A DNA stretch of 64,000 nt from NCBI GenBank assembly GCA_013265495.1, contig MU062119.1, forward strand, positions 930,001 to 994,000, read 5' to 3'. Positions within the stretch are counted from its first letter, which is position 1, and the number at the start of each line of letters is the position of its first letter. This DNA is from Vicugna vicugna. Its lineage: Eukaryota. The position numbers and the translations under genes are program-made. The notes beneath the pieces are model-generated. The model worked only from the letters and a program-made list of their open reading frames with translations, had not been told where the DNA came from and did no database searches. Below, piece by piece: positions 1 to 64,000 of this stretch.

Positions 1-225
1 GAGTAGGAACTTCAAATTTGTAGCCAAACTGGACAGAAGTATAGGTTGCACCTCAAAACCTGTGGCTGGTGCCTGATGTGGGGGCAGTATTTTGGGAGTG
101 GGTCCTTTAACTTGTATCTGACAGTAACTCCAGGTAAAGTGTCAATTGAATTTTGGACACCCAGTTTGTGTTACTCAGTGTCAGAGAAAACCCCAGACTT
201 GGTATGAAAAAAATATGGACATGAT
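1..225 (+). mobile_element. MER21-like LTR, 3' part (cut by window edge)
   Basis: Contains 'tctgacagtaactccaggtaaagtgtcaattgaattttggacacccag', typical of the MER21C-type LTR 3' end. Paralogous to 20883-21082. Confidence 0.65.
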
Positions 226-229
226 AACC

Positions 230-2650
230 CTATACTTCAAGCTAGATTTAAACAGTTAGAAATACAAGACTGTTGAAGGTTTTTGGCAGACCCTTGCAGC
301 ATGGCTTTACATCGAACTTGTTTTGCAAATGCCATACATAGTTAAATCTCTTGAATAAATGGAAGTGACCACTTTTGAACCGAATGCCCTGAAATGCTAG
401 TTTTCTAGTAGCCTGATCATTTCACTTGGGGGCAGAAATGCTCAGCATATGGTTCATCCCTCTGGAATAACAATGGTGTTAATTACTCCAGTCTGAGGCA
501 TACTGGTAGCCTTGTCAAACTAATCAATTTTATCCATCATGCAGGACTGAATGGTACCACTTACAGAGCTACAAACAATAATCCCTGATGTGAGTGAAAT
601 CACTTCCTTCAGTGGTTCCTGGCAGTAGTTTGCCTGCAAGTTGGCCGTTGCAGGCTTCTGTTATGTAACTTGCTGCCCTGCAGGAACAATCGGCATTTTT
701 AATCTTTAATATCAAGGCATCTAGTGATGGGCTGTATGATAGAATACTTGAGTCCTTACTGCTAAACTTCGTCATTTATGTCCATGCTGTGAAACTACTG
801 AGGTAATGGATACTAAACTCATGCTGATGGGTGTACATAAATGCCTTTATCCCTCTAGAAACGCCATGGTTGTTACATTTAGGACAAAATGCTGCAGTTG
901 CATTTACTTTGAACCTTCATAGGAATAGGACTTAATCATAAAGATTCCCATGCAAATGCTAAATGAGATCCATGGGTGTCCTTTGAGCCCTGAGTACATC
1001 TTACCTTGCCAACATACTTACTGACTGTGCCCATTAGATACATGAACTTCTGTTGGTGTTTCTCAACTGCATTTCTATCCGATTGGTTCAGCCCGTCTTG
1101 AGAGTCTTACCTCTCTTCACTGAAAGGCCTAATTCCAGACTTCGTCTTGTGGGAAGGGGGAAGGAGAACCAGTAAATGGAGAAGAGGCAAATGTAACCTT
1201 CAGTCAAAGCTCAGCCTAGGTGGATTCTGAGAGAAGCCCTACATCTGATCAAAACCAGCCACACAGACAAGGCCTGCATCTATGGCAGGAGGTATCCTGT
1301 GTGGCTCATACCTCGGTCCTGCAGGGATATCTGTACTCCTGGCTTCACCACCTCTTGGTGCAGTTCTTCAGAGACCTACTAAGGATGATTTCTCTTTCCC
1401 AACTCCTTTGAGAAGGAAGATGGGCTTCAGCCTGAAAAGCACAGGTCTAGCAGTCAGTCACTCTGATCATAGACTCAGTGATTGGTATAGTCTTACTCCA
1501 AGCCTTCTTATGTAGGAAGTTGAGACATTCTCTATTTTGAGAATCTCAAATGGAAAGCCTTACACTTCCTGTTTTTTCAACTAAAAACTACTGGGTACAA
1601 ATCTTTGAATTCAAGGATCTCTGCTCATGGAAACTGGGGAGTAGGTCAGCTCATCCTGGCAACTGGCTGTTTATCTCCCCATCACTACCACCCTGTTTAG
1701 TGTGAGGGCGGCCGTGCTGAGCCCTGACCTGTACACCAGGGAATTCCCACCCTATACCTGGGAATTCCCCAGCTTTCTGATTTGAGGACTTCATCTTGCT
1801 TATCTTGGGCCTTTCCTAGATAGGTCACTTTTACCAGGATCTTGAGCTGGTAACTTCTCTCCTCTCACTTTTATCTCTTGAAACTGCTTCTGCCTCATGA
1901 CCATGGAAACCATTCCTCTGAAGATGAGTGATTATGTGTAAAGAATTAGAAGCACTAAGTCACTCACAGCAAAACTGCATTTTAGCTACACTTAATCCCA
2001 GGGCAATTCACCCTGCCCCTCTGATCTTCCTTCTCGCCCTTCTAACTGGGACAGGTTGTCAGGACTCTGCCTGCCTCTGGTATTTCTCAAAATCCTATCA
2101 GTGGGAGATGGGAGAGTCCATCCCAGGACTAGGCTCTTTATATCTATCCTCTGTCTTCAGAGAGCCATCTTGCTGGTGGTGCCCCCTCCCATTGTATGCC
2201 TCAGTGAGTAGTATGTCCTCGAATTACTTGATGCCTGGCTCTAGTGTTTTAGCTTCTGTAAAGCGAAAGCTTCAGACCTGGTGTAGCAAGCTGCACCACA
2301 GAGACCCTCTGTTCTCCAGGAAGAGCTGCTTTTGTGGTGATCTTGAAGACTCATTCATCAGCCATCCTTTATTGAAGGCTCTGGGCTTGGCCTATGAGTA
2401 GATTTTTTCTGATCTTAAGCCTCATTCCATAATGATGTTGCTTCTGAAGATTTCAAACCTTGCAAATCTGTTTTCTTGGTATAACAAGTCCTTATGGCTG
2501 TTAAACCCGATGTAGAGGTTTGGAGTTGTTGCCTTTACAGTTGCCATAACATTGTATAGACTCTTGATCCTTCTCCTGTGTGGATCTGAGTTGAGTGAAG
2601 CCCTGGCATTTAAACTGCACTCAGTTTTCTTCAGAATACAGTCTAGTCAA
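230..2650 (-). mobile_element. Degraded class III (ERVL/HERV16-like) internal region, gag-pro-RT remnants
   Basis: The reverse complement resembles ERVL RT and gag. There are many stops and frameshifts. Colinear with 21085-23560. Confidence 0.6.
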
Positions 2651-3204
2651 GTACTGTAAATAGCCAAAGGGTTCTGTGGTAAATCAGAATTGAGAACTGG
2701 ATTCTGTTTGTCTTTTCCATACTTACAGACTACGTTTTTAACATTTTTATGGGTAGGAAAATAGGGACCTCAGCTGGTAAGGAAGACCTACATGGTAAGG
2801 GTCTTAAAGCAAGCTGAAACGGGGCTAAACATCCATCACAGTTCTGCTCTTCAAACTATTAAATGGTGGTTCTAAACATGTAGATTTTTCACTTTAATAT
2901 ATTAGAAGCTGATTGTGTGCTTTATCTTATGGTATTGATTATGCAAATAAAAGAATATTAAATGTTTACTAGTGTCTCTCCAAACAAGTGATAATTTGTT
3001 TTAGTAATCTTTCTATATAGACAACCCAACTTCTCTGATTCTTATCCAGTCAATTTGCAGCATTAAAATCTCTCCTACTCAGTAACTATTTAGGTTAATC
3101 CTGGTCTGCAATTGTACTGCTCTATCACTGGTGGTAACTGCATTAACACAGAATGAATCAGTGAAAAGAACCATGGAAGTGTGGAGATCTGGAAGATGCC
3201 TCAA

Positions 3205-3262
3205 TGACTTATCCCAATTTTAGAGGAAAGAAACTAAAGGCTTAGAGGTTGTTACTTGCCCT
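3205..3262 (+). mobile_element. MIR core fragment
   Basis: 'cccaattttagaggaaagaaactaaaggcttagaggttgttacttgccc' matches the MIR core. Paralogue near 24140-24200. Confidence 0.55.
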
Positions 3263-3312
3263 TGAATAAATAATATCCATACCACAAGATGCTGAGAATA
3301 TTGGTCTGGCAC

Positions 3313-3678
3313 TGTATTAGTCAGGGACCCCAAGAAAAAGCAAATAGCATGGTCAAATTAGGATAATTCAATGAAGGTCTTACTTACAAAAGGACAAGCT
3401 CACAAAGGAGAATACTATACCCCAGAGCTAGTAGTAAGACTTAAAAACCACCATGCAGCACTCTTGGCTAAAAGGAAAGAAGAGGTGTGCATACTAGATC
3501 TCAGAGGGAGAAGTCAGCTGCCTTATGAGAAATAGGAAACTGCTGTTATAATTTGTCCATCAGTGGGTTCAGAGGGAATAATTGCCCTGATAGGCCCCTC
3601 ATCCCTGTTGACTTCTTGCTGAGACTCTGTCCTGACCCAGACCAGACAGCTCAACAATTCTATAATGAAAAATGTTAC
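3313..3678 (-). mobile_element. ERVL-class solo LTR (LTR33/LTR41/LTR50-like)
   Basis: Starts 'tgtattagtcagggacccc...ggtcaaattaggataattcaatgaagg'. Paralogue at 24237-24625. Confidence 0.5.
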
Positions 3679-3699
3679 AGGCTAGCCTCCCAACAGGGG

Positions 3700-5200
3700 A
3701 CAGAAAGGAGGATACAGAAGGACAAACAACATACATCCAGCATAGACATATGATAACTTTCTGGTATGTCTTGCCAACTCAGGTGCAGTTGTTGAACTTA
3801 ACTCTAGACCCTTCTAAACATAGCTGTATGAATCTAAACTATAGTTGTATGAATGGACTGCAAATAATTCTAAGTCTTACTCTTGCAACCTATCTTTCCA
3901 GCTTTGGCTGCCATATACTGTATCTGACACATCCTTCTGGGACTAGTTTGAAAGAATCTGACTATCCACCTGCTTGAATGTTTTTTATGTGACCCTCTAA
4001 TCTTGTTTTCATATCCCAAGGTTTCACATCCAGCAAAAGGGAAGACATGTCTTCCTTAATAGTGGTGAGAGTCTTCTAGCTTCTTTTCACTATTGCCTTC
4101 ATCAGGCACAGAGAAGTCAATCTTGGGATCATCTCTCATCTATGGCTCTACACTCTGTGATGTCTTTACATGTTGGCCAAAGCTTATACCTGACAGTGAC
4201 ACAATGAAACATAAGCACGTCATCACCGCGCATGTCACAGTACATGTCGGCATGTGCTGGGCTATAGATTGCGTCAGTACTGCAACACCAGCCTGAGTCA
4301 GTATATACTCCTCAATTCAACTCATCCTAACCGTTGTAGCACATGTACTAATGGGGGTGGGGTGCGAACCTTCGATCTCTGAAATCCAGGTTGGTGGCTG
4401 TCTTTGGGTGCGGGGCAGCTGTAGAGGAACAAAAGAAACCAGTTCGCCATAAAGGTCCCTGGCACTAGTTCCTTTACATAGAAACCATTTCTTGAATTCT
4501 GAGTTACCTGCTAAAATTGTTAGCCTCTCAAGTTAGGAAATCTTCGTTTGTAACATTTGTGTGACCGCTTAGGTCTCTTTCTCCCCCTTCTCCCTCAGCG
4601 CCGGGCACCAATAGCTAATAGTGACCCAGGTCCTCTGTCTACAAAGTGGAGCTGGTTGTGTCTCATTTTAGGACTATATGGACCATTGGCAGGAAGAACT
4701 GAGCATCCTGGACTTCAATATTGCCAAAAAGCAGCTAAGAGCTCATACAAAGTCCTGTAGTTGTATGACCTCTTGATCTGTTAAGGTCACTATCTAAAGT
4801 ACCCCTAAAAGTCTGGAATAGATAAATCCTTTCAACTTGTACAGAACTGAAGTCCTCAGAGAGGCTGAGACCAGCTCTGCACAGATTTGGAAAATGGCAC
4901 TCTTCTGTCACAGGGACTTCTCTTGACTTCGGTAGTTCTCAGAGAGGCTACTTTATCCTTTCTCGGGATAAAGATTCCTCAGGGGCCCATCCTGACATGC
5001 CCATTCCTTAAATAAGGCTTATATCTGGTGTTGCCACTTGAGGCAGGGGGTTTTATTTTCTCTCAGAAATAAGAAGACATTGGCTGGGCTGAAATCTTTC
5101 AAGTCCTAACTAGGATCCAAGAGTCCAGGGGTGGGACCCTCAGTTCAGGACCTTCACAGGAACGCTTTAAGCAGTTAGAAACTACATGCACCAAATCTGA
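3700..5200 (-). mobile_element. MaLR (MLT1-type) internal sequence, degraded
   Basis: Reverse-complement motifs such as 'ggcttatttaaggaatgggcatgtcaggatgggcccc' and 'gccattttccaaatctgtgcagagctgg' resemble MLT1-int. Paralogue at 24640-26220. Confidence 0.45.
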
Positions 5201-5229
5201 ATAACATGAAGCTGAGTCAGACCCAAGAA

Positions 5230-5635
5230 GGAATCAGAAGTTCAAAATGCTTACTGTGGTTCACATCTAAGAAAGATAAAGGGGGGGAGGGACAGGATTA
5301 GGCGGAGAGAAACTTTACACTGTTTTGTAGGTCTAACACTTGTGAAAAGAAGTGGGGAGGAAACAACGAATAGGTAGCAATTCAGAACTGCAGTGCACCC
5401 ATTTCGGCCGGCCCGCCAGGGAGCTCCAGCAAAGACTGCCCATAGAAGAATCTTCTTTGAATGGAAATACCCAGGCTCCACTCCCGCAGTGCCCAATTGC
5501 TGGGTGGGAGCTTCTGGGAAGAGCATGGCCTCAGCTCGAGCACTACTGGATCTGCAGCAGCAGGTCAGTTCTTCTGGAGGGGGGATCTGAGGAGTGTACT
5601 TCTGGGGCTGCCGTGGGAGCAAGAGTGGAAGACAC
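5230..5635 (-). mobile_element. LTR16-like LTR
   Basis: 'ctgcagtgca...agcaaagactgccc...gggaagagcatggcctcag...gggatctgagga' matches the reverse complement of the LTR16 consensus. Paralogue at 26230-26640. Confidence 0.65.
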
Positions 5636-5779
5636 TCCGTGACAACGTGATAACTGACTCACCAGGAATTATTGAGGATGTTAAGTTGAACAAAGCAGCC
5701 AGGCAGGACTTCTTGGCACAGGCCTGAAATGGAACTGGGGCCTTTAAAACTGAACATAGAATTTTATCTTGCCTTGGAA

Positions 5780-8700
5780 TAGCCAAGATAGAAATTCAAA
5801 CATTGCATCCTGGAAGAAACTGTCCCTACTATGTGCCATTGTAAATCTTAGTGATAGAGGATGCAAGAGAAAAACCTTGCCACCAAGAAGTTTAAATTAA
5901 TGTAAGTTAAACATTAAGTAAACTCTCCGGTACACTAGAAAATGTTCACGCTATAAATCAAATGAGGATAAAGGTATTAATCCATACCTGGGTACAAGGA
6001 TCTAAACTTTAAATTGGGTGGTCAGAGCTGAATTCACTAAAAGAACATTGACCCCAAAACTAAGGTTAGGGGATAAGCAGGGAGCTATCTGAAGGGGCAG
6101 ACAGATGCTGGGATCCTGCTGGCACATTCCAGGCAGGCTAAAACAGCCACTCCCAGAGGTTCCCAGAAGATAGGGGGCAGAAGGAGTGATTCTCTCTAGT
6201 TCCTGTTCCACGTTGAGGGAGACTTAACACTGGTGCTAAATTTCAGTGCAGTACATAGAAGATGAAATGTCAGGAATCAGTCACTCTCTGACCCAAGCTT
6301 TCTAATTATCTGCTTTACTAGACAAAAATGTCTGTCATTCTGCCATTTGAGGAATCCAGCAAGCTGAAGTTGGATCCTAGAAGAAAAAGCTAAGGATGGC
6401 TCCTTTGGCCATTTAGTCCTCGATTAGACAGTGCCTGCCTGTTTAGTGTGTCTGCATCACAGATGCTCCTGTACTGTAACTTTCTAGGACAGAAGCACAC
6501 AAATTCAGTTTCTTGACCTCTCAAGTGCTTTTCTCTGACAACTTGGAGGCTTCAAATTTGTTAGGACAGAGCATGGCCTCTGCCTCCTTAAATATATTCA
6601 CTACTTTTCCCATTTGCTCATTGAGGCTCTGAGTTTTGCTTTAACTGGCTAAAGAAGTTTGCCATAACGGCCGAACAGCTCAGAACCCGAATTACAGGTG
6701 GCTTTTCTGTCTCTGAATAGACGTTCTCCACACACTAGGCAAAAGAATATATGGAAGATGCCACCTCTCCGCTGTGACTGGGTGAACAGTGTGGGATGCG
6801 TACCTGCATCAGAGGTGAATGGTTTGTAGGTGGCTCTGAGGACAGATCAGTTCATCCTAGAGATTAGTACTTTTAGGGTAAAACTTTTATTCTTGTAAGT
6901 TAAGGTATTTCTTCGGAAAAACAGAAGCTTTTAAATCTGAGGGCCCATAATACCACTTATCTTTAAAATTTAATCATTAGATATATGGATTGTTCTGTAT
7001 AGGGGAAGGTTGGTGTCACTTTTCTTCTTCCACATGATCAGTTATGCTAAACCCATTTTGAAATACCTAATTGAAAGAGTGATAGTGGACAGTTAGGCAT
7101 CACACCTCACATCCCGGTGATGTAGGTGAGCCTGAAATTAGTCCTAAGAAACTTAAGACTCTTCAGAGTCTGGAGCTGCCTCATCTCCTGTCTGGGATGG
7201 TGTGACGTGGACCAGGACCATGCCCAAGCTGGCTGCATCCTGGACAAATCATGGCCAAGGATACTGGAGGTAATGAGCAGCATTCCAACTCTCCTTTTGA
7301 GCATGAGGCTGCATGTCACAGGTGACTGGGAGATGTAAGAATCTGAAGAGAAATTTGAATTACTCCCGTACAACTGGAAGATTCTCATCAAGCTTCCAAT
7401 ACTTGTAGCTCCATTTATTTTTGAAGCAGAGTAGAAGTCCAAAGAACTCTTGGTCATAAAATTCAATTAGTACGTCAGCCCTGAACTTTATCTGTAATGG
7501 AGGCCAGAAATGACAAGTAGTTCTTGACTAATGTTGCAAGTCCAGATCTTTTATATAAAAGCTGAGCATTATATATATATTTCAATGATTCCAGAAACAC
7601 AGAGGTGTGAGCCTACTTCTGAACAGACACCAATGTTGTCCGGCATCAGAGGTGACTAATGAGTCAAGATTGTTGATGGATGAATTAATAGGTTTTTAAT
7701 CACATCCAAGGAAGGTAGGAGATCCATTATGAGAGCTCAGAATTATTTCTTTCAGGCTCAAGTAGAAAGATAGATCCCAAAATGTGTCTTGGGATTCTAC
7801 AGTAGTACCTGGCAAGAATGTGGAAGAGGAATCTGGCTCCTCTTTAGTCATCTTTCCTATCTTGGTCACTACTGCCAGCCTAGAAAATCATATCCCTGGT
7901 AGTAGATCCTGAAGGTCCGACAGGTGGAGACTGTTGCCCATCTACACACCTTGAAAGATGCCACAGTCAATACTAGGATTAATATATAATCATATTTGAT
8001 TTTACCGGAGGGAAAAAAAAAACAAATGAGCTTCGTCTCAGGGGCCATGTTTTATACTAACCAGAATAGTACCTTGAGAGATCCCACAGTTTTTCTATGC
8101 ATCAGGGAAGAGTGCTGGGTTGAATAATCGTGCATTCAGCAAAGACTATAACATCAGTGCTGTGCAAAAGACTTGCCGGCTTTGCCTGTTCTGAAGGCTT
8201 ACTTCAATTCTTCTCAATTTTAGGAACGTGAACTGAGATAGGAGACTTAGAAAGTAATCTCAACCCTTGAACAATGTTAGTAGGTATTCTCTTAGATTAT
8301 GTTGACTTCATTGCTAAGAACTTGCTATAAAAAAAAATCCCATCTTGTATATTTTGTTAGTGACTTCACTGCATAGTACAGCGGTAGAACATGGAGAAAG
8401 TATTGGTGTTTCTGCTTGGTTGAGTTTGCACAGACAACCAGATCAGATTCCTTAACTTTTCTATGTATACAAAGTCACATTTTTATGACATTAAAAAAAA
8501 AATCTAAGTTCAGTGCAATACCCATTGTATGTATCTTTTTACATGCTTAGTTCAGCCTGGCCAATATGTTGCCTACATTTAAACCAATATGAATCCTATT
8601 ACTGACAGAATGGTGCTCCTTGTACCTGTGAGGTCAGGTTCATCACCCTTGAGGCTGCTAAGAAATCCTACTGTTTCCCAGGATAATATCTACATCAATA

Positions 8701-9870
8701 AGAGTGCTTATGAGTAATCTCAATTTGGTAGCAATTTCTGAAGCACTTATCAATGACAAGTGTTTATTCCTTCTGAATCTGAAAGGTAGAAAACTGAGTT
8801 TTGGCAGAAAAATAGAACTTCCAACTCCAAATGGTACTGGAGAAGGCCTGACCTTTCTAAACTTAACAGATATGTTTGTATTATGGTCTGTCTTCAGATT
8901 ATAAAACCTTATGGTGAAGAAATATTACAGTGTATTGACTGACTTCTTAATATTCCAGAAGGCTAAGCAGCACAGGAATAGATAGATGAGGACCTTGTTC
9001 AACCAGGGCATGTATTAACTTCACATTTATGGACATTCTCTTCCTGTTACCAGGACACAAGAGGGAATGTAGGTGAACAACATACCATTCCTGCTTTTAG
9101 CACTTCGAAATTTTTATGAGGGATATGTAGATACTCAGTTGCAAGTGTAAAAGAAAAAAAAAAAAAGGAAGTCATCTATACACTAAAGCTCAGATCCACT
9201 GCTTTAAAGAAATCTGTTTCTGCTTCCTACACTGAGTGAGCAGATATTTCAACTGCCAAGAGCTTCCTGCACACTTTAGAAGCCTTGTTTCCCTCACCAA
9301 GTATTTCTGCAAGGCAGCACTGAGAGGGACTGAATTTTCAGGGGGAGAGTTCACTGGGGCTTTCAAGTAAGTACCACTCCCTGCTTGTGTGCCCCAAATA
9401 TGCTGAGCCTTTTGCAGGAGGGAGAAGGAGCAAAATGCTTCCTGCCCTCAGTCACAGAGAACCAAGTAAGACCGGGCTACTTGTAGTATGAATTCGGTTT
9501 AGAATGTACTTTCTAATTTCAGTGTGTTACCAATTAGTTTGGAAGATATTTATCTCTAGAATAAACATGTCTGGTTTCTGTGGAAGGCATCTGTGAAAGG
9601 CTTGAGAATACAAATTTTTAGCCTTGAAGTTCCATTTTGGGATATCCTATGAGAAATAGAATTATTAGTTTTTACAAGTCATTCAACTGTCTTGGCCTAC
9701 CATGTACTTTAGGGTTTAAAAAGTTTGAACATGCTAAGCTACAAAGACCACTACATAATAGAGACTATACATAAATATGTTATATACACCTTAGTTCTAT
9801 AAATTAAGAAAATATTTAAATACAAAGCTTTGGTTTAAAGGGACACTGAGGTCATCTTATTTGATAGTAA
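5780..9870. repeat. Amplified composite unit, copy alpha (ERVL RT end | L2 | unassigned core | LTR16 fragment)
   Basis: Colinear with 34880-38700 and 44890-48400, and partly with 31360-32300 and 32535-33600. Examples: 6540-7560 ~ 35730-36790; 7885-8200 ~ 37440-37740; 8940-9870 ~ 37730-38700. Confidence 0.85.
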
Positions 9871-10199
9871 CCTATGGTCCCAGGGTTAATCACTGAATGT
9901 TAATGGGACCAGAATAGTATCATGCTAGGAAAACAAGACCATAAAGAGCCATCAGGGATTTGGCTACTGACTGGGATGTCTAGAGAACAGTCCATGCAAA
10001 ATTTCTGATATGTAAGGGCAGTTAATGTACACTCTTCTCATATATCCTTCCAATTTGCCACAGTAAGAGATAGCCTTTGGCACAAGATGCTCCCACTGTT
10101 ATCTTTTGTTCACCTACCAAAAGTGAACATTATACCAGCCAGTTGGTAAGTGATCCAATTCCAAAATCCAGTCTTGGACACTGCTTTCTTGTCCCACTC

Positions 10200-10868
10200 C
10201 TCCTAGTCGTGTTCCCTGGATCCCAAGAAAAATATAAGGAAGCTCAGATTTACAGGATAGCTCTGAGCAAGTCTCAGCTAGAGCACTGTGGGTTTCTAGG
10301 GCAAAAAATTACCTATAGAAGATTCTCCTTGAGCAAGAAAGACCCAGACTTAATAACAAGCCATGCTTAGTCATTGGCTCTGAGCACCTGAGAATGTGGT
10401 CTTCATACAAATGCTTCAAGAAAAAAAAAATGTGAAGATGTGTTGATTGGAGGGTATAACTATCCTCCTTATAGGACCTTCTTAATGTTTATGCTGCTAG
10501 AGTCAAATATTCCTGTCTTCAACCACGGAAAATCTACTAAGTAAGGGGGAACACGATATTGTTCTAAATTAATCATTGGATAATTCAAGAAACATTTGAG
10601 AGATTTATCTAATAGAAGATTCTGTTCAGAAAGAACTTGTATACTAAAGAAATGCAATCACGTGGTAACCTTTTAAGTTCAATCAAAGGGACTAGAAGAA
10701 CCATGATTTTAGAAACAAGACATGCCATAATGTCACCTAACCACTGATCATCGTCCATAAGAACTAGCCAGGGATGTCAGACTCCAATTATCATAATCTG
10801 AGAATGAGGGAATTTATAGATCTTGATATCTTCCCAATTAAAGATACCAACAAAAGCCGCATTCCAGC
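10200..10868. mobile_element. LTR16-like fragment plus adjacent shared module
   Basis: Closely matches 50440-50920 ('gagcaagaaagacccagacttaataacaag') and, more loosely, 30420-30830. Confidence 0.6.
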
Positions 10869-11484
10869 ACTCTAACTAGCAAATTTGGCAACTTGTATTT
10901 CTAGTCCTTGCACCTTTTGGGCTCAGCTTGATAGGAGAGTAGGTTGGCTCACCCCCTTGAAATTGTGCCAAGTCTTGCTGTTGGAAACATTGACATAATT
11001 CAGAACTGGTAACTTGATGTTGAGGTTACCATGACTAGAAAATAAGAGACAGGGATGAGAAGTGACCAGGCTCACCTATTTCCTAGATGGCATTCGTTTT
11101 CCCAACTGTTTTGGTGGGAGTGCAAACTTGTTTTCGTACTTTTTCCAGTGGCATTAACCTGGTCTGGGTAGAGGAGGTTGGGATGAAAGAGGAAACAGAA
11201 GATGAAGAACCTTGAGTAATTAGTCTAACTTTAAAAGTTACGCTTGCAGACTTTTGATTATATGTCACAATAAATTAGAAGTGGCTGGAAAAATTGTTAA
11301 AGGCACAACCAAGGGTGATCAGTATGATCACATGCAGACAGAGGTTTTGGATGATATTATCTGACACCAACAGAGACCACCTGCCTTTGCCAATGCTTGG
11401 GAAAGACTTGTCATTGAATTGTCCTTCCAAGTCCTGGGGGGTCAGAATCAACAAGGAAGCATGACAGAAGAGAAGGGCAATCAT
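10869..11484 (-). pseudogene. env SU N-terminal fragment (copy 1)
   Basis: ATG at 11484 (MIALLFCHASLLIL), then frameshifted TWKDNSMTSLSQALAKAGG. Truncated at about 10869. Confidence 0.75.
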
Positions 11485-12126
11485 GTTTCTAGTTCAATGT
11501 GTGGATTTAGAAGTGTCAAGCAGGTAATCTAACAAGCAGTTACTGGTTACTTCAGGAGAATGAATTCTAAATAGCAGTTGGAGACCTATCAGGGATTTAC
11601 TTGTCCATTCGGAGACGTCAGTATGTGGAGTGTGGAGCCAGGCAAAGTTGGGGTGGCTACGGTCATCATCTCCTACAGCATGGTTCTAATTCCCTATGAG
11701 GTTTCTATAGACAGGAGGTGCCCCTGGGGATCCTTGTGGAGCCAGCTTAACTCAAGTGTGATGAATCCATGGCTTGACCCATTTTTAATATCACTGAGGA
11801 ATGGGTCACTACTAGCACCTCAAAGTCTGGTTCAGCAAGGATGGAGCTGGGTTCTGGATGCTTATTTTTCCAAGATTTCAATAGGAACATCTGTGGGAAA
11901 CATCAGCCCGCTAGAAGCACACTTATGTAAAGAAGTTAGAGTAGCTCCCAATGATGGTATGTACCTGTCAGTGTCGTTCCTTGATTCTAGTTCTCTCGGG
12001 GTCTCTTAAATCATTTCTAAAACCTAGAAAGGGGCTCCCATATAACATTTCATTGGGGGCTTAACTGGAGCTTGCTTTTTAAGGGCCACCCTCACCCGAA
12101 GCAGGGAACCTAGGAAGTAGTTCTTA

Positions 12127-12993
12127 TTTTTTTTTTAATTAATGGAAAACTAAGTTTAATGTAACTTTCTGAAAAGAAATGAAATAACGGCATTTAAAAT
12201 TAAAGAAAATGTATAGTTTTGAAAGTGTTACATTTAAAAAAATATATAGCAACTGAGTTTTATTTATTTATTTTTATTTGATTTCATGTGTTCTTTTTTT
12301 TAACATTTTGATTTATAATCATTTTACAATGTTGTGTCAAATTCCAGTGTTCAGCACAATTTTTCAGTTATTCATGGACATATACACACTCATTGTCACA
12401 TTTTTTTCTCTGAGTTATCATAACATTTTGTGTATATTTCCCTGTGCTATACAGTGTAATCTTGTTTATCTATTCTCCAATTTTGAAATCCCAGTCTATC
12501 CCTTCCCACCCTCCACCCCCCTGGTAACCACAAGTCTGTATTCTCTGTCTGTGAGTCTATTTCTGTCCTGTATTTACACTTTGTTTTTGTTTGTTTGTTT
12601 TTGTTTTTTAGCTTCCACATATGAGCAATCTCATATGGTATTTTTCTTTCTCTTTCTGGCTTACTTCACTTAGAATGACATTCTCCAGGAGCATCCATGT
12701 TGCTGCAAATGNNNNNNNNNNNNNNNNNNNNNNNNNNNNNNNNNNNNNNNNNNNNNNNNNNNNNNNNNNNNNNNNNNNNNNNNNNNNNNNNNNNNNNNNN
12801 NNNNNNNNNNNNNNNNNNNNNNNNNNNNNNNNNNNNNNNNNNNNNNNNNNNNNNNNNNNNNNNNNNTCCTGAAGTAGGGTTCCTTCTGGATACAAGCTCA
12901 GGAGTGGGATTCCTGGGTCATATGGTAAGTCTATTCCTAGTCTTTTGAGGAATCTCCACGCTGTTTTCCATAATGGCTGCACCAAACTGCATT
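12127..12993 (-). mobile_element. 5'-truncated young L1 with a probable 3' transduction
   Basis: ORF2 C-terminus (WKTAWRFLKRLGIDLPYDPGIPLL...LENVILSEVSQKEKEKYHM) and 3'UTR. The poly(A) appears as T tracts at ~12294-12301 and 12127-12136. Confidence 0.9.
12712..12866. other. Assembly gap (155 N) inside L1
   Basis: N run. Confidence 1.
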
Positions 12994-14954
12994 TTTTGAT
13001 GAACTTATAATGGTGTCCTGAGGATTTTCAAGACTCCAGTCAAACCCTCATTCATTAGCCCTTTCTAAGTCCTCAGAATACTTCTAGCATCTTGTCCAAT
13101 CCCCATTAGAAATCAGGACCAACATCGGGGATCAATGTATTTTGGTCCTGGCTGCTAGCTTCCTGACCTAACCTGCTCAAATTTTCCCATAAGCAATCTC
13201 TCTGATCACAGGTGCCCTGGGCTATGGACAAAGGCCAGTTTTTTGGCTCCATGACATCTTCTAATGAGTTTAAAACTTCTTTGGCATGTTTAAGTTCCTC
13301 TTTGCCTGCAGTTAACACTCCTCACTATCCAAATGACCCCATGGGCATGGATCACTAAAAAGGCATATTAAGAATTCAGTGAAAATAGTTACACTCTTGT
13401 CCTTACTTAGAGGGCTCTTCTCAAGGCTGTACATTGGGACTTTTGTGCATATGTACCTGCTGGGAGTGGGGTGGGAGGGGCTTCTGCTTCCATTGTCTAT
13501 GGATGGGTCACCACTACATACCCAGCTTTGCATTTTCCCTGGTCCATGAAGCTACTCCCAGTTGTAAATATCTCAAGATCGAGACTCTCCAATGAATGGC
13601 AGGTCCCTCAGTGAGGGGCAGCTGGCAAAGACTAGTTCAATTATGTGAATACAGTTATGCAAATGTTCCTCGTTACTAGGTGGGAAGCAGAATGGCTGGG
13701 CTAAAGGTTGAGACTGCCTTCCAGAAGTGACATTAGGGCTACACAGTAATAGCCTGATACTTTCCTAATCTCCTGAAGTCGACCAATATCCCCACTTCCG
13801 TTCTAAGAGGGTAAGCACACAGAGAGGGCTAGCACAGTGCTATGTTGTCCCAGTATGAATTTGTTTTGCTTCTTATAAGAGATCACAGGTAGCTGCTATG
13901 ACCTGAAGGCAAACTGGCCAGCCCTTGGTGTCTGTGTCTTAATTGTTTGAGAGACAGGCAATGAGTCTCCTTATGCTGCCCGAGTATTGAGTCAGTACTC
14001 CGAAAGACTGATTTCTTATTCCTCACAAGCAAGCAAGCCAAGAGGCTTCCTGACAGCCAGCAGACATAAAGCTGGGGCATTTGGTGACTTCCTTGGTAAC
14101 AGTTCGTGGGATTCAAAACTCAGGGATATATAGAAAAAGGCATCTTTTAGGTCCCTGGTGAACAATAGAAATCCCCCAGGTAGTGAGCAGAGTGCATGGG
14201 TTGGGGACCACTGGATGAGTATCTCCTACAATTTAATTGCTCAAGCCCTGTACAAACCTGTATTTATTTGTGCCTGGCTGCTGGAAGGGTAAAACTGCGT
14301 AACCGGGAGACTGGCAGGGGTGCACGAAGTCATAGTCAAGGAAGGCTGTTAGCAGGGGCTACATCTCTTGGTCTGCCCCTTCCTTTAATAGGTACTGCCT
14401 TCAGTTTGGAATTTTGGCCCCAGGACTGAGTCTGACTGTACTGGTGTAGCTGTTCTTGCTCTCCCCTGCCTCCCTTCAGTGCATACTTCTGGACTCACCT
14501 CCTGCAGTGTCTCTTCCAGAAGTGCTGACCATATCCTTTTGCGGTTGCAGCTACAGGGCTTGGAATGCACAAGCCTGCTCGGGTGGTACTTTAATGCCCA
14601 TTGGTCCCAGTGCAAAGGTAACCTTGGCATTTCATTTAGTTAGTAAATCTCTTCCTAGAAGAGGAATGGGACACTCAGGAAAAAAACAATGCTTCAGATG
14701 AGTCTTCCCCTTCTGATGGTCTAAGGGCTGGACAAGGGGCTTCTTCAGGGTTTCTCCAGACACTTCAGGTACTAACATAGACTTGGAAGTTCAGAAATCT
14801 GGGTATTTAAAACCTAGCAGGTGGCCCCCATGTTGATCAGAAAAGTCAAAAGTTGATTTCCCAACCTCATAGTCACCCAGGTCTCTGTATGAGAAACACT
14901 GGACTCAAGAGCGGGATTTAAAACCCCTGAGCCCCATTATTCCTGGCCACTGTC

Positions 14955-16457
14955 ATTCTCAGCCCAGGCATGTGACGTTTCCCCCTGGCTCACCCTCTTC
15001 AAGAGCCTCACTCAAGACAGTGTCTTCCAGCATGACTTCTGTTTGCAGTTTGCATATTGGCAGGGTCCCCCCAAATTGCTGGTGCCTCCTGTGAATGGAA
15101 GCTTGGGGCCAGGGGCCTCCCACCTGGTGCTGGACTCCTCCTGGAGACCTTAGTGTGGTCTGGCTTCCCTGTGTCCAGGTGGCAGAGTGGCCTGTTTGAT
15201 CTTTCCTTGCTCCCTTGTTCTCCTGACTCTGGCTCTGTCATCAACAACTTTAAAGGCAATTTCAGCCACTTGAGACATTGATATCCTAAGGCTCCTTTTC
15301 CCTTCTGTAACTTCCTCTGTATCTCAGGGGTCCTCTAATCATTGAATGTCACACTGACCTTCTCGTGTCTCAGGATATATTTTGGTGTGTTGTCTAGAAG
15401 CCTCAAAGACCCTTTTAAGGAATTCAAGGATCCTCCTTTGGTTTTTGTCTTCCTCCTGTACTTTATAGGGCTTCTGTATTTGGGATACCCCTTTCCATAG
15501 CCCTGGAAGAAGGCAGCCTCATGAATGTTCACGTTTTGGTCTACCTCCTGCATTCACACCCCAGTTAAGATCCACTCTGGTACAGCTGTGCCTGCTGCAG
15601 CCCGCACTGGGTTGTCAGCAGTGTCTGCATGAAGTCGACGTGCCTCCCCCCGACCCCAGCTTTTTTCTAGCACCGTTCTACATTCCTCTGAACCAAGGAT
15701 GGAATTTAACAAACTCCTAACATCTGCCCATTTCAACATTGGGTTGTGAGTTGAAAAGATGTTTTATTTTCGCTGGGTCTTCTCAATAAGTTGGCATGTT
15801 CTTGCAATTCAGTAAACCTGAAGTTGAAAGGGCGAATGGACCAAAAACAATCCAATCAGCTGCCCAGTTTCAAAGTTCATACCCTCAGTGGGACTTACTT
15901 GCCTTAAAGGATATTGTTCTGCCCGGTTTGGGGTAGCTCCTGGCCAAATTGAGTACCCTGACGGGTGTGAGATGGGGAGACCATTCCTATTTCTTGACAC
16001 TCAGACTGGGAGGACCTGAGCCTGGGGTGCTGATGGAGACTTGGCAGTGCCACCAAAAGTGGGTGGAGAAGGAACAGTCGGAGTGTTCAACTGAATTGAC
16101 AGCAAATCGTCCTCTTTTTCATTAGAATGAAGCAGGTTTCTTTATCTTTCCTTCGTGTTAAACAATCCTTTCTTCGCAAAGGTTTATTCTTGTACACGAG
16201 CATAAGATTGTACATAAGGTTTTCATCCTATTTTTCACTTACTAGGTAAATCTAACTGTAAAATTGTATTGATGTGGTGTTTAAGGATCCGTTTTAAGGC
16301 TATCTTTCTCCATCATCTAAAGATTGTTGTGGCCAAGCAGTTTTATAAAAAAAAATACCATCTTTTCCATTTTCATGGGTTGATAACTAAACACTGCCCA
16401 ATTTGGGGAAACGCAACCTAGAAAGCTGCAAGGGGGAATGGAATTAAGATTTCCCAT
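14955..16457 (-). pseudogene. gag pseudogene (copy 1)
   Basis: ATG at 16457 gives MGNLNSIPPCSFLGCVSPNWAVFSYQPMK. Also 'QYPLRQV', CA 'MSQVAEIAFKVV' and a degenerate zinc knuckle near 15010-15060. Confidence 0.8.
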
Positions 16458-16790
16458 TTTTGGAGAGTTTTTTCACATGGTTTCAGCAAATGAAGCCTTT
16501 CTCTAAGGGTCTGTTCTGCAAGTATTTGCAGAAATTACCCAGTGCCGACAAAGTTGAGGTGAGTAAGCTCCAGGTGAGCTGCTGAGGCAGACAGCTCCTC
16601 AGAGCGAGGAAGGCCTGGAAGGATTGTTCTCTTAAAGGGGAGTCCTGAGGAGGTCATTTCATGTCACAGGCAGATACTACACCTCTTTAAATTCCCCAGT
16701 CCCCTGGAATTTCCGGAGAGAGAGGAGGGAACAGTGCCTGTCTTCTTCAAAGTCAAGTTTAATTCCTAAGGAAATTCTACTACAGCCCAG

Positions 16791-18780
16791 GCCAGGCTCA
16801 CTGGCTGGGAACTCTGATCACTGCCTTTTTCCTTGGAAGATGTGAATCACACTAAGTTGGAGAAGATGCATGAGAGCTGGTAGGATAGTGGGAACCATTC
16901 AGAAGTCTGGCCGGCATCTGTGACCCTGACCAGGAGTTACACAACGGTTGTGGCTTCCCACCAGCCACACGGCTTCACATCTGGGTACTGGCCAGCAGTT
17001 CTGATCACATGGTCTTCCCCAAATGCCTCCAGCATGGCTCTCCAGGAGTCAGCCTTTCTTAGCATGAGCTCCTGCCACCTTGGAAGCCATGGCTTTCATC
17101 ATGGGCTGGCACCTGTCCCACTGTTCTCCATCCAAAGATTGTCATCTTTCCTGCATCTTCTCACGGAATGAAGTTCTCAGGGTGTTTGGAAGAGTGTCTG
17201 GCCACCCTCTGAAACCACATGGTTACTGCTAGTGGAGGGCTCTCTGTTCCAAGAAGTAGTAGCTGGCGTAAGGGTGGTAGTGATGACATACCAAACCACT
17301 TGTCATCTTTCCCTGACTCCACCCAGGACATCAGTTTCCTACTTGTGGGCTGCTTTTGACAGTTAATTTTAGCCCCAAATCCATGAGTTTTTCTCACTAC
17401 CACCAAATGCTAAGAGAGGCAGGTTCCCCTTTTTACCTTATGAAAGCTGGCTTCCTTCTCACTAGAGAGATAGTTTTGTGATGGTTTCAGATTTGAGCTG
17501 GTTCTTCTCGTTTGACTTCCAAACTTTGTGTGGACCCTAGATGTCTCAGGTTTCCTCCCTGCGCTGTTTGTATGAACCAAAACTGGGGTCAACTGGACCT
17601 CAATAGAAACTCCCAGAGGAAATCCTTGTTCTAACATTTGCTTCTTTTAACTTAGTTGTACTTGAGTACAAAGTACAAGCTCTGAGCCTTAAGTAACAGT
17701 GCCCAGTATTTTGGGTGCTTGTTTCTTAAGTTTTTCTAGATTTTCATTTCCCTCTGATAGGCTTTTTGACTTACTAGATGTCAAAGTAACTTAGGAGTAA
17801 AGTGACAGACATCGTTGTGAGCTCCTCCAGAATTCTCACCACCAACTAGACACCATCTCCTTTCAATTCTGCTGAAATTTTAAGGTCTGATCACATTGGA
17901 GATAAAACTCTTAATGTGGATTTTACGAACATACAATCATTTAACCTTGCTATCCTGTTCATTCTGCTAAACAGAAGCGTCCTATCTTGGGAGAATCTAC
18001 TTGCTCTTGTCTCCCTTAGTTTCCCTTCGAGGGAGCTGAACACACTAAATGCTACGTAGGTCTGTTAGAAGTCCCATTAGTACCCAATAGGCCAGGCATT
18101 AGTGGTGTATCAGGACTGGCAAATCTTAGATTAAGTTCATGAGTGCCTGGAAGAAAAGTGGACTGGCGAACTAGAACTGCTTTGAAGGGTGGGCAGAAGT
18201 CTATTCTCACATTTTTCCAAAACGATCAGGAAGGCTTGCCCTATTCCCATGATATCGGAGAAACCATATGACACTTACTCCATAGGTTGAAGGCCCACAG
18301 CTAGGAAGAGACTGCTTTCTCCCAAGGCTGCTCTGTCTCCTGGGGATCCAGGCAGTTTGTGCAGTAGTTTGGGGGTGTGGGCAGGTTCCGACATGAGAAG
18401 CCCTTGGATATGGGAAATGGTCCACATGATTGGTATCTGGCGGGAGGTGAACTTTTGAAACCAGTCCAGTTGCGTGTGGCTTAGCTGCTCTTGTTGCCTG
18501 TGGCGTTTACACTTGATGAATCAAGGAAGGCTCTTATAGCTGGTTCTGAATCACACAAATCAGGTAAAACAGGAGACAGATACCAGTCAGAACTTGCCGC
18601 CACATTCCCTGTTACAGTGAGGACACTGTGTGGGGTTCAGTGTTGAGTGAAACCAACTTGTCTGGGAAAACTATGTCTCAGTGGACCTCGTGCAGAACTT
18701 AAGGGCAGATAATGTCATTGCCTGAAAGCCATGAGGTCTGACACTTGCGTTCCAGTCATTCCAGGTCAGTCTGAACTCAG
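16791..18780 (-). mobile_element. Class III/Gypsy-like internal fragments including integrase remnants
   Basis: Frameshifted 'RQI(D)HVGPFPISKG' near 18400-18440 and 'LWAFNLW...VSPIS' near 18250-18300. The remainder is unassigned. Confidence 0.4.
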
Positions 18781-19700
18781 GTAGTGGGCAAGGGGCTGGT
18801 GTACCTACAAACAACGCACACTGGCTTTGGGCACCTCTTAGTATCTTTGGAGGGAGGGTAAGGGTGGCAACTCTTTATCCAAGTGTCTAACCGCTGTAAG
18901 TGACCACAGAAATAGACTCTGCCGCTTGACCTACAAACTGTGTTCAAACACTGTTCCCTGTGGGCCTGACTTGAGCTTAAGGCTTTGGCTGAGAAGACAT
19001 GCGGCCCATATTCCATCCTCCTTCCTGAGCCCTGCCGGCACCTATGTCTACAGCGGGATTCAGGACTTCGTTACAGGTTCTTTAGTCCTGCCATCACCCG
19101 CTCTCTTCTAAGCTAAACTTCAGCTACACCTCTCTGTTCATTTGCCATTGACCCTCTTCCCCTTTTCTATTCAAAGTTCTAAGAAAATGGTAAGGAAGCA
19201 GCTAAAGTTCAAAAGCTTTTACTTCACCTTAAAACTTAGAGTTTCTTCTTTATAATAGATCATCTCCAAAAGGTAACTTTTCTCAGCAGAAGCGTTAATG
19301 CCTGAATTTCCTGAATTTCCACGTCAACTGCCTTGTCACTTGGTTTTTTGTCTTGGTGGATTTTGAACAGAACGAGCCAGTTCTCGTGCATGAAAATGAG
19401 TGAGGGGCCAAGACAACCATGGGCTTGGTCTGTGGGCTAGGAACTCACCACTTAGGTGAAACCAGGAGTCCAGACAGCTGCTGATATAGAAAGGACTAGG
19501 AAATTGATTCCTTCTGTTGGGACCTCCTGTGGGTATAACCACACCCCATTCTTATTGGAGAAAAGTTTGTACGTCTATACTGGCCTAATCTCTTACCTAT
19601 ACCAAGTGAATTATATTCTCACTGAAGTCCTGCTAAGTACCATTTCTTGGCCTTGCAAAGGTTCATACTGTTGAGCACATGCAGGTGGTTCTGTTTTTTC
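18781..19700 (-). mobile_element. Probable ERV leader/internal fragment, family unresolved
   Basis: Leader-like composition, with a splice-donor-like 'ggtgagt' on the minus strand near 19445. No clear protein motif. Confidence 0.25.
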
Positions 19701-20352
19701 CCTTTTGTATGTTCATGAAGTCGCATCTCTCCTCCTAATGCTTGCTTTCTACTTCCATCACTCAGGTTTTAGCATTTCTGATAGTTACCCTCAAAGACAA
19801 GAGTTTAAGAAACATTACTTCTGACTGTGGCTAGAAAGCTGCCTAACACTTGTCTGCACTCTGGAAGTCGAATGGGAGTCCACTTCTCTGTTGCTGAAGC
19901 CAGCCCGGCTGTCTCTGACCCTGGGGGAGCCCTTCAAAGCCTGCCTTCCCTCATTAGGGACCCATGAGGCCCTTTTCTTGAGTGTTTGGTTCTTCAGGAC
20001 CCTGCTCCTACCTGAGAAAAGTGCCATCTGAACACTGAGGTGGGGTTTATTGCAGCTCTTAACAACACATCTGGACAGTAGAGTTTGGCACAAATTGGTG
20101 TCAGTGCAACACCCAGTCTTCCCTCCTTCCTCTTCAAGACACCTTCACCCATCTTCAGCATTAGAGCTCTTTAAAACTTTTTCCATTATGATGGGTATGT
20201 GGTAGTACAATGTCATAAATTTGTTTAGGGTTTTCTCCGCATTTCCTGGTTAAAATACAATGTATAAATTCTGCTTAACAGCCAGCATTAGGTTTTGAGT
20301 AGAACATGTGTTGCTTTACTAAGAGAAACATAAAACATGCCTAGCTTTTATC

Positions 20353-21082
20353 TGGTGGTATATGATATTTAATCAAAACCTTTAAAGAAACCACTTTTGC
20401 TCTGCATGGTCAACTGTGTCTTTGTCCCCAGTTCCTGGCACAAACCCCCTAAAACCCCTGGAATTTCCTGGTGTCTTCTGTTATTCATAACGAGACTTTC
20501 TTGACCATACCTGAGGTTACACTAACACGGTAACTTAGAGTAGTCCTAAACCCCAGCATGTGGCTGGTCACCAGAAAGACCAAGTGATGGGAGGGTTGGA
20601 CCTTTCAGCTCTACCACTGACTTTCAGAAAAGGGCTGGAGATAAGGGGTGTAACTCTTGAACAATAAGCTGATAAGCCTCTGCACTGGTGAACACATAGA
20701 AGTTCTGGGAAGGCAGCATGCCCATGGAGGGCAGGGAAGCTCTGTGCCACTCCCCCTGCCCCAAGCCTTACCCTATGCATTTCTTCAACCTTTTCTCTTC
20801 CTGAGTTGTACCTCTTATAATAAACTGCTAAGCATTAAGTACTGAGCTCTGGTCTAACATATTACTGAACCTGAAGGAGAAAGAGTAGAAACATCAAATT
20901 TATAGCCAAGTTGGACAGAAATATGTTACACCTCAAATCCCTACTGGTGCCTGAAGTAGGAGCAATCTTCTGGGACTTGGTCCTTTACCTAGAATTATTT
21001 GCAGATACACGTTAAAGTGGCAACTAAATTGTTGGACACCCAGCTGGGGTTGGAATTGGTTAGTATCAAAACAGACCACACT
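20353..21082 (+). mobile_element. MER21-like solo LTR
   Basis: Motifs 'tttgtccccagttcctggcac', 'ggctggtcaccagaaagacc', 'ggagggcagggaagctctgtgc', AATAAA near 20819 and 'tggacacccagctgg'. Confidence 0.75.
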
Positions 21083-21084
21083 AT

Positions 21085-23560
21085 ACATGAAACAAGTCGG
21101 ACAGTTTAAACCTAGCTTTAAGTATAGCATTAAACAGAGTTAGAAATGAATGTCTAATCAAGGCTTTCGGCAGACCCTTGCAGAGCATGTCTTTGTGCTG
21201 AACTTGTTTTGCAAATGCCATACGTAGGTTATGTTGAATAAATGGAAGTGACCGTCGTTATCCTAGAGTGGTCTGAAATGCTAGTATTTTTGTTTTTTGG
21301 TTTTTTTTTTAGTAGTCTGATCATTTCATTTGGGGGCAGAAATGCTAGCAGCATATGGCTCATCCCTCTAGAATAAGTGATATTAACCATTCAGTCTGAG
21401 CCACATGGGTAGCCTTGTCAAACAAATCATATCTACCATGCTAGACTGAATAGTATCCCTTAAAGATTTACCAACAGTGCTTAACTATGATGTGAGTGAA
21501 ATCATTTCCTTCAGTGGTTCCTGGGAGTAGTCTGCCTGCAAGTTGGCTTTTACATGCTTTGATGGTATGTAACTCGCTGCCTTGCAAGAAAAATTGGCAT
21601 TTTTAATCTTTAATATCAAGGCATCTAATGGTAGGCTGTATGGCAGGACGCTTGAGTCTGTCCTGCTAAACTTTTAGTATTTATGTCCATGGTATGAGAC
21701 TAGTCTTATTGAACTAATGGATCCTAAGCTTGGGCTGGTGGGTATACATAAATGCCCTCATCCCCTGGAAACTCCATGGTTGTCTCACATATAGGACAAA
21801 ATGCTGCAGTTACATTTAGTTTGCACCTTCATAGGATTAAGACTCAGTGTTAAAGAAGATCCTCACATAGATGCTAAATGAGATTCACAAGTATCCTTTG
21901 AGCCCTGAGTATACCTTATCTTGGCAATGTAACTTAGGGACGGTGCCCATTTGATACATGGACTTCCGTGCTGGACACACTCAGGCAATGTTTCTTAAGC
22001 TTATTCCTACCCAGTTGGTTCAACCAACTTTGAGATCCTTACGTCTCTTCACTGAAAGACCTAATTCTGGAGTTTTCCTTGGAAAACAGGAGGACAAATA
22101 AACAGAGAAAAGGCAAATGTCACCCTCTGTCAAAGCTCATCCTAAGGGGCACTGATAGAAGCCCTAGATCTGATGGAAACTAGCAACACAAAGCCTGCAG
22201 CTATGGCAGGGAGCACCTTGCGTGGCTCATACCTCAGTCCTGCTGGGATATGTGTCCCTTGGTTCACCACCTCTTGGTGCAATTCTTCAAGAGTCCTACT
22301 GAATGACAATTTCTCCTTTCCAATCCCTCTGAGAAGGAAGACCGGCTTTCGCCTGAAAACCACAGGTCTAGCAGTCAATCACTCTGATCATAGAATCAGT
22401 GACTGGCAGCCTCTTAACCCAAGCCTTCTTATGTAGGAACTTGAGACATTCTCATATTTTGAGAATCTCAAATGGAAAGCCTATGCTTCCTGCTTTACAG
22501 CAACAAAATGCTGGACCCAGATCCTTGAATGCAAAGATCTGGCTCATGAGAATTGGGGAGTAGTCATCAGCTCATCTTGACAACTGGCTGTTTCTCTCCA
22601 CCATTACCTTCTCCCAGCTTAGACGATGAGGACAGCCTTGCTGAGCCCTAGCCCTTACACCTGGGGAGTCCCTTACCTTCTGGTTTGAGGCCTTCCATTT
22701 TGCTTGTATTGGGCCTTTCCTAACAATTGCTTTCACCAGGGTCCTGAGCTGGTAACTTCTTCTGTCTCCTGTCTCATTTATATCTCTTGATACTGCTTTT
22801 GCCTCCCAGCCATGGAAACTATTCCACTGTGATGATCAGTGATTATGCAGAAAGAATTAGAAACAGTAAGTCATTCACAACAAAACTACACTTTAGCTAA
22901 ACTTAACCCCAGGGCAATTTACCCTGTGCCTCTGATCTTCCTTTCTCACCCTCCCATCCAGAATATGTTGTCAGAACTCAATCTGTCTAACTTTTTCAAA
23001 TCTGCCAGTAGGAGATGGAGTACAGTCCATCCCAGGACTAGGCTCTTTATGTCCATCCGCTATCTTCAGAGAGCCATCTTGCTGGTGATACCCAGTCTCT
23101 GCAAGACACCCCTCCCATTGTATGCCTGAATTAGTTGATGCCTGGCTCTAGTGTTATAGCTTTTGTAAAAAGAAAGCTTCAGACCTGTTGGTGGAGCGAG
23201 CTGAACTATAAGGAGACCCTCTGTCCTCCAGGAAGAGCTGCTGTTGTGATCTCCTTGAAGTCTCATTCTTTAGCCATCCTTTAACAAAGGCTCTGAGCTT
23301 GGCTTCTGAGTTGATTTTTCTCTGATCTTTAGCTTGGAGATCAATGAGGAGGATGCATCTGGGGATTTCAAACATTGCAAATCTGTGTTCTTGGGGAATC
23401 AGTCACGAACACTTGTTATACCAATGAGAGAGGTTTGGAGGTGTTGCCTTTACAGTTGCCATGACATTGTATATGCTCTGGATCCTTCTCCTGTGTGGAT
23501 CTGAGTCGAGTGAAGCCCCGGCATTTAAATGATAGTTTTTTTGGAAACTAAGGTCTAGTC
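21085..23560 (-). mobile_element. Degraded ERVL-type internal region (paralogue of 230-2650)
   Basis: Colinear alignment; ORFs 1282-1515 and 22173-22436 are homologous antisense frames. Confidence 0.6.
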
Positions 23561-24236
23561 AAATACAATAAAACAAACTAGCCAAAGGGTTCAGGCACCT
23601 GTGGTAAATCAGATTTGAGAAACTGATTCTATGTTTTAACTTCTTCCATACTCATTAACTACACCTTTAACATTTTTATGGGTAGAAAAATAGGGCTTCC
23701 AGATGGTAAGGAAGGTCTATATGGAAAGGACCTTAGAGCAAGCTGAAACAGGGCTACACACCCTCACACAGTTCTGTTTGACAAGCATGGTAGTTCTCAA
23801 TGTACAGATTATTCACCTAAGAAGGAATGTTAGAAGTTGATAATTATGCTTTGCATAATCAATACCATGAAGATAAATAAAAGAATATTAAATGTTTACT
23901 AGTGCCTTTCAAAACAAGATTATAAGTTTAAATACTCCTTCTATATACAGAACCCAATTTGCCTGATTCTTATCCAGTCAATTCTTAGCATTTTAAAATA
24001 ACTCTTCTACTCAGTAAATACTTAGTCCAGCCATGTTCCCCAATGATACTGCTCTATTATCACTGATGATAAATGCATTAACACAGAACAAATGAATCCA
24101 AAGAACCATGGAAGAAAGTAGAGATTTGAAAAATGCTTCAATGACTGTTATCCCAATTCCACAGAAAAACTAAAGGTTCAGAGGTTGTTACTTGCCCTTG
24201 AGTAAGCAAGATGGCTGAGAACATTATACGGGGCTT

Positions 24237-24625
24237 GTGTTCTATTAGTCAGGGACCCCAGGAAAATGCAAACAGCACAGTCAAATTAGGATAATTCAAT
24301 GAAGGTCTTATTTGCAAAGGGGCAAACTCACAAAGGAGAATGCAGTAACTCTGAGCAAGTGGTAACCAATGACTTTGAAACCAAAGATGTACCACCCAAG
24401 GCTCAAATGAAGGAGGATGTGTGAACACTAATCTCTGGAAGGAGAAGTCCTCTGCCTAGTGAGAAATAGGAAGTTTCTGTCGATGGATGAAACTTCTATT
24501 CATGAGTGGGTGCCGAGGAAATAATCACCCTGATACTACCCCTCTTCCCTGTTGATTTCTTGCTAAGACCTCCCCTGGACTCAAACCAGGGAGTCCAGTA
24601 GTCCTGTATGAAAAAATGTTACTGT
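24237..24625 (-). mobile_element. LTR33/LTR41-like LTR (paralogue of 3313-3678)
   Basis: 'tattagtcagggacccc...gtcaaattaggataattcaatgaaggtc'. Confidence 0.5.
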
Positions 24626-24639
24626 TTTAGCCTCCTAAC

Positions 24640-26220
24640 AAGGGACAGAAATCATGATACAGAGGGACAAACAAAATATGTCCAGCATAGACTCATAATA
24701 GCTTGCCAATAAGTCTTCCAAACTCGAGTGCAATTGTCAAGCATAAGTTTAGACCCTCCTAAAAGTAGCCATATGAACAGACTATAAATAATCCTAAAAA
24801 TCTCATTTATTCTTGCAACCTGTCTTTGCAAGTTCAGCTGCTATGTACTGTATCTGAAGTTTGTTATATCCTACTGGGATGAGTTGAAAAGGATCCCAAA
24901 AGCCAACTGCTTGAACATTTTTGATGTGCTCCTTTAATCTTGATTTCTTATCCCAAAGTTTCACATCCAGCAAAAAGGAAGACTTGGCTTCCTTTCTTTG
25001 ATACTGTGACAGTCTTTTAGCTTGTGTTCAATATTGTCTTCATCAGGTACAAAGAAGTCAACCTTGGCATCATTTCTCATCTGTGACTCTATTCTCCATG
25101 ATGTCTTTATGTGTTGGCCAAAGCTTACACTTGGCATGCTTATTTATTGTATAAACAGTTACCACCATGCATATCATGGTACACGTTGGCATGTGGTGGG
25201 CTATGCATTGCGTCAGTATTGTAACATCAGCCTGAGTTGGTATATACTCCTTAATACAGCTCCTACTAGCTATACCGTTGAGCACATGTACTAATGGCAG
25301 TGGGGTGCAAATCTTCAATCTCTGAAATCCAAGTTGGTGGCTGTCTTTGGGTGCGGAGCAGATGCAAAGGAGCAAAAAACCAGTTAGCCATAAGGGTCTC
25401 TGGTACTAGTTCCTTAAATAAAAATGTGGGTACATATAAAAAAATGTGGTTACCTACAAAAAAATCAGTTACATATAAGCCATTTCTTGAATTCTGAGTT
25501 ACCTGCTAAAACTAAAAATGTTGGTTCCTCCAATTATATGAGGAAATAATCTTAGTTTGTAACACTTGTATGAATACTTAGGTCTTTTTCTCCCCCTTCT
25601 TCTTCAGCACAGGGCACCAATAGCTAATAGTGACCTAGGTCCTCTGTCTTTGAACTGGAGTTGGCTGTGTCTTATTTGAAGGCTAAATGGACCACTGGAA
25701 GGAAGAACTGAGTATCCTGGATTTAAATATTGCCAAGAAGCAACTAAGACTCATACTTGGTCCTGTAGTTCCATGACATCTTGATCTATTAAGGTCAATA
25801 ACTAAAGTATTCTTAATAGTTTGGAATATATAAGAAACACTTCCAAGTTGTATTATAACTGAGATCCTGACAGGCTAAGACCAGCTCTGCATAGATCTGG
25901 AAAATGGTGCTCTTCTGTCAGAATTCTCTTGATTTTGGTAGTTCTTAGAGAGGCTACTTTATCCTTTCTTGGGGTAAAGATCTCCCTGGGGCCCATCTTG
26001 ACATGCCCATTCCTTAAATAAGGCTTATATCTGGTGTTGCCACTTGAGTCAGGGGGTTTTATTTTCTTTCAGAACCAAGAAGACATTGGTTGGGTTAAAA
26101 TCTTTCAAGTCCTAACTAGGATCCAAGAGTTCAGTGGTGGTATCCTCAGTTCAGGACCTTCACAGGAACACATGAATCAATCTGAAACTACATGCACCAA
26201 ATCTGAGTAACTTATGGAGC
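24640..26220 (-). mobile_element. MaLR-type internal sequence (paralogue of 3700-5200)
   Basis: Colinear with 3700-5200. Confidence 0.45.
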
Positions 26221-26229
26221 TGTGTCAGG

Positions 26230-26640
26230 CCCAAGAAGGAATCAGAAGTTCAAAAAGTTTATTGTGGTTCACATCTAAGAAAGATAAAGGGAAGGGACAG
26301 GATTAGGTAGAAAGAGCCTTACACTATTCCTTAGATCTAACACTTGTGAAAAGAAGTGGGGAGGAAGATTTGAATAGGAGGAATTCAGAATTGCAGTGCA
26401 ACTGAGAATTTTAGCCAGCCCACCAGGGAGCTGAAGCACAAAGACTGCCCATAGAAGAATCTTCTTTGAATGGAAATACCCAGGCTCCACTCCCACAGTG
26501 CCCAATTACTAGGTAGGAGCCTCTGGGAAGAGCATGGCCTCTGGGAAGAGCACTATAGGATCTTGAAGGATCTGCAGCAACAGGTCAGTTCTTCTGGAGG
26601 GGAGATCTGAGGAGTGTACCTCTGTGGCTGCCACAGAAGC
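26230..26640 (-). mobile_element. LTR16-like LTR (paralogue of 5230-5635)
   Basis: Same motifs. Has a local tandem duplication of 'gcctctgggaagagca' at about 26519-26552. Confidence 0.65.
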
Positions 26641-26789
26641 TAGAGTGGAAGACGCTCTGTGACAATGTGATACTGACCCACCAAGAACTACTGAGGATGT
26701 TAAATTGAGCAAAGCAGCCAGGCAGGACTTCTTGGCACAGGCTTGGAATAGAACATGGGGCCTTCAAAACTGAATGTAGAGTTTAGCAC

Positions 26790-28900
26790 CAAAGTCCCTG
26801 TCAACCTGGCAGGAAGAGGGAACTCTGGATTGAGAATTGCCTGTTAGAATCGTCTTTCATTGGGCTGAGAGGGTCAAGTTTTTATGTAACTTCCCTTGCA
26901 TAGTCACTCACTGAACATGGGTTGCTCTCCCAAAGAGATTAACCTCAGATGGTAGAGCTCTCTGCAGCTGAGCTGGACCCTGGAGGAGCAGACAGCTGAA
27001 GGCTGTCTACTGAATACCTTCTCTCCATCTGGGCAGCAAGTCCTCCAAGGAAGGGGATCTAGATGATACATCTTTGTTTCTATCACAGCTGGTGTCATCC
27101 ATTGGAAAGATTGGTCATTATTCCACATTCCTTGGGCTGTTTAGGGAAAGATTACCCTTGGCATCTTGCCAATGGCACAGATAGAAAAACCTGCATCTAT
27201 CACCAGTGTGATGGTATCCAGGGAAAATCAGAGCTAAGACATTACAGTAGTTAGGCTTCTGTACCTACCATGCCACAAGGCTGCTGCACATGTGGCAAAA
27301 GTGAGCACTGTTGTACTATGACTAGCACAAATGATCTAGTATGTGCACTTATAAGAGGATGGTCACCGAGACACACATCATGAGATAAGTGATGCTAAGG
27401 GGTCTTAATAAGAGCTTCCCTGAGAACTACTTGCTTTGTGAATCCAAGTAATTTAGCCACAAGAGGCAAGAAATATTCCAGTCCAAAGCATGCATACTAG
27501 GAATGGTTAAAATAGACCCGGTGTCAGCCCCTGATTTTGGTACAAGGAATCAGGGAGTCTTAATACAAGTTCACATATAAAATAATAATGGCAGATAATG
27601 AAGGTAATCTAAGGTATGGCTGTTTGAAGGATGGATTGAGATTTCAGCCTCCTTGGGCCTGAGCACTGTCTGCCTCTTACCTTGTATTAACAGCCAGTCT
27701 TATTCCTATGGTGTAAGGAGCAAGAACTGTATGTGACTTCTATGTGTGATATTTTCCTGACAGTTTCTGAGCATTCCACAGACTTTGGCCACTGCCATCT
27801 TCTGATTTCTCAATTCTGTATCTGACCTTACTTCTATGTGGATCATCACTTAGCTTATTAAAAAACTAGTGACTCTTGGATAGGAGCCCTTTACCAGTCA
27901 TGGCCAGAGTGAAAAATAGCTTTGTAATCAATAGTCAAATGATGTTTCATACAAGAAATTTGAGACTGAGGTTGAACAATGATTCTGATCTTTAAAGGAT
28001 TTATTTATTAGTTTAAAATCACAAGCGGTGACAACAAAAGAGACCACAGGCTGGTCACTAACTCCCTTGAACTGCTTTCATAATTTGGAGGGGATGTTAA
28101 GGGAGGGGATAAAAATGGGGTGACATCGTACCACAGACTGGCCCTTTGCCCTCTCCTGCTTCCTCCCACTCCATTCGACAGGCATAGATCCCCAGACAGC
28201 CTCAGCCATCCACTAGGGAAGCTCTAGAGCTAGAATGCACTTCCAGACCTGTTCTGAAAGGTATGACCATGTAAATTCATTCTCTTGCCATGTAAGTTGC
28301 TCACTGGATAAGACGTGTGACCTGAGGCACATGCAGCTGAAGCAAGGCCTGAAGGGGCTGACGAAGGCTGCCTATGCCACGCCGAGAAGTAACAAGCCCT
28401 TCGTGGAAGGACTTTGCATTGTATCAGTGGCCACCATACAACGGGTGCAGTTTGTTCCACTGAAGGCCCCATGGCCTTGCTGCTAGGGCATGGTAAAAGT
28501 TCTGTCTGGAAGGGAAGTCTACAAATGAAGTAGGCAAAAGTGGGATTCTCATACTTCTAGGGCCTTTTTATAAACTAGCTGGCAGGTTAGAAAAACTGGC
28601 AGATAGTTCTAACCTGGATCAACATGGTGTACAATATGTAGAAAGGCTTTGCATTGCTTCATGTGTACCAGCTGATCTTAAATCTATAGCTTCCCAGCCA
28701 TGGCTCATCCAGGATGGGTCCAAAGCCTAAGAGCTGTTTTTGAGGCTGGGTGTGGTTACCGATGGCAATGGATTGTATGTTTCTGGAAACAATCTGGCTG
28801 AGTTTTGCCCCCATGGCCAGAAAATCCTCACTGAAGAATGTAAATCTTTCATATTGTTACTGGATAGAATAAAATACTACTAGGCTATCTGTCTACAATC
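26790..28900 (-). mobile_element. LTR16-like fragment (to ~27070) followed by degraded class III pol fragments
   Basis: 'ctggaggagcagacagctgaaggctgtc' is LTR16-like. The minus strand near 27180-27210 resembles the RT 'IDLANAFFSI' region with deletions. Confidence 0.4.
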
Positions 28901-29049
28901 CCGTTTCTCAAAGACAAATGATCAGACTTTGTATTCCAAACTGTGGTTACTTAATCTGAGTTCTCCCACAGGAGCAGAGCCTGACAAGGATTGAAAGCCA
29001 CTGCAGTAGATCACATGAAGGGAAGAAACCCCAATGTAAAAGTACACAT

Positions 29050-30420
29050 TGAGCTCGCAACACAGCACACTTTAACTTCTGCTCTCCCCCTGTCTGAGTT
29101 TCAGAGGCTATGCACTGAGATTTCCCGGAGCCTCAGCTGAGACACTTTACTTTTCAAACTATAAAATCATGCTGTTGCCTAGAAAACAAGGTCACAAACA
29201 GCATCCTCTTATTTCACATGTCACTTTACTTGGTATTTCCACTCAACCACTTTAAGATCAGTGTCTCTAACGCAAGGCTTCACATTTTCAGATCTGTCAG
29301 AAGATGCACACTAGTCCTCGGATAAATTCAAATCACTGTGACCTCATTTCTTTTCTCTATCTGAAACTAATGAAATCTACCAAGCCTAAAGCCATGGACA
29401 CTGATGAAAACTTAGAAGGTGGGAAACACTGTGTTACATTCCAAGGAATAAGACTGATAATTGTGCACTTTGCTTGAAGTCACCTTGCATTCCTCTTTAA
29501 CATGAGAAGAGCTGGTACTCTTGAAGCTTCTCTGTATGAAATACAGAATATAAAATGTCTGGAAGATTCAATACCCATCACTGACTTTGGATTAGCAGCA
29601 AGTGAATCTGATTCAGGGCAGAACAGGATATTGTGACAAGGACATCATTTGCTTCCAGTCCCTTTGCAAATAGGTCACAGGTTGTATCTAGGGGTTCACG
29701 CTGATCCCAGGTGTCACTGTTGACTTCTCTCCAATAACTGAGAGCATACACCTTTGTACTCAAATACGGGTTTGTGTATCTGGACAATCAGCCCCCCATT
29801 TTGATTGCCATAATAGGTTATGTTGGTCACTGTGGGGGGCATGCGGTTCTGAGTTCATTTCAGGATATTGTAAAATACCTTGAATTTACATATTTCTCTG
29901 TCCTTTTTTTCCCTTTGAAAGGACTAAATTGGCTTGAAACAGTGGTAGGAAGGTGTATAAAACTATTTTTGGAGAGAAATTGGGTATTTAATCCATCTAA
30001 GGACTAGACAGTGAAACATGTCTCCTCAACAAACTGAAAATACTGCAAGAAATGGGGGTATTTTTCTAAACCTTAGTATTCATATCAGTTTGTGGACACC
30101 AGGTCCTGAAAGTAGCAGATGCCGAGATGGGTTTAAAGGAACAGAGATCTTGAGGAATGCTTGTGTGAAAGGAAATAATGGAAGAGGGCTGGGAGGACCA
30201 TTAGTCTGATGTAGGTGAGACCCCAGTGAAGAAAGGAAAGTTTGCACAGAAGCATCCAAGACCACATTTCCCAACCTTCCTTGAACTGTGCGGCTGTTTG
30301 GGAGTGCTTGAATTGTCCCTGTCAACCCGGAAAGGGTCTACCTTAGTATTCCAGTTGTCCTTGGGGCGCAGCCCTTGGGAGGTGTGGCCGTGGTATCCAT
30401 GTAGAGAGGATTTCAAAGAA
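29050..30420. repeat. Duplicated module, paralogous to ~40000-41550
   Basis: 'ctctccccctgtctgagttt' (29082) ~ 40025; 'ctgactttggattagcagca' (29581) ~ 40705; 'aaattggcttgaaa' (29927) ~ 41020; 'gaccccagtgaagaaa' (30219) ~ 41335. Confidence 0.7.
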
Positions 30421-30600
30421 CAGGAAAGGCAGATATGTAATAACTAGTCATGCTTAATCACTGACTGTGAGAAGCATGGGGAGAGTGGCTTTGATATGAA
30501 TGCTTCAAGGGACCTAGAGGTGTGGCCACTGGAGGTTATAACTATCCTCCTCACAGGACCTTCTCTTGACGAGTCTGCCACCAGAGTCAAGTATTCCTAT
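30075..30600 (-). mobile_element. LTR16-like LTR
   Basis: Starts 'caggtcctgaaagtagcagatgccgagatggg...cttgtgtgaaagga'. Confidence 0.6.
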
Positions 30601-30779
30601 GTCTTCAGCTGTGGAACCCATAACACAGGGGAGCCTGACGAGATTGTTCTTAATTAGGTGTTGGGTAAATCAAGAATATTTGAGAGCCTAGTCTAGTAAT
30701 ATAGGGACAGTCTCTTCAGAAATTACAATATTTACCCAAAAGGAATGAAACCATGTGGTTCCCAAGTAAGCCTCATGAA

Positions 30780-32300
30780 AGAGACTAGAAGAATCTCTAT
30801 TCCAAAATCCTAACATGCCATAATTTTATTTGATCAGCAGAGGTTATCCTCCAAAACTGGCCGTGGATATCTGGCTTCCTATTCTAGGAACTTATGATCC
30901 CTGTTCAAAGACAGTAGGGTTAGCATTGCATCTTTGCCTCTGTGGAACATTCCTAGAGAGGTAAACTTTCCAATACATAGCTCAGTTGACTGTTCATTGT
31001 GATTATCTAGACATGATAGTTGACAGAGCTTCCAAGATCAGTTCCTATACCATGAACCCAGACCACCTCTTGGTCTGGTATCATCATAATCCCAGGATAA
31101 GGAGTTAACAGATCTTGACATTATTCCTGATGAAAGATGTCAACAGAAAACTTTCTTCCAGCATCAGTTAAGGTTCTAGTCAATAAGATGAATGAAAGGG
31201 ATCAAAAAAAGTTAGAGAAGCTTGAATGTAGGAATGGTACCAGACTGCATTATTGTAACAAAGTGCTTGGTCATTGGTAGGGCCTTACTGTTGTTTCCTT
31301 AGCCTGTGGGTAATCAAGGAGATGACCAAATGAAAGCTTCTCAAACTTGGCCTTAAATGGTCAAGATAGAAATATAAATATCGCATCCTGGAAGGAATTG
31401 GCAACAATAAGTTGTTAGATCTAATTTTCAGGTCCTGTTGTATCAGGTGAGGAGTCAATCGATGGGTGCCTACTATGTTTCACACATTATTGTGAGTCCT
31501 ACGAATTTTTGAAGTTATGCAGTGAACGCAGGAGACATAACCCTACCATCAAGCATATTTTAGACAGAACTTAAGCTCTCTTGTCAGAAAGTGTTACACT
31601 GCAAATGGAGTGGGATAAATGGAGTTGAGCATGCTACTGTGCAATAATAAAAATTTTAAATGGGCAGTGAGTGTTGAACTCACTGAAAGGACTCTGACCC
31701 AAAACTAAGAGGGAGTAAGCTTAGGTATAAAAAGGCAAACACAAACCAGATCTGCCTGCATCTTCCTTATCAGAAAGAACAACTCCCAGAGAATCCCAGA
31801 AGATGAGAAGTTGGAATTGTTACCATCAGTTTTTGTTCTTTAGTGAGAACTGTTACCGTGGCTGTTCAATCTCTTATGTAACATATCAACAGCTGATGTA
31901 GATAGTTAGTTGCTTTCTGACCCAAGTTTTCTAGTTATCTGCTTTACTGGGCAAAATGGATGTGTGTTAGCCATGCATTTGGAAAATGTAGCTACCTTGA
32001 GTCTGGAGCCCAAAGGAAACTAGGTACTGAATGGTTCCACTTGCCATTTATTCACTGATTAAATGTTTGAGATTCTGATTTGTGAAGCTGGCTAGCAAAT
32101 GCTTTCCTACTTCAAACTTTTATTAAGCATACAGGAAAATATGAAATCCATTTTTGAATTAAGTGCTTTTTCTCTTTTCTGTGGTGACACTTTGGGGGAT
32201 TCTGATCCACTGAGATGGAATCTGGCCTCTTTCTGCTTCAATTACCTTTTTTTTCTTTTCTATCCAACATCTGAGGGAACATGTTTCTATACTCAAGGTA
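30780..32300. repeat. Amplified unit, partial copy beta (shared module, ERVL gag/RT end, L2 31460-31570, core start)
   Basis: 'gactagaagaatc', 'gtcaagatagaaat...catcctggaaggaa', 'gtgcctactatgt', 'ctgacccaaaactaa' and 'ctgacccaag...ttatctgctttact'. Confidence 0.8.
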
Positions 32301-32499
32301 GGGATTGTAAAGCCAGATAATTAATGCATTCTTGACTTCCACAATGGAATGTGCAGGTCACTCTGTCCATGAGCCGTAGATCAGCTTCATCTCATATGAA
32401 GTGTCTTGAATTTAGATGGCTATCTAACTTCAGTTTATCCATTGATGGGCCAGATTGGCTTGAAAGGCCCTAACCTGTGGGTTGGGTGAGAACTGTCAT

Positions 32500-33600
32500 A
32501 ATGAAGACCAAAATGGACAACGCTAAAACTCGACATTTGGCCAAGATAAAAAAATCAAATACTGCAACATGGAAGGAAGTAGTTAGACCTAACTGACTTA
32601 ATCTTCACCTTCTGTATCAGTGGGTGCCTATGTGTCAGATACCACTGAGTCCTGGTGACATTCAATGGACTCAAAAGAAATTGCTGAAATCAAGAAGTTT
32701 CATGTATACTGAAAATAAAGTCTCTAGTCCATTAGGGCCTATAAATGGAACAGGATAAGGTGGGTGGGGGTGTCAACCATGCCAGCATGCAAGGATCTAA
32801 CTTTTAAAATGCTTGTTCAGGATTGAATTTTGAGGAGATTTTGACCCAAAACTAGGAGAAGAGGGAATAAAGACATAGCTTTGTGAAGGAGACAGAAAAG
32901 AGACAGATCTGCTGGCATCTTTCTGAGAGGGAAGCAGATCAATTTCCAAGAGACTCCCAGAAGATGGGAGGCAGAAGGGAGTTATCCATCATCTAATTGA
33001 TACTTGTCATCATGGTTGGGAAACTTTTAATACAATATAGAGCTGAATTTTCAGCAGTTTGGAATTAGTCACTTTCTGACCGAAGCTAATCATTTGATTT
33101 ACAAGAAAAAAATGAATATACTTCTGTCATCTTTCCATTTGAGAAATCAAGCTACCCCTGAGGCTGGCGAGTAGAGGAAATAAGCCACTCGGGATCCATT
33201 GGCCATTCCTCCTCAACCAGACAATCTTTCAGATCCTGATGCTAGCAAACACTTTGCTACTTTTTCAATTAAAAGTATAAATAGAAAATCAGGCAAATAC
33301 ACTGTTCCTTGGTCTAAGTGCTCCTCTGCTCTGTAGGTCTCGTGGTCTGATGAGACAGATCATGGCCACTGCCTCCTTTACGCACGTACCTACCCTCTCA
33401 GCTAACCCAGGCTCTGAGTGTTGCTTTAACTGTCCTGATCACCTTGCTATGATGGCCAAATGCTTAAAAGTCAAGTTACAGGCTTCTTTTACATCTGCGT
33501 TAGAGAGAGCTCCACATTGCAGACAGAAAAGTATTAGATGAGCCTCTCTGTTCCAACTTAGTAAGATCTATACCCGTGTGAGAGATTAATAGCTTGTTGG
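32500..33600. repeat. Amplified unit, partial copy gamma
   Basis: 'ggccaagataaaa', 'gtgcctatgtg', 'ataaatggaacaggataagg', 'ttgacccaaaactag', 'cccagaagatggg' and 'ggctctgagtgttgctttaactg'. Confidence 0.8.
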
Positions 33601-33959
33601 CAGTTCTAAATAGGCAAACCAATCGGCTCATAATGACCCCAGAGACTAGAAGAATCATGATTCTAGAGTCAAGATTGATTGATTCTAAGAGTTCACAATC
33701 CCTATTTATCAGGAGTGGAATTAACACTACATCTTGCTTCTGGAATATTCCTGCAGAGGTAAAGTTTATCAATAGAATAAATCAGTTGACTGATCATTGT
33801 GATTATTTGGATTCTGGCTGACAGTAAGTTCCTGGTACCACCTCACATCATGAACCCAGATCATCCTCTTTGCCTTGCTATCTTCCTAATCATAGGAGAA
33901 GGAAGTTTACAGGTCTTTGGATTCTTGATGAAAAGAATCAACAGAAAAGCCTCCTTCCT

Positions 33960-34920
33960 GCATCTCTTAGGGCTGGGTCTGCGAGATGAATAGAAATGGG
34001 ACTAAAAATACAGAAGTGTGATGCTAAAATGTCAGGAATGGAAACTCCAGCAGAAAGGCCCAGTGGACACTGTTTACTGAGCAATAAAGAATTGTTAACA
34101 ATGAAATATTGTTGAGAGCTAGCATTATTGAGAAACTCATTGGTGACTCTTTGTAGGCCAAGGTTGACAATAGAGATGACATTACAAATCTGGAATTCTT
34201 TAAAGCAGTAGGGATGATACAATCCAGAATTAATAGCAACTAGGAGGCAGTGTAAAATCATCAAAAGAAAGTTTGGGACAATTATCATAATGAGACACAA
34301 GATCAGCAGGGTTGACCAGGGAGAGTTAAAATGGTTACTAGAACAAGGCATCCCTAGGGGCAGGATAGACTGCTAAGAGTTACAGCTCAATCATTGCAAC
34401 CGAAATAAACAAAAAATGGAGGGTGAGGCTGAGGGCAGCCTGTCATGATCACCTGCCAAGTTTCCAGACCTGAGCATTTTCAGACCTAGAAACCAAGAAT
34501 TGAAAGAACTACATCCCCAAGATGAAAACCATGTGACCCCATGGCAAGTATATATGGTAATAACTTCCCATTTATTCCTCAAATGGCCTACCCTGTTCAC
34601 TTGGGTGTCCTACACTTTGTATTCCTCTGACCCAAACATTTCATGACTGTTACACCTAGATTCTAAGACAACATTGATACCTGGAGATCCATAGCATGAT
34701 ATAGTCCTCCTGTTAGGGAGGTTGTGTATTGGCCAGATAATTAAGTCACGACCCAAGCTCAGTGGCCACAGAACCACCCAGGGATAACTTCTCTACCAGA
34801 GTGCATACCTGGAATGAAGATATGTGGTCACTGGCACAATCCTACTGCTGTATTCTTACCTATAAGATAAGAACTATCATGAGTGGCCAAGATACAAAGT
34901 CAAATATTACATTCTGGAAG
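33960..34920 (+). mobile_element. ERVL (HERV16-like) gag C-terminal half, protease and RT start, degraded
   Basis: 'ccagtggacact...tgtaggccaagg...gggacaattatcataat...catccctaggggcaggataga...ccaagtttccagacctgagc' match ERVL gag; 'ggccaagata' matches the RT start. Paralogue at 43990-44940. Confidence 0.75.
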
Positions 34921-37900
34921 GAACTGGTGGGATCGGTTAGACCTAATTTTCAGGTCTCTCTGTATAACATGAAGATTCAATCAGGGTGCCTACTATGTGT
35001 AAGACACAATTGTAAGTACAAGTGAATACCAAGTGAATGCAAGAAAAATATCCTGCCGTCAAGAAGTTTAGTGTAGATTAAACATAAGTAAACTTTCTAG
35101 CCCATTAGAAAGTATTCACACTATACATGGAGTAGGGATAAAGGGGTTCATTCAGACATACCCAGGTGCAAAGATCTAAACTGTAAATTGGGTAGTCAGG
35201 GTTGAACTCATTGATGGAACGTTGACTCCCTAACAAGGAGGCGGTTTGGGAGTACGTAGGTAGCTCTCTGGAGGAGGCAGACATGAGTTGGGATTCTGCT
35301 GGCATGATTCCGATAGGCTAAAGCAGAGCAACAGCCAGAAGTTTCCAGAAGATGGGAAACAAGAGGAGTTACTCATTAGTTCCTGTTTCATAATGATTGA
35401 GATTTGATTCCACCAGGGCTACATTTCAATGCATTAGATAAAAGGTGAATTTTCAGGAACTAGTCCCTTTCTGATCCAAGTTTTCTAATCCTCTCCTTCA
35501 CTAGACAAAATGTCCGTCATCCTTCCAATTGAAGAATCCAGCAAGCTTCAGTCTGATGCCTGGAAGAAAAAGCTATGGATGTTTCCACTGGCTTTTTAGT
35601 CCTCAAAGTGTAATTCAGACACTGAACTCTGAGGCAGGTTATCAAAGAAATGATTTTCTACTTCAACTTTTTATTAAAGAAGCACACATGAAAGTATGCA
35701 AATATATGGTTTCTTAAATGAGCAAGTGCTTCATTTCTCTGACACTTTGGAGCCTTCTGATTTGTTAGGACAGAGTCTGGCTGCTGCCTCCTTGAATATA
35801 TTCACTACCTTTCCTGTTAGCTCACTCAGGCTCTGAGTTTTGTTTAAACTGTATAGGGAAGTTGTCATAATGGCCAAAGAGCTCAGAACTCCAATTACAG
35901 GTGGCTTTTATATCTCTGGATAGATGTTCTTACACACTAGATAGAAGAATGTACTAAAGAAGCCACCTCCCTGATGTGACTGGGTGAACAGCGTGGGATG
36001 TGTACTACATCAGAGGTTAATGGTTTATTGGTGGCTCTAAGTAGAAGAACAGATCAGCTCATCTAGAGGATTAGTACACTTTGAGTAGATAACTTTTTTA
36101 TTCTTGAGTGAACATATTCCTTAGGAAAGACAGAACCTTTTAAATCTGTAATACCACATACCTTTAAAATTTAGTCCTTGAATATATTGTTCTGTATGGT
36201 GTAAGGTTAGGTTCAATTTTCCTCTTGCATGTGATCAGTTATGCTAATCCCATTTTGAAATACCTGTCTAACTGAAACAGAGTAACAGTGGGCAGCTAGA
36301 ATTCACACCTCATATCTCAGTGCTTCAGCTGAGTCTGAAATTAGCAGGAAGAGCCTCAGTTTCCCAGGACTGAGTCTGGAACTACCTCATCTCCTGCCTG
36401 GGGTGGTGTGATGGGGACTATACCCAATCTTGGCCTCATCCTGGACAAACCATGGCCAAAGATGTTAGAGGTGATGAGCAGCATCTGGGCTTCCCTTTTG
36501 AGCATGAGGCTGCATGTCCCAGGTGACAGGGAGACATAATCTGAGGAAGGATTTGAATTATTCCCATACAACTGCAGAGAGATTCTCATCAAGCTTCCAT
36601 TTATACCTGAGGTACTATAGAAATCCATCCAAAAAGTACTGAGATTCCTTTTGGTCATGAAACATTAGCATATCGGCCCTGAACTTTATCTGTAATGGGG
36701 ACCAGAAACGGCAAGTTATTTTTTAGCTAATGTGGCAAGTCCAGATCTTTCATATAAAATCAAAGCATTGTATATATAAATGATTCCAGAAACACAGATG
36801 TGTGGACCTACTACTGAACAGGCACCAAAGCTGACCTGTGTCAGAGCTGACCTGTGAGTCAGGATTGTTGGTGGATGCAACGATACATATTTAATCACAT
36901 CCAAGTGGGGCAGGAGGTCCATTATGAGATCTCAGAACCACTTCTTGCGGCCTCGAGTAGAGAGAAAGATGAGTCCCAAAATGTGCCTTGGGATTCTACA
37001 CTAGTACCTGGCAAAAATCTGGAAGAGGAACCTGGCTCCTCTTTAGAGTCACCTTTCCTAGCTTGATCACTACTGCCAGCCTAGAAAATTGTGTCTGGGA
37101 CTACAAACACTGGCACCAAAAGGATAAGCTCCTGTTAACTAACTCTACCACCTCTGGTCTACCAATATGTCAGTGTGTTTGGAGAAGTGGGTGCCAAGCA
37201 TGTAGAAAATGTCCCTTAAAGGATAAGGGCGGGAGAAGGGAAGTATTGGAGAGCCATCAGAATGGGATGCAGGTCTGAGACCTGTGAAAGGAGTGAGGAA
37301 GGGAGGAGGACTAAGAAGAGCCTCTGTGTGCCAGCTCTGAAAAAGTTTTAGCCGGGGCAGCGGGCAGCCCTAATTGTAGATTCCTACATTGGACAGAACA
37401 AAAAATTAGGCTGGAACAACGTGGGGAGAACATGGTGTTGGCATGTCCCTGGTAGTAGATCCTGAAGGTCTGACAGGTGGAGACTGTCGCCCACCTACAC
37501 ACCTTGAAGGATGCCACAGTCGATATTGAGATAAATATATAATCATGCTTGACTTTACCAGAGAAAAAGATAAATGAGCTTTATCTCATGGCCATGTTAG
37601 ACACCAACCAGAAGAGCACCCTGAGAGATCCCAAAGGTTTTCTCTGCATCAGGAAAGAGTGCTAGGTTGAAAAACAATGTGTGCTTCCAAGGAAGAATGT
37701 GGCATCAGTGCTGTGCAAAATATTAGGGTATTTTGCCTGACTTCTGATTATTCCAAAAGACAAAGGGGCACAGGAGTGGAAGAGTTAGAACCTTGTTCAA
37801 CCAAGGCATGTATTAACTTCACATGTTTATGAACATTCACTTCCTGCTCGATATCTAGGGCACAAAAAGAAATACAGCTGAATAACATACCATTCTTGCT

Positions 37901-38575
37901 TTTAGAACTTACAAATTTTTGTGAAGACTATGTAGATGGTCAGTTGCAAGTAAAGCATTGGGTCTGAGCTTGAGTGCATAGATAAATTTTTTAAAAGAAA
38001 TCTGTTTCTGCTTCCTACACTGAGCAAGCAGATTTTTCCACTGCCAAGAGCTTCCTGCACAGCTTGGAAACCTCCTTGTCCCCTTACGAAGTGACTCTGC
38101 CAGGCAGCACTGGGAAGGACTGAACTTTTCCAGAGGAAGAGTTCCACTGAGGCTTTGAAGTAAGCACCAATCCCTGGTTGTGTCCCAGAAACGCTAAGCC
38201 CTGTGCAGGAAAGAAGCAGCAAAAAATGCTTCCTTCCCTCAGTCACAGCCAGAGAGCCAAGCAAGACTGGGCTACTGGGAGTATGAGTTCAGAACGTACT
38301 GCCTCATTTCAGTGTATCTCCAGTTCAGTATTTTCCAAACTGTCCTACAGAATAAGCATCTGTCTGGTTTCTGCAGAAGGTTTGAGAATGGAAATTTCCT
38401 AGCCTTGAGTTTCCATTTAGGAATATTCCATAAGAACTAGAATTACTAGTTGTATGACTTGTAAAACTGTGCATACCATGTACTTTAAGATTTAAAAATG
38501 TTGACCATACTAAGCTACAAAAGCTTAACTTCTATGTAGTAGAGATTATACATAAATATCATGCTATATATAGCG

Positions 38576-38616
<41 letters not shown>
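38576..38616. repeat. (CT)n(AT)n compound microsatellite
   Basis: Seen directly. Absent from the paralogous position near 9780. Confidence 0.95.
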
Positions 38617-39155
38617 ATCTTAATCCTATAAAGTAAGAAAATATTTAAATACAAATAAATGCTTGGTCTAAAGGGACACCAATATCATCTTATTTGATGG
38701 TAACCTAGCCCCATGGCTTTGAAGCCTGAAACTCAAGTTCTGAGAAATAATACGTTAAGGGTGGCCTTAAGGAGCAGACAGACCTGGGTTGAGGCTGGGA
38801 ATGGACCTGGACTCAAGTTCAGCAGTCCCCCATCTTGTCCTGTCACTGGTCAAGTTGTGACGTGCATGATAGGAGATACACGAGCTTGACTCAAATCTGG
38901 GCTGTTAGAGGGCTGCGGTTTTGGCATTATGTGTACCAATCTGATAAGCCTTTAGGGCTACAGCTTCCCGTGGGTTGGTTCATTCAGGATAGGTTCAATA
39001 TCTGAGCGCTGTTTTCAAGGCCAGATCTGGGTCACTGAAGGCAGAAATTTGCATGTTTCAGGAACAGACTGGCTGATACCTCTCCCTATAGCTAGAAAAT
39101 CCGTGTGGAAGAAGATAATCTCCATACTGTTAGACAGAATAGACAACCACAAGCC

Positions 39156-39700
39156 TGTTGAGAACTGCCGTGTCCAGCGCAGCTCGGGACTGTGTCTGAG
39201 GACGGGCGACCCAAGACTTAAGAAACAAAGAGACAAAGAGCGAAGATGGGACCAGGGACTCAAGATCTCGTGGATCCAGAGTGCCGCAAACCCGGTCGAC
39301 ATCATATTAGGAGTATACAGCTCAGAAAACAATGCAATCAGAGAGGTGGGGCTTTAGATAGTCCTTGCGGTAAGCACTAAGCTCTGCTTGCTGGTTAACT
39401 GATTTCAGGCCTATCCCTTCCAGGAACAATCCCCTCCTCGGGGTATGCAAAATTTCTTAGTCTATCCTGTTAATTGCCTCTGGGACATCTCAAGATAGCA
39501 AATATTTCCCCTGGGTTAAACCGCATGCTTTCATGCCAGAACAAAATTCTCTTAATGGATGATCTGGCTTTCCGGGACCAGCCATTGTTTTACCCTAAGG
39601 AAATATCTGCCCTCCTTGTGCCCTTATGGTCAATCTCAGGATTGACCCTCACAAATTTTCTTTAGCATATTACATGCTATAGGTCATCTACTGGGTAACA
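39156..39700 (-). mobile_element. Class I-type solo LTR, comparatively CpG-rich
   Basis: The minus strand begins TGTTACCCAG (39700) and ends ...GTTCTCAACA (39156). A U5-like 'tctttgtctctttgtttc' is present and many CpGs are retained. Confidence 0.65.
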
Positions 39701-40224
39701 AAAAAGCAAATTGAAACAAAGCAAGCATGTGCATTTTAAGCAAGTAAGTGTGAATACAATATTTTAAGCTCATGGAAATTTAGGTGCGGCTTGTTTTCCA
39801 GCAGCTTGTTTCCCAGCAGAGAACATTAAACATAATCTTGTCTTCTAGGAATGGGATTACAGACATAAGTTGATTGCCTTATTTCGGGTTCTATGTCCAG
39901 AGCAGGGCCAGTGAAAAGAACTTAGAGGCTGATAATATAAAGCAAGGAAAGAAGTAGTGTGAAGGGAAAGAATTCCAATATAGAGGTACATGTTGAGATC
40001 CTGATGTGGTGCACCGTACCTTCACTCTCCCCTTGTCTGAGTTTGAGTCTATACCCTGAGACTTCCTAGAGCTGGAAAATGGTGTCTGGAAAACAAGATC
40101 ACCAACAGCGTCTTCTCGTTTCACGTCTATTTGGCTTTCTTCTCGTCAACCACTTTCAAATCAATCTCTCTAATGTGAGACTTGATATTTTGTTTATTTA
40201 AGATTTCTTAAAAATAACTTCCTT

Positions 40225-40410
40225 GAGGTTCTTCTTTGAAATATAATTCACATATGAAGACATTTATCCTTTTAGAGTACACAATTCAGCGGGTTTTAGT
40301 ATATTCACAAAGTTGTGGGACAAACACTATTAATTCCAGAACATTTTCATCACTCCCTCAAAGGAACCATCAACAGTAATTTCTTGCTGAATACAACCTC
40401 TGGCAACCAT
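40225..40410 (-). mobile_element. Old L1 (L1M-type) 3' fragment
   Basis: 'gaaatataattcacatat...gtacacaattcag...tttagtatattcacaaagttgtg...ttccagaacattttcatcactcc'. Confidence 0.7.
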
Positions 40411-41319
40411 AAGACTTGATATTTTCTTTGAAAGATGCCCACTAGTTCCAAGATGAATTCGAATTTAGGGCTCTTGGCTGCTTTTGTCTACACAAAAATG
40501 CCTACAAAAATTCACCAAACCTAAAACCGCAGATAGTATTTTGAGGGCTTAGAAGTTAGTAAACTTTGGTCTTATTCTTGGAATGTAAGACAATGTACCC
40601 TCATCTTAAAATCACTTTGCATCCTTTTTGAAAGGAGAAGGGCTGACAAGACTGTGGATTTATCATCTGAGATATAAAATACTTGGGAGATTCCGTGCCT
40701 GCCACTGACTTTGGGTTAGTAGCAGGTAATCTGAGTCAGAACAGAGGCAAATATGCCCTTGTCACAATACTCGATTCAAGTGTTTAAGAGAATATTGGAG
40801 TGAGAACTCTTAGACATTACCTGTGTGCTAGCCGACAACTGAGCCAACGTGCATCTGTGCTCCAGGAAGGAACCATAAGACTGGACAACTAAGTACATTC
40901 TTGATTTACATTAAAATATGCAGGCTGCTGTGTCTGGGGGCCTACAGTGTAGCATTCTACCTCACATCATAGCACATCGAGATTTTAGATGTTTATCTGC
41001 ACCTACCTACAGAGGGACCAAATTGGCTTGAAAGACTGATAGGAAGGAATCTATGACTATAACTTAAGAGAAAAATATCTGGTATTTGCTTAAAGTAAAT
41101 GTCTATGTAAGAACTAGACATGGTAAAACATGTCTTTACAACAAACTGAATATATTACTGTAGGAAAGCAGAAGATACAAACCAATGTGAATAAGAAATG
41201 TTAAATTGGATTCTGCAAAATGTAGATGCCAAGATACAATTAAATATGCAAAGATTACATTGAATAAAACTTGTATAAATGGAAAAATGGAAAAAGCTTG
41301 GGACGACTAGAAGTGCCCT

Positions 41320-41870
41320 CCGTCTGTGATGTGTGACCCCAGTGAAGAAAAGGAGAGTTTAGGTGGAAGCATCCAAGGCCACCCCATAGTGTAAATAATG
41401 TTAGACAAAGCTGTTGGAGTTCTGGAACTGCCAAAAGGGTCCCCTGTCTCCCAGGAGAGGGTCTGCCCTAATACCTCAGTCATGCTGTCTTTGGGCAGTG
41501 GTCCTTCCTTAACAGGCACACCCTTGATGCAGATGTAGACATTGACTTCATAGACCAGCAGCTGAGTAACATAATGGAAAAGAGTATGAACACAAACATG
41601 TGTGTGTAAGTGTGACTGAAGTATTATGCTGCACACCAGAAATTGACACAACATTGTAAACTAAATAAACTACAATTAAAAGAGGAAAAGAATATGAAAA
41701 TATATGTATACATATGACTGGGATATCCTGCTGTACACCAGAGACTGACACATTGTAACTGACTATATTTCAATTTTTAAAAAAGAGAAAAAGGGGAAAA
41801 AATGAGCAGCAGCTTGACCTTTGGTCAGTCCCTCTGTGAAGGTCTGTGGGTTGCATGATCATGGCTCCCA
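41320..41870 (-). mobile_element. LTR16-like LTR interrupted by a short L1 insertion
   Basis: LTR16-like motifs on both sides of 41564-41803. Confidence 0.5.
41564..41803 (+). mobile_element. Two tandem ~110-bp L1 3' termini with an A-rich tail
   Basis: Two units of 'ggaaaaga(g/a)tatgaa...gctg(c/t)acaccaga...gacac...ttgtaa'. Imperfect TSD gaccagcagct (41553-41563) / gagcagcagct (41804-41814). Confidence 0.75.
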
Positions 41871-42049
41871 CAATTCTACTTATTGAACAATGAAAGGAAA
41901 TACACACAAAATAAACATCACATATCTACCAAGTTTTGATGATCAAAGCCTTGAACCTTGGAGGTGGGGAGTTAATTTATTCCCGCAGACTCTAGATACA
42001 AGTTACCAACTTTCCTCCTTAAACAACTTAACCTATGGCTGGGTATCAG

Positions 42050-43450
42050 GTTCTCAAGTAACACAATTGGACATCTTGAACTTTTCTGCCCTTATGTGGG
42101 AAGAACTATTTTCTGTATGATTCTGAATCCTATCACTGAATGGAAACATATCTAGAAAAAAATCAGTGGCCCCTGAATTGGTCTTTGGGGCTGTTTGACT
42201 GAGAGTGATAGCCTTGAGCATGCAGGCATGGCCCCTAGTCAGATTTCTCCTACTGTGTCTGTGAGGCTTAGATGTAGTATGACGGAAGCCCTTAACAATG
42301 TGCTTAAAGTGGACACTGACCAGTGTTCCCAGGTCACCTACTCTGGGCTTGACCAAAGAACAAGGTAGCAAGACAAATTTCCAAATGACTTCTTAACTTT
42401 GAGAAACGGGTATCAAGGTTAACATCATAATAGCAGAGAGATTGTGTCAGTTCAGGTCCTCCAAGAAACATGTACCAAAGATGGAAGTTTAGGGGGAAAA
42501 TATAAAGATAATGGTGGGAAAAGAACAGGAGTGGGTGGGGAGAGATTTTTGGAGTACAGTGCAGGTCTGACACTGAAACAGAAAAGGAAGGGGTTGGATA
42601 AAAGGGAACTGAGACTGCAGTGCAGCCCTGAAAGAAGTCTTGGCCAGCCAAAGGGAAGCCCTAGCACAAAGACTGCTATAAAGGAGGCCATGCTCCTGTT
42701 AACAGTGCCATGCCCTGCCATTGGCTGGAACATCCCCCCAAAGAGTGTGACCTCATTGGATACTGCAGCAGATTTGAAGGAGTGGCAGCTGGAGGATGTC
42801 CCCACCAACTATTCTCTCTGCAGATGAAATTCCTGAAGGATAATCTGAGAAGCAAATAGATCTGTGAGGTATATGTTTGAAAAGCAATTTCTCATTGGTT
42901 CTCTTGGATTCAGGAAATTAGGAGAAGCCAGAATCCTTGGGAACCTATCTGGATATTCTCTATGCAATGGTTCATGGCACCACGTTTTTCCAGACCAAGC
43001 CTCGAGCTTAGCCTAAGAAACCTGCTTTAGTTGAGCATGTAATACATATCAAACTTGGTTTCTGAGATTGCTCCTCAGCCCTCAGCTGTTTCCATGAAGG
43101 AGTTAAGGGTCTCTTGGTACTACCAGAGATGTCCCTGTCTCTTACACTAATCCTTTACCTATTTGTTAACTACACTCATTTACCCTGTAACCCTCTGCAG
43201 AACATGGCCTCCACTTTGGAACAACTAGATATCTTTACTGTCCTTCTGGGCATTGTTGTTACCCTGTATCTTTCAATGCTAGAATCATTGCATTGGCCAA
43301 TAGCATCCTCTTCTAGAGGAGGAATATTTTCTCAGATGGCCTGCAGGAAAATCTTAAGCACATGGGTATCTACTGTGTGCCTGGGACTTCTAAATGACCT
43401 CTGTTCCATTTGAGATCTTCAAATTTCCAACTTCAAATTTCTTGGACCAT
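42050..43450 (-). mobile_element. ERVL gag fragment with a nested LTR16-like solo LTR (~42442-42915)
   Basis: Minus-strand gag motifs ('gagacccttaactcc', 'caggtttcttaggctaagctcgaggc') flank 'tgtgtcagttcaggtcctccaagaa...'. Paralogue at 48880-50280. Confidence 0.7.
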
Positions 43451-43489
43451 TCAATTAATTATTAATTAATGATCTTTAAAATCCAGAAA

Positions 43490-46400
43490 GACTCTATTCA
43501 GAAAACACTGTAAATTTTATACCTAAAGTGAATGGAACTACAGGGTAATCAAGTAAGCCCAAAGGGACAAGAAGAATCATGATACTAGAATCAAGACATG
43601 TCATAATGTCACCTAACTAACCATGGATTACCTCCATAACTAGCCATGGATGTCTGATTTCCTTACTTAGGAGTTTGAAGTCTATTCTAAGGGAATAGGA
43701 TTAACAATGCACACTTGCCTTCCTGAAGTATTCCTGCAGAGGTAAAACCGTGCAGTTATGGTAGTTGAGCTGACTATTATTAAATGAGATCATTCGGACT
43801 TGGTGGCTGACAGCTGAGCTCCTGATACCAGCTTACACATCATGAACCAAGACTGCCTCTTGGTCTTGCTATCATAAACCCTGCAGGAGGAAATTTACAG
43901 ATGTTGACTTTTTCCAGAATCTCAGTAAATGCTTTCAGTTAAGGTTCTAGGTTGTGAGATAAATGAAAAAGGGATTTAAAAATAAAGAACTAGGGATCTT
44001 GGAATACAGGGATAGAAAACCCACCAAATGACTCCACAAAAAGTCCCAGGGGACACTGCTCACCAAAGTAATAAAGAATGTCCTAAGAGATCACTTATTA
44101 AGCAATTGAGTTGTGGCTGTTCCCTGTAGGCCAGGTCTGACCAGAAGAATTCCATAAATCCAGACTTTCCAAAACTATGGTGATGATATATCCAGAAATA
44201 TTAGGAAATTTGTGGCACCACAACAAGACAGTTTGGGACAATTATCATGAGAGGCAAGTTAAATAGAGCTGAGAGGCAAGATAACCAGGGCTGGCCTATG
44301 CAGCGTTAATAAACAAGGCATCCCTAAGGACAGGCAGCAATAGCACAGCTCAGTCTGTGCAACTAGAAGAAATCAAGCCTGGATGATGCTGAGAGTAGCT
44401 GTGATACTAGAATCATGATCTCTTGCCAGGTTCTGAACCTGAGTCTCTTTTCAGACCTGGAAACCAAGGACTGAAAGAGAGGCTAGGTCTTCCAAAAGAA
44501 TGACCCTCTAACACCATGTCAAATGTGCATGATAATAATTCCCCACTTCTCCCAAGAGGACCTAAACTTACTACTTGGGTTACCAACACTAGATGTTTCT
44601 TTCCTTAAATATTTTATAACTATTAGGAAGTTTCTAAGACAACATTAATCTCTAGAGATCCACAGAATAATCATGGCCCTCCTGATAGAGATTGGACGTT
44701 GGGCCAGATAATGAGTCCTGTCCCAGACTTAGTGTCCACACCCACCAGTGATCATTTTCTGGTACTTGACTGCATAATTGGAGAAAAAGTGCTTGACAGT
44801 TGGCAGAATCCTAATAATATCATCCAAGCCCATAGGGTAAGAGCTACCATCATGGAGAACACCAAATGGAAGAATCTAAAACTTGCCATCTAACAGCCAA
44901 GATAGAAACTCAAACACTGTATTTGGATGGTACTGGAAAAGAGTTTGACGTAAGTTTGAGGTCCTGTTGTTTAAGATGAGGGTTCAATCAATTAGTGGGT
45001 CCCTACTATGTATCACACACCATTGAGTCCTAATGACACTCAGTGAATGTAAGAAGTGTCTGTGCCATAAAGAAGGGTAATTTAATGTGGACTGAGCATA
45101 AGTTAATTCTCTAGTCTCTTAGGAATTGTTCACACCATAAATGGAGCAGGATAGAAGGCAAATCAGGCATGGCTGGGTACAACAATCTATCATTTAAATG
45201 GTTGGTCAGGGTTGAATTCACTGAAGAAATTCTGAACCAAAACTAAAAGGAGATTAGGGAGTAAATGCATAAGTACCTGGAGGAGACAGACATAAGCTGG
45301 ATCCTGCTGGCATGTTCCAGAATGGCAAAAAGAGCAATTCTTAAGAGTCGCAGGAGATGGCAGACAGAGGAATTCTCTCACAGTTCCTGACCAGTCGATT
45401 GAGATTTGTCCCCATACTGTTCAATCTTCAACACAGTATATAAGAGTTTTCAAGAGCTTGGAATTCGTCGTTTTCTGATCCAAGCTATCTAATTATCTGC
45501 TTTACTAGACAAAGTGAAGGTGTGTCTGTCATCCTTCCACCTGAGGACTCAAGCACTCTTAAGGCTGGTGCCCGGAGGGAATAAACTACTAGTTGGTTCA
45601 TTGGCTATTTATTCCTCAACTAGACAGACTTTAAGATTCTCGTTCTAAGGCTCCCTCTCAAACGCTTTTCTGCTTTTTCAACTTACTGAATTATAATTAG
45701 CACACAGGTACGGATTCAAACATACAGTTCTTTGAATTATCAAGTGCTGCTTTTCTTTGAGGTGGTTCTTTGGAAGCTTCTGACCTGTTGAGACATGGCC
45801 TGGCCACCTCCCTGACTTATTCATTACCTTCCTCATGAGCTCACCCAGGCTCTGAGTTCGGCTTTAACTGGCTAGAGTAGCTTGTCATGATGGCCAAAGC
45901 CTAGAAACCAAGTTACAGGCTTCTTTTCTATCTCCAAATCGAAGATATGCCTAAACTGTACGCATAAGTACTAGAGGAGCCTGTTCTGTTTTGACTTGGT
46001 GAGATGCGAACCCACCTCAATGATTAACAGTTGGTAAGGATGTTCTAAGCAGGAGAACAGATGAGCTCATCCTGGGGTTTATCACATTTTGAAAGTTTGT
46101 GCTTCTAAACCACTCTCTCCTCCACCTCGTAAGTTAAAGTCTTTCCTAAGGGATGACGGAAGCTTCCAAAACTCAAGTTTCCACATTTCTATTTACTCTT
46201 AAAATTTAACCCTTGAATTTAGTGATCTGTATGCTGTAAGGATGGGTTCAACTGTCATCTTCCACATGAACAGCAAGGAACGCACAACAAATTTTGAAAT
46301 CTTTCTAACTGAATCAGAAGAGTAGTGGCCAGGCTTGACACCTCACATCACAATGTTTCACTGTGTCTCAAAATAGTGGGAAGAACCAGAGTTTCTCTGG

Positions 46401-48400
46401 GACTTCTAGCATCAGACCTGAGTGTCAGAGTTGCTTTAGCTCCTGCCTGGGAGGGTGTGATGTGGACCATGCCAAAGCCAGGTCTTTCCTGGAGAGGCTG
46501 CAAACACTGAGATGTGATGGGCAGTAACTGGGCTCTCATTTACAGTGTGAGGTTGCATGTTGCAGGAGGCAAGGTAATCTGGGGAGGTGCATAAATTATT
46601 CTTGAGGTGCTCTTGAGGTGTTCTTGAAATCACCACTATACCAAGTTTCCTTTTCATCATAAAACTTGGAATTAATGTATCAGCCCTGAATTTTCTCTAA
46701 TGTAGACCAGTAATGACGAGCTATTTTTTAGCTAATGTGCAGTTCAGGTTTAGTACATCAGAGCACTTTATATAAATGTTTGCAGTACCAGATGTACAGA
46801 GCAGCTGAACACACACCAATGTTACCTGCTTTGGAGGGGACCAAAGGCCAACTGTTGGTGGATGAGTATATCATGTATTCAGTCACACTCAGGTAGGGCA
46901 GAGGAGCCATTACATATGATCTCAGGATCACTTTTTGCTGGGTCTAGTAGAAAGATGAGCCCCCAAAATGTGCTTTGCCCTCCTACACTAATACCTGGCA
47001 GGAACCTGGAGGAGGAATCTGCCTCTTGGAAGTCAGCTTTTCTATCTTGCTCACTACTTCCAGCTTAGAAAATCTTGTCCTGGGATCACAATACTGGCAC
47101 CAAAAGGATAAATTCCTGCCTATTTAATTCTACCACCTCCTGTATATCAATGTGTGTGGCAGGGTCTTCTGAGAAGCAGGGACTAAAGTAGAATTAGACA
47201 TGTAAGAAAAAGGCCTCTAAGTGGAGAAAAGAGGGAGCAAGAAAAGGTGGGCAAGCCTTCAGAAGGGGATGTCTGATACCTGTAGAAAGAAGACAGGATT
47301 GAGTAGCAAGGGCTTGACCATGTGCCAACTCTGAGCAAGTCTTTGCCAAGCCAACTGGGAGCCTGTAGAGCCTGTCTGCCAGCAGAGTCCTGCATCGGGC
47401 AGAACCAGGTCTTAGACTGGGAACAGCTTGGAGAGGAAGCAGCCTCGGCAGTAGAGCCTAGACGTGTGGTAGCTGGAGACTGTTTTTGTCTGACACTTTA
47501 AATTAAACAAAAAAATTTTTAAAGTATAGTCAGTTATGATGTGTCAGTTTCTGGTGTACAGCATAATGTCCCCGTCATGCATACATACACAAATATTCAC
47601 TTCCATATTCTTTCATTAAAGGTTACTACAAGATATTGAATATAGTTCCCTGTGCTATACAGAAGAAATTTGTTTATCTATTTTTATATATAGTAGTTGA
47701 CATTTGCAAATCTCAAACTCCCAAATTAATCCCTTCCCACCCCATCTCCCTGGTAACCATAAGCTTGTTTACTCTTTCTGCAAGTCTGTTTCTTTTGTAG
47801 ATGAGTGATTAGTGTCCTCCATTTTTTTTTTTTTTTAGCTTCCACATATGAGTGATCAATGGTATTTTTCTTTCTTTCTGGCTTACTTAGAATGACAATC
47901 TCCATTTCCATCCATGCTGCTGCAAATGGCATTATTTTATCATCTTTTTCACTGAGTAGTATTCCATTGTATAAATATACCACAACTGCCTTATCCAGTC
48001 ATCTGTTAATGGACATTTAGGTTGTTTCCATGTCTTGGCTGTTGTATATAGTTGGCTATCTGTACACTTCATTATTGCCTTGTCAGTATTGGAATTAACA
48101 CATAGTCATTTTCTTGGCTTAAAATTGAGTAAATGATAATCAGGTTTCAACTCATGGGTCAATGATATATTCACTCATATGTTGAGAGATCCCAAAATTT
48201 TCTAAGTGTCAGGAACAAGCATTGGGTTGAACTATCAATGCCCACCCTCAGGGAGGGATGTGGAATCAGTGCTATGCAAAAAAAAAGTTATTTGCTTTGC
48301 CTGTTCTGAGACTTCTATCTCAGTATTTTTCTCAAATTTATAAAATTGCTTTTCAGATCTCTAATACTTGTCAACCTGTGTCCTGAGAATGTTATTAGCT
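43490..48400. repeat. Amplified unit, copy epsilon (ERVL gag-pro-RT + strand at 43990-44940; L2 ~44995-45090; core; LTR16-like ~46880-47490)
   Basis: Colinear with alpha and delta, but more diverged. Confidence 0.8.
47505..48050 (-). mobile_element. 5'-truncated L1 3' end (intermediate age)
   Basis: The minus strand gives L1 ORF2-end peptides (MVYLYNGILLSEK..IMPFAAAWMEMEIVILS) and the 3'UTR 'tgtgtcagtttctggtgtacagc'. Absent from the alpha and delta paralogues. Confidence 0.85.
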
Positions 48401-48879
48401 GTTCTGACATGTGAAATGCAGTAAGAAATTCTACACAACTGGCTGTATAAATCCCATGTTGTAGTGCTGTTCATTTTAAAGCGTTAACTACATAGCACAG
48501 TTGTAGAATGTGCAGAACATACAAAAAAAATTAGGATTTATGCTTGTTCTGTGCTGTCAGTTAAACCTTGGCAACCAAATTTGATATTCTTAAATGTATA
48601 TTCACTCACAATGTATATTCTAAATTATATTCAAAAATCAAAGTTCAGTTCACAGTGTACCTTACATGCATTTCTCTCACATGGTTATGTAACGTGGTAT
48701 GGCTGATACATTGCCTGTATTCAAACCAATGCTCCTCATTTCTGATGGAATGGTGCTAATAACACCTCGAGGTCAAGCTCCTCCGAAATAGGCTGGTCCA
48801 TTGCCATAGACCCTGGGTACAAGGCACCTACCTTTCACTCTTGAACAGCTTAATTCTCAGCTGTATGTTAGCTTTTAGT

Positions 48880-50280
48880 TGTGACACCGTGATCACTTGA
48901 GTTTCTCTGCTCTATTTCTTGCACTGTTCTGACTCCAATCACTGATGGGAATCCTTTGTAGACAGTATTAATAGTCCCTGAGTATATCACTGGGGCTCTT
49001 TGGGTGTAACAGGATCTTGGAGCTTGCTGGCATGTCTGTGAGGCTTAGGTGGGATGGCACAGAAGCCCTGAGGAACTCAGTATGGTTAATGTGTAAACTG
49101 ACCGGTATTCCCGGGTCAGGCGATCTGGACTTTACCTAAAAGCCAAGTAAGAGGTTATGTCATCTAGAAAATTAAAGTCATCTGAGAAGATGTGTCAGAC
49201 TCAGCATCCATATGATAAGTGGGAATATGTCAGTTCAGATCCTCCAAGAAGCAGGCATCAGGTGTAACGACTTTGGGGAAAGCTCTAAGAATAACAGGGA
49301 GAAGATATCAGGAGTGGGTGGGGAGGAACTTTGAAATGCAGTGCAGGTCTGACATCTGAAATGGGAGGAAAAAGGGGAGGGGAACTGAGTAAGAGGAGAC
49401 TGACTACAGTGCAGTTCTGACTTGGGCTCCCCCTTGGCTGGACAAAACTTCCTCAAAGATTGCCTATAAAAGATACCTGCTCAGAGGGGAATAGCACTGT
49501 TCCTGTAACCTTACCATGCTCAGTCACTAGCTCAGAGAATCCCAAGAAGGTTAGGCAAGTGGATGCTGCAGTGCAGAGGGGCAGCACTGAAGGATACCTC
49601 CACCATCTAATCTCCTTGTACATAATCCTCTTAAAATCTAAGCAGCACATCTCCATGGATTATTTCTTTTCTGGAGAAACAAATTTGTGAGGGACATGTT
49701 TGAGAGGCAATTCCTCTTTGGTTCTCATGGCTCAGGGAAGTTTGAAGAGCTAAAGTTGCTCAGGACTCACACATATGTCTCTATCTGATGTTTCAAGGCC
49801 CCATGTTTTTCCAGACAGCCCTGATCTTAGCATAGAGACCTGCTTTAGTTGAGCATGCACAGCTTTGAGCTTTGTCACTGAGCTAGCTTCTTGGCCTCTG
49901 CTATTTTTCTGTAGAAGATTCTGTAGGAAGGCCTTCTTGTAAACTATTGAAATCAAGTTTATGCCTTCTGGCTCTCCCACTTATCTTTTACATATTGACG
50001 ACCCTCAGGTACTCAGTAAACCTCTGCAGAACACTGATTCCATCTAGGACCAACTAGCCATCTCTGCTGTCCTTTTAGACATCTTTACAATCTTTATACT
50101 GTACCGTTCAATACTTGTATCATTGTATTTCCAATAGCATTATCCCATACAGGGACCTTTACTCAGGTTACCAAGGTTGAAGTCCTCAGTAATCGGAGAG
50201 CTACCGTGTTCCTGGAATTTTCTGTATAATTCCATTTGATATCAAATTAATCTTACTGCCTGCTTTCTTGGACCACTTCC
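48880..50280 (-). mobile_element. ERVL gag fragment with a nested LTR16-like solo LTR (~49229-49735)
   Basis: Same insertion point and flanks as 42050-43450. Confidence 0.7.
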
Positions 50281-50289
50281 ATTCCTCTG

Positions 50290-50920
50290 TTCATCCAGGT
50301 CTTCTAAGAGGCAAACATCAAGATGGAAGTAAACATATAAGATCTTTTGAGGAAAACACCTTGTGAAGGGTAAAGAGCAGAGTGAACAGGAGTAGATGGG
50401 ACTTAATACTAGTCTGATAGGTAGGAAAGAGGGGAGGACTGGGCATACGAAGACTCAGATTGGAGGACAGTTCTAGGAAAGTCTCAAATAGGACATTGTG
50501 GGTTTCTAGGGCAAAAACTACCTATAGATGATTCTCGTTGAGCAAGAAAGACCCAGACTTAATAACAAGTCATGCTTAGTCACTGGCTGTGAGCACGTGG
50601 GCAGAGGGTGGCCTCCACATGTGTACTTCAAAAAAAAACATGGAGATGTATCCACTGGAGTCTATAACTGTCTTTCTTAGAGGAACTTCTCGATGTTTGT
50701 CACTAGATTCAAATATTCCTATGTCTTTAACATGGAAAATGTAGTAAGAAAGGGGGAGCATGATAAGATTTTTCTAAATTAATCACTGAATTATTCAAGA
50801 AAACATTTGAGAGACTTATTTAATAGAAGATTTTGTTCAGAAACCACAAAACTTGTATGCTAAAGGAATAAAATCACATGGTAACCTTGTAAGTCCAACC
50901 AAAGGGACTAGAAGAACCAT
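50290..50920. mobile_element. LTR16-like LTR plus shared module (paralogue of 10200-10700)
   Basis: 'caggtcttctaagaggcaaacatcaagatgg' start, with high similarity to 10240-10705. Confidence 0.65.
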
Positions 50921-52780
50921 GGTCTGGTATTATGGCATGTCTTGATTCTAAAATAATGGTGGCCAGATAATTAAGTCCTGATAGACTTCATGCCCAGGGA
51001 ACTACCCAATGGTCAATTCCTTGGTCCTGACTCTATGAATGCAATGAAAATGCTTGGTCTTTGGCAGAACCCTAATACTGTTTTCTTAGCTTGTGGGGTA
51101 AGAACTAGCGTCATGGGGATGGCCAAATGGAAGTTTCTAAAACTCACCTCTAATGGCCAAGATAGAAATCAAATATTACACCCTTGAAAGAAATGGCAAG
51201 CTTGAGTGCCATCATTAAAAATGGCATCTTTCCATTCTTTTCCTCTTAAACCATCAATCTGACCCCTTGAAAAGTCAGGTTTCTGAAGAAAGTTCCTGGA
51301 AAAAGAGTGAACTCAATAGTAGATGAAGTGTTTTGCTACAGCTAATACCACCTCAGATACATGGGCCTGGGACAAGTTTGTACACGTATATATGACGGTC
51401 TTCCTGAGGCTATGTCCGTTCTACCTTCTGCCAAAATAGGCTGAAAAGACTTGTACATCTGGACATCTTGCGGAATGTTACGTTTCCTATACTAAATTGA
51501 TGAACAAGAAGTGGCAAATATTTTTGAAGCACGTCAGAAAGTGAGAGTTAAACCCATGAAGATTCAAGAGACGACCATTTCAGTGACGCTTTTAGGAGTC
51601 CAGTGGCTTATAGCCAATACCAGGAAATAGCCTCAAAGTAAAGGACAATCTCTACCATGAAGGAAGAAGTACAGTCAATAGCTGACACCTCTTCAGTTTC
51701 ACGAGGCAGACTGTTATGCTTCCCTTGGTGATAACATTCTGATCTCTATACCAGATGACATGGTTAGAATGGTGCCCAGAGTTGGAAGGGCCCTGCTGCT
51801 TGGGCCATATAATCCAGCATATCCTATGTCAGTGGCAGCATCTGTGATGAAGGAAAAATATCAGGTAGGATTAATGACACCTTCTAATAATCATAGCATA
51901 GATCTCTGGTGTATCAGCACAAAAGCCATGCCTCCTGTAGCAGAGAACTCTATACCTTTGAAAACTAGCTCTTAATATTCTGTTGGACTTACAAGGAGGA
52001 GAACCCACCTTTTCCTGGGACACCAAGGGAGAATGTAGCCAGAACAGCCCATCCTGAATGGGGTTCTGTCAGATTGCCCAAGTCATAAATACAGGTAGAT
52101 CATCACTAATTTATCATAAAATGTACAGCTTCCACTCAGGACCAACACAAGTAAGCTATACAATTACGTGGCCCAGACTGTCATGTCATCCATGGAAGTT
52201 TTACTGAGAGCTCCGCCTCAACTCACACCTATAGCCATGTAGGGGATTACTCAACCAGCCGACAGAAGTAAAAAGATCAAGTCTGTGCCCAAATGGGTCA
52301 TTTCCTATCTGGCTAAAACAAAGGATTGCTTCTATTCACAGCTCCAGTCAAACTAGAGAGAAAAAACCCTCCAAGTGGGCAGAGCTTTGAGTGATGTACC
52401 TAGATAGACACTTTGGGGAAAGAAGGAACTTAGAATATATATATAAAATCATGACTAGTGACAAAAGACCTGAACAGCTAGTGGAGGACGTGGAAACAGA
52501 CTAGAAGATGAGGGGCAAAGAGGCCTGAGGAAGGGGCATATGGACGTGTATATGGGAGTGGGCATAATGATGAGGACCTTTGTATGACTTAAGAAAGGCG
52601 TCTACCACAGAACAGTTATTTGACAAGGTAAATAGAATTGTTCAGCCAGTCGACAAGAACCAGTCTCATCACTGACCTCAATTCTTTTTCCATAAGCAAA
52701 TGAGTGGACTAGTCATGAAGATAGAGATGGAAGCCACACGTGCACCCAAAGCCACTGACTCCCATTCACCAATGCTGGTC

Positions 52781-52813
<33 letters not shown>

Positions 52814-53312
52814 AACAGACAAAATGCCAAAACAAAATATGGCAACATCTCTGGAAACTGACTGGTTAGTTGGCAGTTTATTTTGACAGGAATAGACACA
52901 CATTCCAGGCATAGGTTTGTCTTTCCTGCCAGCAGGGCCCTGACCAGTATTCCTATCCTAAGGCTACAGGGTGTTTGATCCAGTGGCAGAGAATTTTGCA
53001 TATTACATGGAGAAAGACAGCTGCATTATCACAAAGGAGGACAGTAGTGAGCTCATGACCATGGGATTTACTGGTCCTATACCATATACTGCAACACCTG
53101 GAACTCCAGGCTTGAGGAAGTGATGGAACAGCCTGTTTAAAGCACATCTGAGATTCTGACTTAGACATGATCATCCTGGAAGATGGTACCCTGTCATTAG
53201 AGTGTATGTGCAAACTAAATCAACAACCATGGTATGGTGCTATATCACTGACAGGTAAAATACCTGGAATCAAGGATTTAAAGCAAAGATGGACCCATTT
53301 CTATCACTCCTA
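50921..53312 (+). mobile_element. ERVL pro-pol remnant (RT, RNase H, IN) with deletions
   Basis: RT-like 'gaacaagaagtggca...aaacccatgaagattcaag...tttaggagtccagtgg' and IN-like 'ggtatggtgctatatcac...aaaatacctggaatc'. Ends at 'tctatcactcctaa'. Confidence 0.75.
52782..52811. repeat. (TGC)10 trinucleotide repeat
   Basis: Seen directly, inside the ERVL integrase remnant. Confidence 0.95.
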
Positions 53313-53953
53313 ACTAGAAAATTTAGCAACTTGTATTTTTAGTCCTTGCATCTTTTGGGGTCAGTTTGATAGGACAGTAGGTTGGCTCACCCCCTTGAAA
53401 TTGTACCACGTCTCGCTGTTGGAAACACTGATGTAATTCAGAGAACTGGTAATCTGCTGTTGGAGTGCACCTCTCCAGGACTAGAAAATAAGAGACAGGG
53501 ATGAGAAGTGACCAGGCTCACCTATTTACTAGATGACATTAGGTTTCCCAACAGAAAATAACTGGTTTGGGTGGGAGTGTAAACTTTCTGCTTTCATACT
53601 TTCTCCAGAGACCATTATTCTGGTCTGAGTAGGGGAGGTTAGGAAGGAACAAGAAACAGAATATGAAGGACCTTGAGTAACTAGTCTAACTTTATAGGTT
53701 ACACTGTAGGGTTTTGATTATGTGTCACAGTAAAATTTGGGATTGCTGGAAAACTTGCTCATGGCACAACCAAGGGTGATCAGTATGATTACATGCAGAT
53801 GGAGGTTTTGGATAACATTATTTGACACCCAGAGAGAGTATCTGTTTGTCAATGCCTGGGAAATTCTTATCAAGTTGTCCTTCCAAGCCTGGAGCAGGGG
53901 GTGGGGGTCGGGCAAAGTCAACAAAGAAGCATGACAAAAAGAAGGGCAATCAT
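53313..53953 (-). pseudogene. env SU N-terminal fragment (copy 2)
   Basis: ATG at 53953; LTLPDPHPLLQAWKDNLIRISQALT. Truncated at the same point as copy 1. Confidence 0.75.
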
Positions 53954-54019
53954 GTTTCTAGTTCAATGTGTGGATTTAGAAGCATCAAGCAAGTAATCTA
54001 ACAAGTGAGCTACTCATCA

Positions 54020-56142
54020 CTTTTGGAGGCTGCCTTCTGAATAGCAACTTGAGACCTATCAGGGATTCACTTGTCCATTCGGAGACATCAGCGTTGGGAG
54101 CATGGAGCCAGGCAAGGTCGGGGTGACTACAGCCACGATGGTCTCCAACAGCATATTTTCAGTTCCCTATGAGGTTTCTGTAGATCGGCGGTGCCCCTGG
54201 GGATGCTTGTGGAGCTAACTTAACTCGAGTGTGATGAATCCACAGCTTGACTCATTTTTAATATCACTGAGGAATGGGTCACTACTAGCACCTCAAAGTC
54301 TGGTCCAGCAAGGATGGAGCTGGTTTTCTGGGTGCTCCTTTTTCTAAGACTCTGAGTAGGACCTAGTCTTCAGGACACAGTGGTGCAGAGGAGCATCTGT
54401 GGGAAACATCAATCTGCTAGAAGCAAACTTTTATAGAGCGTTAGAGTAGTTCCTAATGATGGTACATACCTGACAGTGTTTTGTTCCTTGATTCCAGTGC
54501 CTCCGGTCTCCTAAATCAAGTCTAGAATATAGAAATGGGCTATATAGGGGCTCAACTGAAGCCTGCTTCTAGGGGCCACTCTCACCCAAAGGAGGGTGCT
54601 GGTAAGGCTTTATCCCAAGGTAAATTTGTGTCTTGACAAATCTTAGCTAAAGTCCTTTTTAAGAGTGATTCATCTTCTTGCCAGGAGATTGCAATTGCCA
54701 AGAAGCGTGTAGTTTCCAACTGCTATCTGAGGCACCGAATGCTTGAGTTATTTTTGCCACAAAGGCTCAGCCACTGTCACCTTCAATAGACACAGGTATC
54801 CTTATGGCATTCCCAATCCAGTCTAGAGATTCACTGTCCCCTCCTTTAAGAGCTTTGTAAAGGCTTTAGCTATGAGTCCAAAGTATAAGGCGGCAGAACC
54901 CAGCTGGTCCCAGAACCTGCAACTGTTCCCTGGTAGTGAAAACTGCAGTCCTGGCTGGCGTGTCCCTTCTGTCAGGGGACAAGCTTCTCTATCCTTGTGA
55001 GAGTTTGAAACCCAAGTATTAAACAGAAGGCTGGGAGATGTGTGTCTATTTCTTAGATATCTGATAGCTTGGTTCAGCCAAAAAGTTCAAAGTCAGAACT
55101 GTATTCTAGTCAGAGGTGACCTTTGCTTTGCTGGCAATCAGAGTATCATTCCATTAAAGGTCCCTCAAGTCCTTTGCCAAGACTTTTCCCAAATATAGTG
55201 GGGGCACTTTCAAAATCCTGAGCAGGCACTGTCCAGCAGCACTGTTGTTTAACTCCTGTACCTAAATCTTCTCATTCGAAAGCAAGCACCTTGGGATTCA
55301 CAACTCAGGGGTACACAGAAAAAGGCATCTTTGAGACTTTCTGTTACCTTCACCATGGACTTCAAAGCAGTGAGCAGAGTGTATGGGTGATGGACAACTG
55401 GATGAGTATCTTTCACAATTTGATTAATTTCTCTCAATACAAATCATCTGTGCCTGGCTGCTACACTGGTAAAATCTAAGTTATCATAAGGCGACCAGCA
55501 GGAGTGCACCAAGTCATAGTCAAGGAAGGCTGTTGGCAGGGGCTGCGTCCCTTGCTCTGCCCCTTCCTTTAATGGGCACTGCCTTCAGCTTGGAACTTTG
55601 GCCCCAGGACAGTCTGACTGTATGGGCGTGGCTGTTCTTGCTCTCCCTTGCCTCTCCTTAGCACATACGTCTGGACCTACCTCCTGCAGGATCTCTTCTG
55701 GATGTGCTGAGGATATTCCTTTTGGGGTTGGAACAACTAACCCACAGTGCACAAGCCTGCTTGGGTGGTACCTTAATGCCCATTTGTCCTGGTACAAAGA
55801 TACACTTGGCAATTAATTTGGCTTATAATCTCTTCCTAGTAGAAGAATGGGATATTCAGGCATGTACAAAAAATGATGCTTTGGATGAATCTTCCCCATC
55901 TGACAGTCTGAGAGCTGGAGAAAGGGCTTTTTCAGGGTTTCTCTGGACATGTTACTAACATAGTCTCAGAAGAAAGTTCAGAAAATGAAGTATTCAAAAC
56001 CAAGTAAGTGGCTCCCATATTGATCAGAAAGTCCAAAGTTCATTTCCCAACCTTGTCATCACCTGGGGCTCTGTGTGGGAAATACTGAGGGACTCAGAGG
56101 GATTTAAAGAACCCCTGGGCCCCATTATTCCTGGTCATTGTC
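54020..56142 (-). pseudogene. pro-pol pseudogene (copy 2); RNase H to IN-N deleted near 54810; YVDD motif damaged near 55140-55160
   Basis: RT thumb 'GFCR...LYKAL...ESLDW' joins directly to IN core 'IP.SIEGDSG'. 'LRDL*WND TLIAS' lacks an intact Y-x-D-D. Confidence 0.8.
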
Positions 56143-57615
56143 ATTCTCAATCAGCTCAGACATGTGTTATTTCCCCCTAGTTCACCTCCCTCGTGAGCCT
56201 CACTCAAGATAAGACACTCTCTTCCAGCGTGACTTCTGTTAGCACATTGGGCAGGGTCCCCCCACTGCTGGGTGTCTCTTGTGGGTGGAAGCTTGGGTCA
56301 GGGGCCTCCTGCATGTGCCGGGTCCCTCCTGGGGACCTCAGTGTGGTCTGGCTCTTCCCTGTGTCCAGGCAGCCGAGTGGCCTGTTTCATCTTTCGTTGC
56401 TCCTTTTCACTCCTGAACCTGACCTGTCATGGGAAACTTTAAAGGCAGTTTCTACCAGTTGAGACCCAGGCTTCCCCAAGACCCCTCTCCCCCTGTCACT
56501 TCCTCTGTATGTCAGGGGGGCTCTGACCATGAAACATATTGAAGTTCTCTGGTGCCTTAGGATATGCATCAGTGTGTTTCCCGTAGGCCTCAAAGACCCC
56601 TTTGAGAAACTCTGAAGGATCTTCGTTTGGTTTGTTTTCTTCCTGCACTTTTCACAGCTTCATTATTTGAGGCACTGTAGTCCTGCAAGAATACAGTCTC
56701 AAGAATCATGTTCAAATTTCAGTCTACCACGTGCATTCACACCCCAGTTAGGCCCCATTCGGTGCAGCTGCGCCTGCTGCAGCCTGCACCGGGTTGCCAG
56801 GGGTGTCTGCATGAAGCCGATCTGCCACCTCCATAGTTTTTTTCCTAGCACCATTCTTCTGAAATAAGGAAGGTGATTAAGTAAATTGCTAACATCTGCC
56901 CAGATTGGGTTGTCGGTAGAAAAGATGTTTTTATTCTCGATGAATTGGAAGGATGATATGCCAACATAACAAATCTGAAGTTGAAAAAGGGGGAATGGAC
57001 TCAGGTCAATTCCATCAACTGCCCAGCCTTAGAGCTGAGGCCTCCTATGGGACTTGCCTTAATGGCTATTGCCCTGCCTGGTTCTGGGTAGCTCCTTGGC
57101 CAAACCAGGACCCTGATAGGTGTGAAATGGGGAGAACATTCCTATTTCCTGACCCTCAGGGACTCGGGGAACCTGAGCCTGAGGTTGTGATGGAGATTCA
57201 GCCATATGTGGGTGGAGGAGCAATCAAGAGTATTCAACTGAAGTGATAGTAAATCATCCTCCTTTTCATTAGAATCAGACAAAACATTGTTTTGCCTTTC
57301 CTTTTTTTCTGGACCACAGTCATACTTTGCACAGGTTTATGCTGGTATAAGAACATAAAACACAGAACACAAGGTTTTTCACACCATTTTTCTTTCCATT
57401 TACAAGGTACATCTAATTGTAAAATTGTATTATAATTTAAGGATCATTTTTCAGGCCATTTTTTTCCTCAAGTCTAACACCTATCGTGTCCAAGTGGTGT
57501 TATGAAAAAAAAATAGTACCTTTTTCATTTACATGGGTTGATAACTAAAAGTTGCCCAATTCTGGAGAATGTAACCTAGAAGGCTGCAAGGGAGAATGGA
57601 ATTAACACTTCTCAG
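56143..57615 (-). pseudogene. gag pseudogene (copy 2)
   Basis: Homologous to 14955-16457. The start codon is mutated, and there are stops and frameshifts. Confidence 0.8.
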
Positions 57616-58437
57616 TTTGGAAGGTTTTATTTTCCCCTGCGGCTGCAGTAAACGCTACCCAGGCAGACCCTCAGAAAGGCTTTGTTTGTACAAATTATCC
57701 AGTGTCGACAAAGTTTGGGGAAGTAATCTCCAGGTGAGCAGCTGATGCCACTTTTGTCAGGAATGATGAAGGCCTGGAAAGACTGCTCTTTTAAAAGAGG
57801 GTCCCTAGAAAGTTGTTACATGTCATGGGCAGACATGCCAACACTTCTGTCCCCAGTCACCTGGAATTTCCCAAGAAACTGGAGGGAACAGTGCCCCTTT
57901 TCTTCAGAGTCAAGGAACCCTCCTAGGTTAATTCCTAAGGGACTTTTATTACAGTCACCAAGGAATTTGGCCCCTAAATAGCCAATTCTGAATAATCAGA
58001 ATGACAGAGACAGACAAAGCCAACCCCCAGGTTTGAGAACCTTAGCAGCTCCCGCTTTTCATGGTTTCTTGCAAAGGGTGGACCTCTAACCCATCACCCT
58101 GGCCTTGGGACTCCAAGCCAAGGGTCTGGATCTAGCCTGACTAAAATCTGCCCAAGGTGGGAGTCTAAACCACAATCTTGACCAGATTATTAGACAACTT
58201 AGGCACAGGTAAGTTTTAACAAGGTTACTCACCCAAGGAAATCTTCCAAACCCGGGAACTATTTCTCAGCTGCAGAGGGAAACCATGCACCAAAGGTCGG
58301 CACCTCTGCACTGGGAACATCCTGGGGAGAGCTCTGGGGACAGGTGATCCCCACCTGACGCTTCTGTTATTTGTCCCCAGGCTCCCAGGACTAGCTAGGG
58401 GCCAATAAACCATGGCAAAAATCTGTCTGGACTTATT

Positions 58438-58455
58438 CTGCTGGCTGGCTCACAA
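58438..58455 (-). promoter_or_regulatory. Primer-binding site, tRNA-Arg(ACG)-like
   Basis: The minus strand reads TTGTGAGCCAGCCAGCAG versus the canonical TGGCGAGCCAGCCAGGAG (15/18; one difference is a CpG decay). It lies 3 nt from the LTR end. Confidence 0.8.
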
Positions 58456-58458
58456 ATA

Positions 58459-59200
58459 TGTTACCAAACCAGGTTCATGTACCAGAGTAGTGGCAAGTCA
58501 CATGCCGAAAGTAGAGGTTGGCAGCTGAGAAAAGTTTCATTTAGGAGGCAGCCAAGTGAGACGACACAAAAACAAATCTCAACTTCACTCCCAGCCCTGA
58601 AGATAGGGTTCAGCGAACTTCATGGAGTGAAGGAGCAAGGGAGTCTGAGGCATGGGGAAAGGTGACTGGAGGTAAGAAAAGTGAGGTAATTGGTGGTCCG
58701 TTGTAAGATTAGTTGAGTTTCACAGCTCCTCATAGGACACAAGTTCAGAAAATGGTTGTTAGTGTGTTCTGAGGGTGGAGTTTGGGCCCCCTGACATCAA
58801 AAGGTCATGAATCAGACACTCAGGCCCGGTTGAGTGGCAAATGGTCTCAACCAGTTTGAACTGGGCAAGACTTAGCTCCAAGTTCCTGAAAAACGACTTA
58901 AGCAACAGTCACTATAGTGAACCATATGTCAGACGTTCCTGTAAGAAAGCTAATGGGAGCTGAGTTTAAAGTCAACTAAAAGCAAGAGAGGCAGGTTAGG
59001 GTTGGCAGGTTAGCCCTGGGTTTCAATGCCGCCTTGTTTCTGTTCATTCCTTATTCTTGAGCGATTCAGGGAAACGGCCCCTGTGGCTGCTTCCTGATAG
59101 CAAAGGGCTTAGGCCAGACAAGGGCTTGAGGAACAAAACTGTACAGTGTTCATTTGGAAATAGTTTCCGGTTTCTGGTTTCATGTTAACAGTTTATATTA
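58459..59200 (-). mobile_element. Class I LTR (MER4-group-like), shared between proviral copies 2 and 3
   Basis: Ends ...GGTAACA at 58459 on the minus strand, next to the PBS. The other end (59190-59209) adjoins a degenerate PPT 'aaaagaggcacaa' (59210-59222) and the end of env. Confidence 0.8.
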
Positions 59201-60583
59201 TTAGAATTATTGTGCCTCTTTTAACAGCCTCAGGATATTTAAGAGCACGTTTTATAAGCAAATGCCCAACTAAAATTTTGGATGAGAAATACAGATAACC
59301 CAAGCTTTGATGGTCCCTGAATAATACATCTCTTCCCTTGGGGAATCCAGGAGATTCCCAGTCTGAAAACCAGTCTGGACCTGACACTTCTGGGTATACT
59401 TGTTGCCGAGTGCCTTGTTGCCTTATTTTGCCTACATGGGTTTCTACTTTAGAAGAAACATTAATATATGTGTGATAGGAGGTATCAGGAGCAACAGCAA
59501 CTCTGCCTCGTCCAGCCAGGATGTCTAGGACTACCTTTCTCATGAGTCATTGCCTTCTGTTGGGCAGCTGCAGCTAAGGATGCTTCATGTGCTATTATGC
59601 CGAGGGTAATGGAAACATTCCTAATCCTATGCTTGTCTGATCTGACTCCCCGCCATGGTGAAAGCACTCTACTGAGCGTGTACCCAAAGCCGTCCTCTTG
59701 ACTCACAGGCAAGTAGGCAGCCCTGCTTATTCTGGAGAATGACGGGAAGGAACTAGTCCAATGCTGAGTCTCACTGGAGTCGTGGAAAGAAAAGGGAGTG
59801 ACTAAGTCTACAAGGAAGGAGCCTCCAATTCTCCAACTGTCGAAATGCGTCCAGGCCCAAGGTTGCCCCTGGGACTACAAAGGCATGTTCCTGCAGGGGC
59901 GCACGGAATGCCAGACGTATTCTGGAAGATGAATGTCTCATTCACGGGGAGACCGCCTGGAACTTGATCAAGCTAGGGGGTCAGTATGAGGCAGAACCCA
60001 TGAGGAATAGTTTACAGCTTGATAAGGGAGCTGGTTGGACCATTCTTTGAAAACCTACCAAGTCTTGCTTTTGGAAACCTTGATATCATTCAGAGAACCA
60101 GGAACCTGATGTTAGGTGCACCACTGGGGGGCTAGAATATAAGAAGCCGGAGGTAAGGGGGAGAGAGATGAGTAATGCCACTTAGTAAACAGACAAGCCT
60201 AGATTTTCCATCAGGAAAAGTCTGCTTTTGGTGCGAGTAAGTCTGTGTTCACATTTTTACCCAGAGACCATTATAGTGGTCTAGGGGGAGAGGGTGGTTA
60301 GGAATAATTGGGGAAGGGAAGATGAAGGCCCTTGACTAACCATTCTAACTTTATAAGTTATACTTTGTAAAGGCTTTTGATTATATGTCACCATAAAGTT
60401 AAGGATGCTCAAAGCACAAAAAAAGTGGTCAGTATGAAGGTTTTGGATGACATATCCAACAGCTAGAGACACTACCTCTCTTTGCCACCACCCCACCACG
60501 CCAGCATGGAAGGACAATTCAATGATTAGAACTTCCCAAGCTTTGGCAAAGTCAACCAGGAAGCATAACAAAAAGGGCATCAT
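59193..60583 (-). pseudogene. Near full-length gamma-type env pseudogene (copy 3)
   Basis: ATG at 60583; CWIC at 60450-60461; PCAPAGT; R-I-S-R cleavage-like site at 59722-59733; heptad 'IRNVSITL...AQQKAM'; 'RKVVLDILA...TYINVSSKVETHVGKIRQQ'; degenerate membrane anchor. Confidence 0.85.
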
Positions 60584-60661
60584 ATTTCTAGTTCAGTGTG
60601 TGGATGATTTAGAAGTCAGTCAAGTAATCTAATAAGTGGTTACTGTAGGAGACTGCCTTCT

Positions 60662-62147
60662 TTTTTTTTTTTTTTTTAAATTTTTTTTGATTCATAATCC
60701 TTTTTCTGTGTTGTTTCAATTTCCAGTTTTCANNNNNNNNNNNNNNNNNNNNNNNNNNNNNNNNNNNNNNNNNNNNNNNNNNNNNNNNNNNNNNNNNNNN
60801 NNNNNNNNNNNNNNNNNNNNNNNNNNNNNNNNNNNNNNNNNNNNNNNNNNNNNNNNNNNNNNNNNNNNNNNNNNNNNNNNNNNNNNNNNNNNNNNNNNNN
60901 NNNNNNNNNNNNNNNNNNNNNNNNNNNNNNNNNNNNNNNNNNNNNNNNNNNNNNNNNNNNNNNNNNNNNNNNNNNNNNNNNNNNNNNNNNNNNNNNNNNN
61001 NNNNNNNNNNNNNNNNNNNNNNNNNNNNNNNNNNNNNNNNNNNNNNNNNNNNNNNNNNNNNNNNNNNNNNNNNNNNNNNNNNNNNNNNNNNNNNNNNNNN
61101 NNNNNNNNNNNNNNNNNNNNNNNNNNNNNNNNNNNNNNNNNNNNNNNNNNNNNNNNNNNNNNNNNNNNNNNNNNNNNNNNNNNNNNNNNNNNNNNNNNNN
61201 NNNNNNNNNNNNNNNNNNNNNNNNNNNNNNNNNNNNNNNNNNNNNNNNNNNNNNNNNNNNNNNNNNNNNNNNNNNNNNNNNNNNNNNNNNNNNNNNNNNN
61301 NNNNNNNNNNNNNNNNNNNNNNNNNNNNNNNNNNNNNNNNNNNNNNNNNNNNNNNNNNNNNNNNNNNNNNNNNNNNNNNNNNNNNNNNNNNNNNNNNNNN
61401 NNNNNNNNNNNNNNNNNNNNNNNNNNNNNNNNNNNNNNNNNNNNNNNNNNNNNNNNNNNNNNNNNNNNNNNNNNNNNNNNNNNNNNNNNNNNNNNNNNNN
61501 NNNNNNNNNNNNNNNNNNNNNNNNNNNNNNNNNNNNNNNNNNNNNNNNNNNNNNNNNNNNNNNNNNNNNNNNNNNNNNNNNNNNNNNNNNNNNNNNNNNN
61601 NNNNNNNNNNNNNNNNNNNNNNNNNNNNNNNNNNNNNNNNNNNNNNNNNNNNNNNNNNNNNNNNNNNNNNNNNNNNNNNNNNNNNNNNNNNNNNNNNNNN
61701 NNNNNNNNNNNNNNNNNNNNNNNNNTTTGAAATGTATGTCAGATAATGTTTTGCCTATGTTTTCCTCTAGGAGGTTTATTGTATCTTGTCTTATGTTTAA
61801 GTCTTTAATCCATTTTGAGTTGATTTTTGTATATGGTGTAAGGGTGTGTTCTAGCTTCATTGTTTTACATGCTGCTGTCCAGTTTTCCCAACACCATTTG
61901 CTGAAGAGACTGTCTTTATTCCATTGTATATTCTTGCCTCCTTTGTCGAAGATGAGTTGACCAAAAGTTTGTGGGTTCATTTCTGGGCTCTCTATTCTGT
62001 TCCATTGGTCTATATGTCTGTTTTGGTACCAATACCATGCTGTCTTGATGACTGTAGCTCTATAGTATTGTCTGAAGTCTGGGAGAGTTATTCCTCCAGC
62101 CTCATTCTTTCTCTTCAGTAATGCTTTAGCAATTCTAGGTCTTTGAT
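60662..62147 (-). mobile_element. 5'-truncated young L1 with a perfect 14-bp TSD
   Basis: ORF2 peptide [34 protein letters not shown]. Poly(A) appears as T tract at 60661-60677. TSD GGAGACTGCCTTCT at 60648-60661 and 62148-62161. Confidence 0.95.
60733..61726. other. Assembly gap (994 N) inside L1
   Basis: N run. Confidence 1.
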
Positions 62148-64000
62148 GGAGACTGCCTTCTGAATAGCACTTGAAGACCTATCACGGATTCAACGCTCCA
62201 TTTAGAGGTCAGTGTCTGGGTGTGGAGCCAGCCAAGGTTAGGCGACCATGGTCATGATGGTCTCTGACATCATGGTTGCCATTCCTTGCAAGGTTTCTGT
62301 AGATAGGACTTGGTGATCCTGAGGATCCTTGTGGAATCAACTTGAATGTGATGAATTTAGATCTATGTCTTGACTCATTTTTTAATATCACTGAAGAATG
62401 GGTCACTAGTAACAGCTCAAATTCTGGTCCAGTGAGGATAGAGCTGGTATTCTGTATGCTCCTTTTTCTAACATTTTCAGGAGGACCAGACTCCAGGACA
62501 GATATTGTGCAGAGAAGCTTCAGAGGAAAACATCAACCTGCTAGAAGCAAATTTATAAAGGGCAGTTAGAGGAGCTCCCAATGATGGTACATACTTGTCA
62601 GTGTCTTGTTCCTTGATTCCAGTTCTCTTGGGTCTCCTAAATCATTTCTAGAACATAGAGAGGGGCTACCATATAACATTTCACTGGGGATCCATTAGAG
62701 ATTACCTTTAGGGGCTACCCTCACCCGGAGCAGGGAACTTAAGAATTATTCCTTTTTGTAAGGCTTTAACAATCTCAGAATCCTTTTTGGACTGGTAGGA
62801 AAAGCTTCTACCCAACCAGTGAAACTGTCCACATATACGAGTAAGTACCTAAAATTCCAAGTGTTTCTCCACATCACAGTGAAATCAATCAGCCAGTCTT
62901 CTCCAGGTCTAGTGCCTCGGGTCTGAACTCCTCTGGTTACTTGAGGTGGCCCAGTTTCTGGGTTGTTTCTAGCTCATACCATACATTTCTGTATTACTTT
63001 TGAACAGTCTTTTTGTTTATGTGGTCCTATAATGAATTTCTGAATCTAGTAGAGGGTGGCATCCTTCCCCTAGTGTGTGCTCTGGTGTATATGATTTATT
63101 ACACCCTCCAGAAGATACTCAGGTACAGGGACATGTCCATTATAAATCCATCCTTCCTTGGTGTACCTATAGTGGGTGTCCTGAGGATGGTCAGGACTTT
63201 AGTCAAATCCCCATTCACTGGCCCTTTCTAAGTCCTCAAGAGTATACTGCAGATAGTATCTTGATGAATCCACTTCAAGAATCAGAGCCAACAAAGGAAT
63301 CTATGTGTTTTGATCTTAGCCGCTAGCATCCTGGCCTGATTGGCTTGATTTTTCCCTCAAGCAGTCAGTCTGATTTCTGGTGCCCTGGGCCATGGACAGT
63401 GACCAGTTTTTTTTGGCTCCATGACAGCTTCTAATAAGTTTAAAATTTCTTTGGCATGTTTAAGTTCTTTCTTCCCTGCAGTTAACAGTCCTCTCTCTAT
63501 CCAAATGGCTCCATGGGTGTGGACCACTGAAAAGATGTATTTGAAATCAAGAAAATAATTACTCTCTCATCCTTATCCATATGGAGGGCTCTGGTCAGTG
63601 CTACAAGTTGAGCCTTCTGTGTGGAGGTACCTGTGTGGGGATTCTGCTTCCAGTGTCTATGGATGGGTCACCACCAAACGCCCAGCTTTGCATTTTCCCT
63701 GGTCCATGAAGCTGCTCCCAATTGTGAACATCTCAAAGTCTTAAGTCTCTAATGGCAAGTCCCTCTGTTCAGGGCAGCTAGAATAGACCTATTCAATTAT
63801 GTGAATAGAATCATGTACAGGTTCTTCAAAACTAGTGGGAAAAAGTGTATCTAGGATTAAGGTTGTGGCTGCCTTCAAAGTGACCTTAGGGTTATCCAGT
63901 AATATATATAGCCTGGTGTTTTCCTAATCTTCCTGAGACTGACCATTATCCTCCTTTCTGTTCTAAGAGGGAAAGCACACAGCAAGGGTTATGCACAGTG

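Follow-up and report, generated by a model that had tools for sequence, protein, structure and literature searches.

A 3'-truncated tandem of old class I endogenous retroviruses sharing one LTR in the Vicugna vicugna genome

The window, i.e., the whole stretch of 64,000 nucleotides analyzed (contig MU062119.1, positions 930,001 to 994,000), carries on its minus strand two head-to-tail retroviral internal regions, copy 3 and copy 2, with a single LTR (LTR B) between them. Together with the sequence beyond the window, they form an LTR-internal-LTR-internal tandem. Its full minus-strand order is LTR A, PBS, leader, MA, pro, pol, an L1-like insert, env, 3' UTR, PPT, LTR B, PBS, leader, gag, pro, pol, and 5' env. 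The original prediction had read pol, env, PPT, LTR, PBS, leader, gag, pol, and env in this direction, and all were found in that order, with pro also lying between gag and pol. The features, in window positions, are as follows.

10862 to 16785, minus strand: copy 1, a third internal region without an LTR, inside an old tandem segmental duplication; its gag, leader, and env are like those of copy 2 and its pol is like that of copy 3
16785 to 16788, no strand: head-to-tail join of the segmental duplication, with the break inside the copy 2 leader
53361 to 58458, minus strand: internal region of copy 2, comprising leader, gag, pro, 5' pol, a large pol gap (join at ~54801), 3' integrase, and 5' env; env is cut at ~53361 and no 3' LTR follows
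58438 to 58455, minus strand: tRNA-Arg(ACG) PBS of copy 2
58459 to 59025, minus strand: LTR B, shared, 567 bp, TG...CA; solo relatives align with it end to end
59026 to 59040, minus strand: decayed PPT abutting LTR B
59041 to 60647, minus strand: env (start at ~60583, many stops and shifts) and 3' UTR of copy 3
60662 to 62147, minus strand: 5'-truncated L1-like insertion in copy 3 with a poly(A) and a 14-bp target-site duplication (62161-62148 / 60661-60648)
62148 to 64000, minus strand, continuing beyond the window: pol of copy 3 with the RNase H-integrase block and a deletion join at ~62737
66250 to 66821 (window-equivalent; L011 2250-2821), minus strand, outside the window: LTR A, the 5' LTR of copy 3

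LTR B is flanked by internal regions of the same direction, and both of its joins are native: the PPT abuts the TG, and the CA is followed by the PBS. This layout agrees with the proposal that one LTR serves copy 3 at its 3' end and copy 2 at its 5' end. The predicted LTR start (~59200) and PPT (59222-59210) were both ~175 bp too far upstream. The true limits of the LTR are 59025-58459, exactly where its solo relatives start and end, and the PPT occupies 59040-59026. The stretch 59200-59041 is internal 3' UTR; related sequence precedes the LTR start in L025, L074, and L072, which have the same 3' UTR-PPT-TGAAA layout. The PBS-Arg had been placed correctly at 58455-58438 and matches the complement of the 3' end of host tRNA-Arg(ACG) plus CCA at 15 of 18 bases, while the PBS of copy 3 matches it at 13 of 18. 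This host tRNA was present at all six loci scanned. Nested insertion of copy 2 into the tail of copy 3 was rejected: LTR B directly follows the PPT, and a leftover 3' LTR was not found.

The assembly comprises 2.03 Gb in 12405 contigs, and this fragmentation is compatible with a mis-join inside or beside LTR B. However, the native joins argue against such an error. Gap-free identity to any other LTR copy found does not exceed 79%, which is too low to mislead an assembler. Moreover, in 20 of the 24 sequencing runs listed (from 7 studies and 2 organisms), 85-93% of the 333 words sampled across 57500-60600 were present, a measure of presence and not of continuity. We consider a mis-join to be barely conceivable. 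LTR B has at least 42 genome matches (40 scored of 147 candidates). An LTR unrelated to the internal regions, set out in advance as fatal to the predicted structure, was ruled out: this kind of LTR flanks the internal family at both ends at the ordinary proviruses L074 and L117, and a homologous leader follows LTR A.

The 5' LTR of copy 3 had been expected beyond 64 kb. It was found there, 2.3-2.8 kb outside the window, and is followed by a PBS and the homologous leader. The part of copy 3 beyond the window consists of pro, MA, leader, PBS, and LTR A, with most of gag missing. An outer 3' LTR for copy 2 was not detected in the window and the 40 kb before it (three queries, E 0.1), and neither the 3' env of copy 2 nor a further LTR, LTR A excepted, was present in the window or within 40 kb on either side. 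We concluded that the locus is a real shared-LTR tandem, a 3'-truncated remnant and not a complete three-LTR array.

The retroviral identity of the array is based on integrase matches in copy 3, a weak capsid match in copy 2 (E 0.004), motifs identified by eye (protease, RT, and TM), and colinearity with other proviruses. The Pfam matches in copy 3 were Integrase_H2C2 (E 1.3e-5) and rve (E 2.6e-4), in one of the 12 frames scanned. A Pfam scan of 91 open stretches gave nothing significant, env and gag had no significant Pfam match, and protein homologues of the integrase fragment were not obtained (0 of 170 candidates scored). The TM part of the copy 3 env matches 38 other places in the genome. 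The L1 label of the insertion in copy 3 was read from the sequence and not from a repeat library. The gag-pro-pol-env order with a retroviral integrase, the TG...CA LTRs, the tRNA PBS, and a 4-bp target-site duplication place the array in ERV1; a duplication of this length marks class I retroviruses. All four of its bases match at L007 and L074, three at L004 and L006, and two or fewer at L002, L003, and L008, and 3 of the 6 scorable solo relatives of LTR B match at 3-4 bases. We take the LTR ends to resemble those of MER34/MER110.

A second tandem is present in the same genome at G000:C9438, where LTRs of a sister subfamily form the same LTR-internal-LTR-internal arrangement, with a third LTR ~7 kb on.

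L071 ~2987-3541, L072 3821-4351, and L116 ~2267-2813: LTRs of the C9438 tandem

Among the 13 other leader-bearing LTRs examined, the C9438 middle LTR alone is also preceded by a 3' UTR. This second case, one in 13, suggests that such fossils are not rare. The outer flanks at C9438 have no matching target-site duplication; those of L074 do match. The last 3' UTR at C9438 contains a further, nested LTR-like element. The dispersed relatives L074 (C4265) and L117 (C11641) have one identical RT-to-integrase deletion join, and it is likely that deleted, non-autonomous genomes were mobile in their sister group. L123 and L129 (C8998, ~61 kb apart) are LTR-leader copies with near-identical leader matches and are probably a recent segmental duplication.

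The prediction that the tandem is ancient was borne out by the divergences. Copies 2 and 3 differ by a K2P distance of 0.229-0.288 over four regions, and LTR A and LTR B are 73.4% identical (K2P 0.338+-0.032). The copy 2/3 distances do not exceed that between the LTRs, which agrees with a start from near-identical sequences. Copies 1-3 form a clade (100/100) and are separated from five dispersed copies by 0.35-0.42 in the 3' integrase; these comparison copies, as far as an LTR was seen, all belong to sister LTR subfamilies, and their LTRs are ~60-65% alike where aligned. At 2.2e-9 per site per year, a rate given in the accessible part of PMC4335370, these distances would correspond to an age of roughly 50-80 My. 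This date is loose because the branches of LTR A (0.31) and LTR B (0.26) are longer than those of the closest solos (0.13-0.18).

Copies 2 and 3 have in common a G-to-C change late in the PBS with an adjacent one-base insertion, which among 14 aligned PBS regions occurs in these two copies only. PBS changes tend to be reset by the tRNA in replicating lineages, as stated in the available text of PMC4549124. A clean one-base gap in RT, a pol frameshift, is common to copies 1-3 and absent from four other copies. The PBS lesion and the frameshift favor the duplication of one provirus. However, since the dispersed internal copies are all of sister LTR subfamilies, the changes shared by copies 2 and 3 may be subfamily traits. 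Five exclusive changes common to LTR A and LTR B within ~70 columns of R/U5 also favor duplication. Counting against it, the two LTRs are not sisters in the LTR tree (an open fork), their number of exclusive states (8) is equaled or exceeded by A/L004 (9) and A/L005 (8), and the two exclusive indels per pol region in copies 2 and 3 are no more frequent than in some control pairs (0-3).

Another conceivable route starts from two proviruses of the same subfamily that landed as neighbors in the same direction; the 3' LTR of one provirus would then have recombined with the 5' LTR of its neighbor, and the intervening DNA would have been lost. This route is compatible with the locus because the outer 3' LTR is gone, and the region is dense in old repeats. 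The C9438 tandem has unmatched outer flanks, and its copies differ by 0.25-0.26 in the leader and integrase/env, hardly less than they differ from some dispersed copies (0.275-0.32). The identity between LTR A and LTR B falls from 79 through 73 to 70.5% from 5' to 3' in one pairwise alignment, the direction of a hybrid LTR. However, this gradient by thirds is absent from the multiple alignment (63, 70, and 68%), so that the two alignments contradict each other. Furthermore, no other internal copy of the LTR A/B subfamily was found in the genome, where the counts are lower bounds, which makes an adjacent landing unlikely, and the PBS lesion and the RT gap are common to copies 2 and 3. We consider the fusion of neighbors to be unlikely.

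Copy 1 documents later events at the locus. It lies in a segmental duplication of ~23 kb with unit A beginning 6 kb ahead of the window and ending at 16785, and unit B spanning 16788-57954; the flanks of the duplication differ by a K2P of 0.155-0.227. Unit B is swollen by extra sequence, and the join shows short microhomology. At informative sites, copy 1 sides with copy 2 in leader/MA (15/25) and 5' env (28/44) and with copy 3 in pro-RT (21/32), while the 3' integrase is even (9, 8, and 7). Copy 1 is a segmental-duplication mosaic of copies 2 and 3. Its tract at ~14500-14900 is 88-95% identical to copy 3 (L011 655-1046) and is likely a gene-conversion tract. Copies 1 and 3 lie 50 kb apart here and are otherwise ~80% alike. 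The pattern of copy 1 suggests that, after integration, sequence was exchanged at the locus by conversion or template switching.

Alignment confirmed the prediction that the two internal regions are diverged and carry different deletions. However, the implied independence of these deletions was not apparent, as their ends nearly coincide. In the coordinates of the natural copy L076, the copy 2 gap separates 3498 from 5026, and copy 3 is continuous up to 2983, retains 3509-5022, and picks up again at ~5230. The block that copy 3 retains (RNase H-integrase) sits inside the copy 2 gap with 10 and 3 nt to spare. Both copy 3 joins are also carried by copy 1. In a uniform simulation set up after the data had been seen (2,000,000 draws per tolerance), such a coincidence of ends had p values of 5e-5 (10 nt), 3e-4 (25 nt), and 1.2e-3 (50 nt). 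Its weight is reduced by deletions elsewhere that start at 3400-3600, ~100 nt on either side of the copy 2 left end (L077, L074/L117, and the first C9438 copy). The gap ends are trimmed and do not overlap, and they show short microhomology. We consider that the copy 2 gap and the block kept by copy 3 probably arose in one later cut-and-rejoin event; two breaks, each leaving two ends, would give near-coincident gap ends. Besides copies 1-3, no dispersed copies spanned any of the three deletion joins among 11, 10, and 6 matches, which include no internal copy of the same subfamily and have little power. Splicing was rejected as the cause of the gaps since no convincing donor or acceptor was seen by eye at the joins.

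A further reading is that the tandem was made in retroviral replication, either as a dimer or read-through product integrated whole or as viral DNA recombined into an existing LTR. In the strongest form of this reading, both virion RNAs would be copied, and one nascent strand would consume the RNase H-integrase stretch of the other RNA, with exactly matching gaps as the outcome. The complementary character of the gap ends is consistent with this origin, as are their trimming and microhomology. Tandem insertion has been proposed for plants and reported for yeast (PMC11899658, in the part available). Deletions probably arose before integration in the L074/L117 sister group. In addition, both LTRs of the array carry a changed poly(A) hexamer (ATGAAA/GTGAAA); AATAAA is kept in 4 of the 9 solos shown, and one has a similar change. 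However, one virion normally yields one provirus, a later cut-and-rejoin with four breaks gives the same ends, copy 1 shows rearrangement and conversion at the locus after integration, and the C9438 middle LTR retains AATAAA. An origin in replication is, in our estimation, improbable. The narrower proposal that copies 2 and 3 are two RNAs packaged together in one virion, which were both copied into DNA and inserted as a dimer, with the pol gaps as a 50-80-million-year-old record, appears very improbable. If true, it would provide natural evidence against strict one-provirus-per-virion behavior.

We favor, as fairly probable, the duplication of one integrated provirus by unequal crossover between its LTRs, with a later local history. 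Soon after integration, the 3' LTR of the provirus would have crossed over with the 5' LTR on the sister chromatid or homologue. Copy 2 would later have lost its 3' env and 3' LTR, and a cut-and-rejoin with four breaks would have transferred the RNase H-integrase block between copies. A tandem segmental duplication of ~23 kb would have given copy 1, gene conversion may have acted between copies 1 and 3, and the L1 would have inserted into copy 3. With divergence, recombination between the LTRs would have ended. The original prediction held that the tandem had escaped collapse to a solo LTR. The tandem does persist; however, this calls for no special cause or selection because recombinational deletion slows with age (PMC4335370, citing Belshaw 2007, in the text available) and the LTRs are only 73% alike now. 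No present function is indicated for the array, which is a neutral fossil.

Shared-LTR arrays of HERV-K(HML-2) have been described at 13 loci, including 7p22.1 and 6q14.1, and explained by unequal LTR recombination, the same mechanism as that proposed here for copies 2 and 3 (PMC13648407, as far as its accessible text goes). The HML-2 arrays are young, polymorphic, and class II, whereas the present array is class I, 23-34% diverged, and reshuffled; it lacks the outer 3' LTR and occurs in many sequenced animals. According to the available part of PMC11899658, shared-LTR tandems are widespread in plants, and insertion as a tandem was considered there too. In plant tandem LTR-retrotransposons and in kangaroo and yeast cases, internal regions alternate with shared LTRs as they do here, and the mechanisms under debate and the tests (target-site duplication and copy identity) are alike. 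Two cases in rice are 94-99% identical inside and keep their target-site duplication, in contrast to the present array, which is old and has lost its 3' end. Old class I ERVs of the MER34/MER110/MER89 kind, which the sections available of PMC4724089 and PMC5753468 assign to the HEPSI supergroup and unclassified ERV1, have a similar age range, with a HEPSI LTR divergence of 13-31%; this family name for the array is a candidate.

In a limited literature search, with most subscription papers outside it, no report of a comparably old shared-LTR tandem or of matching gaps was found. With the present results, shared-LTR tandems include a very old class I ERV in addition to young, polymorphic HERV-K and plant elements. 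The matching gap ends would illustrate that two seemingly independent deletions can stem from one rearrangement, which matters for dating and sorting ERV copies.

Another old element, ERVL-like by eye, is present in several copies with 60-70% identity at 29000-53300 of the window, including the pairs 33712-37487 / 43692-47483 and 41979-43456 / 48800-50283. These copies may represent an older layer of local duplication. A CAG/CTG run of ~9 units lies at 52784-52810, inside an old element adjoining copy 2.
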